A DNA stretch of 64,000 bases from Dehalococcoidia bacterium. GTDB lineage: Bacteria; Chloroflexota; Dehalococcoidia; Lucifugimonadales; UBA3495. Of this stretch, positions 1 to 64,000 are shown one piece after another; position 1 is the stretch's first letter, and each line of letters starts with the position of its first letter. The position numbers and the translations under genes were made by a program. Below the pieces are notes generated by a model. It saw nothing but the letters and a program-made list of their open reading frames with translations. It ran no database searches and was not told the DNA's origin. The stretch spans positions 9,218-73,217 of the forward strand of contig DAOUIZ010000037.1 in the NCBI GenBank assembly GCA_034423195.1. Direction: 5' to 3'.

Positions 1-1
1 C

Positions 2-694
2 AACCTGGAGAGCTACGGCCTCCTCACCGGCATCGCCGCCCAGCAGCAGCGGGAGAAGATTCTCAACCGCTTCACCCAGATGTACACCCCCACCATCGGC
101 TCCGACTTCGTCATGGACTACCTGGGTGACACGGGCCTCGAGGCCATGGCCGGCGCGGACATCCTCAAGGTGGCGCCGGAGAAATACTCCTCCACCGTTG
201 AGTACGCCGACACCACCATCGCCGCCAAGCTGAAGGGCATCGCCCAGATTCACCTGGCCGACGTGGGCACGCGCATCTTCTACTGCGACCACGGCAGCTT
301 CGACTCCCACGCCAACCAGCTTGGGATGCACGCCCAGCTCTGGACCGACGTTTCCAACGCCATCGGCGACTTCTTCGCCGACCTGCGGGAGCACGACGCC
401 GCCGACAACGTGGTGATGGTCCTGTTCTCCGAGTTCGGACGCCGCGTTCGGGACAACGGTTCCGGCACCGACCACGGCGCAGCCGGTCCGGCCTTTGCCA
501 TCGGCGATCCGGTCATCGGCGGTGAGTACAGCGAATACCCCTCCCGCAAGCCCGAGGACCTCACCCAGGGAGATCTCATGCCCAACCTGGACTTCCGCGG
601 CTTCTACTCCACCGTACTCGAGGACTGGCTGGGCCTGGACGCCGTCCCCATCGTCCACGGCAACTTCGAAAAGCCCCGCTTCCTGGGCACATAG
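2..694 (+). CDS. DUF1501 family protein (5'-partial)
   Basis: Frame is open from the window start. Motifs GSFDSHANQ and FSEFGRRVRDNGSGTDHG are typical of the DUF1501 C-terminus. Confidence 0.8.
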   Translation, partial: NLESYGLLTGIAAQQQREKILNRFTQMYTPTIGSDFVMDYLGDTGLEAMAGADILKVAPEKYSSTVEYADTTIAAKLKGIAQIHLADVGTRIFYCDHGSFDSHANQLGMHAQLWTDVSNAIGDFFADLREHDAADNVVMVLFSEFGRRVRDNGSGTDHGAAGPAFAIGDPVIGGEYSEYPSRKPEDLTQGDLMPNLDFRGFYSTVLEDWLGLDAVPIVHGNFEKPRFLGT

Positions 695-756
695 CTCTTC
701 TGTCGTCCCTTTCAGGGACAGGACCAGGCAAACATGACCAGGGAATCAGGAGCAAT

Positions 757-1806
757 ATGGTTACGCAGCTAGTTGCCGGAAGGGTCTTCGACTACGCCCG
801 CACCGTGGGACGCGGGGGCATCTCCGGCGCCGGTTTCAATTCCCCCGCCGACGTGGCCTTGGGTGACGGCGATTATGTCTACGTCCTCAACCGGGGCTGG
901 GAGTTCGTCACCAACGTGCCCTGGAACCGCACCGCCCGCGGCACCCGCATCAGCATCGTTTCCATCGGCGGCGAGGACGGGGACGAGGAGTTCGTTTCCG
1001 AGTTCAGCAAGTACGGCGACGGTGAAGGCGAGTTCATCTGGCCCGCCGGCATCGCCCTGGACCGCCAAAGCAACGTCTACGTCACCGACGAGTGGCTCAA
1101 CCGGGTCTCCGTTTTCGACCGCGACGGGAACCACCTGGCCGCCTGGGGTTCCTCCGGGGACGCTCCCGGAGAGTTCAATGGTCCCTCCGGCATCGCCCTG
1201 GACGCGGACGACAACGTCTACGTGGTGGACAGCCGCAACCATCGGATACAGCGGTTTTCCACCTCGGGCGAGTTCCAGGCCGCCTGGGGTGTTCACGGTG
1301 CGGAATTGGGGGAATTTGACGGCCCCTGGGGAATCACCCTGGACGGCGAGGGCAGCGTCTACGTCGCCGACCACAAGAACGACCGGGTGCAGAAACTGTC
1401 TCCCGACGGGGAACCCGTCACATCCTTCGGTTCTTCCGGCAGCGGGCGGGGCCGGCTGTCCCGCCCCTCCGGGGTCGCGGTGGACCCGGACGGAGACGTC
1501 TATGTGGCGGACTGGGCCAACAACCGCGTCCAGGTCTACGGCGGAGACGGAAAGTTCGTCACCACCTTCCGCGGCGACGCTCAGGAATTGAGCAAGTGGG
1601 CCAAAATGGTGGTGGACGTCAGCTCCGAGACCATCAAGCGCCGCCGCGAGGTCCGCAGCCTGGAACCCGAATGGAGGCTGGCCCTCCCCCGTTCCGTCGC
1701 CTTCGACGCTCGCCGCAACCGCATCCTCATCGCCGACACCCAGCGCAACCGCCTCCAGGTCTATGCCAAGCTCAAGGACTACTCCGAACCCCAGCGCAAC
1801 ATCTAG
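757..1806 (+). CDS. NHL-repeat beta-propeller protein
   Basis: Repeated F..P.GIA(L/V)D..G.(V/I)YV.D..N.R(V/I)Q.F units. RBS AGGAG upstream. Confidence 0.9.
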   Translation: MVTQLVAGRVFDYARTVGRGGISGAGFNSPADVALGDGDYVYVLNRGWEFVTNVPWNRTARGTRISIVSIGGEDGDEEFVSEFSKYGDGEGEFIWPAGIALDRQSNVYVTDEWLNRVSVFDRDGNHLAAWGSSGDAPGEFNGPSGIALDADDNVYVVDSRNHRIQRFSTSGEFQAAWGVHGAELGEFDGPWGITLDGEGSVYVADHKNDRVQKLSPDGEPVTSFGSSGSGRGRLSRPSGVAVDPDGDVYVADWANNRVQVYGGDGKFVTTFRGDAQELSKWAKMVVDVSSETIKRRREVRSLEPEWRLALPRSVAFDARRNRILIADTQRNRLQVYAKLKDYSEPQRNI

Positions 1807-1892
1807 GGTACGGGGCAATTTGAACGACCATCCATCACCCCACAATGGCGGGAGCTGTTAGCGATGGAATGCCGCGTTTGGGAAGATGGAGC

Positions 1893-2588
1893 ATGAGCAA
1901 GTACCTGGCGGTTGCTGCGATGCTTCTATTGATGGTTGCGTGCAGCGGCGCGGCCGCTCCCTCGCCAGAGCCCACGGCAACGCCGAGACCTACTCCTACC
2001 ACCCCGCCGGAACCAACGGCAACGCCGAGACCTACTCCCACGACCCCGCTGGAACCGGCGGCGTCACCGACTCCCATTCCCACGTTTGCGCCACCGGCCA
2101 AAGAAGCCGAGCGTCTCGCGGTCATAGTCGACCCTCGCCTGACAGCTATCAGGAAAAAGATGGAGTCAGTCGAGCCGGTCTGGACGGTATATTTTCATAG
2201 TGATGACTGGCAGACGCCTGGAAAAAAGACGTTGATGAATGACGTGTTCGAACTGGTGAAGCTGGAGAACGTCGCCACCCACGAGGGATACCGGGAAATC
2301 ACGCCGGAAATGGTCGTCACCATCGAACCCGACATCATCGTTGCGGACTCGCTAGAAAGCGTGGTGGGAAACCCCGAATTGGCGGGCCTGCACATGGTCA
2401 AGGAGACCGGCCATATCCCGCACCATATCTTCGTATTGAGCGAAGGTCTCTCCTTCAACTTGAACAACCCTCGTTTCATGGAAGCCGTGAAGGAATTGGC
2501 CGCTTTTGCCTACCCGGAGGCTTTCCCGGAAGAGGAAAAAGCTCAGGAGGGGCATACCCATCAAGAAGGGGAGAAACACTCCCACTAG
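1893..2588 (+). CDS. Lipoprotein with Pro/Thr linker and a BtuF/FhuD-like C-terminal lobe
   Basis: Signal MSKYLAVAAMLLLMVAC (lipobox MVAC), then PEPTATPRPTPTTP repeats, then TPGKKTLMNDVFELVKLENV...ITPEMVVTIEPDIIVA resembling the class III SBP C-lobe. His-rich tail. Confidence 0.6.
   Translation: MSKYLAVAAMLLLMVACSGAAAPSPEPTATPRPTPTTPPEPTATPRPTPTTPLEPAASPTPIPTFAPPAKEAERLAVIVDPRLTAIRKKMESVEPVWTVYFHSDDWQTPGKKTLMNDVFELVKLENVATHEGYREITPEMVVTIEPDIIVADSLESVVGNPELAGLHMVKETGHIPHHIFVLSEGLSFNLNNPRFMEAVKELAAFAYPEAFPEEEKAQEGHTHQEGEKHSH
1962..2055 (+). repeat. 42-bp intragenic tandem repeat (about 2 copies)
   Basis: CGGCAACGCCGAGACCTACTCC recurs at 42-bp spacing and encodes PEPTATPRPTPTTP twice. Confidence 0.85.
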
Positions 2589-2685
2589 CCGGCAAGGGCA
2601 TCGCTGGGGTGGCCGCCGAATGTCAAAACGCCGCGGCACATGACAAGCATCCCAGGCGCGCTTTTCCCCTTTCTTTGGAGCCATC

Positions 2686-3015
2686 ATGGACCCCAACCAG
2701 CAGGCCCGCTACCTCGCCTTGGCCTCCGCCAACCCTGATTGGCTCTGCTCCGACGTCCCAACGGAAATCCTGGAAGAATGTTCCTTCGCCGGCGACGAGC
2801 CCACCGGCTTTCTCAACGCCTTCTTCGCCGCCGGCCACGGCCAGTGGCTGCACCGCAACCACGGCATCCCCCCTTCGGCCGTCGAGCCGGAACGGATGCA
2901 GCGCGCCGCCCTCCTCCTCTGGATTCGCGCCTGCGAGCTATACACCAGCCACCTCTACCAGCGGCCCGGCCCCAACTGGGAGCAGCCCTTCTTCTCCGAC
3001 GAAGGACTCTACTAG
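2686..3015 (+). CDS. Hypothetical protein, 109 aa
   Basis: RBS GGAG before ATG and high GC3 codon usage. No recognisable family. Confidence 0.7.
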   Translation: MDPNQQARYLALASANPDWLCSDVPTEILEECSFAGDEPTGFLNAFFAAGHGQWLHRNHGIPPSAVEPERMQRAALLLWIRACELYTSHLYQRPGPNWEQPFFSDEGLY

Positions 3016-3386
3016 CCCTCCCGCCGTACATTCCTGCACTGCACCGTCCCCGTCACCCTCCCCGCCGGTTTGATGACGCCCGGCCCCTTCCCTGCAAAGT
3101 TCTGGGTGGACTATCATATTGGTAAGCCCATTGTTGCCGTTGCTGTCCCTCCCGCTGGGAACCCGCACTACTGGCCAGGAACACCATCCCTTCGGGAGAT
3201 GAAGCAAAATGTGGCAAAATGTGGCAGTATTTTTTCAGCTTGGTCCCCAGATACTGCCCTCAAATTTCCCCTAGCATGCCTTCCGAACTCGTTACTCGTG
3301 CGCCCTTTCCGCTTTTCTGCTAGAGTCCCTTGGGCGGGAACTCCAACGGGTCCCGCAGCCATCCAAATTCCGGGAGGAAACACCAG

Positions 3387-4100
3387 ATGCCATCCTTTAC
3401 CGATACCCTTACCGTCAACGGCGAGAGCATGGAGATGTACGCCAGCATCCCCAGCGGCCCCGGGCCGCATCCCGCCGTGGTCATCGCCTTCCACGTCGGC
3501 GGCGTTGACGAGTTCGACAAGGTCATGGCCGACCGCCTCGCCGAGGAAGGCTATGTCGCCGTCGTCCCCGACCTCTTCCACCGCTTCACCGACGAACAGC
3601 TTAACGGCCCTCGACTGGAGCGCCTCAACTACCTCAGCGACCCCGACATCATCGCCGACATGAACGCCGCCGTGGACTTCCTCAAGGGACAGTCCGCCGT
3701 GGACAGCGAACGGATTGGCGTTACCGGCTTCTGCATGGGCGGAAGGGTTACCTGGCTCATGGCCGCCGTCAACCCCATCTTCAAGTGCGCCGTCCCCTTC
3801 TACGGCGGCAGCATTATGTCGCCCTGGGGCGCCGCCGAAAAGTCTCCCTTCGACCTGACCGGCGGCATCAACTGCCCCATGCTCTTCCACTTCGGCGCCA
3901 CCGACGGCAACCCCTCTCCCGAGGACGAGGTCAAGCTGGATGCCGAGTTGACCCGGCTCGGCAAGGAGCACACCTTCCATTCCTACGAGGGCGCTGGCCA
4001 CGCCTTCATGGACTGGACCAACCCCGACCGCTACCACCAGGCCGCCGCCGAGGCCGCCTGGCCCCGCACACTGGAGTTCCTGGCCGCTCACCTCAAGTAA
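3387..4100 (+). CDS. Dienelactone hydrolase family protein
   Basis: Nucleophile motif GFCMGG and C-terminal YEGAGHAF. Start moved to ATG 3387 behind GGAGG. Confidence 0.9.
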   Translation: MPSFTDTLTVNGESMEMYASIPSGPGPHPAVVIAFHVGGVDEFDKVMADRLAEEGYVAVVPDLFHRFTDEQLNGPRLERLNYLSDPDIIADMNAAVDFLKGQSAVDSERIGVTGFCMGGRVTWLMAAVNPIFKCAVPFYGGSIMSPWGAAEKSPFDLTGGINCPMLFHFGATDGNPSPEDEVKLDAELTRLGKEHTFHSYEGAGHAFMDWTNPDRYHQAAAEAAWPRTLEFLAAHLK

Positions 4101-4131
4101 GCCCGGCCGGAGCAGTCCCCCTGGTATAGAT

Positions 4132-4156
4132 GGGCCGCCGGAAGGACCGGCGGCCC
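4132..4156. terminator. Perfect GC-rich hairpin, possible terminator
   Basis: GGGCCGCCGG-AAGGA-CCGGCGGCCC (10-bp stem). The U-tract is weak. Confidence 0.4.
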
Positions 4157-4205
4157 GCCTTCAGTCTCACCCCCCCGCTCTTATCCCCCAAAAAGGCAGG
4201 CCCCC

Positions 4206-5315
4206 ATGACCGGACGAATCAGGATGGCCCAGGAACTTGACCGGGTCCCGTCTATGACGGTGCCCCTGGACTCCCAGCAGGAGCTCCGGTTCCAGCGCTT
4301 GATGGAACGGATTATCCTCGTCGACTTGCACCAGCACCCCATGGTCCTGCCGGAGCGCATGGAGGAACTGACCGACTACCTGCGGACCGACGACTACCTC
4401 TGGGGCTACGAGGCCGTCAAGGCCGGCGGATGGACCGCCGTAGCCACCGCCAACTTCTTCCGGGGTCTGGTCGGCACCCCCGACCTGTCCATGGTCGAGT
4501 TCGACGATGTGGCCCAGGAAGTGGCGTTGATGCTCTCCGACCTCAACCGGCGGGATGACGTCGCCCGCATTTCCGGCCCGGACGACATTCTCGCCGCCAA
4601 GGAACGGGGCGTCGCCGGATTCTTCCCCACCCTCGAACACCTCGCCATCGGCAACGACCTCAACCGCCTCGACGTTCTGTACGGTATGGGGATTCGCCTG
4701 GCCGGCCTGACCTACAACCGCAAGAACTACATCGGCGACGGCCAGTTTGAACGGAACGACGGAGGGTTGAGCAATTTCGGCATCGCCGTCGTCGAGCGCA
4801 TGAACGACCTCGGCATGGTCATCGACGTTTCCCACGCCTCCTTCAACACCGCCATGGACGCCATCCGCTTCTCCCACGCTCCCATCGCCTTCAGCCACAA
4901 CGCCGCCTATTCCCTGCGTGCCGTCCCCCGCTGCCGCAACGACGAGGAACTGCTTGCCTGCGCCGAAAAGGGCGGGATCATCGCCGTCACCGCCGTTCCC
5001 AACTCCCTCAGCGACGACCCCAAGCAGGACATCGAGTGCGTCCTCGACCACTACGACTACATGGTCAACCTCGTCGGTGTGGACAGCGTCGGAATCGGCA
5101 CCGACACCAACGTCGGGAACCACGTGGACTTCCACCGGGTCGTCCTGGGACGCAGCCCGGAACAGCTCCCGGCTCCCTACCTGGACGGGCTGGAATCACC
5201 CCAGGACGGGATGAACATCGTCCGGGGACTTATCCGTCGCGGCTATTCCGACGAGGCCATCGAAAAGATAGCCGGCGGCAACGCCCTGGCCTTCCTGCGC
5301 CGGGTCATGGACTGA
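4206..5315 (+). CDS. Membrane dipeptidase (M19) family amidohydrolase
   Basis: DLHQH, LTYN, GGLSNFG..VVERMNDLGMVIDVSHAS, FSHN and GIGTD motifs. Confidence 0.88.
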   Translation: MTGRIRMAQELDRVPSMTVPLDSQQELRFQRLMERIILVDLHQHPMVLPERMEELTDYLRTDDYLWGYEAVKAGGWTAVATANFFRGLVGTPDLSMVEFDDVAQEVALMLSDLNRRDDVARISGPDDILAAKERGVAGFFPTLEHLAIGNDLNRLDVLYGMGIRLAGLTYNRKNYIGDGQFERNDGGLSNFGIAVVERMNDLGMVIDVSHASFNTAMDAIRFSHAPIAFSHNAAYSLRAVPRCRNDEELLACAEKGGIIAVTAVPNSLSDDPKQDIECVLDHYDYMVNLVGVDSVGIGTDTNVGNHVDFHRVVLGRSPEQLPAPYLDGLESPQDGMNIVRGLIRRGYSDEAIEKIAGGNALAFLRRVMD

Positions 5316-5345
5316 CCGGACCGGGGTAGAAAGGCCGGAGCCCCT

Positions 5346-5747
5346 CTAAACGTTTATCTCAATGCCCCGCGCTTCCGCTTCGGATACGCAATCAGGACAG
5401 AGAATTTCCAGGGACAGGCTGGTGGCCGTCCAGATGTTCGCGCTCTCGAACCCGCACAGGAACTGGGGGATCATTTCCTCGAATGACGACGCGAACAGGG
5501 CTTCGACGTAATGGACGCTCCCGGTGCGTTCTGCGTTGGCCCACCACCACGGGATGAACGTCCGCCCCATCTCGGCCGCCACCGCCGAGCTCATCCAACC
5601 TTTTTCCGGCATTTCCACCACCCACCCGCGCTCATTGGGGTCGGGATTGCGGTAAGCCTTCAACTCCCCATTGTGGATGCACTGCCGGATTTCCGATGTG
5701 GCGAGATGCAATCGCCGGGAGGCTTCCTGGATTGAAACCAGTTCCAT
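5346..5747 (-). CDS. Excisionase/MerR-like HTH protein with C-terminal Cys motif
   Basis: N-terminus MELVSIQEASRRLHLATSEIRQCIHNGELKA fits an HTH_17-like pattern. C-terminus has FLCG and LCPDC. RBS GGAAGG upstream. Confidence 0.6.
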   Translation of the reverse strand: MELVSIQEASRRLHLATSEIRQCIHNGELKAYRNPDPNERGWVVEMPEKGWMSSAVAAEMGRTFIPWWWANAERTGSVHYVEALFASSFEEMIPQFLCGFESANIWTATSLSLEILCPDCVSEAEARGIEINV

Positions 5748-5839
5748 GTTGGCGCCTTCCTCTTGGCTTGACGTGCGGTAACGGGATTCTACGGCCCGGC
5801 TCGGCCTTGATGATACCACTCCCAGGCAACTAAGCTGCT

Positions 5840-7081
5840 TCAGCCCCTCCGGTCGGCCAACAGCAGAAGCTCCAACAACACCTGCGCTCCATTGGCGCAT
5901 GACTCCGGCGTGGAATATTCCCCGGGGGAATGGCTGACGCCGTCCACGCTGGGGACGAATATCATCGCCGCGTCGGTGATGCCGGCCATGGACTGGGCGT
6001 CGTGGCCCGCCCCGCTGGGGACCCGCTGGTGGGATAGCCCGGCCCGCTCCGCCGCCGCCGCCACCAACTCCTGCATTTCTCCGCCGATGGGAGCGGACTG
6101 CGTGGCCTCGAACCTGGTTATGTCAATGCTCACTCCGTCCCGCGCGGCGATTCCTCCCGCCACGGAACGTATCTCCGCGTCGGCCGCTGCCAGGGATGCC
6201 ATGTCCAGGTCCCGGAACTCAAACCCCACTTTTACCTGTCCCGGGATGACGTTCACCGCCCCGGGATAAGCCTGGATGGTCCCCGCCGTGCCCACCCGGC
6301 ACACCTCCAGCTCCGACGCCATCCGCTGCACCTCCAGCACCAGGCGGGACGCGCTGACCAGGGCATCGTGCCGGCCCGACATCGGGGTCGTTCCTGCATG
6401 GTTGGGCGTCCCCACAATGTCGGCTTCGTAAACCCAGCGCCCGGTGATTCCGGTGACAACTCCGATGGGGATGCCCGACTGGTGCAGCGTCGGGCCCTGC
6501 TCGATGTGCAGTTCCAGGTAGGCGGCCAGCTCCCCCGGCTGCCGCGCCGCCCGCTGCACCCGGTCCATGTTCCCCTGGATGTCCGCCAGACGGGAGCTCA
6601 TCAACACCCCTTCGTCGTCCACCGCCGTCAGGTCGCCGGGTTCCAGCGTTCCCGCCATGGCCCGGCTCCCGAACAGCCAGCGGTGGAATCGGGTGCCCTC
6701 CTCATTGGTGAACACCAGCACTTCCACCGGATGCCGGAGGGATACACCGGCTTCGGACAGGGCCTGCACCACTTCGATGCCGCCCATCACGCCCAGGGCG
6801 CCGTCGTACTTACCCCCGTTGGGGACGGTGTCAATGTGCGACCCCATGGCGATGGCCGGCAGGGTGGGGTTGGAACCTTCCCGGCGGGCGATGATGTTCC
6901 CGCCCGGGTCGATACGCACTTCCATCCCGGCCCGCCGCATCAGGGACATGGTGTAGTCCCGCCCCGCCACGTCCGCCGGAGTGAAGGCGAGGCGCTGCAT
7001 ACCGTCCGGGGAGTCTCCGAAACGGCCTAACTCCTCCAGGGTTTGGTTCAGGCGTCGCGGGCTTATTGCGGCTTCAGCCAT
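5840..7081 (-). CDS. M20 Zn-dependent hydrolase (N-carbamoyl-amino-acid/allantoate amidohydrolase family)
   Basis: GSHIDTVPNGGKYDGALG, NEEG, ELHIEQG, HAGTTPM and SGAGHDA motifs. Confidence 0.92.
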   Translation of the reverse strand: MAEAAISPRRLNQTLEELGRFGDSPDGMQRLAFTPADVAGRDYTMSLMRRAGMEVRIDPGGNIIARREGSNPTLPAIAMGSHIDTVPNGGKYDGALGVMGGIEVVQALSEAGVSLRHPVEVLVFTNEEGTRFHRWLFGSRAMAGTLEPGDLTAVDDEGVLMSSRLADIQGNMDRVQRAARQPGELAAYLELHIEQGPTLHQSGIPIGVVTGITGRWVYEADIVGTPNHAGTTPMSGRHDALVSASRLVLEVQRMASELEVCRVGTAGTIQAYPGAVNVIPGQVKVGFEFRDLDMASLAAADAEIRSVAGGIAARDGVSIDITRFEATQSAPIGGEMQELVAAAAERAGLSHQRVPSGAGHDAQSMAGITDAAMIFVPSVDGVSHSPGEYSTPESCANGAQVLLELLLLADRRG

Positions 7082-7126
7082 CGGCCTTCCTTTCTTCCAG
7101 GGTCGGGTTGGTGTTACCGGATTGGG

Positions 7127-9109
7127 TCAGGTCTCGCTGCCCATGTAGTAGTCGTACTTCTGGAGCGCCCGCTCCACCACCTCGTCCGTGTCTTCCACCA
7201 GCATGTACCCCGCTTCGACCAGGCCCCCGATGGCGTCCTTGACCCGCTGTTCGTAGTCGTTCCGGTCGGCGTAGCGTTCCTCTATGGAAAGCCTTGGGTC
7301 GCCCGACTTCTCCCTCGCCTCCCTGGTCGCTGGGAAGGGAATCGTTGACCCGGCCAGGCCGCCGGTAATGCCGATGAACAGGTCTGTATTCCCGATGTCC
7401 GGGTGGCGCAGGTTCCAGCCGGTGTAGGTCGCTATGGGAACTTCCACGTCGGGGAGCCTGATTCCCCGTACCTCGTTGCAGTCGTCGTCCAGGTCGGACA
7501 CCAGGGCCGGATACGGTTCTCCCGCATCGGCTGGCAGGGTCGTCGCCCGGCCCGAGTGGACTTCCGGTCCGTAATCCAGGCGGAGGGCCTTTGGCGTTCT
7601 TTCCGGGACCGCCAGGCCCGGAATGCTCCGCAACCTGTCCAGCAGCGATTCGGACTCGACCGCTGTGCCCTCATCCAGGCTGGGATGGCGGCTTGCAGGA
7701 GGAAGTTCCCCGGTGCTCACCCAACGGTCCAGGTTGACCAGGGCAGCCCGGAGCAGAGGTGCGTAGTCCACGCTGTTGAACAGCTGCTGCCCCTTCGGAC
7801 CTTCTCCGACCCGTACTTCCAGCGGCGGGAACTCCCCGGAGCCGTGCTGCGTCCCGGCGAAATGGTAGCGTCTGACGTGCTCGGATTCGGCCGCGTCGGT
7901 CATGGTTTCCAGGTTGGTGTGGATCAGCGCCGCGTCGCCCCGCCAGTACTCGGCCGAGGTGTTCGTGAACATTATCCTGGGAACTTTCCCCCGGGCTTCC
8001 AGCGCATCGAGCATCGAACCGGCTTCACCCGTCACCGGGTCCCTCTGGGGCGTATCGGTGAATGGGAAGAACTCCGGCGTCAGGTAGCAGACGTCCATTG
8101 AAGGCTGGCCGAACCGGAGGTTGAACTCCCCCCGCATGGCGCCGCCGACGTGGGGAATGAACCCGTCCAGCGCGGTCCGTTCCTCCTCGTCCTCGTTGAG
8201 TCCCAGGTGGATCATCTGTCGCAGGAACCGCCCGCTCTGGGACCTGCCGAAGCCGTAGGCGTAGTCAATCTGGCCGGCACAGGGATTATCGCGGGGGTCG
8301 GTCTCGTACTTGAGGAAAGAGTTTATGTCACGTACCGAGGCGAAGCCGAGACCGACAATCCGGCTGACCGTTGTGTCGTAGACCAGTTCGTAGATGCGTC
8401 CCGGCTCGAACCCCGCCGGAAGGTAGATGTGGCTGGGCTGAGGCTCCTCGCTCTCGTCCTCCACCCGCACGAAGGACCACTGGTCCCGTTCGATGACCTG
8501 GCGGGCATCGTTGGGATGGTCCCTCACGGTAAGCGTCGCGGAAGGGTCGTCAATAACGGCGGCCGGGTTTCCAATGTGTCCCCGGTGGGAAAGGTGCAGG
8601 ACCGTTCCAGGTTCGTCGCACTGGAAAAACCCCATGATGCGCCCGTTGAGCGGCCCATCGGGCCCGGCCGCCTCCGGAGCCTGGAGCCCGATGAGTCCGG
8701 GAGTCGGGGGAACGTCCGCCTGCCAGCCGCACCATACCACCGTGTATCCATGACGCATCAGGAACCCGTTTCCCGGCAGCAGCGGCGCGGTCGGCTCTCC
8801 CGTTGGGACGTTGTTGAGGCTGAGGGCGGTCTTGCGTCCCCGGTTGACCACGTCGAAGAGGATGCGCCGGTTGCCCCGCTGGGGGTCAACCGGCTGCAGC
8901 ACGGCGAAATCGGCCCAGAACCGGACTGACCCGTCGGGATGCCTCGGGGCCAGGTCAAGGTCCGTTATAACAGTGTTCCGGGGATGGGACGGGTCGACGC
9001 CGAAGCTGGCTGTCCCCGTCAGCAGCCGGTATTCCCCCACGTCTCCGAAGGACTGGCCCTGGGCGAAGGTTGATTCTTCCGCGATATCCAGTTGCAGCAC
9101 CGGCGCCAT
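7127..9109 (-). CDS. Alpha/beta-hydrolase-domain protein (paralog 1)
   Basis: DVVNRG, GFLMRHGYTVVWCGWQ, G.SQSGRFLR, YHFAGTQH and GIRLPD motifs. RBS GGAGG before ATG 9109. Confidence 0.8.
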   Translation of the reverse strand: MAPVLQLDIAEESTFAQGQSFGDVGEYRLLTGTASFGVDPSHPRNTVITDLDLAPRHPDGSVRFWADFAVLQPVDPQRGNRRILFDVVNRGRKTALSLNNVPTGEPTAPLLPGNGFLMRHGYTVVWCGWQADVPPTPGLIGLQAPEAAGPDGPLNGRIMGFFQCDEPGTVLHLSHRGHIGNPAAVIDDPSATLTVRDHPNDARQVIERDQWSFVRVEDESEEPQPSHIYLPAGFEPGRIYELVYDTTVSRIVGLGFASVRDINSFLKYETDPRDNPCAGQIDYAYGFGRSQSGRFLRQMIHLGLNEDEEERTALDGFIPHVGGAMRGEFNLRFGQPSMDVCYLTPEFFPFTDTPQRDPVTGEAGSMLDALEARGKVPRIMFTNTSAEYWRGDAALIHTNLETMTDAAESEHVRRYHFAGTQHGSGEFPPLEVRVGEGPKGQQLFNSVDYAPLLRAALVNLDRWVSTGELPPASRHPSLDEGTAVESESLLDRLRSIPGLAVPERTPKALRLDYGPEVHSGRATTLPADAGEPYPALVSDLDDDCNEVRGIRLPDVEVPIATYTGWNLRHPDIGNTDLFIGITGGLAGSTIPFPATREAREKSGDPRLSIEERYADRNDYEQRVKDAIGGLVEAGYMLVEDTDEVVERALQKYDYYMGSET

Positions 9110-9167
9110 GTGGCCCTCCAAGGGAAAATTTCGTTAGCAGGGCAAATCGGATTGTGGGAAGCCGGCG

Positions 9168-10514
9168 CTAGAGCCGGATGTAGCCCACGTCATCCTCGAT
9201 GTTAATTTCCGTGCCGAAGGGCTTGGAAACGTCTTGCAGCCACCGCAGCGTCTGCTGGGCGATGGGCCCCTCCGCCAGCACGGGGCGTCCCCTTTGCCCT
9301 ATGGGCCGCCCGAATCCCATGTCAATGGGATGGAGCACCACTTCCCGGAGAGTGCCCCCGGCATAGTTGCAGGTGGCGACCACGCTCTGCCAGAAGACCG
9401 GGTCCGCGGCAAACGCACGATTGCCTCCTCCCGACCTGGTATCCAGGTAGTCTCCGGGGGTCTGGTCATACCCCAGCTTGAACCGCCTGTAAGCCTCGTC
9501 GGGCAGCCAGAGGACGCTCTCATTCTGGAATATGAAGTTCCCCAGGCTGTAGAAGATGGGCCGGTTCTTGTATATCTCTATGCCCCGCAGGAAGTGGGGT
9601 CCGTGCCCCGCGAAGAGGGCGCAACCCTGGTCAATGGTCCAATGGGCAAACTCGACCAGGAACTCCGGCGGGTCGAGGCGGCAGGGGCCGTGGAATTCTC
9701 CCTCCGCGCCGCTCTCGTGACAATGCACTCCGTAGACCACCCAATCGGACTGCTTCTGCGCCCCCCGGATCCATTTGCCGATGCCGTCCATGTCCTCCCG
9801 GTTCACCGAGGTCTTGACCGAGAATTCCTGGCTCAAGGTGAACTTGTTCTCCAGGAATTCCAGCTCCGAGTCATTGTGCTCCTCTTCGATTCCCCGGAAT
9901 CCGAAGGAATGGAGCGCGTCATCGTGGGCCTCGTACCCCAACTCCTGCCTCGCCTTCTGCAGGGCTTCGAAAACGTCCCTTTCCACGTGGTGGTTTATGT
10001 CATGCCGGAGGGCGTTGACCCCGGGCTTCCCGCGGAAGTCCGGCCTTCCCGGACCGGCGCGGGACGTTTCGCTGAACGTGCTGGTGGCCGACATGATCGC
10101 CACCCGGCCCCGGGGGGAGTCCACGTAGGCTGGAGAACGCGCTTCGTCAATGTCCCGTCCGCCTCCGGCATGGGGCAGGTCCACCTCCCTGCAATGTTCG
10201 AGGGTGGTCAGGAACCCGCCTTCGGAGAAGTCGAAGGAATGGTTGTTGGCCGTGGTTACGGCGTCGATGCCCATCCATTTCAGCTCTTCCAGGTTCTTGG
10301 GGTCGGAACGGGTGTATGTCGCTCCGCTCCATTGCCAGGTGTTTTCGTAGTCGTGAAACAGCATCTCCAGGTTGGCCATGCTGATGTCGGAACCTTTAAG
10401 GACGTCGACCAGCTTGAGGAACCCGGGCTCCTGGAAAGCCCGCATCCTCCGGGTGATCATTGCGTCGCCCGCAACGGTTATGGACAGGTCTCGGCGTTCT
10501 GCATCGTAGAGCAT
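9168..10514 (-). CDS. CapA (poly-gamma-glutamate synthesis)-like metallophosphoesterase-fold protein
   Basis: AGD, ANLE, ANNHSFD, GHGPH.L.GIE.YK.RPIFYSLGNF motifs. Start set to ATG 10514. Confidence 0.85.
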   Translation of the reverse strand: MLYDAERRDLSITVAGDAMITRRMRAFQEPGFLKLVDVLKGSDISMANLEMLFHDYENTWQWSGATYTRSDPKNLEELKWMGIDAVTTANNHSFDFSEGGFLTTLEHCREVDLPHAGGGRDIDEARSPAYVDSPRGRVAIMSATSTFSETSRAGPGRPDFRGKPGVNALRHDINHHVERDVFEALQKARQELGYEAHDDALHSFGFRGIEEEHNDSELEFLENKFTLSQEFSVKTSVNREDMDGIGKWIRGAQKQSDWVVYGVHCHESGAEGEFHGPCRLDPPEFLVEFAHWTIDQGCALFAGHGPHFLRGIEIYKNRPIFYSLGNFIFQNESVLWLPDEAYRRFKLGYDQTPGDYLDTRSGGGNRAFAADPVFWQSVVATCNYAGGTLREVVLHPIDMGFGRPIGQRGRPVLAEGPIAQQTLRWLQDVSKPFGTEINIEDDVGYIRL

Positions 10515-10664
10515 CGCGACTCCTTGGGGCGCCCGGCGGCGGGATTGCCCCAGTGTAGTTTGCCCCGCAAACCCAGTCAACGGCGCGAACTCCGCCGGTG
10601 TTACACTGGCAGCGAGACCTGAGGCCGGCCGCGTGAATCTCCGGCCGGCGCCGGGAGGGAGGCC

Positions 10665-11687
10665 ATGCAAGCCGGAAAATTCCCGCCGGACCTGCTCCGG
10701 AAGTTGCTCGACCGTCACGCCGGCGGAGACCCGCAGCTGTTGGTCGGACCCGCCGTGGGCGAGGATGCCGCCGTTCTGGATCCCAGCGGGGAATTGATTG
10801 TCGCAGCCAGCGATCCCATCACCTTCGCAACCAGTTCAGCGGGCTGGTATGCGGTACAGGTCAACGCCAACGACATAGCCTGCAGCGGAGGCGTTCCCCG
10901 CTGGTTCTTTCCCACCGTCCTCGTCCCCGTGGGGTTCGATGAGGACAGCGCGGCAGAGTTGTTCGACCAGATGGGCCAGGCCTGCCGGGAGTTGAACGTG
11001 GTCATCTCCGGTGGGCACAGCGAGGTCACCCTGGGGATTGACCGGCCGATCATCGCCGGTACCATGCTGGGCGTCGTGGAACGCGGCCTGATGATAAAGA
11101 CCGGGGGAGCGCAGGAAGGCGACAGCATCGTGTTGACCAAGGGTATCGCCATTGAAGGAACAGCATTGCTGGCGCAGGAATGTCCCGAATCCCTGGCCGA
11201 AGCGGGGGTCTCCCGGGAGACCATCAGCCGGGCGGCCGGGTTGCTCAACTCACCGGGGATCAGCGTGGTGGCGGACGCCGAAATAGCCCGCTCCGCCACT
11301 CAACCGAATTCGATGCACGACCCCACTGAAGGGGGACTGGCCACGGCCCTCCATGAGTTGGCCATGGCTTCCGGCCTTGGACTGGCCGTTGAAGAGGGGA
11401 GTATCCCGGTACTGCCGGAAACACAGGAGGTTTGCCAGGCCCTCGGGTTGGACCCCCTGGGTCTGCTGGCCTCCGGCGCCCTGCTGTTGACGCTGCCGGC
11501 GGCGAATGTCCCGGTCCTGCTGCGGGCATTGGAGCGGAAGGGCGTCACGGGTTGGGAAATCGGGCAGATGCTGGCCCCCGAGGAGGGACTGCTGAAAATC
11601 GGCTACGACGGGGAGATGCCCCTGCCGGAATTCTCCCGCGACGAGTTGGCCCGGTACTACTCGGAGCTGCCGGAAGGCGCTGGTTGA
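10665..11687 (+). CDS. AIR synthase-like (PurM/HypE/ThiL superfamily) protein
   Basis: GEDAAV, DPITF, NANDIA, GGHSEV and HDPTEGGL motifs. Confidence 0.85.
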   Translation: MQAGKFPPDLLRKLLDRHAGGDPQLLVGPAVGEDAAVLDPSGELIVAASDPITFATSSAGWYAVQVNANDIACSGGVPRWFFPTVLVPVGFDEDSAAELFDQMGQACRELNVVISGGHSEVTLGIDRPIIAGTMLGVVERGLMIKTGGAQEGDSIVLTKGIAIEGTALLAQECPESLAEAGVSRETISRAAGLLNSPGISVVADAEIARSATQPNSMHDPTEGGLATALHELAMASGLGLAVEEGSIPVLPETQEVCQALGLDPLGLLASGALLLTLPAANVPVLLRALERKGVTGWEIGQMLAPEEGLLKIGYDGEMPLPEFSRDELARYYSELPEGAG

Positions 11688-11710
11688 CCCCTTATGTCAA
11701 GGATTAAAGG

Positions 11711-12682
11711 TTAAGGGTTGGCCGACGCCGCACCCGAAGCTGCGGCAAGTTGCTCCAGCGTCACATTGCTCCCGGAAACAACAATCGCCACCTTCTTGCC
11801 CTTCAAGCGGTCTTTTTCCTTTAACACCCCCGCCGTTGCCGTGGCTCCCGCCCCTTCCGCCAGTGTGTGGGCCTTTTCAATCAGCAGGGCCATGGCCTCC
11901 CTGATCTGCTGGTCGCTGACCAGAACGAAGTCATCCAGCCGGTGACGGATTATTACCTGCGGCAGTTCGTATCCGACGCCGGTGGCAATACCTTCTGCAA
12001 AGGTGTTCATCGGGGCCTGGACCAGTTGCCCCTGCTTCCACGACAGGTACCCCGCCGGTGCAGCCTCGGATTGGACGGCGAACACCTGAATGTTCGGGTC
12101 CACCGCTTTCGCCACGATGCAGGCGCCGGCAACTCCGCTCCCTCCTCCGAGTGGTGCCCAGATGGCGTCCACGTCGGGGAGGTCTTCAATTATTTCAAGG
12201 GCAGCGGTCGCCACTCCTGTTATAAGGAGGGGCTCGTCCGATGGGTGGACAAACCGGTAGCCCTCCTCGTTGGCCAGTCGCTCAGCGTAGGCCCGGGTCT
12301 CATCGTACATCTTCCCGTGGTAGACCAGTTCCGCCCCCAATCGCTGGATCGCGGCGGCTTTCAATGGGTTGGCGCCTTCCGGGAGCGCGATCAACGCCCT
12401 CGCCCCGAAGTGCCGGCACGCGCTGGCGATGGACTGCCCGTGGTTTCCCGTCGAAGCGGTAATCACTCCCCGGTCCCGTTCTTCCTGCGTGAGATGGGCC
12501 AGCAGGTTGATTCCCCCGCGCTGCTTGAAAGCCCCCAGGGGGAGGTATTCCTCATGCTTCAGGTAAATGTCGGCTTCCATTAGCTGACTCAGCCCTTCCG
12601 AGCAGGTCAACGGAGTCCTGGGCAAATGTCGGCCTATCAGCCTCTTGGCGGCGTAAACGTCGCGCAGCGTGGGGATTTCCAT
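11711..12682 (-). CDS. PLP-dependent threonine/serine dehydratase
   Basis: LKHE...GAFKQRG (PLP Lys), STGNHG, PLGGGSG, AEGAGA motifs. No ACT domain. Confidence 0.88.
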   Translation of the reverse strand: MEIPTLRDVYAAKRLIGRHLPRTPLTCSEGLSQLMEADIYLKHEEYLPLGAFKQRGGINLLAHLTQEERDRGVITASTGNHGQSIASACRHFGARALIALPEGANPLKAAAIQRLGAELVYHGKMYDETRAYAERLANEEGYRFVHPSDEPLLITGVATAALEIIEDLPDVDAIWAPLGGGSGVAGACIVAKAVDPNIQVFAVQSEAAPAGYLSWKQGQLVQAPMNTFAEGIATGVGYELPQVIIRHRLDDFVLVSDQQIREAMALLIEKAHTLAEGAGATATAGVLKEKDRLKGKKVAIVVSGSNVTLEQLAAASGAASANP

Positions 12683-13369
12683 TGGTTCACCTCTGCAAGA
12701 ACTGGCTGGACGGCACGGAAAACCCCGGAATCGGGTTCCAATGGTCCTGGACACCCATTCTAACCGGAAGCGCCCTGTATCGCCTCTTCCCGCGTGATCC
12801 ATCGGGTTTCGGGCTGGCGGAACGACCCACCGAGCAACCGGCACGGCCCGAGACACAGACTACACTCTTGCTACATTAGTATCCGCACGGCGGTAATACC
12901 GCCAGGTACATTTGCACGATTACACTACACTCTCTAAATACATTACACGCTTTAAGTGGTGCTTCTACATTCTGCCGCATGTAATTGAGATGTAATAAGC
13001 CACTGCATTACTTCATGCCACCGAATTGGTAATGCAATTACCCCCCGGGAAATGTACGACATGAGCTGTTGCACTGATCACCCTGCCGCTCTCCGAGCTA
13101 GTGGAGTGTTGCACTCGGAGCGCGTGGCCGGTACCCGGCTCGGTCCACGCGGCGGCAGCCATTTCCGTCGCTCCTGGGCCTTCCCCCAGTTCGGGCGCGG
13201 CAGCCTGGTTGTCCGGCAATATCCACATGGAAGCCCCCACACGGGGAATTTCAGAAGGCTTCTGAAAAATCGGTCTGGGAGGACTCATTTCCCTTATCAG
13301 GGGTCAAAAGAGGCCACACAGGGGCCCCTCTGGCTCTCCCCTTCTGTTCTGGTAATTTCTTAAATAAAT

Positions 13370-13421
13370 ATAAAAGAAAATATGGCCAAGTATTGACAAA
13401 AGCGTAAGTTGGTGGTACCAT
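13370..13421 (+). promoter_or_regulatory. Sigma70-type promoter with UP element
   Basis: TTGACA (13393-13398), 17-bp spacer, TG-extended TACCAT (13416-13421), preceded by an A/T-rich tract. Confidence 0.75.
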
Positions 13422-13501
13422 CCCCTGCACTACGGTATTTCCGGTTTGTACACTCAAAAGTGGATTACTCTTATTCGTTTGCACACATAGGAGGAACGGA
13501 C

Positions 13502-13726
13502 GTGGCCCGCAAGACGAAGCTAATGCAACGTGTAGAAGATGAGCACCAGCGCCCGTTGGAAAAACTTTTACCCGAAATGGTCAACGACATCGGACTCTCC
13601 GCTACCGCTGATACATTGGGTGTAAGTAAAGCTACACTGGGGTACTGGCTCCTGAAGCTGGGGATAAGTGTAAGGCGCGTCGCGCTGGCCCCGGGAGAGA
13701 CCCTGGAGGTCAAGCGGGCCAGCTGA
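13502..13726 (+). CDS. Small HTH DNA-binding protein, 74 aa
   Basis: RBS GGAGG then GTG. GLSATADTLGVSKATLGYWL is a classic HTH. Confidence 0.8.
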   Translation: MARKTKLMQRVEDEHQRPLEKLLPEMVNDIGLSATADTLGVSKATLGYWLLKLGISVRRVALAPGETLEVKRAS

Positions 13727-13840
13727 CACCTGTCGCAATGTCCCGGCGCCCGGGGATCCCGTCTGGCGGCGGGTTATCCCAATCGGGGCCCAAAATCGGA
13801 GAAAATTCGGCGGGAAGGGTCTCAGGTACCCCTCCCAACC

Positions 13841-13873
13841 AAAAAGAGGCGGTTTTGCCGCCTCTTTCTTTTG
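13841..13873. terminator. Bidirectional intrinsic terminator
   Basis: AAAAAGAGGCGG-TTTTG-CCGCCTCTTTCTTTT between convergent genes. Confidence 0.8.
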
Positions 13874-13919
13874 CCCGTTCCTATGTGCCCCGAGAGCCAC
13901 TCACCTCGGGGATTGCGGG

Positions 13920-15029
13920 TCAACCCTGGAAAATGTCTTCGGGAAGGAACGCAGACACCGTGACGTTGGGCAGGTCCACTGCGTTGCTTATCTTCAAGTC
14001 CACCGCCACGCTGCATATTACGTAGGCCTGCTCCCGAGTCCAGCCCCTTTCCTGGAGCAGGTCTATCATGTTGAGCAACGCATTGCGGGCTGCCAGCGTC
14101 AGGTCCTCTCCCTCCTGGGTGCCGTCGGCCCTGATCGGCATTCCCATGGTGGCGATGAAGTTCCGTGGCGCAGCCCATTCCGAAGCCAGGAAATAGCCGG
14201 GATGGGAGTAGCGGGGAAAGGTGATGCCCCTGGCCTCGGCAACTCCCTTATGTAATTGAAACTTCACGACCGCCGTGGCGCCCATTTCGATGGCGGTGAT
14301 ACAGCACTCGGAGTCACCCTGGGCGAAGTGTCCGTCCCCCGCCGAGTACAAGGCCCCTGGAACGTTGACGGGAATAAACAGCTTCGACCCCGTCGTCAGT
14401 TGCTTGGCATCCACGTTCCCGCAGTTTTCCCGGGGCGGAAGAGTCCGCAGCCCTTCGTTGGCGATGGCCCCTCCTGTCGGAACAGCATCCTCCGGGTCGG
14501 GTGGGAATGCGATGCCGCCCCGCCGGACCAGGTCTGCTTCCCGGGCGGCCCACTGGGACAGCTGTTCATGGGATGGGGCGATGCCGGCGGTGCCCATGAA
14601 GGAGCCGTTGGGAATGCGGACACCGGGTAATTGAGGCGAGGTCGCCCAGTCCCCATCTATCTCCCAGTGGACGAGGTAAGGTTCCTGGAAATAATCGCGC
14701 AGGAACCCAGCCCCGGGGCGGTTCCGTGTCCAACCGTGGGGCTGGGGGGTTATGTCAACATACTCGATTTCGAGGAGGTCCCCCGGTTCCGCTCCTGTCA
14801 CATAGACCGGCCCCGTCAGCGGGTGGGCGACCTTGGAATCCAGCCCGACCAGATCATCGACGGTCATTCCGGGCTGAATCTGGCAATCGGAAGCGTCTCT
14901 CGTCTCCAGGAGCGTTTCTTCGCCCGGTTCCACTTCCAGGACCGGAGGAATATCCGGGTGCCAGCGATTATGGCCCTTCCCCGGCTCATCCTTGAGGCGC
15001 TTGCTTCGGTCGATGGTGATGCTCTTCAT
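13920..15029 (-). CDS. Acetamidase/formamidase family protein
   Basis: GHNRWHPDIPP, HPLTGP, PPRENCGNVD and GDGHFAQGDSE motifs. Confidence 0.92.
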   Translation of the reverse strand: MKSITIDRSKRLKDEPGKGHNRWHPDIPPVLEVEPGEETLLETRDASDCQIQPGMTVDDLVGLDSKVAHPLTGPVYVTGAEPGDLLEIEYVDITPQPHGWTRNRPGAGFLRDYFQEPYLVHWEIDGDWATSPQLPGVRIPNGSFMGTAGIAPSHEQLSQWAAREADLVRRGGIAFPPDPEDAVPTGGAIANEGLRTLPPRENCGNVDAKQLTTGSKLFIPVNVPGALYSAGDGHFAQGDSECCITAIEMGATAVVKFQLHKGVAEARGITFPRYSHPGYFLASEWAAPRNFIATMGMPIRADGTQEGEDLTLAARNALLNMIDLLQERGWTREQAYVICSVAVDLKISNAVDLPNVTVSAFLPEDIFQG

Positions 15030-15151
15030 GGCGAAACGGCATGTCCTTTGTTTGTAGCTAAAAGCGTTTCAATGTCGGCCGTGCCAAGGGCCTAAAAGCG
15101 GTGGGGACTAATGCTGGCAGGGTGTATGAAAATACCCACTCACCATCCGGT

Positions 15152-15198
15152 CCTCCCCGCACAGGCGGGGGTTGCCTTTGCGGCAGCGGCGGATTCGC
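15152..15198 (+). repeat. Partial (right-half) copy of the ~100-bp structured element
   Basis: CCCCGCACAGGCGGGGGTTGCCTTTGCGGCAGCGGCGGATTCGCAA aligns to the 3' half of 50541-50644. Confidence 0.6.
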
Positions 15199-15322
15199 AA
15201 TAAAGAATCTAGCGGGCTAACAGCTTTGTATTGGTTGGCCTTTAATAGCAGAAATCCAGGTTTAACCATCGCGGGACGCCCGCCCCTTTTGTGCGGTTGC
15301 CACGGGGTTGCCGCCGCCCCGG

Positions 15323-16288
15323 CTATTCCGGGGTTACCAGGGACTCGGCCTCCTGTCCCGACAGTACGCGGAGGATATTGCCGTAGGCGAAGTGCGCTGC
15401 CCGCAGGGCCGTCTCCTGGCTCTGACCGGCCATGTGTGGGGTGATGATCACGTTGTTCAGTTCGAACAGGGGATTGTCGGCGGGCGTGGGCTCCACTTCC
15501 AGAACGTCCAGTGCGGCACCGGCAATCTTCCCCTCGGTCAGGGCGCCGTACAACGCTGCCTCGTCCACCACTGGCCCGCGACAGAGGTTAATCAGGAACG
15601 CCGTCTCCTTCATCATGTCGAATTCCCGGTCCGACATCATGCCCCGGGTTCGCCGGGTGAGGGGAACATGGAGGCTGACGATGTCCGAGGTCGCCAGCAA
15701 TTCGTCAAAGGAGACAGGCGACGCCTTTACCTCGCGCTGAACATCTTCTGGAATATCCTCCACGTCGTAAAAGATGGTCCGCGTATCGAACCCGGTGAGC
15801 CGCTTGGCCACATGCCTTCCTATGCGTCCCAATCCCACGATACCCACCGTCTTGTCGGTAACTTCCGACAGGTCGGTCTGGTAGAGGTTGCTTCGCCACT
15901 CCCGCCGCCGGGTGGTGCTGTCCCATTGCGCCATCAGGTTCCGCTTGATGCCGATCATCAGGGCAATGGTCTGCTCTGACACCGAAATGGCGTTGGCGCC
16001 GCCGTTGTTGGCCACGGGTATGCCCATTTCAAGAATGGCTTCCAGGTCCAGCCGGTCGTAGCCCGCACTCAGGGTCTGGATCAGCTTTACCCGGGAGCAC
16101 TCTTGTAGCACGTTGGTGCTTACGTCGCTGGTGATGAGCGCGTCGGCGTCGCGGCAAAGATCGATCTTTTCCGACTCCGACAGAGCCGGGTCCACCACCG
16201 TCACCTCGATTTCGTCCGGCGCCTGCTCAAGCATGGTGGAAGGGCGTCCGCCAACGCCGCTGAAATAGGCTACTTTCCAGGTGGCCAT
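15323..16288 (-). CDS. D-2-hydroxyacid dehydrogenase family protein
   Basis: GIVGLGRIG, SLHVPLT, INLCRG, LDVLEVEP and TPHMAG motifs. RBS GGAGG before ATG 16288. Confidence 0.92.
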   Translation of the reverse strand: MATWKVAYFSGVGGRPSTMLEQAPDEIEVTVVDPALSESEKIDLCRDADALITSDVSTNVLQECSRVKLIQTLSAGYDRLDLEAILEMGIPVANNGGANAISVSEQTIALMIGIKRNLMAQWDSTTRRREWRSNLYQTDLSEVTDKTVGIVGLGRIGRHVAKRLTGFDTRTIFYDVEDIPEDVQREVKASPVSFDELLATSDIVSLHVPLTRRTRGMMSDREFDMMKETAFLINLCRGPVVDEAALYGALTEGKIAGAALDVLEVEPTPADNPLFELNNVIITPHMAGQSQETALRAAHFAYGNILRVLSGQEAESLVTPE

Positions 16289-16747
16289 CTGATCGCCTCC
16301 TCCACGTGCGGTGCTGAATCCTGTACCTTTGGCTCCTTGCTGTACATCGCGGCAACTGCTGAAAGGGTACTGCAGCACGAGTCAGAGCCTCGCGGCAAGG
16401 GTATAACAACAACGGTATCGCGGCAAGGGTTAGCGTAGCTCGGCAAGGCCCGTGACCCCCGCCGCCAGACCTGGCGCCGGGGCCAGGTTTGAGGTTCGCC
16501 CGTCTCGGGAATTGCCATGTCCTTGAACAGGCCACAAGGAAATGAAAATTGGAAGCCAAGCGGCGCAGGAAGGATCGTCATCGGAGCCGTAAGTCGTAGG
16601 CGAATTTCCCTGTTGTCATAGTAGCGATGGCTGGTGGCCATCGCCCCCGTGCCGGTAGTGGTCCAACGACCCTGGACTAATGGGGTTACTTTCCCAAGTC
16701 GCCCGCGTATCTAAAGAGGGTGTTCGACGAACACCAGGTTGCCATCC

Positions 16748-16808
16748 CGTCATTCCCGCACAGGGCCTGCCCCCGCGTAGGTGTAGGCGGGGGCGGGACG
16801 GCAATCCA
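16748..16808 (+). repeat. CGTC-tagged REP-like palindrome with loop insertion
   Basis: CGTCATTCCCGC-ACAG-[GGCCTGCCCCCGCGTAGGTGTAGGCGGG]-GGCGGGA...ATCCA. Confidence 0.75.
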
Positions 16809-16879
16809 AGCCGCCGATTTCGAAAGGCCCCCGGCTCCGAGGTTGCCATTCTTGCCCGTGGACCGGGGCGGCCTGAAGC

Positions 16880-18568
16880 CTAGTCCACCGACCAATCGTC
16901 CGGCAGTTCGGGGGTCCGCATGGGCTTGATCATGACTTCCACCAGGGCGGCCTGTCCTTCTTCCGTCGTACGGATGGCCCTCTGGAACGCCGGCAGGATT
17001 TCCGACGGCTCCTCCACCCGCTCCGAGTATGCTCCCAAGCCCCGGGCAACTTCGCTGAAGTTGCCGCCCAGTTGGGCAACGGTCGGCGGCGTGCCGCCCG
17101 GCCGGTCCATTCCCATCATGCCTCCGCCGATGCCGCCGTTGTTTATCACCACGGTGAGAGTGGGCAGGTTCATTCGGACGGCGGTCTCGATTTCCATGCC
17201 GGTCATGCCGAAGGAAGCGTCGCCCAACAGGTGAACAACCAGGCGGTCAGGGTGGGCCAGCTTGGCCCCAATGGCGGCTCCCAGGGACCATCCCATGGGC
17301 GCCATCCCTCCCATGGCCACGAAGCTATGCGGAATGGTGGAAACCCAGAAGGGCGTTATGTAACCCCGGCTCCCTCCCGCGTCATGGAGGGCGATAGTTC
17401 TGGTCGGGTCCACCGCCCGCATCAAATCATGGACGACCCGGTAGCCGTTGGTCGGCTTGGACTCGTCCGTAAAGATTGGCATCCACTCCGCCAGCCACTT
17501 TGCTTTGGCTCGAGCGATTTCGCCGACAACTTCTTCCTTGATTCCCCCGCTTTGGGAGCCCAGCCTTTCCCGCACCGCATCAATGAGGGCTCGAAGCGCC
17601 AGCTTGGCATCCGCGAGAATCGGCACATCGGCCTGGTATTGCTTGTTCAGGTCCTTCTCATCCGCGTTGATATGGATGAGCTTGACGCCTTCGGGAATCG
17701 GGCGCCCGTCGGTACCGTTGGGCAGCCGGAAGGAGTTCCCCACGGCGAGGACCGCGTCGGTCTGGCGGTTCATGTGCAGCGCCGGGCCGGAGGCATACCG
17801 GCTGCGGGGGTAGACCCCGCCGCCCAGCGACAGGGGATGGTCTTCGGGAAACACGCTTTTTCCCAGCAGGGTGGTGGCCACCGGCATGGAAAGCAACTCG
17901 GCCAGCTCGCGGACCTCCTCGGCGGCTCCTCCGCCGAGGGCTCCCCCGCCGGCATTTAATATAGGAAGCCTCGCGTTCACGAGAATGTCGGCTGCTCTTT
18001 CAATGTCCCGGGCGTCGGGGGCTGCTTTGCGGCCTTCGCCCACCGCTTCGTACTGCAAAACAGCGTCGTCGGCTTCCGCATTCAGGACATCCTGCGGCAT
18101 CTCCAGTACAACTGGCCCGGGCGACCCGGAGCGCAGAGCGGTGAAAGCCCGCCGCATGATTCCCGGGATTTCGTCGGGCCGGGTGAACGTCCCCTTCCAT
18201 TTCACCAGGGAGTCAAAGATGCTGGAGGACACCTCCTGCTGGTACTCTTTACCCAGGTTCCGAAGCGGATGTTGGCCCATGAGCAGGAGCACCGGCACGT
18301 TGTCGGCGAAACAGCTCGCGATTCCGGTGAGAGTGTTCGTCGCCCCCGGGCCGGTGCCGGTCATGGCCACCGCGACCTGCCCCGTTGCCCTCGAATAGCC
18401 ATCCGCAACTTCCACCCCCAGCCGCTCATGCCGTGTGGCGAAAGCGGTGATGGTGTCCGACTCGCGGAGCGCCGGCCATAATGGCGCCAGGCCGCCACCG
18501 GAGAACCCGGTTATGTAACGTATCCCTTCCTTTTCCAACGCATGGACAACCGCATCTCCGCCGCGCAT
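16880..18568 (-). CDS. ThDP-dependent enzyme, acetolactate-synthase-like (paralog 1)
   Basis: RHE catalytic Glu, GPGATN, and GDASFGM...INNGG ThDP motif. Confidence 0.92.
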   Translation of the reverse strand: MRGGDAVVHALEKEGIRYITGFSGGGLAPLWPALRESDTITAFATRHERLGVEVADGYSRATGQVAVAMTGTGPGATNTLTGIASCFADNVPVLLLMGQHPLRNLGKEYQQEVSSSIFDSLVKWKGTFTRPDEIPGIMRRAFTALRSGSPGPVVLEMPQDVLNAEADDAVLQYEAVGEGRKAAPDARDIERAADILVNARLPILNAGGGALGGGAAEEVRELAELLSMPVATTLLGKSVFPEDHPLSLGGGVYPRSRYASGPALHMNRQTDAVLAVGNSFRLPNGTDGRPIPEGVKLIHINADEKDLNKQYQADVPILADAKLALRALIDAVRERLGSQSGGIKEEVVGEIARAKAKWLAEWMPIFTDESKPTNGYRVVHDLMRAVDPTRTIALHDAGGSRGYITPFWVSTIPHSFVAMGGMAPMGWSLGAAIGAKLAHPDRLVVHLLGDASFGMTGMEIETAVRMNLPTLTVVINNGGIGGGMMGMDRPGGTPPTVAQLGGNFSEVARGLGAYSERVEEPSEILPAFQRAIRTTEEGQAALVEVMIKPMRTPELPDDWSVD

Positions 18569-19090
18569 AACGCCTCCTTCGATCTGGCAATGGATCGGGA
18601 ACCGGCATTTGCTTCCCCGCTGGACTAAGTTGGAAAGTCAACGCAAGTCCGCTGAACACAGGCGGGGGAATTGGGGCGATTCTAAGGGAGTTGAGGTTGA
18701 GGGTCAACGCCGGACAGTATGCACCTCGACCGGCCTTCCCGGCCAAGGGCAGCCCAGCGTCCCGGCAAGTATCAGAAAGTTGTCGCCCATAATCCGGTAG
18801 TGTATACTCCCGCCAATTTCCCGGTCAGGACAATTTTTCGGTTCTCAGCCTGACTCCCATGTCTGGATTTCTACAACCCTGCGGCATCGTAATTTCAGAT
18901 ACTCACCGGGCATTTCCCCGGATGGTGTCTCATTATTAAACGCTCCCCGAGGAGCGGCGCCCGGCAGGAATTCCTCCCGCTGGCCGGGAAGTATAGGCAA
19001 ACCGGGATGCGCCCTTTATACTGTCGCTCGAAAACCGCCCAGCACGCCACGGCTGACTTCAAACCATAACCAATTAGCGAGGGAATCTCC

Positions 19091-20020
19091 GTGCGCAATT
19101 ACATGATCCGTCGAGTGGGGCACTCGGTCTTCATCATCCTTGGGCTGATGGCCTTGTTGTTTTTTGCCATCAACATCCTGGGAGACCCGGTACAGTTGCT
19201 GGTCGATGAAGATGCCTCCCAGGAAGCTATCGACGCCTTGCGGGCCAAGTTCGGCCTGGACCGGCCTCTTTATATAAGGTTCGCTGACTTTTACTGGGAC
19301 CTCGCCCGCGGCGACTTCGGCAAGTCCATCCGCCACCGCATTGACGCCAGGGAAATGATCTGGGACCGGCTGCCGAACACCGCGGTCCTGGCCGTGGTGG
19401 CTTGGGCATTGGGTTCCATCGGCATTCCGTTAGGAATGTTGGCCGCAAGACGGCCAAGGGGAATCATGGACCGGATAGTAAACGTCCTGTCCTTCGCCGT
19501 AATTTCCGTGCCCGAGTTCTGGCTGGCCTTGATGCTTATTCTGGTGGTATCCGTCCAGCTTGACCTGCTGCCAACTTCCGGGTTCAACGGTTTGGGGCCC
19601 GCCGGGTGGAAGTTCATGATTCTTCCCGCCATCGCGCTGTGTCCCCGTGTTCTCGGAAGAAACGCCCAGATTACCCGGGCGACCATGATCGAGGAGATTA
19701 ACAAGCAATACGTCGCTACTGCCCGCGCCAAAGGGCTGGCCGAGAACACCGTCCTTTACGCTCATGTCCTCAAGAACGCGGCCATATCCATCGTGACCCT
19801 GATGGGCGACGAGCTGGCCGGATTCATGAACGGTTCCACCGTGGTCGAGATTATTTTCGGATGGCCCGGAATCGGAAAGTTGCTGATTGACGCCATCAAC
19901 GCCCGCGACCTGCCGGTGGTAACTGCGGCGGTGTTCGTGATCGCTCTGATGGTAATGGTCATCAACCTTACAGTTGACCTGATTTACACCTGGCTCGACC
20001 CCCGGATCTCCTACAGTTGA
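19091..20020 (+). CDS. Peptide/nickel ABC transporter permease (DppB/OppB-like)
   Basis: GDFGKS, SVPEFWL, YVATARAKGL, VEIIFGWPGIG motifs. Confidence 0.92.
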   Translation: MRNYMIRRVGHSVFIILGLMALLFFAINILGDPVQLLVDEDASQEAIDALRAKFGLDRPLYIRFADFYWDLARGDFGKSIRHRIDAREMIWDRLPNTAVLAVVAWALGSIGIPLGMLAARRPRGIMDRIVNVLSFAVISVPEFWLALMLILVVSVQLDLLPTSGFNGLGPAGWKFMILPAIALCPRVLGRNAQITRATMIEEINKQYVATARAKGLAENTVLYAHVLKNAAISIVTLMGDELAGFMNGSTVVEIIFGWPGIGKLLIDAINARDLPVVTAAVFVIALMVMVINLTVDLIYTWLDPRISYS

Positions 20021-20107
20021 CCGAGTCACATTCATTCTCATTCTGCCGCCGGTAACCCCGGACCAATACTCAGAATCAGGCCAGCGGGTTTATAAGGACT
20101 CCCCAAC

Positions 20108-21097
20108 ATGATTCAAGAAGAAACAACCACCCTGGAACAAAGCCCGAACAAAATCGTGGCCATCTGGCGCCACGCATTGGTTCAGGCATTCTTCAGCGAC
20201 ACCATAACGCTGCTGTCGGCCTCCTTCCTGCTGATAATCATCCTCGCCGCCATCTTCGCGCCCGTTGTCGCACCCTATGATCCCCAGGACCAGCAGTTGC
20301 GGCTGCGCCACTACGCGCCCCTTACATCCGGGACCGCCTTCGACCGCACCGTGAGCCCTCCCACCGAAAGCACCCGCTTCTTCCTGCTTGGCACCGATCA
20401 CCTTGGCCGTGACTACCTCAGCAGGCTGATATACGGCGGCAGGATCTCCATCCTCGTGGGAGTGCTGGGCGTTCTCATTTCCAGCGTAATTGGGGTGTTC
20501 CTGGGATTGGTGGCCGGTTACTATCGGGGCCTGCTGGACGACGTGATAATGCGGGCGGTGGACGTTTTCATGTCCGTGCCGACGCTGCTGCTGGCCTTGA
20601 TGGTGTTGTTCATATTAGGACCCAGCTTCACCAACATCATCATCGTGTTCGCCGTGGCCCGGTGGATGCTCTACTGCCGCGTAACCAGGGGAGTGGTGCT
20701 CTCCTTGCGGGAGCAGTCCTTCATCGACGCGGCCCGGGCCATCGGTTGCAGCGACGGCAGAATCGTGGGCCGGCACATCCTGCCCAACTTGATTACCCCC
20801 TTGTTGACCCTGGCCGCGCTGGACGTTCCCAGGAACATTCTGACGGAGTCCACCCTCAGCTTCCTGGGATTCGGCATCCAGCCCCCCGAATCGTCCTGGG
20901 GCCTTATGTTGTCCCAGGGACGGCAGTACATCGTCACCGCCTGGTGGGTGGTGGTGGTTCCGGGAATGGCCATCTTCCTCACTGCCCTGTCCTTCAACCT
21001 CTTCGGAGTCTGGATGCGGGCGGTCAGCGACCCTCTCCAGCGGTGGCGGTGGTTGAGGGCCACCAAGGAAGCCAAGGAAGCCGGGGTCCGGATGTAG
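20108..21097 (+). CDS. Peptide/nickel ABC transporter permease (DppC/OppC-like)
   Basis: LGTDHLGRDYLSRLIYGGRIS, FIDAARAIG, HILPN, LSFLGFG and WGLML motifs. Confidence 0.92.
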   Translation: MIQEETTTLEQSPNKIVAIWRHALVQAFFSDTITLLSASFLLIIILAAIFAPVVAPYDPQDQQLRLRHYAPLTSGTAFDRTVSPPTESTRFFLLGTDHLGRDYLSRLIYGGRISILVGVLGVLISSVIGVFLGLVAGYYRGLLDDVIMRAVDVFMSVPTLLLALMVLFILGPSFTNIIIVFAVARWMLYCRVTRGVVLSLREQSFIDAARAIGCSDGRIVGRHILPNLITPLLTLAALDVPRNILTESTLSFLGFGIQPPESSWGLMLSQGRQYIVTAWWVVVVPGMAIFLTALSFNLFGVWMRAVSDPLQRWRWLRATKEAKEAGVRM

Positions 21098-21320
21098 CCG
21101 GCCTACCCCGCGCCGGAAACCCGCCAAACTTCGCCCCGCGCCGGACGCGGGGCGAACTCTTTTCCCGCCAACGTGAGGGCATGGTTGGATACCTGGCCCA
21201 TCCACCCCACCCAACGCCCCAACTTGACCCCCAAAATGCCCAAGGTTATCATCCGTGCTGGATTCGTCGGCCCCGCCGGCCAAATCCTCATGTTCCAGTG
21301 CCCTACATTAAGGAGGGTTC

Positions 21321-23039
21321 ATGCCCAAGGCCAATGAGCTCATACTCCAGGCCCTTGAGGAAGCAGGCGTTGAGTACGTCTTCGGCATTCCCGGGGGCGG
21401 GACCGGACAGATTTTCAACCTCCTGCACGGAAAGGAAGACCGGATCAGGGCCATCCTGTGCCGCCATGAGCAGACGGCGGCTATCATGGCCGACGCCTAC
21501 GCCCGCGCCAGCGGAAAGCCGGCGGTGGTGATGGGCCAGGGACTGTTCATCGGCTCCAATGCCGCTTTCGGTATCATGGAATCCATGTTGAGCAGCTCGC
21601 CGATGCTGGTTCTCACCGACACTTCGGATGGCGGTTCAGCGCAGCATCCGGCCAACCAATCGGGAGCCGGAGAGTACGGCAGCATCGACCTGCAAAACAT
21701 CTTCAAGTCGATGACGAAGTACACCACCCTGGCCACCAGCCCCAAGGAGGCTGTGGTGGGGACCCAGTTGGCCTTGAAGCACGCCACCAGCGGGCGGCCT
21801 GGCCCTGCCGCCGTCGTCATGCGGAGCGCCTCCATCGGAGGGGAAGTCGACCTGGAGGCTCCCCCCTTCATTCATCCCACCGGCGGCTACCTGAATACGG
21901 CGAAACCGCAGAGTTCTCCCCAAGACATCCAGCGGGCCGTGGACATCCTGGCATCATCCCGCAGGCCGGTCCTGGTGGCTGGCAACGGGGTCCATGTTGC
22001 CGAAGCCCACGAGCAGCTCCAGCGTTTGGCCGAAATGTGGAACGCCCCCGTAGCCACCAGCTATAAAGGAAAGAGCGCAATTTCCGAGACGCACCCCTTG
22101 TCCCTGGGAATGGTCGGGGTCTACGGACAGGCGGCGGCCAACCAGGTGGTGGGTGAAGCGGATACTGTGGTCATCGTCGGTGCCAAGCTGAGCCCGCAGG
22201 ATACAGTCAGGGAAAGTCCCAATGTGTTCAACCCCCGGCAGCAGCACATCATCCAGATAGACATCGACGACCGGAACGCGGGGTGGACCTTCCCCATTGA
22301 GCTTGGTTTGACCGGCGACGCCGGCGCCATCATCGACCAGCTGCTGGATGCTTCGGGAGAGATAGCCGCGAATACGGCAACTCAAAGGGAGGAATGGGCG
22401 GGAAGCCTCTCTCGAAAAAAGGCCGACCGCGGCTTTTACAGCGACCCGTCGCTGGGGATCGAATGTTCTCCCGTGACGCCCCAGCGTTTGGTTGCAACGC
22501 TCCAGGAGACCCTTCCGGCGGATACGGTCTTTTCCCTGGATGCGGGCAACAACCGCACCTGGATGGCCCACTTCTACCAGGCCCAGCAGGCCAAGACCTT
22601 CTTTGCGCCGGGTGGTACGGCGGGAATGGGTTGGGGCCTTCCGGCGGCCGTTGCCCTCAAGCTGGTGTACCCCGACCGGCCGGTATGCTGCGTCACCGGA
22701 GACGGCGGCTACATGATGACGGTGAACGCCCTGTCAACCGCAGTCCAGTACGACCTGCCCATTCTGTGCGTGGTCTTCAATGACAGCGCCTTGGGAATGG
22801 TGCTGGACCACCAGGAGCCTGGCCGTGAGATTGCATCCGAATTCGTCCAGACGGATAACGGAGCCGTCGCCCGGGGAATGGGAGCTTTCGGCGTCCAGGT
22901 GAACGACTCCCGGGACCTTCCCGACGCCATCCGTGAAGCGCAGGCATCGGGCCTGCCGGCAGTGGTGGACGTCATCGTCGACCGGGAGCCCAGCCCCGAC
23001 GATTGGCGGGCCGACCTTCGCACCGCGGGAGAGACCTAG
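21321..23039 (+). CDS. ThDP-dependent enzyme, acetolactate-synthase-like (paralog 2)
   Basis: FGIPGG, RHEQ, and GDGGYMM...FNDS motif. Confidence 0.92.
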   Translation: MPKANELILQALEEAGVEYVFGIPGGGTGQIFNLLHGKEDRIRAILCRHEQTAAIMADAYARASGKPAVVMGQGLFIGSNAAFGIMESMLSSSPMLVLTDTSDGGSAQHPANQSGAGEYGSIDLQNIFKSMTKYTTLATSPKEAVVGTQLALKHATSGRPGPAAVVMRSASIGGEVDLEAPPFIHPTGGYLNTAKPQSSPQDIQRAVDILASSRRPVLVAGNGVHVAEAHEQLQRLAEMWNAPVATSYKGKSAISETHPLSLGMVGVYGQAAANQVVGEADTVVIVGAKLSPQDTVRESPNVFNPRQQHIIQIDIDDRNAGWTFPIELGLTGDAGAIIDQLLDASGEIAANTATQREEWAGSLSRKKADRGFYSDPSLGIECSPVTPQRLVATLQETLPADTVFSLDAGNNRTWMAHFYQAQQAKTFFAPGGTAGMGWGLPAAVALKLVYPDRPVCCVTGDGGYMMTVNALSTAVQYDLPILCVVFNDSALGMVLDHQEPGREIASEFVQTDNGAVARGMGAFGVQVNDSRDLPDAIREAQASGLPAVVDVIVDREPSPDDWRADLRTAGET

Positions 23040-23084
23040 ACTCTAACCTGGAACAATAGAACCAGCCTGTAGGAGTGATTTTTC

Positions 23085-25211
23085 ATGGCGACCTGGAGTG
23101 ACAGTCAACTCGCCTCGATCCACAAGATGTTGAACCCGGAGTCGGTGGCCATCGTGGGCGCGACGCCCAGGATGCAGTACGGCGGGCGGTTCCTGAATGC
23201 AATGCTCCAGTCGTGCCAGGACCGGGTGAGGATCTATCCGGTCAACCCCAACTACGATGAGATTATGGGGGTCAAGGCCTACCCCAGCGTCAGCGAACTG
23301 CCGGAAGGGCCGGACCTCGTGGGAATCGTCGTCCCCTACAACCGGGTGCTGGACGTGCTGAAGGAGAGCCACGAGAAGGGAGCCAAGTCCGCTGTCATCA
23401 TCTCTGCCGGGTTTTCTGAGCGCGGCGAGGATGACCGGAGCGACCTGCAGGGCGAGCTGAGCCGCTTTGCCCGGGAATCAGGGCTGCGGTGTAGCGGCCC
23501 CAACTGCCTCGGGCTGGCCAACGTGCGCGACAACATCTGGGCCAGCTCCTCCTCCCGCGGGTCCGACGGACTCACCGGCCCGGTGGGCCTCATCTGCCAG
23601 AGCGGGGCCTCCGCCTTCGGCCCCTTCCTGACCCGGGCGGTGGAGGAAGGGATCGGGTTGAGCCACATCATCTCCACCGGCAACGAGGCTGACCTGGACT
23701 TCTGCGACTTCGCCCGCTACCTGCTGGACGACGACGGGGTCAAGGTAATCGCGGGCTTCGTGGAGGGATTCAAGGACGCCCGCAAGTTCACCGAGGTCGC
23801 CAAGCTCGCGGCGGAGCGGGGCAAGCCCATTGTCCTGATTAAGATCGGCAGGTCCGACCTCGGAGCTCGGGCGGCCCGCTCCCACACGGCGGCTCTGACC
23901 GGATCGGATGCAGTATACGACGAGATGTTCGCCCAATACGGCGTCATCCGGGTCCAGGACTACGACGAGCTTCTGGAAGTCTCCCATCTGCTGGCCAACC
24001 TTCCCAGGCCCAGCCAAAAGGGTGTGGCGGTGGTCTCCCACTCCGGAGGCATCAGCTCGCTTACGGCGGACATGTGCGGACAGGCGGGACTGGACCTCCC
24101 CCTGCTGACGGACCGGGCCCGGGACGGAATCAACGGGGTGCTGAAGGGGTTCGGCTGGGCCGCCAATCCATCTGACGTGACCGGTTTCGCCAACAGCGAG
24201 TCCTTCCCCGAGATTATGGACTTCCTGATTTCCGAGCCGACGGTCGGCAACCTGGTGGTCGCCAGCGCGGGAGCGGATGCCCAGGCGGAGCAGGTGATTG
24301 CCCAGCGGGACGCCAGCGACAAGGGAGTGGCGTTTCTCTGGACTGGTACCCGGGGAGCCACGGCGGGGTTGCCCAAACTGAAGGAAGCCGGGATACCCGT
24401 ATTCTACGTGCCGGACAAGCTCGCTATGGGCCTCAAGTCCCTGCTCGACTACCACGAGTGGCTGGAGGGACGGAACGCCAACGGATTCGGCGACGCTCCG
24501 GCGATGAACGGGGACCAGAACGCGGCCGTGGCAAGGGTCACCGGCCTGGGCCGGCCGTCGCTGACGGAGTATGAAGGAAAGCAGCTGATTGCCGAGTGGG
24601 GGATCCCGGTTACCAAAGAGGAAGTTGCCGGATCAGCGGCTGAGGCGGCCGACGCGGCCCAGCGCATCGGGTACCCGGTGGCCCTGAAAGTGAACTCCCC
24701 CGACATCCTGCACAAGACCGAGGCGGGAGGTATCCGGCTGCATCTGAAAAACGGGGCAGAGGTCAGCGACGCCTTCAGCGAGATAATGGAAGGGGCGCGT
24801 CGGTATGACCCCCAGGCCAGGGTTGAAGGCGTCCTGGTCCAGGAGATGGTGAGCGGCGGCGTTGAGGTGATCGCCGGAATCAACTACGACACCCAGCTGG
24901 GGCCGGTGGTGCTCTTTGGTACCGGCGGAGTGATGGTGGAGGTCTACAACGACGTGGCGGTGCGGCACTGCCCCATCACCAGGGCGGAAGCGCTGGAGAT
25001 GGTCCACCAGGTCAAGGGAGTCAGGCTGCTGCAGGGCTTCCGGGGCGCCCCGGAAGCGGACATCGACGCGCTGGCCGACACCCTGCTGCGGGTCTCCCAG
25101 ATGGCCGTCAACCTGGAAGGAAAACTGTCGGAGCTGGACATCAACCCCCTCATGGTGATGCCCAAGGGCGAGGGAGTTAAAGTAGCCGACGCCCTGGCCG
25201 TGCTTCAGTAG
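23085..25211 (+). CDS. Acetate/acyl-CoA ligase (ADP-forming) family, fused CoA-binding and ATP-grasp domains
   Basis: IYPVNP, GPNCLG, STGNEAD, SHTAAL, GYPVALK, HKTEAGG and ELDINPL motifs. Confidence 0.92.
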   Translation: MATWSDSQLASIHKMLNPESVAIVGATPRMQYGGRFLNAMLQSCQDRVRIYPVNPNYDEIMGVKAYPSVSELPEGPDLVGIVVPYNRVLDVLKESHEKGAKSAVIISAGFSERGEDDRSDLQGELSRFARESGLRCSGPNCLGLANVRDNIWASSSSRGSDGLTGPVGLICQSGASAFGPFLTRAVEEGIGLSHIISTGNEADLDFCDFARYLLDDDGVKVIAGFVEGFKDARKFTEVAKLAAERGKPIVLIKIGRSDLGARAARSHTAALTGSDAVYDEMFAQYGVIRVQDYDELLEVSHLLANLPRPSQKGVAVVSHSGGISSLTADMCGQAGLDLPLLTDRARDGINGVLKGFGWAANPSDVTGFANSESFPEIMDFLISEPTVGNLVVASAGADAQAEQVIAQRDASDKGVAFLWTGTRGATAGLPKLKEAGIPVFYVPDKLAMGLKSLLDYHEWLEGRNANGFGDAPAMNGDQNAAVARVTGLGRPSLTEYEGKQLIAEWGIPVTKEEVAGSAAEAADAAQRIGYPVALKVNSPDILHKTEAGGIRLHLKNGAEVSDAFSEIMEGARRYDPQARVEGVLVQEMVSGGVEVIAGINYDTQLGPVVLFGTGGVMVEVYNDVAVRHCPITRAEALEMVHQVKGVRLLQGFRGAPEADIDALADTLLRVSQMAVNLEGKLSELDINPLMVMPKGEGVKVADALAVLQ

Positions 25212-25311
25212 GGAACGCCTCCCAAGGCCAGCCGGACAAAAGGGAGCGCCGGTTGACGGCACGCCCAGGGCAATCGCATAAAGTCCGACTGGAACCTTTG
25301 ACCCCTTTTTC

Positions 25312-25359
25312 CGTCATTCCCGCGCTTTCTCCCGTCATTCCCGCGTAGGCGGGAATCCA
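25312..25359 (+). repeat. Basic CGTC REP (25333-25359) preceded by a truncated half copy
   Basis: CGTCATTCCCGCG-TAG-GCGGGAATCCA; half copy CGTCATTCCCGCG at 25312. Confidence 0.85.
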
Positions 25360-25458
25360 GACCCCCGTCGTGCGCCCCCCGCAGTATCGTGTTGGCCGTT
25401 CATTGGCTGTTTAACCAAACTGGCAAAGCCTCACCCAGCGTGTGTGTCCTGTTCACAT

Positions 25459-25842
25459 TCAGGCCTTGGCTGTCAGGGGCTCCAGCACGTCCAGTAGCTC
25501 CGCCATGCTGGCCAAGTCCTCCCCGATGGTCACCGGGTCCAGGTCGCCGGTCAGCTCGTAGAAGTTTACGTGCAGGATCTCCGCCCGCCCGTGCAGGAAA
25601 GGAAGGCGGTCGTTGCCGCTTAGGCGGCGGGCCTGGTTCATTACCCGGTGGAAGTGGCTGTGCCGTTCGTACTCCCAGCCCTGGACGAGGGCCACGGCCT
25701 TGGCCATGTGGGCGGCCGCTCCCCAGCCCTTCTCGGATGCCTGGTGAAGGTCTCCGTCGGCCAGGTACTGGCCGGCCCTGTCGAGGAACTCGTGCGCCTG
25801 GGCTGTGTGCCTGGCCGCTTCGTTGCTGTTTCCGTTGACCAT
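25459..25842 (-). CDS. PaREP1-family (HEPN-superfamily) protein
   Basis: A..LA.GDLHQASEKGWGAAA and LHVNFYE motifs. Confidence 0.75.
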   Translation of the reverse strand: MVNGNSNEAARHTAQAHEFLDRAGQYLADGDLHQASEKGWGAAAHMAKAVALVQGWEYERHSHFHRVMNQARRLSGNDRLPFLHGRAEILHVNFYELTGDLDPVTIGEDLASMAELLDVLEPLTAKA

Positions 25843-25889
25843 GTCCTTCTCTTATTGGACGCTCTTGGCCTGAATGTCGACCGGCCCTC

Positions 25890-26309
25890 CTAGTCTGTTT
25901 CCTGGAGCACCTCGCCGGAAAGGGCCGTGACCCGCTCGACGTGGACCAGGACTGCGGCTCCGGTGCGCTCCGGGTCCCGGTCAAGCTCGGCCTGCACGGT
26001 GCGGGACATGACATCCTCGCGGACTGGGCCGCTCTCCACGACCTCTGCAGTCCCGTGGAACCGCCAGTTGATGCGGCGTTCCGCGTTCCGGTAGAACACG
26101 ACGACCTGGGGATTGTCGGCCACGTTTTCCATGGCCGAGCGGCGGGCGCGTTCCCAGTAAGCCAGGGTGGTCGGATCATATACCAGGACGCTTCCCTTCA
26201 TGCTTATCTGGGGCCTCCCGTCGCCCGAGGCAGTGCCCACGATGCAGCAGCAGCCGTCGGCCAGGGCCTTGTCCAACAGTTCCTGCATTTCTCCGCTTAT
26301 GTCAATCAA
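25890..26309 (-). CDS. Pyridoxamine 5'-phosphate oxidase-like (split beta-barrel flavin/F420-binding) protein
   Basis: VGTASGDGRPQIS.KGS and N..NPQV motifs. Confidence 0.8.
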   Translation of the reverse strand: MIDISGEMQELLDKALADGCCCIVGTASGDGRPQISMKGSVLVYDPTTLAYWERARRSAMENVADNPQVVVFYRNAERRINWRFHGTAEVVESGPVREDVMSRTVQAELDRDPERTGAAVLVHVERVTALSGEVLQETD

Positions 26310-26419
26310 TATCCCCCCGTATTTCCGTCATTAGCCGACTCTCGGAGCAATTACGCTGGAAAGCGAATCGAGGAGCGGCCATGCGTGACCACCGGCAACG
26401 GTGGCCGGACTGAATATAG

Positions 26420-26425
26420 TATAAT
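26420..26425 (+). promoter_or_regulatory. Consensus -10 box upstream of the CHAT-STAND-TPR gene
   Basis: TATAAT about 180 bp before the start. No clear -35. Confidence 0.35.
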
Positions 26426-26603
26426 GCGCTGGATTTCCCGAAAGCTCTCCAGCGCCCTCGACCGGCCCAAGCCGGGGACCCGGAGGCGCCGGGACAATGC
26501 GTAACAGTTACGAATACCGGCCGATTCTAGACCACCGGTTTCCGGTTGGCAACGACAGCGGCGCCAGTACCGGGGCCAGTCCGGCGTACACCAGGAGCAG
26601 GCA

Positions 26604-29600
26604 GTGTCCCAAGCGATTGAGATTCACGACCTACCCGAATCCGGCCAGCTGCAGGTTGTCTACCGTAAGCCGGACGCCACCCTCGAAGCCCCTCCCTCAG
26701 GATTCTCCAACCCGCTTGAACCATTCGACCACCGGGAACTCGACTGGTATTTCCGCGAGTACGCGGACCAGCCCTTCGGCCCCAGCCAGGCCCGTTCGGA
26801 GGCGGTGGAGACCGGGCTGAGAAACCTGGGACGGGTGCTGTTCGAATCAACGTTCAACGCCAACCCCGAATCGGCCGCCCTCTACGCCCGGGCTTCCCAG
26901 GACGGCCTTGCCGAAACCCGCCTGGAAATTCTTTCCTCCCGTCAGGAGTTCCTGACCCTGCCCTGGGAACTTATGAACGAGACGGAGGCGGGGTATCCGG
27001 CCACGCAGATGTCCGGCATCATCCGTCGCGGGCCAACCGAAGCCGCCGGTGAATTCGACGCGGACTTGCCGGCGGACCAGCTCAACGTCCTGCTCATCGC
27101 CCCCCGACCATCCCTGGAAGACAGCCTCTTCCGGGGAGGCTTGGCCTCCGAGACCGCCGTTGCCCTGGAGGGCCTGGAGGTGCAGGCCGAACTGGAATAC
27201 GTCAGCCCCCCCAGCTTCCAGGGCTTGGCGGATGCCCTGCAGGGCAACCCCCGGTATTACCACGTTGTCCAGCTCGACGGAATCACGGTCGGGGATGAGC
27301 CGGGAACGCTGGTCCTGGAAACCGGCGCGGGACCGGAGAAGGTGGAGACTGCCCAATTGGGCCGGACGCTGGCATCCGCCCAGGTGCCGGTGGCCTTCCT
27401 CACCGGGGCCGGAGACGGGCGCCAGGAATCCTGGGGCACGCTGGCGGGAGTGGCCTCGGACCTAGCCCACCACGGTGTCCCGGTGGTGGTGTGCCTCCCC
27501 TATCCGCTGGCGGACTCGGCCAGCCGGGAAATGTTTGTACGCCGGTTCTACGAGTCCCTGGCTGGCGGGATGGATGTCGCGGCCAGCGCGGCCGGCGCGC
27601 GCAACGCCCTGATGGAGTCGCCGGTGCGGGTGATTCTGTCCGGCAAGCAGGTGATGTGGGACTGGGTTGCGCCGGTCACCTTCCAGTCCCAAGAGTATTC
27701 CCCCCGGGCTATCGAAGGGGAAGAGCCCGACCCGTTGGCCCCGCCGATGCTCCAGCCCCAGCAGCAGGACGTAAACGTGGAGATGCAGCTTCCCGCACCG
27801 GGGGCTTTCGGCCTCCTCGGCAGGCAGGGAGAACTGCACCGGCTGGAGCGAATGTTCACCGAGTCACCCACGGTGACGCTGACCGGCCCCACCGGAGGCG
27901 GCAAGACGGAGCTCTGCCTGGGCCTGGCCCGCTGGTTCCAGAGGCTTGGCAGGAAACAGCGGCCTGGCGGGGTGTTCTACACAACCTTCGAGGCTTCCCA
28001 TCCCTCGGGGCTGGAGCGGATCGTCCATGAAATCGGGACCAGCGTGGCCGGCCTGGAGTTTCCCGATTTGAGCCTCGACCAGCAGCGGCAGTGGGTGGTG
28101 GAGTACCTGCAGCAGCATCCTTCCCTGCTTATCTGGGACAACGTGGAGAACGCGGCGGGTTTTCCGTCAGGATCGCCCGGGCTGCTTGAGCCGGAGGAAC
28201 TGGGCGGGCTGAACGAGTTCATCGCCGGCGTGACCGGTGATGGACAGAGCTGGGTCCTGCTGGCAACGCGCAGGGATGGGGAGGACTGGCTGTCCGTCCC
28301 CCATCAAACCATGACCCTGCCCGGTCTGCAGGGCGGCGACCGCCGGGAACTGGCTGCCGCGATACTTTCCCAGGCCGGCGTTGAGCCGGGCCGGTTGTCC
28401 CCGGAAGTGGTGGATGTCATCGACTTCGTCGAGGGCAACCCCCTGGCAATGAAGATCGTCCTGCCCCGGTTGAAGGACCTGCCCGCCACGGCGCTCCTGG
28501 CCGAACTCCAGCGGACGCTGGAAAGCCTTCCCGAGTCGGCCCAGGAAGAAGGCAGGCCGACGGCTCTCACGGCGGCGATGGAATTTTCCTGGGGAAAGAT
28601 GTCCCGCCGCAGCCGGACCCACCTCCCCTTCCTCGCCCTGTTCCAGCGGCGGGTGATGATGGACATTCTCAACCACATGACCGGCGAGGCCGGGTACAAG
28701 GGAGCAATGGGTGAGGAACTGGGCTGGGGAGCGACCCGCACGCTGCTGCGGACGGGAATGGCCGATGGCTTCCTCGAAGGGGTATCCCCCAGCGTGTACC
28801 AGATTCATCCCGCCTTGCCCTGGTTCTACGGGCGCAAGCTGGGACAGCAGGTGGCAACGGCCCGGCTGGGAGACTTGGAACAGGAGTACGTCCGGGTCTA
28901 CGCGGACACGGCGGACTACTTCATGGAGTCCCTCTACGAAAACCAGGACGCCGGCGTCACGGCTATCCTGGCTGAGGAGGGCAACCTCACCCAGGCCCTG
29001 GGCCTGGCCCTGGAGGCCCGCCATTGGGACAACGCCCAGTTGCTGGTCCAGCCCCTAGCCCAGGTCTACCGGATGCAGAAGCGTTTCGCAGAGCTGCGGC
29101 GCTTGCGGCGGCAGCTGCTGGAAGTCGTCGGCGTCACGGCGGAGGACGCGGCATCCAACGGAGCGGAGGAATTCTGGACCTACCTGCTGGGCACGGAAGC
29201 CAGCGAGTCGGTCGACGTCGGCGATCTGGAGTACGCCGAGGACCTGAACCGCCGGCTGTACGAGTACCTCTCCGGCTTGGAGGGAAGCGACCAGGATCCC
29301 AGGGTGGCGGCGGTATCCCACCAGTTCGGGCAGATTGCCCTCCGCAGGTTCCGGCTGGACGAGGCGGCCGGCTGGTTCGAGCAGTCCCTGGGGATTATCG
29401 AGAACGGGGAGGACCAGGCGTCCGTGGCCGACGATTACTTCGCCTTGGGACAGGTGAAGCAGCATCAGCGCTACTACACCGAGGCCAAGGAGCTGTATCA
29501 GAAAGCCCTGGATATCCACCAGCGCCTCCCAGACGAGGAGGAGATGGTCAAGGACTATCGGGCCTTGGGAGCCGTGTCCCATCTCAGGTTCGAGTACCAG

Positions 29601-30278
29601 GAGGCGGACAGCTGGTACCAGCGGGCGCGGGCCATCGTCGAGGAACAGCGCGACGAGGAAACGGCGGTCCTGATTTTCCATGAGCTGGGGACGGTGTGCC
29701 ACTCCCAGTACCTTTTCGACGAGGCCATCGACTACTACGAGCAGGCATTGAACCTGGCCGACCGCCTTGGAATGGAGGCGCAGATGGCCGTGGAGTTCCA
29801 CTACCTGGGCCTCCTCCAGCAGAACCGGGGCATCATCTACGACGAGGCCGAGGAGTGGTACGTCGCGGCTATGAACCAGTGGGAATTGGTGGGCAACCGC
29901 CGGGCGGTGGGGGATGAGTGCCGCCAGCTTGGAGTCCTGTTCCACGAGCAGAAGCGGTACGAGGACGCCGCCAGGTGGTACCACCAGGCGCGGGAGATTT
30001 TCGAGGAGCTGGGGGACCTGCTCCGCTCGGCCCGCACCTACGGCCAGCTGGGGATGGTGGCCGAGGAGCAGGAGGATATTCCGGGGGCCCTGGAGTGGGT
30101 GGCTAAGACCTACCAGTTGGCGATGGACTACAACCTTCCCATGGTGGTCCAGGTGAAGGCGCACCTGGCCCGTCTGCGGGACAAGATGGGGCTGGACGGC
30201 TTCGAGCAATGGTGGCAGGACTTCACCGGCGAGCCCGCTCCAACGGACTTGGACGTGGATACCAGCACGGTTTTCTAG
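26604..30278 (+). CDS. CHAT (caspase-like, apparently inactive) + STAND/NB-ARC-like NTPase + TPR protein
   Basis: LPWEL, LNVLLIAPRP, PPSF..L, FYESL..G and DW.APV are CHAT-family landmarks. Walker A GPTGGGKT, Walker B LLIWDNVE, GNPLAM, then multiple C-terminal TPRs. Confidence 0.85.
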   Translation: MSQAIEIHDLPESGQLQVVYRKPDATLEAPPSGFSNPLEPFDHRELDWYFREYADQPFGPSQARSEAVETGLRNLGRVLFESTFNANPESAALYARASQDGLAETRLEILSSRQEFLTLPWELMNETEAGYPATQMSGIIRRGPTEAAGEFDADLPADQLNVLLIAPRPSLEDSLFRGGLASETAVALEGLEVQAELEYVSPPSFQGLADALQGNPRYYHVVQLDGITVGDEPGTLVLETGAGPEKVETAQLGRTLASAQVPVAFLTGAGDGRQESWGTLAGVASDLAHHGVPVVVCLPYPLADSASREMFVRRFYESLAGGMDVAASAAGARNALMESPVRVILSGKQVMWDWVAPVTFQSQEYSPRAIEGEEPDPLAPPMLQPQQQDVNVEMQLPAPGAFGLLGRQGELHRLERMFTESPTVTLTGPTGGGKTELCLGLARWFQRLGRKQRPGGVFYTTFEASHPSGLERIVHEIGTSVAGLEFPDLSLDQQRQWVVEYLQQHPSLLIWDNVENAAGFPSGSPGLLEPEELGGLNEFIAGVTGDGQSWVLLATRRDGEDWLSVPHQTMTLPGLQGGDRRELAAAILSQAGVEPGRLSPEVVDVIDFVEGNPLAMKIVLPRLKDLPATALLAELQRTLESLPESAQEEGRPTALTAAMEFSWGKMSRRSRTHLPFLALFQRRVMMDILNHMTGEAGYKGAMGEELGWGATRTLLRTGMADGFLEGVSPSVYQIHPALPWFYGRKLGQQVATARLGDLEQEYVRVYADTADYFMESLYENQDAGVTAILAEEGNLTQALGLALEARHWDNAQLLVQPLAQVYRMQKRFAELRRLRRQLLEVVGVTAEDAASNGAEEFWTYLLGTEASESVDVGDLEYAEDLNRRLYEYLSGLEGSDQDPRVAAVSHQFGQIALRRFRLDEAAGWFEQSLGIIENGEDQASVADDYFALGQVKQHQRYYTEAKELYQKALDIHQRLPDEEEMVKDYRALGAVSHLRFEYQEADSWYQRARAIVEEQRDEETAVLIFHELGTVCHSQYLFDEAIDYYEQALNLADRLGMEAQMAVEFHYLGLLQQNRGIIYDEAEEWYVAAMNQWELVGNRRAVGDECRQLGVLFHEQKRYEDAARWYHQAREIFEELGDLLRSARTYGQLGMVAEEQEDIPGALEWVAKTYQLAMDYNLPMVVQVKAHLARLRDKMGLDGFEQWWQDFTGEPAPTDLDVDTSTVF

Positions 30279-30366
30279 CCCGGTAGCCGGTGCATCCCCA
30301 TTCCAGGGCAGTAATCTGCTATGAGTGAGCTGCCGTCTCAGAGGGCGGCCCCACCGGAGGCAATTC

Positions 30367-32355
30367 ATGGGAGTATCCAGGATAGAAGTCCACAACCGGC
30401 AGCCCTACTGCGACGGTAAGCCCTTCGGTAACGCCGGTCCTTACGAGTTGCTCGAAGGCACGGCGTTCTTCTCCGTGGACCCCGGTCATCCCGACAACAG
30501 CCTGATTGCGGATATCGAGCTGGCGCCGCGAAATGATGCGGGGATGGTCTGTTTTTCAGCGCCCTTGCGCATTTTGCGTCCGGCGGAAACAGGCCGGGGA
30601 TGCCGCACGGTTTTCCTGGACGTGGTGAACCGGGGACGCGGGCGGGCTCTGAAGCTGATTAACGACGCCCCGGATGACGGAGACCCGCTGGACCCTCCCG
30701 ACCCGGGGAACGGGTTCCTGATGCGGCAGGGCTACACGGTGGCCTGGTGCGGCTGGCAGCACGACGTCCCCGGGGTGCCCGGCCTGCTGGGGATAGACGT
30801 TCCCCAGGCGGTGCACGAGGACGGGCCGGTCTCCGGCAGGATGGCCGTGACCTTCCAGCCCTCTGCGGCATCGGACGTACAGATGCTGTCGGAGCGCGGC
30901 CACCGTCCCTATCCAACCAACCACCTGGAGGACTGGGAAGCCACCCTGGCCGTCCGTGATTCCGAGGAAGGGGAGCCACGCTCGCTGCCCCGCGACCAGT
31001 GGCATTTTGCCCATGTCGAGGCTGGACGGCGGGTCCCGGATCCGGCGCACATTCACCTGGAGTCCGGGTTCCAGCCCGGCCGGATCTACGATGTAACCTT
31101 CTCCACCAGCCACGCCCCGGTCGCGGGACTCGGTCTGCTGGCCACCCGGGACTTCATTTCCTTCTTGAGGTACGGTTCCTCGGCGGAAGGCAACCCCTGC
31201 ACTGGGGAAATTGACCTGGCCCTGGGATTCGGCCAGTCCCAGAGCGGACGGTTCCTGAAGCACCTGCTGTACCTTGGGCTGAACCTGGACGAGGGGGGCC
31301 GGAAGGTATTCGACGGGGTCATCGCCCATGTCGCGGGCGCCCGGCGGGGCGAGTTCAACCAGCGGTTTGCCCAACCCTCCACGGCCCACCGCCGCAGCAT
31401 GAGCAACCTGTTCCCCTTCACCGACGCCCCTGAAACCGATGCCGAACTAGGCGCTGCGGAAGGGCTCCTCGACCGCCAGCGGGCCAGGGGCGGCGTGCCC
31501 AGGATTTTCCTGATGAACTCCGCCTCGGAATACTGGTGGGCGCACCTCTCGCTGATCCACACCGACGTCAGCGGCGCCAGGGACATCGAACCGTCTGATG
31601 ATGTCCGCATCTACTACTATGCGGGGACCCAGCACGCCTCCGGGAACTTCCCGCTGGCCGGCGGCGAAGGCCCTGGGGAGACCCGGGGACAGCAGCCCTT
31701 CAACTGGGTCGATTACCGCCCGGTGCTGCGGGCGTCCGTTGCAAACCTCGACGCCTGGGTCCGGTCCGGCATAGCCCCGCCTCCCAGTTGCCACCCCCGC
31801 CTGTCCGACGGAACGCTGGTCACCCCCGATGCGGTGGCCCCTGCCTTCCGCGCCATCCCGGGAGTCAATTTCCCGGTCTACCTGAAGCGGTTTTCGCGCC
31901 TCCATTTCGACCCGGCGGTAAGCTCGGCGGAAAACCTCCCCGCCGGCATCGGCAGCCCCTACCCCCTCCTGGCTCCGGCGGTGGACGCCGACGGAAACGA
32001 GCTGGCCGGAATCAGGCTGCCCGACATTTCCGTGCCCCTCGCCACCAACGCTGGCTGGAACCTCCGGCATCCGTCGGTCGGCGCGGAGGGACAGGTCATT
32101 GGGACCACCGGCGCCACCATCCCCTTTGCCGTGACCCGGGAGGAACGGGAAGCCAGGCAGGACCCCCGCCCATCCATCGAAGAGCGTTACGAGTCCAGGG
32201 ATGCCTATCTGGCCCAGGTCGGGGAAGCCGCCTCCGGCCTGGCTGGCCGGGGTTTCCTCCTTCTTGAGGATTTGGAAACCGTAACCAGGCACGCCGGAGA
32301 ACGGTTTGACGCCCTGACCGCCGGGGCCAGGCAGCCCCAACCGGCGGACAATTAA
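30367..32355 (+). CDS. Alpha/beta-hydrolase-domain protein (paralog 2)
   Basis: Same motifs as 7127-9109: DVVNRG, GFLMRQGYTVAWCGWQ, GQSQSGRFL, YYYAGTQH, GIRLPD. Confidence 0.8.
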   Translation: MGVSRIEVHNRQPYCDGKPFGNAGPYELLEGTAFFSVDPGHPDNSLIADIELAPRNDAGMVCFSAPLRILRPAETGRGCRTVFLDVVNRGRGRALKLINDAPDDGDPLDPPDPGNGFLMRQGYTVAWCGWQHDVPGVPGLLGIDVPQAVHEDGPVSGRMAVTFQPSAASDVQMLSERGHRPYPTNHLEDWEATLAVRDSEEGEPRSLPRDQWHFAHVEAGRRVPDPAHIHLESGFQPGRIYDVTFSTSHAPVAGLGLLATRDFISFLRYGSSAEGNPCTGEIDLALGFGQSQSGRFLKHLLYLGLNLDEGGRKVFDGVIAHVAGARRGEFNQRFAQPSTAHRRSMSNLFPFTDAPETDAELGAAEGLLDRQRARGGVPRIFLMNSASEYWWAHLSLIHTDVSGARDIEPSDDVRIYYYAGTQHASGNFPLAGGEGPGETRGQQPFNWVDYRPVLRASVANLDAWVRSGIAPPPSCHPRLSDGTLVTPDAVAPAFRAIPGVNFPVYLKRFSRLHFDPAVSSAENLPAGIGSPYPLLAPAVDADGNELAGIRLPDISVPLATNAGWNLRHPSVGAEGQVIGTTGATIPFAVTREEREARQDPRPSIEERYESRDAYLAQVGEAASGLAGRGFLLLEDLETVTRHAGERFDALTAGARQPQPADN

Positions 32356-32411
32356 CCGTCGGACTACTACCGGAACCATACCCGCAGACCAGCCGCCGCA
32401 AGGAGAGCGCG

Positions 32412-33254
32412 ATGAACATAGGCACCTCGGTACCCTTGCCCGCTTACACCATAGACCCGGCATTCATGGCCCGGAAGGCCGAGGAGCTGGGTTTCGATTC
32501 CATCTGGTACGCCGAACACCCCATTCTGCCGGTTAACAGTGACAGTCCCTTCCCCAGTGGCGGCCCCATCCCCGAGACCTACGCCCACTTCTCCGACCCC
32601 TACATTTCCCTCGCCCGGGCTTCCTCGGTGACCACCACCATCAAGTTGGCCACCGGAATTACCCTGGTGCCGGAACGCAACCCCCTGGTGCTGGCCAAGG
32701 CCATCGCCACCCTCGACCGTTACAGCGGAGGCCGGTTCATGTTCGGCATCGGAGCTGGCTGGAACCGGGAAGAAACGGAAATCATGGGCGGGGACTTCGA
32801 CCACCGCTGGACCCAGACCCGGGAAGCCGTGGCCGTGCTGAAAGAGCTGTGGACCAAGGACGAAGCCGAGTTCCACGGCCGTTACTACGACTTCCCCCCG
32901 GTCAAGTGCAACCCCAAGCCGGTGCAGGACCCCCATCCGCCCGTAATTCTCGGCGGTATGGCCCGCAACGTCCTGCGGCGCGTTGCCACCTGGGGCGATG
33001 GCTGGATGCCCAACCGCATCAGCCCTGCGGACCTGGAACGGAGCCGCGCTACCCTGGACAACCTGGCGGCGGAGCTTGGCCGGGATCCGGCATCCCTGAC
33101 GATAACCGTCTACGGACAGGACCCCAACCTCGAAGCCCTGCGTTCCCTTTTCGACGCCGGGGCCGACCGGGTGGTGGTCCGCCCCGATTTCGTCGAAACC
33201 GAAGCCGAGATGGGAGAGCAGCTGGAGCGGATCGCGGAAGCGGTCATCCGCTGA
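32412..33254 (+). CDS. LLM-class F420-dependent oxidoreductase
   Basis: AEELGFDSIWYAEH, LAKAIATLD.YSGGR..FGIGAGW, PKPVQ.PHPPV and WGDGWMP motifs. Confidence 0.9.
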   Translation: MNIGTSVPLPAYTIDPAFMARKAEELGFDSIWYAEHPILPVNSDSPFPSGGPIPETYAHFSDPYISLARASSVTTTIKLATGITLVPERNPLVLAKAIATLDRYSGGRFMFGIGAGWNREETEIMGGDFDHRWTQTREAVAVLKELWTKDEAEFHGRYYDFPPVKCNPKPVQDPHPPVILGGMARNVLRRVATWGDGWMPNRISPADLERSRATLDNLAAELGRDPASLTITVYGQDPNLEALRSLFDAGADRVVVRPDFVETEAEMGEQLERIAEAVIR

Positions 33255-33312
33255 TCCCATTGCCTACCCCGTCGCGCCCATCAAGCTGAAGCAACCTGGA
33301 GGACCACGAGGA

Positions 33313-34665
33313 ATGGACCAAACATCACAGCTGCTGAGTTCCTACGCCTGCCGCCTTTCTTACGAAGACCTGAGCCCGGCGACCGTGCATCAGATTAAGA
33401 GAACGGTGGTGGACACCTTCGGGTGCGCCATCGGGGGATACCTGTCGGAGCCGGCCAAGATTGCCCGGCGGTTGGCCGCCGGGGTCAACAGCGTTGCCCC
33501 TTCCCGCATCATCGGCACCGGGGATTACAGCTCGATGGACCTGGCCGGGTTCGCCAACGGCGTGATGGTGCGCTACCTGGACTGCAATGACTCCTACTTT
33601 TCCCCTGGGGGCGGGCATCCCAGCGACATGATCCCCGCGGCCCTGGCCGTGGGAGACACCTTGAGCGCCGACGGGCCGTCGTTGATCACGGCCATCGCCC
33701 TGGCCTACGAGGTATTCTGCCGTATCTCCGACGAGGTGCCCGAATCGGGCTGGGACCAGGGCATCTTCAGCGTCATCGGCGCCGCCTGTGCCGCCGGTAA
33801 GCTCATGGACCTGGACGAGGAGCAGATGGCCCACGCCATTTCCCTCGCGGCGGTCCCCAACATCCCCCTGAGGGTGACCCGCATGGGTGAGCTTTCCATG
33901 TGGAAGGGATGCGCCGCCGCCAGCGCGACCCGGGCTGGCATCTTCGCCGCCCAGTTGGCCGCCGAAGGGATGAACGGCCCCTTCGAGCCCTTCGAGGGGA
34001 GAAAAGGTCTGTGGGAATCGGCCTTGGGCCGCGACATCCGGTTGGACAGGATGGGGGGAGGGGACGAACCCTTCCTCATCACCCAGAACACCTTCAAGTT
34101 CTACCCATCGCAGATTCACACCCAGAATCCCATCGGGCTGGCCATCGACCTCCATTCCCGGGTTGACGTCGCCGACATCGAGTCCATCCATATCAGTAGC
34201 TACCACAGCGCGGTCAGCAGCGCGTCCACCGAGCCGGAGAAGTGGGACCCCAAGACCCGGGAAACCGCCGACCACAGCATACCCTTCCTGGTGGCCGTCG
34301 GGCTGCGGGACGGCGCGGTAACCCCGGCCACCTTCACCCCGGACCGCATCGCCGACCCGTCGCTCCGCCCCATACTGGCCAAGATGACCATCGAAGAGGA
34401 CCCGGCCTTCACGGAAAAATACCCGTCGGAGTACAACTGCCGGATCGAAGTCAGGACCAGGTCCGGGGCGGGTTATGTTGCCTCCGGGCCTTATCCCAAG
34501 GGCCACCGCAACAACCCATTGAGCGACGCCGAGGTCAGCGAGAAATTCCGCCGTCTGGCAACTCCCATGCTCTCCGATGAACAATGCGGCGAGGCCCTGG
34601 GACTGTTGTGGAGCCTGGAGCAGCAGCTCGACATGGACGACGTATTTGATGCGCTGGTAGTATAG
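33313..34665 (+). CDS. MmgE/PrpD family protein
   Basis: RYLDCND, GHPSD, LSMWKG, TADHS and PKGH..NP motifs. Confidence 0.92.
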   Translation: MDQTSQLLSSYACRLSYEDLSPATVHQIKRTVVDTFGCAIGGYLSEPAKIARRLAAGVNSVAPSRIIGTGDYSSMDLAGFANGVMVRYLDCNDSYFSPGGGHPSDMIPAALAVGDTLSADGPSLITAIALAYEVFCRISDEVPESGWDQGIFSVIGAACAAGKLMDLDEEQMAHAISLAAVPNIPLRVTRMGELSMWKGCAAASATRAGIFAAQLAAEGMNGPFEPFEGRKGLWESALGRDIRLDRMGGGDEPFLITQNTFKFYPSQIHTQNPIGLAIDLHSRVDVADIESIHISSYHSAVSSASTEPEKWDPKTRETADHSIPFLVAVGLRDGAVTPATFTPDRIADPSLRPILAKMTIEEDPAFTEKYPSEYNCRIEVRTRSGAGYVASGPYPKGHRNNPLSDAEVSEKFRRLATPMLSDEQCGEALGLLWSLEQQLDMDDVFDALVV

Positions 34666-34841
34666 GAGCCGTTTTCGCCGTAGAATCGGGTCCCGGTGGG
34701 CTTCACCCGCGGGTTTGTGCCTGGGGTTTTCGGGAGGTGGCGTGGTGGCCGGGACGGGGGGAATCCGGGGAATCCGATGCGGTGTCCGGCACGTATTAGG
34801 GGAGACAGGGATCGCTGTCTTCCGGCGCCTGGAGACGGGCG

Positions 34842-35414
34842 GTGGATAGTTACAATGAGCTGGAAGACCTCCAGCTCATCCAAATGACCGCTGGTGGCGA
34901 CGGCCAGGCTCTCGAAGAGCTCTATTCCCGCTACTCGACGGCGGTTTACTCGCTGGCCCGGTATATGTTGCGTAACGAAGCCTCGGCGGAAGACGCCACG
35001 CAGGACATCTTCATCAATATCTGGACCAAATCGGCGAGCTACAAGCCGGAGCGGGGAGCCCCCCGGTCGTGGTTGATGAGCGTGGCCCACAACAAGATTA
35101 TCGACATCATCCGCTCCCAGCGCCGGCACCAGAACCTGGGAGACCAGGGGGATTACGAGACCCTGGACCTTCTTCCGTCCCGGTCCCGGCCCACGGACGA
35201 AGAGGCGGAACTGAACATCGAACGGGAACGCATCATCAAGGCGCTGGACGGCCTGCCCGAGGGCCAAAGGTCGGCGCTTTTCCTGGCCTACTTCGAAGGG
35301 TATTCCCAATCCGAAATCGCGGCCAGGCTGGGCCTTCCCCTGGGAACGGTGAAAACAAGAATGCGGCTGGGAATGCAGAAGTTACGGCTGGAACTGGAGG
35401 CCGATGTCGCCTGA
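34842..35414 (+). CDS. ECF sigma factor (SigK-like)
   Basis: ALEELYSRY, AEDATQDIF..IW, WL..VAHNK.ID, GYSQSEIA..LGLPLGTVKTR. Confidence 0.92.
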   Translation: MDSYNELEDLQLIQMTAGGDGQALEELYSRYSTAVYSLARYMLRNEASAEDATQDIFINIWTKSASYKPERGAPRSWLMSVAHNKIIDIIRSQRRHQNLGDQGDYETLDLLPSRSRPTDEEAELNIERERIIKALDGLPEGQRSALFLAYFEGYSQSEIAARLGLPLGTVKTRMRLGMQKLRLELEADVA

Positions 35415-36348
35415 CATGAGGGGCCATCCCGACGACCTCTTCGAAGCCTACGCGCTGGAAGCGCTGGATGCTTACGAAGCGAATCTGGTCGACCAACACC
35501 TGGAGAGCTGCTCCCGGTGCCAGGTCCTGGCCGGGCGGGCGTTGGAATCGGTAACCCGCCTCGCCATGGCCGTGCAGCAGGCTCCGGCTCCCCCGGGGAT
35601 CCTCGACCGGGTCATGGCCGAGATTAACCCTCCGGCGCTGGAGATGAGTCCGGCCGCGAGCACCCGGGCGCCCCGGTGGCCGGTGCCCGGATGGTCAATG
35701 CCCCGGTTCATGCTGCCTTCCTGGTTCACTCTCCGGGGACTGGCCCTCCCCGCGGCTGCGGTGGTGGTGCTGGCCCTTTTCGGGCTGTCGGTGGCTTTGA
35801 ACCTGAGGCTGGCCGAACAGGTCGATGACATGGCCCAGCGAAACTCAACGGTCACGGCCCAGATGGCCAGCGCGTTGCGGGAAACGGAAAGGTTGCAGCG
35901 GGAAACCTCCGTCATCGCCGCCCAGATGGAAAGCTCCGGCATAGTGTCGCTGGGGAAAATCTCCGATTGGACCGCCACTCTGATTGGCAGCTACCTCGAT
36001 TCCTTCCCGGAAGCCCAACCCGTGATGTTGGAACCGTCGGAAGACCATTCCGGCCACGAAGGGTTCCTGCTGGTTGAGGACGAAGGCAGGAAGGCGACGA
36101 TGATGATTTCCAGCCAGAACCCCGCGTCGGGCAACACGCCGTACCTCGTCTGGCTGGTCCGGGGGACAGACTGGACCCCGGCGGGAGAGGTAATGGTGAA
36201 CGAGTCAGGGCAGGGAACGCTGAACATCGAATCCGGCCAGTCCCTGTTCGAGTTCGACTCGGTGAGCGTTACGATGGAAGGGCAGGAACCGGCCCGCGAC
36301 CAGGTTGTGCTGACCAGCCGGATTCCCCATCAGGCCAACCCCAGGTAG
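35404..36348 (+). CDS. Anti-sigma factor (ZAS domain, TM helix, RskA-like C-terminus)
   Basis: HLESCSRC matches HxxxCxxC. One hydrophobic helix. YLVWL...AG in the C-terminal domain. Overlaps the sigma stop. Confidence 0.85.
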   Translation: MSPDMRGHPDDLFEAYALEALDAYEANLVDQHLESCSRCQVLAGRALESVTRLAMAVQQAPAPPGILDRVMAEINPPALEMSPAASTRAPRWPVPGWSMPRFMLPSWFTLRGLALPAAAVVVLALFGLSVALNLRLAEQVDDMAQRNSTVTAQMASALRETERLQRETSVIAAQMESSGIVSLGKISDWTATLIGSYLDSFPEAQPVMLEPSEDHSGHEGFLLVEDEGRKATMMISSQNPASGNTPYLVWLVRGTDWTPAGEVMVNESGQGTLNIESGQSLFEFDSVSVTMEGQEPARDQVVLTSRIPHQANPR

Positions 36349-36366
36349 GAGACCCGGGCTTCACCG

Positions 36367-36516
36367 ATGACTGCGGAGCCTCGGAAACCGGCACCCGCGC
36401 CCGGCCCGGCCAGTCCCCCGTCGGCTTGCGAAATTTGCGGCGGGCCCACGCTGGAGCTTCACTGCAAGATCCAATGCCGCAACTGCGGCTACACCCGCGA
36501 CTGCTCCGACCCCTAG
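36367..36516 (+). CDS. 49-aa Cys-rich zinc-finger microprotein (not in ORF track)
   Basis: Translated by hand: MTAEPRKPAPAPGPASPPSACEICGGPTLELHCKIQCRNCGYTRDCSDP*. CxxCG...HCK..CxxCG...DCSDP. AGGAG upstream. Confidence 0.75.
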   Translation: MTAEPRKPAPAPGPASPPSACEICGGPTLELHCKIQCRNCGYTRDCSDP

Positions 36517-36611
36517 CGCCGTCGGCGGCCATTCACCGAAAGACTGTCTCGAAGCCGCCTACCCTCTCTCCCGTCACCCCCACGCAAGGCCAGCCCTGCC
36601 GCCTACTCTCC

Positions 36612-36684
36612 CGTCATTCCCGCGCAGAGCCTGCCCCTGGCGACTGAGGAGGGACGACGAAGGAGGGAAAGGGGCGGGAATCCA
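36612..36684 (+). repeat. CGTC REP with 46-bp loop insertion
   Basis: CGTCATTCCCGCGCAG-[AGCCTGCCCC...AAAGGG]-GCGGGAATCCA. Confidence 0.85.
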
Positions 36685-36712
36685 GACCCCCGCAAACCGT
36701 CGCCCCATGCCG

Positions 36713-38167
36713 TCACTCCCCGCGCGGGAAAGGCCACCACTCCGGGTAGTCCCGCAGACGCAGGTGCCGGAAAAGCTCGGGATGGGTATCCACCGCCAGC
36801 CTCATCGCCTGGGAGACCGGCTCCCGGATGGCATCGTGGGCCAGCTCCGACGTGCGGAGCTTGAAGAGGTGGTGGCACTCCCTCAGGTTGACGTGGGCCA
36901 CGGCGCGGCGGTAATGGGCGTGGGAAACCAGGTACTGGGCGGCCACAGGAGAAATGTCACGCACCCGCCGGAAGGTATCCTCCGCCCGCCCCAGCACCGA
37001 CTCGAACACGGCGGCCATTCCCGCATCGTGGATCAGGGGCGGCAATCGGTATCCCAGGTCCACCGTCGCCGGTTGCGGGAGACAGGTCAGCATCCGGTGG
37101 CGCCTGAACTCCCGGAATGCGCCGTAATCCAGGGTGAACTCCAAGGTGTACTGTACGGTCTCGAACTCCCGCCCGGGCAGATCGTGTGGCCCTATCCCCT
37201 CCACGCAGCGGTGGATTATGTCATGTCTCTGGGACTCCGGCATGGCCCGGACCGTCTGGAGCACGTCGTCGTAGCCCGTCCCTGAGTAGCGGTAGAGCAG
37301 GGCCGCGGCCAGCTTTTCCACCGCATCGGTATCCCACCCGACCAGCCTGGCCGGGATAACGGAAGCATCCGCGCCGCCTCCCGGGATAGCTCCCCCTTCC
37401 CGGGTCCCGGCCTCGGAAGCCAACTCCTTCTGCTCCGCCGAGACGGCGGTGAGATAGGCGTTCTCGTCGGCGTACTTGATCAGGGTGGGAGTGATGGTGC
37501 GGGCCTGCTCCCGAATCTCCAGCCCCACGTCCCGCTCCTCGGCCAGTTCCGAGGACAGGAGCTTGGTGACCGCGTGTTCCAGGGTGCGGGCGTTGGCCGT
37601 GACTCCCACGTTGGTCAGGGTGGCGGCCGGCAGCACTTCCCGGCACTGGTCCGTGGCTATGCGCCGCAGCCGCAGCCGGTAGGCGGATTCACGCTCCCCG
37701 TCCGCCCGGGGATGCTCCCTGGCTAGGTGCGCCATGCAGCCGTCGAGCAGTCGGGAATATGCCTCGAACATGCTCCGGCAGGTGCTGTGGTACTCCTCCA
37801 GCAGCAGGGGGAAGGGCTCCAGTTCCCGGGGAGTGTGGTAGCTGCCCGGAGGCAGCACCTGGTACCGGGATGACTTCTCGGTGTAGGAAGCCAAACGGTT
37901 GTCCTCGATGCCGTCGCAGGCCAGTCGGGATACGTTCTCCACGGCCAGGTGGACCACGGCGTGCTCCGCGACGGAGGCATGACCGTATCCCAGGACCCAT
38001 CGCTCGTGGAAATCGGCGGCGCGTTCCCGGCTGACCTCCTCGGCAATCTCGTCGAAAGGTTCGGGCCGGCGCGAGGTCATGGCAAAGACAACGGCGATCT
38101 GCTCTTCGGTCAGACCGTGGGCGTCCAGCGGGTAGACCCGGCGGCTGGGGGCGTGTTCAGTGCTCAC
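36713..38167 (-). CDS. thyX: FAD-dependent thymidylate synthase, tandem two-domain type
   Basis: GYGHASVAEHA, NRLASYTEKSSRY, R.VLPAAT.TNVG...NAR, and second-domain RRHRM. Confidence 0.85.
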   Translation of the reverse strand: MSTEHAPSRRVYPLDAHGLTEEQIAVVFAMTSRRPEPFDEIAEEVSRERAADFHERWVLGYGHASVAEHAVVHLAVENVSRLACDGIEDNRLASYTEKSSRYQVLPPGSYHTPRELEPFPLLLEEYHSTCRSMFEAYSRLLDGCMAHLAREHPRADGERESAYRLRLRRIATDQCREVLPAATLTNVGVTANARTLEHAVTKLLSSELAEERDVGLEIREQARTITPTLIKYADENAYLTAVSAEQKELASEAGTREGGAIPGGGADASVIPARLVGWDTDAVEKLAAALLYRYSGTGYDDVLQTVRAMPESQRHDIIHRCVEGIGPHDLPGREFETVQYTLEFTLDYGAFREFRRHRMLTCLPQPATVDLGYRLPPLIHDAGMAAVFESVLGRAEDTFRRVRDISPVAAQYLVSHAHYRRAVAHVNLRECHHLFKLRTSELAHDAIREPVSQAMRLAVDTHPELFRHLRLRDYPEWWPFPRGE

Positions 38168-38253
38168 TCATACAATTGTTGATGAACGCCGGGGAAAAAA
38201 ATATAACCTGTCTTGCGGTATTTGAGAGATTTAGCCAGCTCAGGCGTCGGCGG

Positions 38254-39039
38254 CTAGGGCTTCCGGCAAACCAGCATGGCCCAGCGGTGTCGGAACATTA
38301 GCTCCCCCTCTTCCAGGTACGGATACATCCCGGTTTCGGGCCCGCCCGATAGCTCGGATTGCAAGTCCCGCAGGATCAGGGCCCGGGATTCGTCGGGGGT
38401 CTGGGTCATGTCCATCCAGCTCTCAACGCTGCGTTGGGCCTCGAAGGCGGAGGTGCGGGCGATTTCCAGGCCGCACTCCTCGGCCATGGCTCGGAGGCGG
38501 CTGACGGGCAGGGCGTTGGTGTGGGATGGGTCCCGGAGGCGTTCCAGGTGGTTGTGGGTCTCGGCGGTGGCCGGGTCTTCGGATGTGGTGAGGTCAATGA
38601 TTGCGACGTGCCCGCCGGAACGACAGGCGCGGACCATTTCCCGCAGGCACCTGCCGGGGTCTTCCACCTGGTGCATGGCCAGGCGGCACGCCACCAGCGA
38701 GAAGCTCCCGTCTTCGTATGGCAGACTCCGGGCATCGCCCAGGTCGAAGGTGACGTTGGTCAACCCCTCTTCGGCGGCCAGTTGGCTGCCCCGTGCGACC
38801 ATCTCCGGGGTCACGTCCACGGCGACGGACTGGGCAACCGTCGGGGCCATTCCCCGGGCCAGGACCCCGGTGCCCGCCGCCACGTCCAACACCCGCATAT
38901 CCGGGCGCAGCTCCAGGTTCTCCAGGCTCCAGGCCAGGGCGTGTTCGTTGCCGCCGGACACCACGTAGGTATCCCAGTTGGCGGCCTGCTGGGAAAACTG
39001 CTCCTGGATCAGCTCGTCGTGGGTCCTTTCCTGGGACAT
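38254..39039 (-). CDS. Class I SAM-dependent methyltransferase
   Basis: VLDVAAGTG, GDARSLPY..GSFSLV..R.A.H motifs. Confidence 0.9.
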   Translation of the reverse strand: MSQERTHDELIQEQFSQQAANWDTYVVSGGNEHALAWSLENLELRPDMRVLDVAAGTGVLARGMAPTVAQSVAVDVTPEMVARGSQLAAEEGLTNVTFDLGDARSLPYEDGSFSLVACRLAMHQVEDPGRCLREMVRACRSGGHVAIIDLTTSEDPATAETHNHLERLRDPSHTNALPVSRLRAMAEECGLEIARTSAFEAQRSVESWMDMTQTPDESRALILRDLQSELSGGPETGMYPYLEEGELMFRHRWAMLVCRKP

Positions 39040-39094
39040 TTCCTTCCTTTGCCTCCCTCGCTTTCCGGCGGGCCGCGGGATACCCGTCTCCCGG

Positions 39095-40732
39095 CTAGAC
39101 CAGCGCCCCGAACCCGTTGGGAATCTCCACCTCTATCAACTGCACCCGGTCGGCCTGCACCGCCTGCTCCAGGGCCTTCGACAGACCATCTACTGTGGAA
39201 ACTCGGGTGCCGGGGATGCCGTAGGAGTCGAAGAGCTTGATAAAATCCGGGTTTACCAGGTCTGTGCCCATCAACCGGTCGCTGAAGCGGGCGCTCTGGT
39301 ATCCCTTCAGGACTCCCCAGGCGTTGTCGTTGAAAATGACGACTATCGGATTGATGCCGTACTGCACGGCCGTCCCCAATTCCTGCGCGTTGTACTGGAA
39401 TCCGCCGTCGCCCGTGATGCACACCACCGGACACTCCGGCTTGCCAACCTTGGCCCCCAGCGCGGAGGGAAAGCCAAACCCCAACCCTGCCCAGCCCCAG
39501 GGATACATGAACTGCCGGGGCTGCTCGATTGCCAGGCAGCGGGCCGCCCGGCTGGCCGGAACGGTCGCGTCCAGGGTGAAGATCGTTTCCCCGGGAGTGG
39601 CCGCACGGATGGCCTCAAACGCCCGCAGCTCGTTCCCCCACGTATCCTGGAGCACCCGATATTGCTGCTCCTTCAGAGCGGCGACTTCCTGGCGGTACTC
39701 CGCCGGGCTTTCCACGTCCCGGCCCCCGATGCCCTGCAGCAGCTGGGCGGCGACAGCCCGGGAATTGGCCGTGATGGCAACCGCCGCCGGATAGTTCTTG
39801 CCGATGTATTCCTCGTCCAGCAGGACATGGACCAGGTTTTCCGGCAGCTTCAGGTCCACCCCAACCGTGGAGCGGTAGGCCAGGGCGGAACCGAGCACCA
39901 GCGCGGCATCGCACGATCCCAGCCAGTCCTGGGCCGGATTCTCCCCCCAGATGCGTCGCCCCAGCGCTGGCCCCAGGGACAGCTGGTGGCTTTCCGGGAA
40001 GGCCCCCTTGGCCCCGTCGGTGGTGACCACCGCCGCTCCCAGCCTCTCGGCCAGCTCGATGACTTCAGCCCCGCCGCCCTGGGACTGTACCTCCTCGCCC
40101 ACCACAATAACCGGGCGTTTCGCGTCCAGCATCACCTGGAGCGCCTGCTCCACCATCGCTGGATCACCCTGGGGGATGTCCGGCTCCCGGGGACGGAGAA
40201 TCTCCACCTCCGCCGTCTCTCCCAGCATATCGGTCGGCACTTCCAGCTCGATGGGCCGGGGACGGCGTTCCTGGAAGCGGCGGAAGGCTTCCACGAAATG
40301 GTCCGGTATGGCCTCCACCTCGCCGATCATCGCGTTCCAGTCGGTGACGGCCCGGAACATCCCCAGCTGGTCCTTGGTCTCGTGGGTAGCCAGCTTGTTG
40401 CTGCCGACGAATTCCCGCTCCACGTTGGTCGTCACCTGCAGGATCGACGAGCTGGAGAAGTAGGCTTCCCCCATGGCGCCCATGGAGTCGGCGGCCCCGG
40501 GGCCGGTGCTGGTCAGCAGCACCCCCGGCTTGCCCGTCGCCCTCGAGTAGCCGTCCGCCATGTACCCGCAGCCCAGCTCCAGCCGTCCGCCGATGAAGCG
40601 GAGCGAGTCCTGGTTGTCGAACAGGGCGTCAAAGAGGTCCAGGGTATGGACGGAAATAATCCCGAATATCGTGTCAACGCCCTGGGCCTTCAACGATTCG
40701 GCAATGGTCTGTCCACCAGTCATCAGCGGCAT
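39095..40732 (-). CDS. ThDP-dependent enzyme, acetolactate-synthase-like (paralog 3)
   Basis: RLE, STGPG, and GDGGFQY...FNDNAWG motif. Confidence 0.92.
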   Translation of the reverse strand: MPLMTGGQTIAESLKAQGVDTIFGIISVHTLDLFDALFDNQDSLRFIGGRLELGCGYMADGYSRATGKPGVLLTSTGPGAADSMGAMGEAYFSSSSILQVTTNVEREFVGSNKLATHETKDQLGMFRAVTDWNAMIGEVEAIPDHFVEAFRRFQERRPRPIELEVPTDMLGETAEVEILRPREPDIPQGDPAMVEQALQVMLDAKRPVIVVGEEVQSQGGGAEVIELAERLGAAVVTTDGAKGAFPESHQLSLGPALGRRIWGENPAQDWLGSCDAALVLGSALAYRSTVGVDLKLPENLVHVLLDEEYIGKNYPAAVAITANSRAVAAQLLQGIGGRDVESPAEYRQEVAALKEQQYRVLQDTWGNELRAFEAIRAATPGETIFTLDATVPASRAARCLAIEQPRQFMYPWGWAGLGFGFPSALGAKVGKPECPVVCITGDGGFQYNAQELGTAVQYGINPIVVIFNDNAWGVLKGYQSARFSDRLMGTDLVNPDFIKLFDSYGIPGTRVSTVDGLSKALEQAVQADRVQLIEVEIPNGFGALV

Positions 40733-40878
40733 GCGCTCTCTCCTTGAGTGTCGAATAACAATCTCAAAACGCGGCGTTGCAATTTAGGCGGTTTCGTTCC
40801 CGCCTCTCGTCGTTCCTGCGGAGGCAGGAACCTATTAGTCCCGCCGGAGCACTTCCCACTCGCACCCACCACCTCTCC

Positions 40879-40947
40879 CGTCACCCCCGCGCAGAGCCTG
40901 CCCCTGGCGACTGAGGAGGGACGACCAAGGCGGGAAAGGGGCGGGGG
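40879..40947 (+). repeat. CGTC REP variant with loop insertion
   Basis: CGTCACCCCCGCGCAG-[AGCCTGCCCCTGGCGACTGAGG...]-GCGGGGG. Confidence 0.8.
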
Positions 40948-40984
40948 TTAGGATGGGGGTGAAAACCCAAATGTCCCACACACC

Positions 40985-42400
40985 CTAAAGCAGCAACACC
41001 ACCGGATTCTCCAGCACCCGCTTCACTTCCATCAGAAACTGCGCGGCCTCCGCCCCGTCTGCCACCCGGTGATCGGTGGACAGCGTAGCCTTCATCAACT
41101 GCCCCACCGCCAGTTGTCCGTCCCGGACCACCGGCTGCTCCTTCACCGAACCCACCGCCAGAACGGCGGCGTGGGGCGGGTAGATGATGGCTGCAAAGCT
41201 CTCCACGTCGAACATTCCCAGGTTGCTGACGCTGAAGGTGGTGCTGCTGTATTCGTCATTGCGTAAGTGTCCGCTGTTGGCCCGCTGGATGAGGTCCTTG
41301 CTGGCGGCGGCCAGCTCCACCAGGCTCTTGTCCTGGCAGTTGGCGATGCCGGGGACCATCAGTCCCGCTTCCAGGGCGATGGCGATGCCGATGTTGACCT
41401 GGGGGTGAAATTCCAGCGCCCCGTCGGAGAAGGAAGCGTTGAACTTGGGATGCCGCCCCAGGGCCAGGGCGCACGCCTTGACTATCAGGTCGTTGACCGT
41501 AACCCGTGATTCGGAATCTACCGCGTCGTTGACTTCCCCCCGCAGGCTCATGGCCCTTCCCATGTCAATCTCGGCGGTCACATAGAAGTGCGGCGCATCC
41601 CGCTTCGAGTCCGACGTGACCCGGGCGATGGCCTGCCGCATCCTGGAAAGCTCCACCCGCTCCCCCGCCTCAGCCGGAACGTCCGCCGCACCGCCATCTG
41701 GCCCGGAAGGCGCTTCCGATACCGTCGCTGGAACGGGAGCGGGAGGCTGGTATTCCAGCACGTCCTTCTCGACGATGCGCCCACCCGGACCGGTCCCATT
41801 GATTTCCGACAGGTCAATGCCCCGTTCCCGGGCCAGTCGCCGGGCGATGGGCGATGCCCGGACCCCGCCGGGGGGTTCCGCCGGAACCGAGGGCGGCTGG
41901 TATTCCAGGACATCCCTTTCCACGATCCGCCCGCCGGGACCGGTGCCGTTCACATCCCCCAGGTCAACGCCCCGTTCCCGGGCCAGTCGGCGGGCAATTG
42001 GAGACGCCCGCAGGCGGCCCTCATCGGCTGCCCCGCTGTCGGCCGTCCCGGTGCCGGAAAGGGAAGCGGGCGTCTGCGAGGACGGGGTGGATTCAACTTC
42101 TGAATCCGCCGGTGCTGCCTCGGGCGGCGACGCCGACAGGTCATCCTCCGGCAGAGCCTCGCCAGGGGCCGTGATAATGGCGATGAGTTCGCCCACCGGA
42201 ACGACCATCCCCTCGGCGGCGACTATCTTGCCTACGACCCCGCCGGTATAGGCTTCGAACTCGACGGTGGCCTTGTCCGTTTCGATGTCCGCCAGGACTT
42301 CGCCCCGGGCGACCGTCTCGCCTTCCTTCTTGTGCCAGCGGACCACGGTGCCTTCCCGCATGTCGTAGCCCATCTGGGGCATCACTATGCTTGTCGCCAA
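40985..42400 (-). CDS. 2-oxoacid dehydrogenase E2 (dihydrolipoamide acyltransferase)
   Basis: Lipoyl domain IETDKA, two ASPIARRLA.E.G peripheral-subunit-binding domains, catalytic DHRVADG. Confidence 0.93.
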   Translation of the reverse strand: MATSIVMPQMGYDMREGTVVRWHKKEGETVARGEVLADIETDKATVEFEAYTGGVVGKIVAAEGMVVPVGELIAIITAPGEALPEDDLSASPPEAAPADSEVESTPSSQTPASLSGTGTADSGAADEGRLRASPIARRLARERGVDLGDVNGTGPGGRIVERDVLEYQPPSVPAEPPGGVRASPIARRLARERGIDLSEINGTGPGGRIVEKDVLEYQPPAPVPATVSEAPSGPDGGAADVPAEAGERVELSRMRQAIARVTSDSKRDAPHFYVTAEIDMGRAMSLRGEVNDAVDSESRVTVNDLIVKACALALGRHPKFNASFSDGALEFHPQVNIGIAIALEAGLMVPGIANCQDKSLVELAAASKDLIQRANSGHLRNDEYSSTTFSVSNLGMFDVESFAAIIYPPHAAVLAVGSVKEQPVVRDGQLAVGQLMKATLSTDHRVADGAEAAQFLMEVKRVLENPVVLLL

Positions 42401-42470
42401 GGTGGCCTCCCGGCAAAAAATTTCGGCGTCACAGTCCGGCGTTCACCCGATGGTCAAACGTGCGAAGGGC

Positions 42471-42500
42471 GCCCGTGCCCGTGCCCGTGCCCGTGCCCGT
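42471..42500 (+). repeat. Simple sequence repeat (GCCCGT)5
   Basis: Five perfect hexamers between lpdA and E2. Confidence 0.95.
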
Positions 42501-42506
42501 TGGAGT

Positions 42507-43892
42507 CTATCCATGAATCGCCCTTCCCTCGGCGCCCAGTGCCGCTTCCTTGACCATTTCCGATATGGACGGGTGGGCATGGACCGCCCATCCCAGCTCC
42601 AGCGAAGTGCCCTCCAGGAGACGGGTCAGGGACAGCTCGCCCAGCAATTCGGTGACTTCCGGCCCGATGAGGTGGGCCCCCAGCAGCTCGCCATAGCGGG
42701 CATCCATCACCAGCTTGACCATGCCCTCCGTCTCCCCCATGGCCAAGGCCTTGCCGTTGGCGAGGACGTTCATCCTTCCCACCTTCACCTCGTGGCCCTG
42801 GGCAACGGCCTGTTCTTCGGTCAGGCCGAAGCTGGCCACCTGCGGCTGGCAATACGTGGCCTTGGGCATGTAGGTGTAGTCCAGGGGCTGGGTTTCCTCG
42901 CCGGCAATCGCTTCGGCGGCGGTCACGGCCTGGGCCGACGCGGCATGGGCCAGGGCCAGCTTGCCCGTCACGTCTCCTATCGCGAACACCCCGGGAACGT
43001 TGGTGGCCATGCGGTCGTCAATGGTTATGTAACCCCGCTCGGTGGCAACGCCGATGCGCTCCAGCCCCAACCCCTCCGTGTTGGGCTGGATACCGACCGC
43101 AACCAGCACCTTCCCGCATTCAATGGTGTGCTCAACCCCGTTCTGCTCCACGGCAACGGAAACCCCGCCGCCGGTGGGAACGACACCGGAAACCCCGGCG
43201 CCGGTCATGACGTTGATGCCATGACGGGAAAAGGAACGCTCCAGTTGGCGGCTGATTTCCTCATCCTCGTTGGGGACCAGCCGGGGCAGAAGCTCGACCA
43301 CCGTTACGTCCACGCCGTACATCTTGTAGACATAGGCGAACTCGACGCCGATGGCGCCGCCCCCCACTATGACCATGGACTCGGGAAGGTCCCGGAGGAC
43401 AATGCTCTCCCGGCTCGTTATTACCCGCTCTCCATCCACCGGCAGGGATGGAATGCTGCGGGGACGGGCCCCGGTAGCAATGATGATGTTCTTCGCATTG
43501 AGCCGGTCGCCCTGCGGAGACACTTCAACGGCTCCGGCCGACACGATGGAAGCCTCACCGCTGATGTGGTCAATGTTGTTCTTGCGAAGGAGATACGCCA
43601 CGCCCCGCACGTTGCGGTCCACCACCCTCCTGCTCCGGTCGATGGCGGAGGAAAAATCGGCGTGGAAGTTGTCGAACCTCAGCCCGAACTCGTCGGCCCG
43701 GCGGATGTAGGAAAGCACCTCGGCGTTCTTCAGCAGCGCCTTGCTGGGAATGCACCCCCAGTTCAGGCAGACTCCCCCCAATGCGTCCCGCTCGACTATG
43801 GCAGCCTTCATCCCCAGTTGAGCGCAGCGGATGGCGGACACGTACCCGCCCGGGCCCGCGCCAATCACCACCACGTCGTAATCGTTAGCCAT
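42507..43892 (-). CDS. lpdA: Dihydrolipoyl dehydrogenase (E3)
   Basis: GAGPGGY, GGVCLNWGCIPSK, GGGAIG.E and HAHPSISE motifs. Confidence 0.96.
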   Translation of the reverse strand: MANDYDVVVIGAGPGGYVSAIRCAQLGMKAAIVERDALGGVCLNWGCIPSKALLKNAEVLSYIRRADEFGLRFDNFHADFSSAIDRSRRVVDRNVRGVAYLLRKNNIDHISGEASIVSAGAVEVSPQGDRLNAKNIIIATGARPRSIPSLPVDGERVITSRESIVLRDLPESMVIVGGGAIGVEFAYVYKMYGVDVTVVELLPRLVPNEDEEISRQLERSFSRHGINVMTGAGVSGVVPTGGGVSVAVEQNGVEHTIECGKVLVAVGIQPNTEGLGLERIGVATERGYITIDDRMATNVPGVFAIGDVTGKLALAHAASAQAVTAAEAIAGEETQPLDYTYMPKATYCQPQVASFGLTEEQAVAQGHEVKVGRMNVLANGKALAMGETEGMVKLVMDARYGELLGAHLIGPEVTELLGELSLTRLLEGTSLELGWAVHAHPSISEMVKEAALGAEGRAIHG

Positions 43893-44116
43893 TTGTACCC
43901 GTAATGTCGCTTATGATGTCAGGGGTAATTCCAGCCGGTTCCAGGCGCACGAGGACCGCCGCTGATGGCGCAGGCTGGGACAGCCAATTATACCGTCGCC
44001 CCACCCGGCGGGCAACGAAGAAGGTTGAGACTCCACGCTCCGCCGCAGCCCCGGTTTGTCCCCAATCGGGCGTTCTGGTATCATTTACCCCTGCCAACCG
44101 GAACCATGAGGTTGTG

Positions 44117-44332
44117 ATGAGACTAGGACCTTTGGGCCTGACGGAACTGCTGATCATCCTGGCCGTGCTGCTGCTCATCTTCGGGGCCACCCGCCTGCCC
44201 GAAATCGGCTCATCCCTGGGCAAGGGAATCAGGATGTTCAAGACCTCCGTCACCGGCGAAGAAGAGCCGGCCAACCCGCCCGAAAAGCAGGAAACGGCCA
44301 AGGCGCGCAGCAACACCGACGACCAGTCCTAG
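44117..44332 (+). CDS. tatA: Twin-arginine translocase TatA/TatE subunit
   Basis: ELLIILAVLLLIFGATRLPEIG.SLGKGIR.FK. Confidence 0.93.
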   Translation: MRLGPLGLTELLIILAVLLLIFGATRLPEIGSSLGKGIRMFKTSVTGEEEPANPPEKQETAKARSNTDDQS

Positions 44333-44358
44333 CAGCCGCCGCATCTCCCGGACAAAAC

Positions 44359-44390
44359 GAAAGGACCGGCCCCAGCGCCGGTCCCTTTTC
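44359..44390. terminator. Bidirectional terminator between tatA and tatC
   Basis: GAAAGGACCGGC-CCCAGC-GCCGGTCCCTTTTC. Confidence 0.75.
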
Positions 44391-44437
44391 ATTTCCCGCC
44401 GGCCCTTCCGCAGAATCCCCGGCTGGCAACCCCATCC

Positions 44438-45205
44438 TCACTCAACGTCGGAAACCGGCGAGGCCGTCCCCGAGAGCCGGTCTCTTCGGCTCCCCGCAAT
44501 CTTGGCCAGCACAACGCCCAGCTCATAGAGGACCAGCAGCGGCACCGCCACCAGTATCTGGTTCACCGGGTCCACCGTGGGCGTGATGACGGCCGCCAGT
44601 ATGAAAGCGATTATCAGCCAGTAGCGCCGGAACCGGGAAAAAGCCCTGGCCGGCACGATCCCCAGTCGGGCCAGCAGCACCATGATCAGGGGCGTCTCAA
44701 AGACCAGCCCCATCCACACCAGCAGCCGGATCATCACGTCCACCAGGCTGCTGATCCGCACCATTGGCTCGACAACGCCGTCCCCGAAGGACAGCAGAAA
44801 CGGAAGCGCCTGGGGCGTCAGGACGAAGTACCCGAAGGCCAGTCCCGCCGCAAAGGCCACCACCGCCGCCGGCATGAAGACCAGCAGGTACCGCTTCTCC
44901 CGGTCCGTCAGTCCCGGTGCCGCGAAGCGGATGGCCTGGTACAGGATCACCGGGAATGCCAGCACCGCCCCGCCGACCATGGATATCTTGAAGCTGGTCG
45001 TCAGCGACTCCGTGACCTGCGTCGCGATCAGGGTGATGCCCTGCCCGTCGTTGAGTTCCTGGGCCGGACGCTTGAGCAGCAGCACCACATCTTCCCAGAA
45101 GGCAAAGACGACCACCGTACCCACCAGCAGCGCGATAACCGAAATCAGGAGCCGCCGCCGCAGCTCCTGGAGGTGTTCCCGCAGGGACAGTTCCCGGTCG
45201 TTCAC
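44438..45205 (-). CDS. tatC: Twin-arginine translocase TatC
   Basis: L.EHL.ELR.RL, PGL..REKRY, GLVFETP and AAVITPT.DP motifs. Confidence 0.95.
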   Translation of the reverse strand: MNDRELSLREHLQELRRRLLISVIALLVGTVVVFAFWEDVVLLLKRPAQELNDGQGITLIATQVTESLTTSFKISMVGGAVLAFPVILYQAIRFAAPGLTDREKRYLLVFMPAAVVAFAAGLAFGYFVLTPQALPFLLSFGDGVVEPMVRISSLVDVMIRLLVWMGLVFETPLIMVLLARLGIVPARAFSRFRRYWLIIAFILAAVITPTVDPVNQILVAVPLLVLYELGVVLAKIAGSRRDRLSGTASPVSDVE

Positions 45206-45459
45206 CGTGCGTCGGGCCCGGGAGGGTCTTCCCTCGGCCCCGGTCCGGTCGGATTGGGCGGCCCGGGACGGCGGTCATCCCCAAGCCGGCGGTCATCCAA
45301 CGAAGCCGCGTCTGTTATGTCGCCAATGGTCCGGCGGATTTCCCGCCACACCTTCCCGGAGGTGCGGGCCATTTCCATGGTCTTCGCCGGCCCCAGCACC
45401 AGGAACCCCACAACCATTATCAGGGCGATTTCGGGAAGGCCCACGCCGAACAGGTTCAC
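45202..45459 (-). CDS. tatB: Twin-arginine translocase TatB-like subunit
   Basis: FGVGLPEIALI.VV..LVLGP.K motif. Overlaps tatC and the upstream gene by 4 nt. Confidence 0.8.
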   Translation of the reverse strand: MNLFGVGLPEIALIMVVGFLVLGPAKTMEMARTSGKVWREIRRTIGDITDAASLDDRRLGDDRRPGPPNPTGPGPREDPPGPDAR

Positions 45460-47336
45460 CGCCGGTTCCCTCCCTGGAATGGGCAGTCGGCCCGGCAGAG
45501 CGGCTGGGACGGCGCGCACCAGTCCGGCGGACGCGGGCAGCCCAGCTGGTCCAGCATTTCCAGGAGGCGGCATAGCGGCAGGCCGACGACGTTGGTGTAG
45601 CACCCGTCCACCAGTTCCCCCGGCTTCAGCTCCTCGTCCTGGATGGCGTATGCCCCGGCCTTGTCCATCGGCGTCCCGGAGGCGATGGACGCCTCGATTT
45701 CCTCGGCGGCCAGCTCCCGAAGGGCAATGTCCCCCGTCATGCAGTCCGTCAGGATGCGCCGCGTTGGAACGTCAATGACCGTGACGCCAGTGGTGACGTG
45801 GTGGCTGGTGCCGCTCAGTTCGGTGAGCATCCTTCGGGCGTCATCCTCGTCAACCGGCTTGCCGATGATCCGGCCTTCATGGACAACGGTGCTGTCTGCG
45901 GCGATGACCACCGGGCTTTCGCCCCGGCCGATCAGCTCGGCGGCGACAGTGGCCGCCTTCTTCCGTGACAGCCGCTGCACCATCTCTTGCGCCGTCTCGT
46001 CCGGCAGCACCGTTTCGTCGGCCCCCGACGGGATGATCCTGTACTCCATCCCCAGGTCCGACAGCAGCTCCCGGCGGCGGGGCGAGCCGGAAGCCAGCAC
46101 CATGTCCGGCACTGGTTGGGCCCTTTCCAGGACCGCCACGCACTCGACATGGTGGGTCTGCGGGAACATGTCCAGGGGCTGGAGGCGCTCGATCCGGTAC
46201 GTAGGATGCGGCCCGCCGCACAGCAGCTTCAGGTCCCGCGCCAGCGTCTCCGGGTCGCAGGAAACGTAGACCACCCGCCGGGGAGCCAGCCGGATGAGAC
46301 CCCTCAGCGCCCCGGCCTGGCAGCCGGCCCGGGGCGGGTCCAGAATGACGGCGTCCGGGACGGTATCCAGGGTCTGCAAAACGTCTTCCGTCTTCCCCAG
46401 GACGAAATCAACGTTGCCCAGGCCGTCTGCGTTGGCCCTCGCGTCCTCCACCGCCGCCGCCGATTCCTCCACGGCAATCACCCGGCGCACGTGGGGCGCC
46501 AGCAGCACCGCAAAGGCCCCCACGCCGGTGTAGGCGTCCAGCATGGTCTCATCCCCCGTCAGCTCCAGTGCCTCCCGCACCATCTCAACTAGTCTTTCCG
46601 ACTGGAGGTTGTTGACCTGGAAGAAGGATGGCGAGGCGACCCGGAACTCCCGTCCTCCCACCGATTCCCGGTAGTGGGTCTGGCCGGTGGGGATGGGGAT
46701 GTCGGCGGCCGACAAGGTGGGCTGGACCAGGAAGTCCCCGGTCTGCTCCCCGGCTCGGACCGACAGTTGGGTGGTCTCCCCGCACCTGTCCTGCAACTGG
46801 GCGATGATGTTGTTGACCCCCCGATGCATCAGGCCGCATCCGTCGATGCGGACAAAACGCCGTACCTCCCGGTGAACGAACCCGAGAGCGCCCTCCGGCC
46901 CGACGGTCATGCGGGCATGGTTGCGGTACCCGAACTGGCGCGGGGAGGGCAGGACCGGCCGGACTTCCACGTCCTCAAACCCGCCGACCCGCCGCAGGGC
47001 GCTTGCCACCTTGGCCTGTTTCGCCTCCAGCTGTGCCGGATAGCTGATGTGCTGCCACTGGCATCCGGTGCAATACCCGTAGTAGTCGCAGGGCGGGTCA
47101 ACCCGGTCCTCTGAGGAAGTCAGCACCTCCACGACCTGCGCCGATGCGTAATCCCGCCGGACTCGCAGCACTTCCGCCTCCACCCTCTCCCCTGGAATCC
47201 CCCCCAGCACGAAGACTTCCCGTCCGTCATGGTAGCCAACAGCCTCCCCCAGCCTCCCCCAAGACTCCAGGGTGAGGGTCAGGCGCTGCCCGCGCTCCAG
47301 TCGTTTCGCGGTTGTATCGCTTCGGTCGACGGCCAT
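45456..47336 (-). CDS. Fusion of 23S rRNA m5U methyltransferase (RlmD/TrmA-like) and Maf nucleotide pyrophosphatase
   Basis: TRAM domain, CxxxxxCxGC Fe-S motif, SFFQVN, LDPPRAG, DMFPQTHHVEC, followed in the same frame by LASGSPRRRELL, ADSTV, KP, DKAGAYAIQ, NVVGLP. Confidence 0.88.
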   Translation of the reverse strand: MAVDRSDTTAKRLERGQRLTLTLESWGRLGEAVGYHDGREVFVLGGIPGERVEAEVLRVRRDYASAQVVEVLTSSEDRVDPPCDYYGYCTGCQWQHISYPAQLEAKQAKVASALRRVGGFEDVEVRPVLPSPRQFGYRNHARMTVGPEGALGFVHREVRRFVRIDGCGLMHRGVNNIIAQLQDRCGETTQLSVRAGEQTGDFLVQPTLSAADIPIPTGQTHYRESVGGREFRVASPSFFQVNNLQSERLVEMVREALELTGDETMLDAYTGVGAFAVLLAPHVRRVIAVEESAAAVEDARANADGLGNVDFVLGKTEDVLQTLDTVPDAVILDPPRAGCQAGALRGLIRLAPRRVVYVSCDPETLARDLKLLCGGPHPTYRIERLQPLDMFPQTHHVECVAVLERAQPVPDMVLASGSPRRRELLSDLGMEYRIIPSGADETVLPDETAQEMVQRLSRKKAATVAAELIGRGESPVVIAADSTVVHEGRIIGKPVDEDDARRMLTELSGTSHHVTTGVTVIDVPTRRILTDCMTGDIALRELAAEEIEASIASGTPMDKAGAYAIQDEELKPGELVDGCYTNVVGLPLCRLLEMLDQLGCPRPPDWCAPSQPLCRADCPFQGGNRR

Positions 47337-47435
47337 ATTAAGAAGACTCCGCAGGATACTATAATCCAAGAGGCCGTAACATTAAATGGTTGATACGTTT
47401 ATGAGCGGCAGCGGAGGGTTGCCGCTTCAATCGTG

Positions 47436-47465
47436 TTGACCCTGCCCATTGACCGGGTATAAACT
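47436..47465 (+). promoter_or_regulatory. Probable sigma70 promoter of trxA
   Basis: TTGACC, then TATAAA/TAAACT after a 16-18 bp spacer. Confidence 0.5.
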
Positions 47466-47563
47466 TCGACCACTGAAGAGTCCGCCGGCGGCGCCCCGAT
47501 CCCTGCCAGGGCAGCGGTGCCGAGAGGTGGACTTACTAATGAAAAACAACATTTGGAGGCCTG

Positions 47564-47893
47564 ATGCCTGAGCCAATCGAAGTTAACGAGAGTAGCTGGG
47601 ACGACGAAGTTATCAACTCCGATCTGCCCGTCCTGGTGGATTTCTGGGCCGAATGGTGCGGCCCTTGCAAGATGATCGCCCCCGCCGTCCACGACCTCGC
47701 CCTGGAGTACGACGGCAAGCTCAACGTGGCCAAGGTGGACGTGGACAACAACCCCAACATCGCCATGAAGTACGGCATCCGCAGCATCCCCGCCCTGATT
47801 TTCTTCAAGGACGGCAAGCCCGTCGACCAGCATGTGGGAGCGGCCCCCAAGGGCAGGCTCAAGCAGAAGATTGACTCGGTCCTCGGCAGCTAA
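47564..47893 (+). CDS. trxA: Thioredoxin
   Basis: VDFWAEWCGPCK and SIP motifs. Confidence 0.97.
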   Translation: MPEPIEVNESSWDDEVINSDLPVLVDFWAEWCGPCKMIAPAVHDLALEYDGKLNVAKVDVDNNPNIAMKYGIRSIPALIFFKDGKPVDQHVGAAPKGRLKQKIDSVLGS

Positions 47894-47916
47894 CCTCCTG
47901 CTCCCGAGGTTTTCGG

Positions 47917-48013
47917 GGGAGTGGATGGGGCCCGGTGGCTCTTGCGGTCTTCAAAACCGTTATGCCTCGTGAAGAGCGGGGTAGGTGGGTTCGACTCCCT
48001 CGCACTCCCGCCA
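47917..48013 (+). tRNA. selC: tRNA-Sec (anticodon UCA)
   Basis: 97 nt. D-arm with CGGT loop, anticodon loop CTTCAAA, long variable arm, GTTCGACTC T-loop, discriminator G plus encoded CCA. Confidence 0.93.
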
Positions 48014-48182
48014 ACCGGCAACTATACCGAAACCCCTGCGGCAACAGGGGTTTCGTGTTTCCCCCGCAAGGTCAGCAGCGGATGAAAGTTGTAGGCCCCA
48101 GGCTCTTCCCTGCTGGATAATCGAAAACGTCCCGCCGTCACCGCAGGCGAAACAACAGGCGAAACAAAAGGAGCTCAACCGA

Positions 48183-48371
48183 ATGATTCCCCGCTACCGT
48201 GGCAAACTGGGCGAGTACATGTGGCAGAAGGAGATGGAGCGCCTCAACCGCTACAAGGACCGCCCCTGGGAACTACAGGCCCGGGCCCAATCGGGAGGTG
48301 AGCTCATAGTCCTGATGATTGTCCTCGGCGTCGCCTTCGGGGGACTCATGCTCCTGTCCCTCTTCGACTAA
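48183..48371 (+). CDS. Small membrane protein, 62 aa
   Basis: RBS AAGGAG before ATG. C-terminal helix LIVLMIVLGVAFGGLMLLSLF. Confidence 0.6.
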   Translation: MIPRYRGKLGEYMWQKEMERLNRYKDRPWELQARAQSGGELIVLMIVLGVAFGGLMLLSLFD

Positions 48372-48425
48372 CACCCAAAGAAAAACCCTCCCCACAACCC
48401 TGTCTCCCTCCGCCTACCCCCTCTC

Positions 48426-48643
48426 CGTCGTCCCTGCGGAGGCAGGGACCCATCAGCCTTCCCCTCAAGGATCCCCAGCCGGAGCAAGCCTCCTCTCCGT
48501 CGTCCCTGCGGAGGCAGGGACCCATCAGTCTTCCCTCAGAAACGGCCACCGGAGCACCCAACACCCCTCCCGTCACCCCCGCGCAGAGCCTGCCCCTGGC
48601 GACTGAGGAGGGACGACGAAGGAGGGAAAGGGGCGGGGGCCCA
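48426..48643 (+). repeat. BIME-like cluster of three CGTC REPs
   Basis: CGTCGTCCCTGCGGAGGCAGGGACCCA at 48426 and 48498; loop-inserted CGTCACCCCCGCG...GCGGGGGCCCA at 48571. Confidence 0.88.
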
Positions 48644-48707
48644 GACCCCCGTAACCTGTCGCCTCCGAAACGCCCACCGGAGCAAACCCTCCCCCCATCA
48701 CCCCCAC

Positions 48708-48739
48708 AAAAAACCAGCCCCCGCGTTCGCGGGGGCTGG
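48708..48739 (-). terminator. Intrinsic terminator of ThDP paralog 4
   Basis: CCAGCCCCCGCG-TT-CGCGGGGGCTGG preceded by an A-tract (U-tract on the minus strand). Confidence 0.8.
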
Positions 48740-48767
48740 AATACGGGGACACGATGACTCTCTCACA

Positions 48768-50405
48768 CTAGAACTGCGACCGCCGGGCCTCCAGGTTCGC
48801 GTGAACATCAATCAGCACCGTCCGCCCGTCCGCGTTCAGCCGCTTCGCCTGCTCCAGGGCGGATGCCACCTCGCCCGGCTCGACCACCGTGATGCCGACC
48901 GCGCCCATGCCCTCGGCAATCTTGGCGTAATCGCCGCCCATCTGGGTCGCCCCGAACAGCTCGTTGGCGGTGGGGTATCCCCCCGGGTAGGTCGCCATGC
49001 CCCCATTGTTCAGGACAATCGTCGTGATGGGAGCGCCGGCCCTCACCGCCGTCTCGATGTCCAGTCCCGACATCCCGAAGGCCCCGTCCCCCATGAAATT
49101 CAGGCAGAACTTGTCCGGTTCGGCCAGCTTGGCCCCGATCATCAGGGGTATGCCGTATCCCAGGTGGGTCGTCTTGCCCCACCCTATGTAGCTGTGGGGA
49201 ACGCTCGCCGTGTAGAAGGGCATGATGGTGTCCCGGGGAGCGCCCGCGTCGTGGGTGACGATGCTGTTGTCCTTGTCCAGCACCCGCTCCAGCTCTCCGA
49301 TTACCCGGTAATGGCTGATGGGCTTTTCGTCCGTCTCCAGGATATCCGACCACTCGCCCATCCACGCATCCCGCATCGTCGCGATTTCCGACTGCACTCC
49401 CGTGGTCCCCTTCCGTCCACTCGCCCCCGCCTGCGCCTTGACCTCTTCAATCATTGCCTTCAGGGTCAGCTTGGCGTCGCCGGGCAGCCCCACGTCCACC
49501 GCGAAGTCCTTGTTGATGTCCTCGATGCTCTCCACGTTGTGGATGATGACCTTGCCTCCGGGGATCGGCTGGCCGTAGCTGGTGCGGGTCATGCTGGAAC
49601 CCACCGCAAAGAGAACGTCCGACTCCTGGAGCCATGTGCGGGCGGGCAGCGACGTGGAGGCGCTCCCCGAACCCAGGGCCAGGGGATGGCTTTCGTTGAA
49701 GGACGATTTGCCCGGCATGGTGCAGTAGACCGGAATCTCCGCCAGTTCCGCGAACTCCGTCAATTCCTTGGAAGCTCCCGCGAAGAGGACGCCCATCCCC
49801 GACCAGATGACCGGCTTGCGGGCGTTCAGCAGCAGCTCCACCGCCTGCTTCACGTCGGCGGGGTCGGGCGCTTGGCGGGCCCGCTTGGGGGCTTGATAGT
49901 TCAGGTCGGCTTCGGAAACTTCCTGTGTGCCAACGTCGGCGGGTATCTCCACGATTACCGGCCCCGGCCGGCCGTTCCGCAGGGCATGGAAGGCCCGGCG
50001 CATGACCGCCGAGACCTGGCTCGGCTGGGTGATAACCTCCCCCTGCTTGGACACGCTGGCGTAGGTCCGCACCGGCGAGAAGTTGGGCTTCACCGAATAC
50101 TGGCTCAGCGCCGGTCCGCCGGGCAGGTACAGGATCGGCACGTTGTCGCTGTACGCCTGGGCCAATCCTCCCATCGAGTTCTCCGACCCCGGGCCGCCCT
50201 GGGTGATGGTGACGCCGAACTTCTCCCGCTGGTTCAGGCGGCTGTACCCGTCCGCGGCCATCAAAGCGCCCCGCTCCTGGCGGAACATGATGGTGCGGAT
50301 ACCTTCCTTGGCGACGTGTTCAATCAGCTGGTTGGAGGGGAAGCAGGACACCCACTCCACCCCTTCAATTTTCAAGATTCGGGCAACGGCTTCCATCACA
50401 TTCAT
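48768..50405 (-). CDS. ThDP-dependent enzyme, acetolactate-synthase-like (paralog 4)
   Basis: RQERG, QGGPG.EN, and GDGAFGM...LNNGG motif. Confidence 0.92.
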   Translation of the reverse strand: MNVMEAVARILKIEGVEWVSCFPSNQLIEHVAKEGIRTIMFRQERGALMAADGYSRLNQREKFGVTITQGGPGSENSMGGLAQAYSDNVPILYLPGGPALSQYSVKPNFSPVRTYASVSKQGEVITQPSQVSAVMRRAFHALRNGRPGPVIVEIPADVGTQEVSEADLNYQAPKRARQAPDPADVKQAVELLLNARKPVIWSGMGVLFAGASKELTEFAELAEIPVYCTMPGKSSFNESHPLALGSGSASTSLPARTWLQESDVLFAVGSSMTRTSYGQPIPGGKVIIHNVESIEDINKDFAVDVGLPGDAKLTLKAMIEEVKAQAGASGRKGTTGVQSEIATMRDAWMGEWSDILETDEKPISHYRVIGELERVLDKDNSIVTHDAGAPRDTIMPFYTASVPHSYIGWGKTTHLGYGIPLMIGAKLAEPDKFCLNFMGDGAFGMSGLDIETAVRAGAPITTIVLNNGGMATYPGGYPTANELFGATQMGGDYAKIAEGMGAVGITVVEPGEVASALEQAKRLNADGRTVLIDVHANLEARRSQF

Positions 50406-50540
50406 AAGCAACCTACCTGCAATTCCTGATTGGACGGCAACGGATCAATCCTCGCGTCCCGTCCACGTTAATCCGGCGGCACCCCTCGGGATGGCGCCCA
50501 ATGGGATACTACCCCCCGCCCCCGCAAAAGGCAAGGGAAT

Positions 50541-50644
50541 CCGCGCGACAGCCGCTGGCGTTGAGACAAGCCTGCCCCCGCGCAGGCGGGGGTTGCATTG
50601 CGCCAGCGGCGGAGTCGCAAAAGGGGAATCCACGCCCCCGTCAA
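50541..50644 (+). mobile_element. ~100-bp nested-hairpin MITE/REP-like element (copy A)
   Basis: Near-identical to 54932-55035, with three nested stems. Confidence 0.6.
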
Positions 50645-50735
50645 TCCCTCCCGGTTGCCTCCCTCCGGTGTCTCTGATACGCTACCCCGAGCCATCCCCC
50701 GTGAGCTATCCCCCTCTGAAAAGAAAGATTGCCGT

Positions 50736-51479
50736 TTGTCTTCTCCCTCGGGCGTCAGCGCCTCCCTTTTCGTCACCTGCATCATCGACCAGCTGTACCC
50801 GGAGGTAGGGGTCAGCACGGTGCGGCTCCTGCGGAGTCTGGGCGTGAACGTGGACTTCCCCCGGGGACAGACCTGCTGCGGCCAGCCCCTCTTCAACTCC
50901 GGCTTTGCCTCCGACGCCCGTAAACTGGCCTTGCGCGTACTCGACCAGTTCTCGGACAGCCGGTACGTGGTCGTGCCCTCGGGCTCCTGCGCCGCCATGC
51001 TGCGGGTCTTCTACCCCGAGTTGCTCGAGGATGACCCGGAACAACACCGGCGGGCGCTGGATCTCGCCTCGAAAGTGTACGAGCTTTCCGAGTTTCTGAC
51101 GGGAGTATTGGGCGTCACCAATGTCGGAGCGTCCGCATCCGGCTCCGTCACCTACCACCCCAGTTGCCACCTGTCCCGCGAGCTTGGCGCCGGGGACGCC
51201 GCCGAGCGTTTGCTCGCCGGGGTCGAGGGATTGAATCTCGTCCCCCTGCCCGGCAGCGAGTCATGCTGCGGTTTCGGAGGCACCTTCTCCGTCAAGTACC
51301 CCCACATCTCCGAAGGGATGCTGGAAGACAAGATCGGCAACATCGCATCTACCGGCGCGGACACCCTGGTCGCCTGTGACATGAGCTGCCTCATGCACAT
51401 CGGAGGCGGCCTGTCCCGCCAGGGCCACGGCGTCGCGGTGAAGCACCTGGCCCAGATCCTGGACCCGGGAGCCTCCTGA
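50736..51479 (+). CDS. lutA: Lactate utilisation protein A (CCG-domain Fe-S protein)
   Basis: LFVTC..DQLYP, QTCCGQP..NSG, PSGSC, YHPSCH, CCGFGGTF motifs. Start uncertain (TTG chosen). Confidence 0.88.
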   Translation: MSSPSGVSASLFVTCIIDQLYPEVGVSTVRLLRSLGVNVDFPRGQTCCGQPLFNSGFASDARKLALRVLDQFSDSRYVVVPSGSCAAMLRVFYPELLEDDPEQHRRALDLASKVYELSEFLTGVLGVTNVGASASGSVTYHPSCHLSRELGAGDAAERLLAGVEGLNLVPLPGSESCCGFGGTFSVKYPHISEGMLEDKIGNIASTGADTLVACDMSCLMHIGGGLSRQGHGVAVKHLAQILDPGAS

Positions 51480-52933
51480 TGCCCTCGGTCCAGACCCGGG
51501 ATTTCATCCCCGCCTCTTCCCTGTCCATCCGCGACCCCCAGCTCCGGCGGGCGCTGCAGAGGGTTGGCGTCGGCTTCGACGGTGCCCGGCGGGAAGCCAT
51601 CGAGGAAGTCTCCCCCGAGGCGTGGGAGGCGTGGCGCGAAGAGGCCCGGGCCGTCAAGGCCCACACCCTCGACCACTTGGACTATTACCTGGAAATGCTG
51701 TCCCGCAACGTGGAACGCAACGGCGGACAGGTCCACTTCGCCGTCGACGCCGCCGAGGCCAACGCCATAGTATCCGGCATCGTCCAGGCCCGCGGGGTGC
51801 AGGTGGTCACCAAGGGCAAGTCAATGGTCTCCGAGGAGCTGGACCTCAACCACGTCCTCGAAAACGCCGGAGTCGAGGTCTACGAGACCGACCTCGGCGA
51901 ATACATCATCCAGCTCGCCGGAGAAACCCCTTCCCACCTCGTCGCTCCTGCCCTCCACAAGACCAAGGAGCAGGTGGCCCAGCTTTTCGCCGACAAGCTC
52001 GGCGTTCCCTACAACGACGACATCGAGGAAATGGCCCGCGTGGCCCGGACGGCTCTGCGGGACAAGTTCCTGGCGGCCGACCTGGGGATAAGCGGCGCCA
52101 ACTTCCTCATCGCCGACACCGGCAGCCTCGTCATTATCACCAACGAAGGGAACGGCCGCCTCTGCACCTCCGCGCCCCGCATCCACGTCGGCATCGCCGG
52201 GATGGAGAAGGTTATCCCCTCGCTGGAAAACCTCGCCCTGTTCCTCCGATTGCTGCCCCGCTCTGCCACCGGCCAGCGGATTACCAGCTACCTCAGCATG
52301 GTCAGCGGCCCGCGCCGGGAGGCCGACGAGGATGGCCCCGAGGAGTTTCACCTGGTCATCGTGGACAACGGCCGGTCCCGCCTGCTGGCCGACCCCAAGC
52401 TGCGGGAGGCCCTCTACTGCATCCGTTGCGGCGCCTGCCTCAATATATGTCCGGTTTACCAGAAGGTGGGAGGACACGCCTACGGCTGGGTCTACCCCGG
52501 CCCCATCGGCTCGATAGTGACCCCCGAGTTGGTGGGCCTGAAGGAAGCCAAGGACCTCCCCTTCGCTTCCACTCTTTGCGGCGCCTGCCGCGAGGCATGT
52601 CCGGTTAAAATCAACATCCCCCGGATGCTGCTCCACCTGAGGGGCGAATTGAAGGAGAGTCCGGCCCCCGAAGTCCGGTCGGCAACCCGTCGGGAGCGCC
52701 TTCTCTCCCGGGGATTCGCCGCGGTTATGTCCCGCCCCGCCCTCCTTGCCCTGGGCAGGAAAGCCGCCCGGGTGTTGCAGGTTCCTTTCGCCAGGGGCGG
52801 TCGGATAGCCCGCGCTCCCTTGCCTCCCTTCTCCCGATGGAACCGCTCCCGCGACCTGCCGGCCATTCCCCCCCGCAGCTTCCGCGACGTATGGGACCAG
52901 GAACTAGATAGTTCCCGGCGGAACGGCCGTTAG
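51479..52933 (+). CDS. lutB: Lactate utilisation protein B (LUD + ferredoxin)
   Basis: KGKSMVSEE, ETDLGEYIIQL, PSH..APALH, CIRCGACLN.CP and STLCGAC...CPVKI motifs. Confidence 0.93.
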   Translation: MPSVQTRDFIPASSLSIRDPQLRRALQRVGVGFDGARREAIEEVSPEAWEAWREEARAVKAHTLDHLDYYLEMLSRNVERNGGQVHFAVDAAEANAIVSGIVQARGVQVVTKGKSMVSEELDLNHVLENAGVEVYETDLGEYIIQLAGETPSHLVAPALHKTKEQVAQLFADKLGVPYNDDIEEMARVARTALRDKFLAADLGISGANFLIADTGSLVIITNEGNGRLCTSAPRIHVGIAGMEKVIPSLENLALFLRLLPRSATGQRITSYLSMVSGPRREADEDGPEEFHLVIVDNGRSRLLADPKLREALYCIRCGACLNICPVYQKVGGHAYGWVYPGPIGSIVTPELVGLKEAKDLPFASTLCGACREACPVKINIPRMLLHLRGELKESPAPEVRSATRRERLLSRGFAAVMSRPALLALGRKAARVLQVPFARGGRIARAPLPPFSRWNRSRDLPAIPPRSFRDVWDQELDSSRRNGR

Positions 52934-52934
52934 C

Positions 52935-53687
52935 GTGACGCTCTTTCCTGGAACGTCCCAATCGGATTTCATCGCCTCCGTCCGGCGGGCGCTGGGCAGA
53001 CCGGGTTTAGACGCTGTCGAGCCCGTTTCCCCCCGGGCCGGGGACGGCCTTGAGGAACTGGAAGCTCGGGCGGTTGACCTCAATGACAGGTTGAAGGGGT
53101 CCCGGCTCGAACTGGTTTCCAGGCTGGCGGAGACCGCCGCCCTGCGCGGATGGAACGTCCACCGGGCAAGCAGCGGCGAGGCCGCCGTGGGCGTGGTGGT
53201 GGACGTAGCTCTTTCCGTGGGCGCCCGGCAGGTCGCCCGCTCAGGCCAGGATGTTTTCTCCCAGGTCCCGGTGGACGAGGCTTTGGGAAACGCCGGCCTT
53301 GGGGTGTCCCCGGCCGTCATGGGCGGTGGCCGCGACCGTGAAGAAGTGCGGCAGGACATCATACGCGCGGGCGTGGGCGTCACCGGGGTGGAATACGCCG
53401 TGGCCGAGACCGGATCGGTGGTGGTGGTGCCTCGGGCGGGCCTGAGTCGGCTGGTTTCCCTGGTGCCGCCGGTCCATATTGCGCTGGTCCGGCCTCGGGA
53501 CGTGGTCGAATCCCTCGATGACGTTTTCCTGATGCGGCGTTTGGAGTATCTCCGGAACGGCGGCGATATGGGCAGCTATCTCAACTTCATCACCGGCCCC
53601 AGCCGCACCGCCGACATTGAGCAGACCATCGTAATAGGCGTCCACGGCCCCAAAGAAGTCCACATGGTCCTGCTGGACGAGGAGTAA
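52935..53687 (+). CDS. lutC: Lactate utilisation protein C (LUD domain)
   Basis: AVAETGS, SLVPPVHIA, ITGPSRTADIEQ...GVHGP motifs. Confidence 0.9.
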   Translation: MTLFPGTSQSDFIASVRRALGRPGLDAVEPVSPRAGDGLEELEARAVDLNDRLKGSRLELVSRLAETAALRGWNVHRASSGEAAVGVVVDVALSVGARQVARSGQDVFSQVPVDEALGNAGLGVSPAVMGGGRDREEVRQDIIRAGVGVTGVEYAVAETGSVVVVPRAGLSRLVSLVPPVHIALVRPRDVVESLDDVFLMRRLEYLRNGGDMGSYLNFITGPSRTADIEQTIVIGVHGPKEVHMVLLDEE

Positions 53688-53690
53688 AAA

Positions 53691-54032
53691 ATGCCGGTGC
53701 GGATCGGGTTCACCGAGTTCCGAAAACGGATGCTGGAGCAGGAGCTCCAGAACATCGAGCAGTTGCTTCCCACGCTTGGGGTGGAAAAAGTCATTCTCAC
53801 CGGGGACATGGTCACCGGGGAATACACCCCGGACAGCAGGATACGGCTGATTGCCGTCCACGACACGGACCGCCCCTTCGGGCGGCGCGAGGACTTCTTC
53901 TTCTACCACCTGGGCAGCATGGTTCACGTCGAGACCCTGGTGTACACCCCGGACGAGTTTGAACGGTTGCAGGACGAGTTGCCGGCCCTCAGCGCAGCGT
54001 GCCGGAAAGGACGCGTGTTATTCAATGCCTGA
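53691..54032 (+). CDS. Minimal nucleotidyltransferase-like protein with degenerate catalytic motif
   Basis: Fold landmarks EKVILTG..., [16 protein letters not shown] and DxD are replaced by GD and RIR. Directly upstream of a HEPN gene. Confidence 0.65.
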
Positions 54033-54426
54033 TCATGAGACCGAGGGCGCCCGCTGGCTGCGTCAAGCCATCCAGGACCTGGAAGACGCCGATTTCAACC
54101 GGGAGGGCAGCCGGTTCAATCTGGCCTGTTTCCTCGGACAGCAGGCGGCCGAGAAAGCCGTCAAGGCGTACCTCTATCACCGGGGAGCCGAAGACGTCTG
54201 GGGCCACTCCCTCAACGACCTGTGCGAAGACGCCAAGATTTTCGAGATGTTCTTCGACACGGTCAAAAGCGAGGCCCGTCAGCTGGACAAGTATTACGAA
54301 ATAACCCGCTATCCCGGCTTCCTCCCCGGCGGAATCCCCTCCGAGGCCTTCGACCGCGACGACGCCGACCGCTCCATCGAGCTATCCCAAATAGTAGTCG
54401 ACTTCGTCCGCGAGCGCGTAACCTAG
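54025..54426 (+). CDS. HEPN domain protein
   Basis: W...[25 protein letters not shown]...RYP motifs. Confidence 0.88.
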
Positions 54427-54439
54427 CCAACCCTCCCCC

Positions 54440-55035
54440 CGTCGTCCCTGCGGAGGCAGGGACCCATCAACCCTACCCTCAGCCACCCCAACCGAAGCCA
54501 ACCCTCCCCCTCCCGTCGTCCCTGCTCTCCCCCGTCGTCCCTGCGGAGGCAGGGACCCAGACCCCCGTAAACCCTCCCCCCAAAACCTGTCTCCCGCACC
54601 CAACATCCTTCCCGTCATTCCCGCGCAGAGCCTGCCCCTGGCGACTGAGGAGGGAAAGGGGCGGGAATCCAGACCCCCGTAAATCCTTCCCCCAAAGACG
54701 GCCACCGGAGCAAACCCTCTCCCCGTCGTCCCTGCGGAGGCAGGGACCCATCAGCCTTCCAAGGAACCACCGCGGGTTACGCAAGACCGGCCATGTCCAC
54801 CACTCCTCTTCCCCGTCATGCCCCCCGTCGTCCCTGCGGAGGCAGGGACCCATCAGCCCTCCAAGGAACCACCGCGGGTTACGCAAGACCGGCCATGTCC
54901 ACCACCCCTCCCGTCATTCCCGCGACGAACCCCGCGCGACAGCCGTCGGCGTTGAGACAAGCCTGCCCCCGCGCAGGCGGGGGTTACCTTGCGCCGGCGG
55001 CGGAGTCGCAAAAGGGGAATCCACACCCCCGTCAA
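54440..55035 (+). repeat. Large BIME-like REP array (left of SRPBCC gene)
   Basis: CGTCGTCCC-type REPs at 54440, 54533, 54724 and 54826, half copy at 54514; CGTCATTCCC-type at 54613 and 54912; structured element at 54932-55035. Confidence 0.9.
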
Positions 55036-55053
55036 CCTCCCCCCAACACCCCT

Positions 55054-55503
55054 CTACCCGTAAAACAACTCCGCCAGCTTCTCCTGCCGGTAGGCGAATA
55101 TCCTCCGCAGGTCCGGGGCCACCAGCAAGTTCCTGACAATGGCTCCCCCGATCACCGAATACTCAACGTGGTCGCGGGCGACAGTTCCACTTCCCGATTC
55201 CTCAAAGGTGTGCAAGTGCCGCCAAAACCGGTACGGGCCGCGCCGCTGCTCGTCCACGAACAGCTCGGGCGGCTCCCACCTGGTGATCTCGCTCCGCCAC
55301 CGCAGGGGAATCCCCCGCAGCTTCAGCCGGTAATCAATTACCGTCCCCAACTGCATGGTAATGGGCGGCGGAGTCACCACCCGAAACTCCAGCAGGGGAG
55401 GCGTTATGGTTTCCAGGTTGAAAGCATCGGCGAAAAAATCGAAGACCTCTTCCCTGGGAAGCGGCAGACACTGCTCAGTTTCCAGCGTCCAGATCTTCAT
55501 CAT
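55054..55503 (-). CDS. SRPBCC family protein
   Basis: EVFDFF....NLE.ITPP, W.S.IT.W.P...FVD.Q..GPY..W.H.H.F and IF.YR motifs. Confidence 0.9.
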   Translation of the reverse strand: MMKIWTLETEQCLPLPREEVFDFFADAFNLETITPPLLEFRVVTPPPITMQLGTVIDYRLKLRGIPLRWRSEITRWEPPELFVDEQRRGPYRFWRHLHTFEESGSGTVARDHVEYSVIGGAIVRNLLVAPDLRRIFAYRQEKLAELFYG

Positions 55504-55603
55504 CGCGAACACCATTACGCCCGGCAGGTGGACAAAAACTATGGAGTCCCTGAAAAAATCCTCCCTTCCCCCCAACCCTGTCTCCCGCACCCACCACCTC
55601 CCC

Positions 55604-56020
55604 CGTCATTCCCGCGCAGAGCCTGCCCCTGGCGACTGAGGAGGGACGACGAAGTAGGGAAAGGGGCGGGAATCCACACCTCCGTAAACCTTCCCCCAAA
55701 GACGGCCACCGGAGCAAACCCTCTCCCCCCGTCGTCCCTGCGGAGGCAGGGACCCAGACCCCCGTAAACCCTCCCCCCAAAAACGGCTCCTCCGCCTACC
55801 TCTTTTCCCGTCATTCCCGCGCAGAGCCTGCCCCTGGCGACTGAGGAGGGAAAGGGGCGGGAATCCACACCCCCGTAAATCCTTCCCCCAAAGACGGCCA
55901 CCGGAGCAAACCCTCCTCCCCGTCGTCCCTGCGGAGGCAGGGACCCATCAGCCTTCCCAGGAACCACCGCGGATTACGCAAGACCGGCCACGTCCACCAC
56001 TCCTCTTCCCTGTCATGCCC
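55604..56020 (+). repeat. BIME-like REP array (right of SRPBCC gene)
   Basis: Loop-inserted REPs at 55604 and 55809; simple REPs at 55730 and 55921. Confidence 0.9.
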
Positions 56021-57155
56021 TCCCCCCGGTCGCCCCGATCAGCCGGATGGTCCGCTCCGCCGCCCCCTGGAGCAGCTCCCCGGTGCGGGCCAGGCTGCGG
56101 TCAAAGCTCATCGGACGGTCCGCGATGCACACGATTCCCGCCACCCCATGGTCGTACAGGGCCTCGTGGCCCGGTCCCAGGCTTCCTGCCAGGATCACCG
56201 TGGGAACGCCCCTGGCGCGCGCGCGTTGAGCAACCCCCACCGGGGCCTTGTTGTAGATGGTGGACTCATCGGCCCGCCCTTCGCCGGTAATCACCAGGTC
56301 CGCGCCCTCCAGGTGCCGGTCGAACTCCAGCACTTCGCACACCATTTCGATTCCCGAACGCAGGTCGGCGCCCGCAAAGGCCATCAGCCCCGCGCCCAAA
56401 CCGCCTGCTGCCCCCGAGCCTGGAGTGTCCAGAACGTCGACTCCAACGTCCCGTCCCACGACCCGGGCGAAGTTGCCCAAAGCCTCGTCCAGCTCGGCAA
56501 CAACCTTCGCCGAAGCGCCCTTCTGCGGCCCGTAGATGGCCGACGCCCCTTCCGGGCCGCACAGGGGATTGGTGACATCGGTGGCCCCGATGATTACCGC
56601 CTCTCCCAACCCCTGGTGCAGGCCGCTAACGTCGATGCGGTCCAGGCGGGACAGTGCCGCCCCTCCCGGCGGAAGCTGCTGCCCCCTCCGGTCCAGGAAC
56701 TTCGCTCCGAGAGCGGATGCCATGCCCGCCCCGCCGTCGTTGGTTGCGCTGCCGCCCAGGCCGACGATAATGCGGGTAAACCCCTTGTCCAGCGCCTCCC
56801 TGATGATCTCCCCGGTGCCCCGGGTGGTGGCGGTCCGGGGGTTGCGGCGCTTCGGCGGCACCAGGGCCAGCCCGGACGGACGGGCCATTTCCACGACGGC
56901 GGTTTGCCCGTCTCCCATCACTCCCCAGAGGGCCTCCACCGCCTGGCCCAGCGGGCCGGTAACGATGCTGCGGAATATCTGCCCGCCCGTCGCGTTCACC
57001 AGGGCTTCCAGCGTGCCGTCGCCGCCGTCCGCCACCGGGACCAGGACGGTCTCCGCCGTCGGGTCCGCCTCCAGAACGCCGCGCTGAATGGCTTCCGCGG
57101 CGTCCAGCGCATAGAGGCTGCCTTTGAAACTTTGGGGAGCGATGACAACTTTCAT
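56013..57155 (-). CDS. Glycerate kinase (GlxK/GarK type)
   Basis: VIAPQSFKGSL, VADGGDGT, GLGGSATNDGG, GAAGGLG and ITGEG motifs. Confidence 0.95.
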   Translation of the reverse strand: MKVVIAPQSFKGSLYALDAAEAIQRGVLEADPTAETVLVPVADGGDGTLEALVNATGGQIFRSIVTGPLGQAVEALWGVMGDGQTAVVEMARPSGLALVPPKRRNPRTATTRGTGEIIREALDKGFTRIIVGLGGSATNDGGAGMASALGAKFLDRRGQQLPPGGAALSRLDRIDVSGLHQGLGEAVIIGATDVTNPLCGPEGASAIYGPQKGASAKVVAELDEALGNFARVVGRDVGVDVLDTPGSGAAGGLGAGLMAFAGADLRSGIEMVCEVLEFDRHLEGADLVITGEGRADESTIYNKAPVGVAQRARARGVPTVILAGSLGPGHEALYDHGVAGIVCIADRPMSFDRSLARTGELLQGAAERTIRLIGATGGRA

Positions 57156-57437
57156 AATTGCTGACACCCATTATACAACCCACCCGCGAACCCCCACCGC
57201 CGTCGCACTTGAGGCTGTCGCATAGGAAAAGCACCACCATGCAGGTGCCGCAGCTTGATACCCATATATCCTGTATTCAACTATTGATTATGTAAATTTA
57301 TGGCTGTCTATCCATCACTCTTTCCGGTCGGCGGCTGCCCCGCGGACGCTCTTCTGGGATGTTATTTTGCCAGACCCTCTGATAGAATTCGGCCCAACCC
57401 CGGCAGTCCTTCAAAAGGGTCCCTCAAGGGAGCGTCA

Positions 57438-58769
57438 GTGCCGTCCAAGGAAGAACTCAAACAGCAGGCTTTCCAGGAAATCGACCGCCGCTCGGCGGAA
57501 ATAATCAACCTCGCCCAGACCATTCTCGCCAACCCGGAGCCCGGCTTCCGCGAAGTCAAGACCGCCAAACTCGTCGCGGACAAGTTCGCCGAGCTGGGCA
57601 TTCCCTTCCGGTCCGGCCTGGCCCTCACCGGAGTCCGCGGCGAACTGACCGGCGGCAGCCCAGGTCCCACCATGGCCATCCTGGGAGAGCTCGACTCCCT
57701 CATAGTCGAAGAACACCCCCATGCAGATGCCGCAACCGGCGCAGCCCACGCCTGCGGCCACCACTGCCAGATTGGAATGCTGGTCGGCGCGGCTCTCGCA
57801 TTGAGGCAGTCCTCTGTGCTGTCGGAGCTGAGCGGAAGGATCGCCCTCGTCGCCGTGCCGGCGGAGGAATACATCGAGATCGAATACCGGGACAGCCTCC
57901 GCCGGGAAGGCAAGCTGGAATTCCTCGGTGGTAAGCCGGAAATGATACGGCTGGGAGAGTTTGACGATGTGGACCTGTCCATGATGGTCCACACCACCAG
58001 CAACGAGCACGAGGGACAGCTCTGCATCAGCGGGACCAACAACGGAACGTTGGCGAAGCAGATCCAGTTCTCAGGGAAGGGCTCCCACGCCGGCGGCGCG
58101 CCCCACCTCGGGATCAACGCCCTCAACGCGGCGACCCTCGCCTTGAGCGCCATCCACTACAATCGCGAGACCTTCCGGGATGACGACACTGTCCGGGTCC
58201 ATCCTATCATTACCCGCGGCGGTGAAGCGGTCAGCGCCGTTCCCGCCGACGTCCGGATGGAAACCTTCGTCCGCGGCAAGACCGTGGACGCCATCATGGA
58301 CGCCAACACCAAGGTGGACCGGGCTCTGCGGGCCGGAGCGATGGCCGTTGGAGCCAGGGTAAACATCCAGACCCACCCCGGGTACCTGCCCCTGGCCCAG
58401 AACCAAGCCATGAACGAGGTGTTCCGCTCCAACGCCAACTCCCTGGTTGGAGGGGAAAACGTGGGCCGGGTTGCCCACCGCACCGGCTCCACCGATATGG
58501 GCGACATCAGCCAGATTATGCCCGCGATTCACCCTTACGTAGGAGGCGCCACCGGGCTGGGACACGGCGCAAACTACGTCGTCCGGGACTACAACCTGGC
58601 CGTTCTCACCGCGGCCAAGTCCATCGCCGCCACCGTCGTTGACCTGCTGGCCGACGGTGCCGAAGCCGGCGGTAAGATTATTGCCGGCCACCGCCCGGCA
58701 ATGTCCCGCAACGAATACCTCCGATTCATGCGGGGCTTGGAGAAGGAAGAGACCTTTGACGCAGAGTAA
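57438..58769 (+). CDS. M20 amidohydrolase (tandem paralog 1)
   Basis: PEPGFRE, GELDSL, HACGHHCQ, PAEE, HAGGAPH.GINAL and GSTDMGD motifs. Confidence 0.9.
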   Translation: MPSKEELKQQAFQEIDRRSAEIINLAQTILANPEPGFREVKTAKLVADKFAELGIPFRSGLALTGVRGELTGGSPGPTMAILGELDSLIVEEHPHADAATGAAHACGHHCQIGMLVGAALALRQSSVLSELSGRIALVAVPAEEYIEIEYRDSLRREGKLEFLGGKPEMIRLGEFDDVDLSMMVHTTSNEHEGQLCISGTNNGTLAKQIQFSGKGSHAGGAPHLGINALNAATLALSAIHYNRETFRDDDTVRVHPIITRGGEAVSAVPADVRMETFVRGKTVDAIMDANTKVDRALRAGAMAVGARVNIQTHPGYLPLAQNQAMNEVFRSNANSLVGGENVGRVAHRTGSTDMGDISQIMPAIHPYVGGATGLGHGANYVVRDYNLAVLTAAKSIAATVVDLLADGAEAGGKIIAGHRPAMSRNEYLRFMRGLEKEETFDAE

Positions 58770-60117
58770 CACGTTGACCAGGCAGGAACTCAAGCAGCGG
58801 GCCTGCGCCGCCATCGACCGCCGGAAAGCCGACCTGATAGGTGTTTCCCGTGAGATTCTCGCCAACCCGGAACCCGGGTTTCGCGAGGTCAAGACCGCGG
58901 CGCTGGTCGGCCGGAAATTCCGTGAGATGGGAATTGCCCACCGGGACGGGCTGGCGTTGACCGGACTCAAGGGGATGGTCCCGGGCGGTTCCGGCGCCGG
59001 CCCCCGGCTGGCGATTATTGGAGAGCTCGACTCCTTGGTGGTCAACGAACACCCCCACGCCGACCCGGAAACCAGCGCGGCCCACGCTTGCGGACACCAT
59101 TGCCAGATCGGGATGATGCTCGGCGCACTGACTGGCCTGATGGAACCGGAAGTCCTGGGGCAGCTTTCCGGCGAGATTGTCCCCTTCGCTGTTCCCGCCG
59201 AGGAGTTCATCCAGGTGGGGCACCGCCTCGAACTCCGCTCACAGGGTAAGATCGAGTTCATGGGCGGAAAGCAGGAATTGATCCGCCTCGGGGAGTTTGA
59301 CGACGTCGACATGGCGATGATGTGCCACACTGCCAGCGACATGGGCGACCGCAAGTTCGCCATCGGGGGCACCAGCAACGGTCACGTCGTCAAGTACGTC
59401 AGGTTCATTGGCCGGGGTTCCCACGCCGGCAGCGCCCCCCACCTGGGGGTCAACGCCCTCAACGCCGCTTCTTTTGCCCTCCAGGCCATCAACTCCAACC
59501 GGGAAGTGTTCAAGGATGAGGACACCGTCCGCATCCACGGGATAATGACCCGCGGCGGCGAGGCCGTCAACGCCGTTCCATCGGATGTAAGGCTGGAGTG
59601 GCGTGTCAGGTCTGGGAGTCCCAAGGCGGTGGTAGCCAACAGCGCGATAGTCGACCGGTGCTTTAAGGCGGGGGCTCTAGCCGTCGGGGCCGGAGTGAAC
59701 ATCACCACTATTCCGGGATATCTGCCCATGCGGCATGACGTAAGCCTCTTGGACCTGTTTGAGCAGAATTCGGGGAGCCTCATCGGGCCGTCCAGCGTTT
59801 TGGTGATGCCGGCCCGCCGCAACCGGGGCGGTTCCACGGATATGGGGGACCTCAGCCAACTGATCCCGTCCTGCCATCCGTACACATCGGGAGCGGAGGG
59901 ACCCGGGCACAGCAAGGACTATGTAATCACCGATTACGAGTCAGCGGTAATCAACCCGGCCAAGATTATGGCTATGGTGGCCATTGACCTTCTTTCGGAC
60001 GGCGCGGCAAAGGCCAATGAAGTCATTTCTCACCACCGGCCCGCGATGAAGAAGCAGGCGTACTTGAAGTTTCAACGGGAACGGGCGACCACCGTGGACT
60101 TCGACGGGGCCGCATAA
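58756..60117 (+). CDS. M20 amidohydrolase (tandem paralog 2)
   Basis: Same motif set. TTG start overlaps paralog 1 stop (alternative TTG at 58774). Confidence 0.88.
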   Translation: MTQSNTLTRQELKQRACAAIDRRKADLIGVSREILANPEPGFREVKTAALVGRKFREMGIAHRDGLALTGLKGMVPGGSGAGPRLAIIGELDSLVVNEHPHADPETSAAHACGHHCQIGMMLGALTGLMEPEVLGQLSGEIVPFAVPAEEFIQVGHRLELRSQGKIEFMGGKQELIRLGEFDDVDMAMMCHTASDMGDRKFAIGGTSNGHVVKYVRFIGRGSHAGSAPHLGVNALNAASFALQAINSNREVFKDEDTVRIHGIMTRGGEAVNAVPSDVRLEWRVRSGSPKAVVANSAIVDRCFKAGALAVGAGVNITTIPGYLPMRHDVSLLDLFEQNSGSLIGPSSVLVMPARRNRGGSTDMGDLSQLIPSCHPYTSGAEGPGHSKDYVITDYESAVINPAKIMAMVAIDLLSDGAAKANEVISHHRPAMKKQAYLKFQRERATTVDFDGAA

Positions 60118-60184
60118 GAAACTCCCCGCGCAAACCTTCCGTCGATAAAGGCCGGGCTATCCCGGCCCGTGCCAACTCACCGGA

Positions 60185-60817
60185 TCAAGCCACCCACACC
60201 GGGAACTGCATCACCACTCCGCCCGCTAACGGGACGGTCAGGTTGTCGTCCAGGGGCAAAAGCGCGGATTCCACGATGCCGGCTGTCACCGCTCCGGCCA
60301 CCCAGCGCCAGTGCCACTCGATCACTCCCGTTCCTGCCAGGACCGCGGCCGCTGCCAGGGAGACAAGGATGAACGCAGCTGGCCCCAAGATCGATTTTCC
60401 CATGTAGCGCGGTATCGGCCCCCGGAAGCCAACCAGCGCCGCTGCCGGGTCGCCCAGGGCCAGGAAAAACAGGGCCGTCACGGCCACCGGGCGGTCGAAG
60501 GCGGCGAAAGCCACCAGGCCTGCGGCGAGCATGAAGGTGGCCCCGGTGAGCTTGGACCCTTCCTCCGGCTTGAGCAGCGGTGCCAGCCGGCGCAGGAAGA
60601 TCCGGTTCAGCGACGGCGCCCGGAACCGCGCCAGATCCAGGGACAAACTCAGGAATGTCAGGACCGCGAAACCCGCCACCATGAAGGTAACCGGCAGGAA
60701 TATGCCGGCCGTAGCCAGAAGAGATCCCGCACAGGCATGGAACAGCCTGCGCCAGATGGGAGGAGCGCCCTCAACCGGGGGACCGCAACGGGTTTGGGAA
60801 TCGGCAGGGGTCGTCAT
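60185..60817 (-). CDS. Phytol/dolichol/diacylglycerol kinase-like (SEC59/DGK1/VTE5) membrane protein
   Basis: RRLFH, GD.AAALVG, KS..G and DDNL.VP motifs. Confidence 0.78.
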   Translation of the reverse strand: MTTPADSQTRCGPPVEGAPPIWRRLFHACAGSLLATAGIFLPVTFMVAGFAVLTFLSLSLDLARFRAPSLNRIFLRRLAPLLKPEEGSKLTGATFMLAAGLVAFAAFDRPVAVTALFFLALGDPAAALVGFRGPIPRYMGKSILGPAAFILVSLAAAAVLAGTGVIEWHWRWVAGAVTAGIVESALLPLDDNLTVPLAGGVVMQFPVWVA

Positions 60818-60830
60818 GGGTTCCCCTGGC

Positions 60831-61397
60831 CTAGAAGTCGATGGAAAGGGAGTCTCCGGCCCTCCACCGGAACTCTTTGAACTCGGTGTCCTTGGGCGCC
60901 TCAAAGACCAGCACGCCATCTATTCCCATGTCCTGGGCAAGGTTGAACGCCTGGAGTGAACCGTCGTCGAGGGTCGCGTTCCACAGGAACACTATCTGAC
61001 GCTCGTCCCCGGGGTTCTCCGGGACCGACGCTTCCTCAACGCGGGCGTTGATGTCGATCGGGAAGTACTTGCCCCGGAAAAAATCCCTCAATTCGGCAGC
61101 TTTGGAGTCTATGTTGACGATGGCGCTGGTGGCGGTGTGGTTCTCGACCTTGACCCTCAGGAGGACCAGCTCATTCTCCTGTTCCAGGGGGCCCAGGCGC
61201 CAATGTTTCCCGGAATCGTCTCTCGGCCACTTGTACCGGATCTCGTCGGCCCGTTCCAGGGACACCACGCTGACGTCCAGGGTCTTCCCTCGGTAATACT
61301 TCCCGAAGGACGGCGAAGTTTCAGAGCACGCCGCAAGGAGAGGCAAGCCCAGAGCCGCTACGATGATCAATCCGAACACAAACCTCTTGCACAACAA
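60831..61397 (-). CDS. Lipoprotein, DUF4352-like beta-sandwich
   Basis: Lipobox LAAC. LVLLRVKVEN and G.LVFEAP pattern. Confidence 0.6.
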   Translation of the reverse strand: MLCKRFVFGLIIVAALGLPLLAACSETSPSFGKYYRGKTLDVSVVSLERADEIRYKWPRDDSGKHWRLGPLEQENELVLLRVKVENHTATSAIVNIDSKAAELRDFFRGKYFPIDINARVEEASVPENPGDERQIVFLWNATLDDGSLQAFNLAQDMGIDGVLVFEAPKDTEFKEFRWRAGDSLSIDF

Positions 61398-61469
61398 CCC
61401 CTGAAACCCCCTAAGCTAACGTAAGAAATACTTCAGTGACTGCGGCCTGGTAGCCGGTTTCCTGCGGGG

Positions 61470-62660
61470 TCAACCCGTCTGGGAAAGGGTGGGCATCGCC
61501 CGTAGCTGATGAAGAAGGCCCGACAAGACGTTCAGGACGTAGTCGACTTCCTCCTGGGTATTGTTTTTCCCCAATGTAATCCGCAGGCTGCCCCGGGCGG
61601 TCTCGGCGGTCTGGCCCAGGGCCAGCAGGACATGGGAGGGCTCCAGCGAACCGGAACTGCACGCGCTCCCTGACGAAGCGGCGATCCCTGCCAGATCCAG
61701 GCCCAGCAGGAGCGACTCCCCCTCCACGCCTGCGAAAGAAAAGTTGACGTTGTTGGGCAGGCGATTGGACGGATGGCCGTTGAGGATGGCGCCGCCAATT
61801 TCCGCTGCGACTCTGTCTATAATCCGGTCCCGCAGGGCGGCACAGTGAGCGCCCGTCTCGATGCGAGTGGCGTTGGCGGTTTCGAGGGCGACCGACAGTC
61901 CCACGATAGCGGCGATATTTTCGGTGCCGGACCGGCGTTCCCGTTCCTGGCCTCCCCCTAGCAGAAGGGGGAGGTACGGGGTGCCCCGTCGTATGAACAA
62001 CACCCCCGCTCCCTTGGGGCCGTAGAATTTATGCCCGGACAGACTGAGCATATCCACGTTCAGTGTACGAACGTTCGTATCTAGGAACCCCGCCGCCTGC
62101 ACCGCATCCGTGTGCATGACGATGGTGCGTCCCAGCTCGCTGGCCCGGCGCCGGACTATTGCTCCGATATCCGCTATCGGGTTGATGGTGCCGATCTCGT
62201 TATTGGCGTACATTACCGACACCACGGTCGTCCGGTCGGTTATTGCGTTGTATACTGCTTCGGGGCTGACCGCGCCGTAGTCGTCCACCGGCAGGTAGGT
62301 AACTTCGAACCCCATGCTTTCGAGATACTGGCACGTATGCAGGACCGCATGGTGTTCAACGCTTGTGGTGATGATGTGGTTCCCGGTGCCCTGCAGCGCG
62401 ACGGCAGCCCCGTGGATGGCGGCGTTATCCGCCTCCGTTCCCCCACTGGTGAACACGACTTCGTTGTTGCGGCAGTTGAGGACGGCCGCGACTCTTTCCC
62501 TGGCGGTATCCAGGGCGTGACGGGCTTCCTGTCCGACGTTATGTATGCTGGACGGATTCCCGTAGAAATGGGTGAAGAAGGGCAGCATCGCCTCCAGAAC
62601 TTCCGGGTCTGTGGCGGTGGTGCCGGCGTGGTCGAGATAAATTGTTGCTGGCAGCTCCAT
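61470..62660 (-). CDS. iscS: Cysteine desulfurase (IscS/NifS type)
   Basis: [39 protein letters not shown] and SSGSACSS motifs. Confidence 0.93.
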
Positions 62661-62878
62661 GGACAGCTCCCTTCGCTCCAACAATTTTAGCATAGGAGCA
62701 GGTTGGGAACGCGGATGGAGGAACCCCTGTTGCCGGATTCCTCAGTCGGCGCCTCCGCCGGGCACAGCGCTCTGGTGAGTCGAGAAAACCTGATGGTTGG
62801 TGCTGATCTATGGTGCTTCCAACCCCCGCTGGCAACCTTTGACTTGTGACAGGACTTCGCTGGTTCGTCCCTCCTGGA

Positions 62879-63790
62879 CTAGCGGGGCCGCGCCTCTTGC
62901 CGGCAGCTCAGGGCAATCAGTTTGTACGTCAGCTTGGCGGCTATGTACGCACAGGAAGCCGGACCATCGTTGGGAGCCAGCTCGCTGATATCAAAGCCGA
63001 CAATCCTGCGGGCTTCGGCAACAGCTTGAAGGAGGGACATCGCGTCGGCCCATGTCATGCCCCCCGGCTCGGGGGTTCCAACAGCGGGCATGAGAGACGG
63101 ATCGAAGACATCAAGGTCCACGCTGACATAGACATCTGGGCCCAGCCGGTTGATCACCTCCCGAATATACCCGCCGTCGTGCTGCGGCCACGGAAAAAAC
63201 GGTATGGAATGTTCCTGAAGGCACTCCCGTTCTTCGAAGCACATGCTTCGCAGCCCCACCATCACCAGGGAGCATGAATCCTGGAGACGGCGGGCAGAGG
63301 AAGCATGACCCCATTGGGTGCCCTGGTATTCGTCCCGAAGATCGGGGTGAGCATCGAGGTACAGCACGGACAACTCAGGGGTGGACTCGGCATGGGCCCG
63401 GGCTGAACCAATGGTCACGGAGTGGTCCCCGCCGAGGACTCCGGTTACCTTTCCCGCAGCGGCAAATCCACGTACTGCTTGTCTGACCCTCTGCGCCATG
63501 ACAGCCGGGTTGCCGACGTGGGGCTCAAGAAAGGGAGTTGTGTGGATACCCAACTCCGCCACATCTAAATCCAGCTCCCAATCGTAATCCTCCAGGGCCG
63601 CCGAGGCCTGGATGATAGCCTGCGGACCGTATCGCGCTCCGGTGCGAAACGAAGTGGTGCTGTCAATGGGAACAGGAATCAGCACGGCCCGCGCCGTGTC
63701 CAGTCCACTCTGTTCCTCCGGCAGAGCAAGAAAGTTGCCGGGCACCCATAGCGGCGGGTTCCCCGGGGCGGCTGCCGGAGTGTCAGCCAC
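62879..63790 (-). CDS. speB: Agmatinase
   Basis: GGDHS, LDAHPDLR, SVDLDVFDP...PAVGTPEPGG motifs. Confidence 0.92.
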   Translation of the reverse strand: MADTPAAAPGNPPLWVPGNFLALPEEQSGLDTARAVLIPVPIDSTTSFRTGARYGPQAIIQASAALEDYDWELDLDVAELGIHTTPFLEPHVGNPAVMAQRVRQAVRGFAAAGKVTGVLGGDHSVTIGSARAHAESTPELSVLYLDAHPDLRDEYQGTQWGHASSARRLQDSCSLVMVGLRSMCFEERECLQEHSIPFFPWPQHDGGYIREVINRLGPDVYVSVDLDVFDPSLMPAVGTPEPGGMTWADAMSLLQAVAEARRIVGFDISELAPNDGPASCAYIAAKLTYKLIALSCRQEARPR

Positions 63791-63998
63791 CCTGCAACGC
63801 GGAATGGCCGGTTTCGAGAAGGGACCTCTGATTCTGGGTCTCCGTCAATCCCTGGCGGGAGTCAAGCCACTCCAGCCCGCGGTCCAAGACCCAAGTTTTG
63901 ACTTCGGCCAGATCAAACAAACGCTTGGCGTCTTCCAATGCCGCCCGATCATCGAAGGACTTGCAGGAGAATATGTCGATGTTGACATATTGGCGCTT
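63783..63998 (-). CDS. Pyruvoyl-dependent SpeD-fold decarboxylase, C-terminal part (5'-partial)
   Basis: Translated by hand: KRQYVNIDIFSCKSFDDRAALEDAKRLF... DIFSCK.F is typical of the AdoMetDC family. Stop overlaps the agmatinase start. Confidence 0.72.
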   Translation of the reverse strand, partial: KRQYVNIDIFSCKSFDDRAALEDAKRLFDLAEVKTWVLDRGLEWLDSRQGLTETQNQRSLLETGHSALQGG

Positions 63999-64000
63999 GG

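Follow-up and report, generated by a model that had tools for sequence, protein, structure and literature searches.

A catalytically dead CHAT domain retained in a conserved STAND-TPR protein of SAR202-type Dehalococcoidia

We describe a gene, called X here, in a 64-kb window (the whole stretch of DNA analysed). Its product joins a CHAT domain that has lost its catalytic dyad to an NB-ARC-type STAND nucleotide-binding and oligomerisation module (NOD) and a TPR solenoid. The dead domain is under purifying selection in a discrete group of orthologs whose gene neighbourhood is constant. We favour, with a probability only a little above one half (roughly 0.55), the reading that X is a domesticated, vertically inherited STAND switch in which the pseudo-CHAT domain has an assembly role that needs no catalysis.

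Results

Architecture of X

The X ORF begins with a GTG codon, 7-11 nt downstream of an AGGAG Shine-Dalgarno sequence that is kept in orthologs, and encodes 1224 aa (Table 1). Pfam matches are to AAA_22, to TPR_12 (6e-27, in five stretches) and, marginally, to CHAT, and the AF2 model of the full-length protein has a pLDDT of 88.8 and a pTM of 0.75. No DNA-binding or enzymatic output domain was found in X by the Pfam/NCBIfam domain search. A previous sequence-only reading had proposed a CHAT-STAND-TPR architecture with an intact NTPase. Domain search, motifs and Foldseek bear this out, and all the motifs it quoted are found where it had placed them (Table 1).

Table 1. Features of gene X and its surroundings (coordinates of the window)
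Feature	Position	Strand	Residues	Basis or occurrence
X, whole gene: CHAT (dead) + NB-ARC-type STAND NOD + TPR	26604..30278	+		ORF, Shine-Dalgarno, AF2, 78 orthologs
Pseudo-CHAT: N-terminal beta/helical subdomain + caspase-hemoglobinase core	26604..27713	+	1-370	Pfam, phmmer, Foldseek
LPWELMN motif, N-terminal subdomain of pseudo-CHAT	26958-26978	+
Former catalytic-His motif YHVVQLDGIT	27258-27287	+	219-228	Alignment
Former catalytic-Cys motif VAFLTGAGD	27390-27416	+	263-271	Alignment
Linker CHAT to NTPase, disordered	27729..27785	+	376-394	pLDDT <50
STAND NOD module (NBD, helical domain, winged helix)	27801..28853	+	400-750	Motifs, Foldseek
Walker A, GPTGGGKT	27885-27908	+	428-435
Walker B, LLIWDNVE	28125-28148	+	508-515
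Sensor-1-type motif, LLATRR	28257-28274	+
GxP motif of helical domain, EGNPLAM	28431-28451	+
Winged helix, YQIHPALP	28797-28820	+
TPR-like alpha-solenoid	28857..30188	+	752-1195	Pfam TPR_12/TPR_2/TPR_10/TPR_MalT, model helices
TPP-dependent enzyme, upstream of X	21321-23039	+		61/80 loci
ADP-forming acyl-CoA synthetase, upstream of X	23085-25211	+		60/80 loci
PNPOx-like FMN-binding protein, divergent upstream neighbour	25890..26309	-		Pfam, synteny
Abhydrolase_10 hydrolase, 46 bp 3' of X	30325..32355	+		Pfam, synteny
Luciferase-like monooxygenase	32412-33254	+		Pfam, synteny; 56 loci
MmgE/PrpD-family protein	33313-34665	+		Pfam, synteny; 72 loci
ECF sigma factor with own AATCC-N16-CGTA promoter (34771-34795), region	34771..36348	+		Pfam, motif
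RskA-type anti-sigma	35404-36348	+		Pfam

The N-terminal domain is a CHAT domain without an active site

The Pfam CHAT model (PF12770; peptidase clan CD) matches X partially, at 25.9 bits for a cutoff of 24, and only over profile positions 162-284, so that the match begins past the His site. An exhaustive phmmer search with aa1-419 gave 3592 matches with E<=1e-3, of which 38 have E<=1e-30, and E-values against dyad-bearing CHAT proteins go down to 1e-43. The homology of the N-terminal domain to CHAT is solid despite the marginal Pfam score. The pseudo-CHAT domain reaches a pLDDT of ~90 in the deep-alignment model. Foldseek of the AF2 models assigns it a caspase-hemoglobinase fold, with matches to SAVED-CHAT (8tl0), the Craspase TPR-CHAT (8d9f/7y8t), DdvA (8rw5), separase (5fc2) and caspases.

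To fix the catalytic register, 136 sequences, of which 113 are dyad-bearing, were aligned with MAFFT. Those 113 read YHxVHFDGHG ... VLNAC[QR]S ... GVxxVVAMxY, the same motifs that the earlier reading had given for active members. X carries Ile227 (27282-27284) in the His column, Thr228 in the Gly column and Ala269 (27408-27410) in the column of the family Cys. This last column is that of DdvA C907, the catalytic Cys of that protein (PMC11506125), since the family profile aligns 'vvLnaCqsg' with DdvA 'VVLAACEGG'. X has neither the GHG His nor the NAC Cys of an active CHAT protease, and the proposal of a dead caspase-like domain stands in an alignment anchored on C907. That proposal would have failed had another His or Cys occupied the active site; none does. 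Cys297 (in 'VVVC'), which had been named as a candidate, lies off-site, aligned with the Ala of VVAMxY, and is unconserved, a Cys being present only in the closest relatives of the window protein.

The loss is not limited to the dyad. Of 63 positions that are at least 80% conserved in the 113 dyad-bearing relatives, 34 have been released in the X clade, including Arg168, Glu51, Asp174, N267, S271 and A297/M298/Y300, and 29 are kept. Arg168 is found in 100% of the dyad-bearing relatives and in only 10% of X-clade members, and the loop of ~20-30 aa that most of these relatives have past 'HG' is missing from the clade. X thus departs from the family at the other elements of the active-site region as well (Arg168, N267, S271, the VVAMxY strand and the post-His loop). 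The family-wide motifs PWE, R141, HxxH-DG, R333, R342, DW and P357 are retained. The dyad, the post-His loop and some half of the remaining positions conserved in the family were lost in the ancestor of the clade, and because of these losses the CHAT domain of X cannot be a cysteine protease.

It is extremely unlikely that the domain is instead a hydrolase acting through non-canonical residues, for example His220/His223 with another nucleophile. His220 is present in 36 and His223 in 28 of 38 orthologs, but dyad-bearing relatives conserve both columns at least as well, and neither is the site of their GHG histidine; the window protein itself has Gln223. Position 269 is G, A, S, P, T, R or N across orthologs, with no conserved Cys, Ser or Thr at or near it. 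Comparison of the X clade with the dyad-bearing alignment revealed no clade-specific conserved polar residue in aa219-370, and nothing in the CHAT domain varies more than the loops around these sites.

The STAND module and the TPR solenoid

Both Walker motifs are present in 78/78 intact orthologs, and X also has the sensor-1-type Arg, the GxP motif and the winged-helix His of STAND NTPases, this MHD-like His735 being kept in 31 of 38 orthologs. Neither the Pfam NB-ARC (PF00931) nor the NACHT model matches X, the only matches being AAA_22, AAA_25 and AAA_16, and a profile search against PDB sequences returned only generic P-loop matches and a weak ADR1 match. We take the NTPase to be a divergent STAND lineage.

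In Foldseek, the top match of the NOD and TPR part is 6mfv_A, a STAND-TPR protein (E 4e-15). The NOD itself has an NBD-HD-WHD fold and matches Apaf-1 (3sfz/1z6t, E about 1e-8), while the solenoid matches the TPRs of LGN/Pins and OGT. The PH0952-type archaeal STAND (6mfv) and the NOD of Apaf-1 (3sfz, 1z6t) are hence the best structural counterparts of this half of X, although their sequence similarity to it is below the reach of the profile search against PDB sequences and their N-terminal modules are different (CARD in Apaf-1, a dead CHAT in X). Because X places a helical-repeat sensor after NBD-HD-WHD, the ADP/ATP switch and oligomerisation logic of 6mfv and Apaf-1 is implied. From its motifs the nucleotide switch appears intact, and conservation is very strong in the half formed by the winged helix and the TPRs.

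The MalT and SARP-AfsR STAND activators are non-immune NTPases that regulate genes of catabolism or secondary metabolism and have a TPR-like sensor. The similarity of X to them is weak (TPR_MalT, 40 bits; AfsR, 35.8 bits for a cutoff of 1430, in the TPRs only). We rejected X as a MalT/LAL/SARP regulator, as it has no Pfam or NCBIfam match to a LuxR-type HTH or OmpR/SARP domain and falls far short of the family cut-offs.

X is a vertically inherited ortholog group under purifying selection

Our ortholog sample consists of 80 loci from species-representative Dehalococcoidia/SAR202 genomes, both marine and sponge-associated. One intact full-length X ORF is found in 78 of them, ~1225-1300 codons long, and the dyad is missing in every one of these 78. 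Mean pairwise identity among orthologs is 0.71 for the helical region, 0.66 for the TPR and 0.42 for the CHAT domain. The corresponding dN/dS values are 0.0-0.11 and 0.03-0.17 for the first two, 0.05-0.15 for the NTPase and 0.10-0.35 (about 0.2) for the CHAT core. The dead CHAT fold and its family-wide structural motifs are under purifying selection.

These data effectively refute the view that X, or its CHAT domain alone, is a pseudogene in the making. It is true that the CHAT domain evolves faster than the remainder of X, that the ORF is split in 2/80 loci (L014, L067) and that some database entries have frameshift-like tails (P0001, P0002). However, 78/80 orthologs are intact despite only ~50-58% identity to the window protein, the dN/dS of the CHAT core is far below 1, and the 29 family-wide positions are retained. 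The sequence-only reading would likewise have fallen if this were an eroding copy among active homologs; every clade relative, however, is dead as well and still under purifying selection.

The clade is monophyletic and the gap that separates it from dyad-bearing paralogs is sharp (at least 50% versus at most 29% identity). X is a discrete, vertically inherited ortholog group, restricted among the sequences scanned to SAR202-type Dehalococcoidia (Chloroflexota). The dyad-bearing CHAT/STAND/TPR proteins have the same three-part architecture, at 25-29% identity over up to 98% coverage. They share with X motifs of the CHAT domain (LPWEL, YHxVHxDG, R333, R342, DW, P357) and of the NTPase (GK[TS], LLxWDN, GxPLA, YQIHPALP). 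In contrast to the X clade they possess the GHG + NAC dyad, Arg168 and mostly a post-His loop of 20-30 aa. Furthermore, the sole dyad-bearing relative whose context was seen (P0258) adjoins a DDE transposase, whereas X is syntenic and vertically inherited. X probably has its origin in active proteins that combined a CHAT protease with an NB-ARC-type STAND module and TPRs.

A conserved gene neighbourhood

X had been described as a single gene with no substrate or effector neighbour. This framing is not supported, as X sits among metabolic genes in a strongly conserved order that is fixed across ~80 related loci: TPP enzyme, acyl-CoA synthetase, PNPOx, X, (hydrolase, monooxygenase), PrpD, ECF sigma, anti-sigma. 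A PNPOx-like homolog is found in the flanks of 62/80 loci, upstream of X in most, and the Abhydrolase_10 hydrolase in 58/80, directly 3' of X in most. The cargo beside X varies, being a hydrolase, a monooxygenase or a CitE-like protein. Neighbouring enzymes are 62-77% identical between related genomes, and since this divergence is only moderate, synteny may partly reflect phylogenetic inertia rather than functional coupling.

The ECF sigma gene (69/80 loci) and RskA (45/80) lie on the strand of X, 2.4-7 kb downstream of it. We consider it quite improbable that X is a cytoplasmic regulator of this pair, binding for instance the sigma factor or the cytoplasmic domain of the anti-sigma. Besides this proximity, the idea draws on DdvA (8rot/8rw5), the TPR-CHAT anti-sigma factor of Myxococcus xanthus. 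The CHAT domain of DdvA is among the top fold matches to that of X. Of the CHAT domains with a solved structure, the sequence profile reached this one alone, whence the Cys register, and DdvA employs it in signalling next to an ECF sigma (PMC11506125). However, DdvA retains its dyad (H862/C907), works in the periplasm anchored to the membrane and has no NTPase (PMC11506125). Moreover, an AATCC-N15-18-CGTA motif, the conserved promoter of the sigma gene, precedes that gene in 65/70 loci but never X or any other cluster gene (0/81), so that X and the sigma factor are separate transcription units; promoter sharing, the single explicit test of coupling, thus came out negative. RskA is also poorly conserved (median identity 29.5%) in comparison with the highly conserved TPR of X, unlike co-evolving partners, and adjacency may simply reflect inherited gene order.

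The neighbourhood bears too on a possible role in immunity. In PADLOC, X gave only a generic TPR match, with mad8 at 0.0025 and SAVED_CHAT at 0.0032, and no system-level match; for its neighbours the sole match was a generic oxidoreductase one. The surroundings of X hold no genes of defence or mobile elements, and neither the 64-kb window nor the 80 flanking regions of ~21 kb contain a second CHAT homolog. X hence shows none of the marks of an anti-phage STAND, namely a system match, a defence-island or mobile context, a patchy distribution and an active effector.

Discussion

The earlier suggestion of an immune-type receptor is not sustained by our results: X is a vertical ortholog, intact in 78/80 loci, with a conserved sensor half, a fixed gene order and no PADLOC defence match. 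A related possibility is that X works in trans, as an NLR-like sensor, a decoy or a regulator resembling cFLIP, together with a catalytically active protease of the CHAT-STAND or caspase-like kind whose gene lies at another place in the genome; heteromers of live and dead CHAT domains would then modulate cell death or defence. Its dyad-bearing family members do share their architecture with STANDs of defence and cell death (PMC13581612), a dominant-negative or decoy role has been proposed for inactive caspase effectors of bacterial conflict systems (PMC7159879), and the pseudo-CHAT retains family-wide surface and core motifs. Against it, no second CHAT homolog lies in the regions surveyed, conservation within X is highest, not lowest, in the sensor half (dN/dS 0.0-0.17), and the chromosomal position is fixed, away from defence and mobile genes and without a system-level match. 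We therefore regard it as unlikely.

Dead caspases have precedents in bacteria. In vWA-MoxR ternary conflict systems, inactive caspase effector domains have been proposed to bind peptides or to act as dominant-negative regulators (Kaur et al. 2020, PMC7159879). As in X, these are bacterial caspase-superfamily domains that have lost catalysis and are retained in systems built around an NTPase, but they are fused to vWA components of multi-gene, diversifying systems (PMC7159879). X, on the other hand, combines the dead domain and a STAND NTPase in one polypeptide, is conserved rather than diversifying and has no MoxR or vWA neighbours. Bacterial pseudo-orthocaspases are dead caspase homologs conserved across lineages and presumed to have non-proteolytic housekeeping roles; they have a C14 p20 domain, not CHAT, and no STAND fusion, and their His and Cys are replaced by Tyr and Ser (PMC6426788). 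The replacements in X are variable aliphatic residues and Gly/Ala. We rejected X as a pseudo-orthocaspase on both counts, the domain type and these replacements.

Because X is intact, under purifying selection and in a constant neighbourhood, it has the appearance of a domesticated regulatory switch of the cell, not of an antiviral sensor; non-defence STAND clades are known to be interspersed among defence clades (PMC13581612). In the domesticated switch that we favour, the TPR solenoid would bind an endogenous ligand that is itself conserved, a peptide or a segment of a protein being the likeliest candidate. Binding would relieve autoinhibition, so that ATP could replace ADP and the NOD could oligomerise in the manner of Apaf-1 and PH0952-type STANDs, and the clustered pseudo-CHAT domains would then form a non-catalytic platform for assembly or recruitment. 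The release of active-site constraint argues against peptide binding in the old catalytic groove, which leaves an assembly platform as the default role. Of the 'scaffold, decoy or adaptor' roles once put forward, scaffold or adaptor is still the best guess for the dead domain, and decoy is less likely since the whole active-site apparatus (34/63 positions, including Arg168) has been released.

X may be tied to the organic-acid/acyl-CoA catabolic island in which it is always embedded. A more specific version, which we hold to be distinctly unlikely, is that X is an NLR-type STAND ATPase domesticated for metabolic signalling, whose conserved TPR would sense an endogenous protein or a metabolite-bound partner and whose dead CHAT domain, on oligomerisation driven by ATP, would form a non-catalytic platform controlling the flexible island around it. 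If this were true, an 'apoptosome-like' machine would have been repurposed, with a pseudo-protease output, in a globally abundant marine lineage.

The N-terminal domain is a CHAT domain that has lost its catalytic dyad

The CHAT-STAND-TPR gene is a single open reading frame with a GTG start, preceded at 7-11 nt by an AGGAG Shine-Dalgarno sequence that is also present in its orthologs, and all the motifs quoted for it in the sequence-only reading were found where that reading had placed them (see table). Pfam returned strong TPR matches, AAA_22 and a marginal CHAT match (25.9 bits for a cutoff of 24) that spans profile positions 162-284 only and hence starts past the His site, and PADLOC and NCBIfam searches of the protein gave no specific match. 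To set the register we compared aa1-419 exhaustively with 1.84 billion cluster representatives using phmmer, which yielded 3592 relatives at E<=1e-3, and aligned the protein with 135 of the best matches. The pattern YHxVHFDGHG ... VLNAC[QR]S ... GVxxVVAMxY, which is the active-CHAT consensus that the earlier reading had given, was found in 113 of the 136 aligned sequences. Where these dyad-bearing relatives have His-Gly our protein has Ile227-Thr228, where they have the Cys it has Ala269, and the loop of 20-30 residues that follows 'HG' in most of them is absent.

A profile that includes the dyad-bearing relatives pairs 'vvLnaCqsg' with 'VVLAACEGG' of DdvA, the TPR-CHAT anti-sigma factor of Myxococcus xanthus (PDB 8rot, residue 898 onward). 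The catalytic cysteine of DdvA is C907 (PMC11506125); it falls in the Cys column of the family, which ties the register to a characterised CHAT protein. In searches of PDB sequences DdvA and SAVED-CHAT were reached only by this profile, and the CHAT region and the dead-clade profile gave no CHAT match. A first AF2 model, built from 5 sequences (pLDDT 63), matched SAVED-CHAT, Craspase, DdvA, separase and caspases in Foldseek, and a second, built from 42 sequences, reached a pLDDT of 88.8 (about 90 in the CHAT domain) and a pTM of 0.75; both predictions support a CHAT fold for the N-terminus. By descent, this is a CHAT-family domain but not a CHAT protease, since the dyad that defines one is missing in a register set by 113 relatives and by DdvA C907, and the caspase-like domain is dead, as had been proposed from the sequence.

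Other residues were considered for the lost function. Cys297, the 'VVVC' cysteine that the sequence-only reading had named as a possible active-site residue, is off-register: it shares a column with the Ala of VVAMxY, and only the window's closest relatives also have a Cys there. His220 and His223 are common to the whole family and neither is the catalytic His, and a search of aa219-370 for a conserved polar residue specific to the clade found none. It is therefore highly improbable that the protein is a cryptic hydrolase, and it cannot act as a Cys protease. Position 223 (27270-27272) is a Gln in the window, as in the nearest relatives; since all dyad-bearing relatives and 28 of 38 sampled orthologs have a His there, drift has gone one step further in this sub-lineage.

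The loss extends beyond the dyad. The 113 dyad-bearing relatives have 63 positions that are at least 80% conserved; in 79 members of the clade, 29 of these are kept (among them P120-W121-E122, R141, R201-P202, H220, H223, D225-G226, Y316, R333, R342, D353-W354 and P357) and 34 are released (among them H227, G228, C269, Arg168, Glu51, Asp174, N267, S271 and A297/M298/Y300). Arg168, for example, is found in 100% of the dyad-bearing relatives versus 10% of the clade. The alignment thus indicates that the whole catalytic apparatus has been abandoned, with the fold and the family-wide structural motifs retained.

Coordinates of the features of the CHAT-STAND-TPR gene and its surroundings (nt unless marked aa)
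Feature	Position	Strand	Remark
CHAT-STAND-TPR gene	26604-30278	+	GTG start, 1224 aa
YHVVQLDGIT	27258-27287 (aa219-228)	+	former His motif
VAFLTGAGD	27390-27416 (aa263-271)	+	former Cys motif
Walker A GPTGGGKT	27885-27908	+	
Walker B LLIWDNVE	28125-28148	+	
CHAT domain	aa1-370		second AF2 model
Disordered linker	aa376-394		second AF2 model
P-loop NBD	about aa400-575		second AF2 model
Helical domain	aa578-640		second AF2 model
Winged helix	aa653-750		second AF2 model
TPR-like solenoid, continuous	aa752-1195		second AF2 model
TPP-dependent enzyme	21321-23039	+	neighbour
ADP-forming acyl-CoA synthetase (ACS)	23085-25211	+	neighbour
PaREP1	25459-25842	-	neighbour; PaREP1/PaREP8 family, Pfam 3e-12
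PNPOx	25890-26309	-	neighbour
Abhydrolase_10	30325-32355	+	46 bp 3' of the gene
Luciferase-like monooxygenase (LLM)	32412-33254	+	neighbour
MmgE/PrpD	33313-34665	+	neighbour
AATCC-N15-18-CGTA	34771-34795	+	directly 5' of ECF sigma gene
ECF sigma	34800-35411	+	neighbour
RskA anti-sigma	35404-36348	+	neighbour
ThyX	36713-38167	-	neighbour
TPP-dependent paralog	16880-18568	-	
TPP-dependent paralog	39095-40732	-	
HpcH/HpaI triplet, locus L048	6807-9790	-	related locus
HpcH/HpaI triplet, locus L058	6630-9573	-	related locus

The loss is ancestral and maintained under purifying selection

A scan of one genome per GTDB species with motifs of the clade confirmed 113 loci. We kept 80 of them; all come from Dehalococcoidia, SAR202 or Chloroflexota MAGs, many of sponge and deep-ocean origin. 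With open reading frames called by homology, the ortholog is one intact frame of about 1225-1300 codons aligning to aa1-1224 in 78 of the 80 loci. In the other two (L014, 9935-13670; L067, 9938-13550) it is split into two frames, and some database entries (P0001, 674 aa; P0002, 460 aa) have ends that look frameshifted; such cases may be genuine pseudogenes, or indels introduced by error when MAGs were assembled from long reads. Both catalytic residues are missing in all 78 intact orthologs, with no consistent substitute at the His position (I/V/L/A/M/F and others) or at the Cys position (G/A/S/T and others). Simple pairwise Nei-Gojobori estimates for 14 close pairs gave dN/dS values of 0.10-0.35 for the CHAT core, 0.05-0.15 for the NTPase, 0.00-0.11 for the helical region and 0.03-0.17 for the TPR. 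The loss of the dyad is hence conserved under purifying selection across relatives, on which the pseudo-protease interpretation had been made to depend. Intact orthologs and dN/dS values that are low in all regions rule out a decaying copy, and leave the idea of a relic a negligible probability.

In a neighbour-joining tree the 15 dead sequences nearest the window form a monophyletic clade without any dyad-bearing member. In the indexed protein database more than 100 clusters are at least 50% identical to the protein, every one of them named 'tetratricopeptide repeat protein', and below this group similarity falls abruptly to 27-28%, where outgroups P0258-P0260 carry the full dyad together with NTPase motifs of the same type. 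A dead clade with dyad-bearing outgroups means that the dyad was lost once, in an ancestor, and that the loss has been maintained. Elsewhere in the CHAT-STAND superfamily both residues have been lost independently in P0063, P0092 and P0098, and a single one in P0053, P0080, P0116, P0152 and P0154, so that outside the clade 8 of 121 representatives show full or partial loss and pseudo-CHAT STANDs arise repeatedly.

Several individual observations accompany these data. The gene list around P0258 includes a DDE transposase. One MAG (JADFQT01, B80T1B5) holds two orthologs of distinct subgroups (L016 and L025), through a rare duplication or because the bin is mixed. An ortholog deposited as Geodia barretti, a sponge host (P0256), probably reflects contamination by a symbiont, and one deposited as a Stenotrophomonas MAG (P0254) was probably mis-binned. 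Long frames run antisense to the gene, among them 28167-29024 (-) and 29055-30395 (-, 446 aa), and likewise antisense to its neighbours; their simplest cause is the 65% G+C, and they are unlikely to be genes. Conservation and the dN/dS pattern fit the + strand frame. A literature search found nothing specific on this protein in SAR202.

The nucleotide switch is intact and the putative sensor is the most conserved part

Walker A and Walker B are kept in 78 of 78 orthologs, in agreement with the intact NTPase seen in the sequence alone. In Foldseek the top match was 6mfv (E 4e-15), a STAND from an archaeon whose sensor is a TPR, followed by Apaf-1 for the nucleotide-binding, helical and winged-helix unit (NOD) and by peptide-binding TPRs of the LGN/Pins type for the C-terminus. 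The motifs LLATRR, EGNPLAM (GxP) and YQIHPALP, with an MHD-like His in 31 of 38 orthologs, are compatible with a switch of the NB-ARC/AP-ATPase type. Pfam found no NB-ARC or NACHT match in the protein, and the NOD profile reached only generic P-loop matches and a weak ADR1 in the PDB; we class the NTPase as an NB-ARC-like STAND of a divergent kind, with its nucleotide switch motifs intact.

Mean pairwise identity over 79 clade sequences is 0.44 for the N-terminus, 0.42 for the CHAT core, 0.56 for the NTPase, 0.71 for the helical region (aa641-880) and 0.66 for the TPR. The putative sensor is therefore the most conserved part, the reverse of what is expected of an arms-race receptor. This bears on the possibility that the protein is an immune decoy or sensor partnered with an active CHAT protein elsewhere in the genome. 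In either the window or any of the 80 loci, tblastn with six CHAT queries recovered no second CHAT/STAND partner, and defence models (PADLOC) run on the gene and 10 neighbours were negative save for one generic oxidoreductase match. We consider such a decoy or sensor doubtful.

The gene has a fixed position and lies outside the local sigma regulon

The gene had been described as a single gene without substrate or effector neighbours, a picture that its surroundings do not bear out: the order TPP+, ACS+, PNPOx-, the gene, (Abhydrolase_10+), (LLM+), PrpD+, ECF+, RskA+, ThyX- is shared by nearly all 80 loci. Homologs were counted for TPP in 61 loci, ACS in 60, PNPOx in 62, Abhydrolase_10 in 58, LLM in 56, PrpD in 72, ECF in 69 and RskA in 45; with some contigs cut short, all of these are minimum counts. 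The cargo beside the gene changes, with Abhydrolase_10 and LLM variably present, and the gene persists. Since identity to the window's enzymes is 62-77% for the neighbours of the gene, these genomes are only moderately divergent, and the synteny may partly be inherited order rather than functional coupling.

A large subgroup, generally L039-L080, carries three tandem HpcH/HpaI (CitE-like) aldolase/lyase genes between PNPOx and the gene. Outside the window, PaREP1 lies between ACS and PNPOx in the closest relatives alone (L001, L003), and in a different place in L070; it was thus inserted recently into a gene order that is fixed in other respects. The ThyX frame (484 aa, two Thy1 stretches) is about twice the length expected and may have arisen by tandem duplication or fusion. 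Three TPP-dependent paralogs lie inside 24 kb, about 25-30% identical to each other's orthologs, and only the one at 21321-23039 is tightly syntenic with the gene.

The adjoining sigma/anti-sigma pair raises the question of whether the protein regulates it. In DdvA a CHAT domain serves ECF signalling, but with its dyad intact, whereas here the dyad is lost. A bipartite motif, AATCC-N15-18-CGTA, derived from 70 ECF upstream regions, occurs within 350 nt upstream of the ECF gene in 65 of them; it was matched 101 times overall, versus about 30 times in shuffles. It is absent upstream of our gene (0/81) and before Abhydrolase_10, LLM, PrpD, ACS and TPP. This excludes coupling via a shared promoter and indicates that the pair is a separate, autoregulated unit, with the gene outside the local regulon. 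Nothing supports a post-translational link, and RskA is poorly conserved (29.5% median identity) whereas the TPR is highly conserved; regulation of the pair is quite unlikely. The window's motif ends 5 nt before the listed ECF start, so that the true start is probably farther downstream or the mRNA is leaderless. A second window match, at 8357, lies within open reading frames and is at chance level. A scan of 25000-38500 for sigma-70 promoters and intrinsic terminators gave nothing above shuffle expectation.

A pseudo-protease STAND with a probable cellular role

Purifying selection acts on the dead domain, and most of all on the sensor, of an ortholog that is inherited vertically and in synteny. 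Homology with Apaf-1 and PH0952-type STANDs suggests how the protein might work: a ligand that is endogenous and conserved would dock on the solenoid, lift autoinhibition and allow exchange of ADP for ATP. As the TPR is LGN-like, this ligand is probably a peptide or a segment of a protein. The ATP-bound NOD would then oligomerise and bring the N-terminal pseudo-CHAT domains together. As the protein has no enzymatic or DNA-binding output domain, its output would have to run through protein-protein contacts, with the protein either serving as a platform for assembly or recruitment or sequestering the ligand itself. A substrate-like peptide is less likely to bind in the old catalytic groove, because the active-site constraints have been released. 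We hold it very probable that this is a conserved pseudo-protease STAND, lean towards a role that is cellular and not antiviral, and are less confident of any particular output; to the combined statement we give a probability of roughly 55%.

Dead caspase-superfamily domains in bacterial NTPase-centred systems have already been described. In vWA-MoxR ternary systems about 70% of the caspase effector domains are inactive, and a role as peptide binders or dominant negatives has been proposed for them (PMC7159879). Cyanobacteria have conserved pseudo-orthocaspases (PMC6426788), and non-defence STAND clades are intermixed with defence clades (PMC13581612). What is new is the combination of a dead CHAT domain joined directly to a live STAND-TPR chassis, its fixation in synteny as a core-like gene in a major marine lineage, and a sensor that is better conserved than the one-time effector.

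The protein is tractable for the study of an enzyme-less STAND oligomer, with a model of good confidence and well-defined K434, dyad-restoration and TPR mutants. The usual interpretation of CHAT/caspase-STAND proteins is that they are effectors of cell death or antiviral effectors, and the present case cautions against automatic defence annotation of CHAT-STAND-TPR genes. SAR202 is an uncultured lineage, important in marine carbon cycling and sponge symbiosis. In this clade the chassis has long outlived the protease and its chromosomal position is fixed. It would be a clear example from nature of how an NLR-like protein shifts from conflict to housekeeping, and of a pseudo-protease kept for a non-catalytic role.
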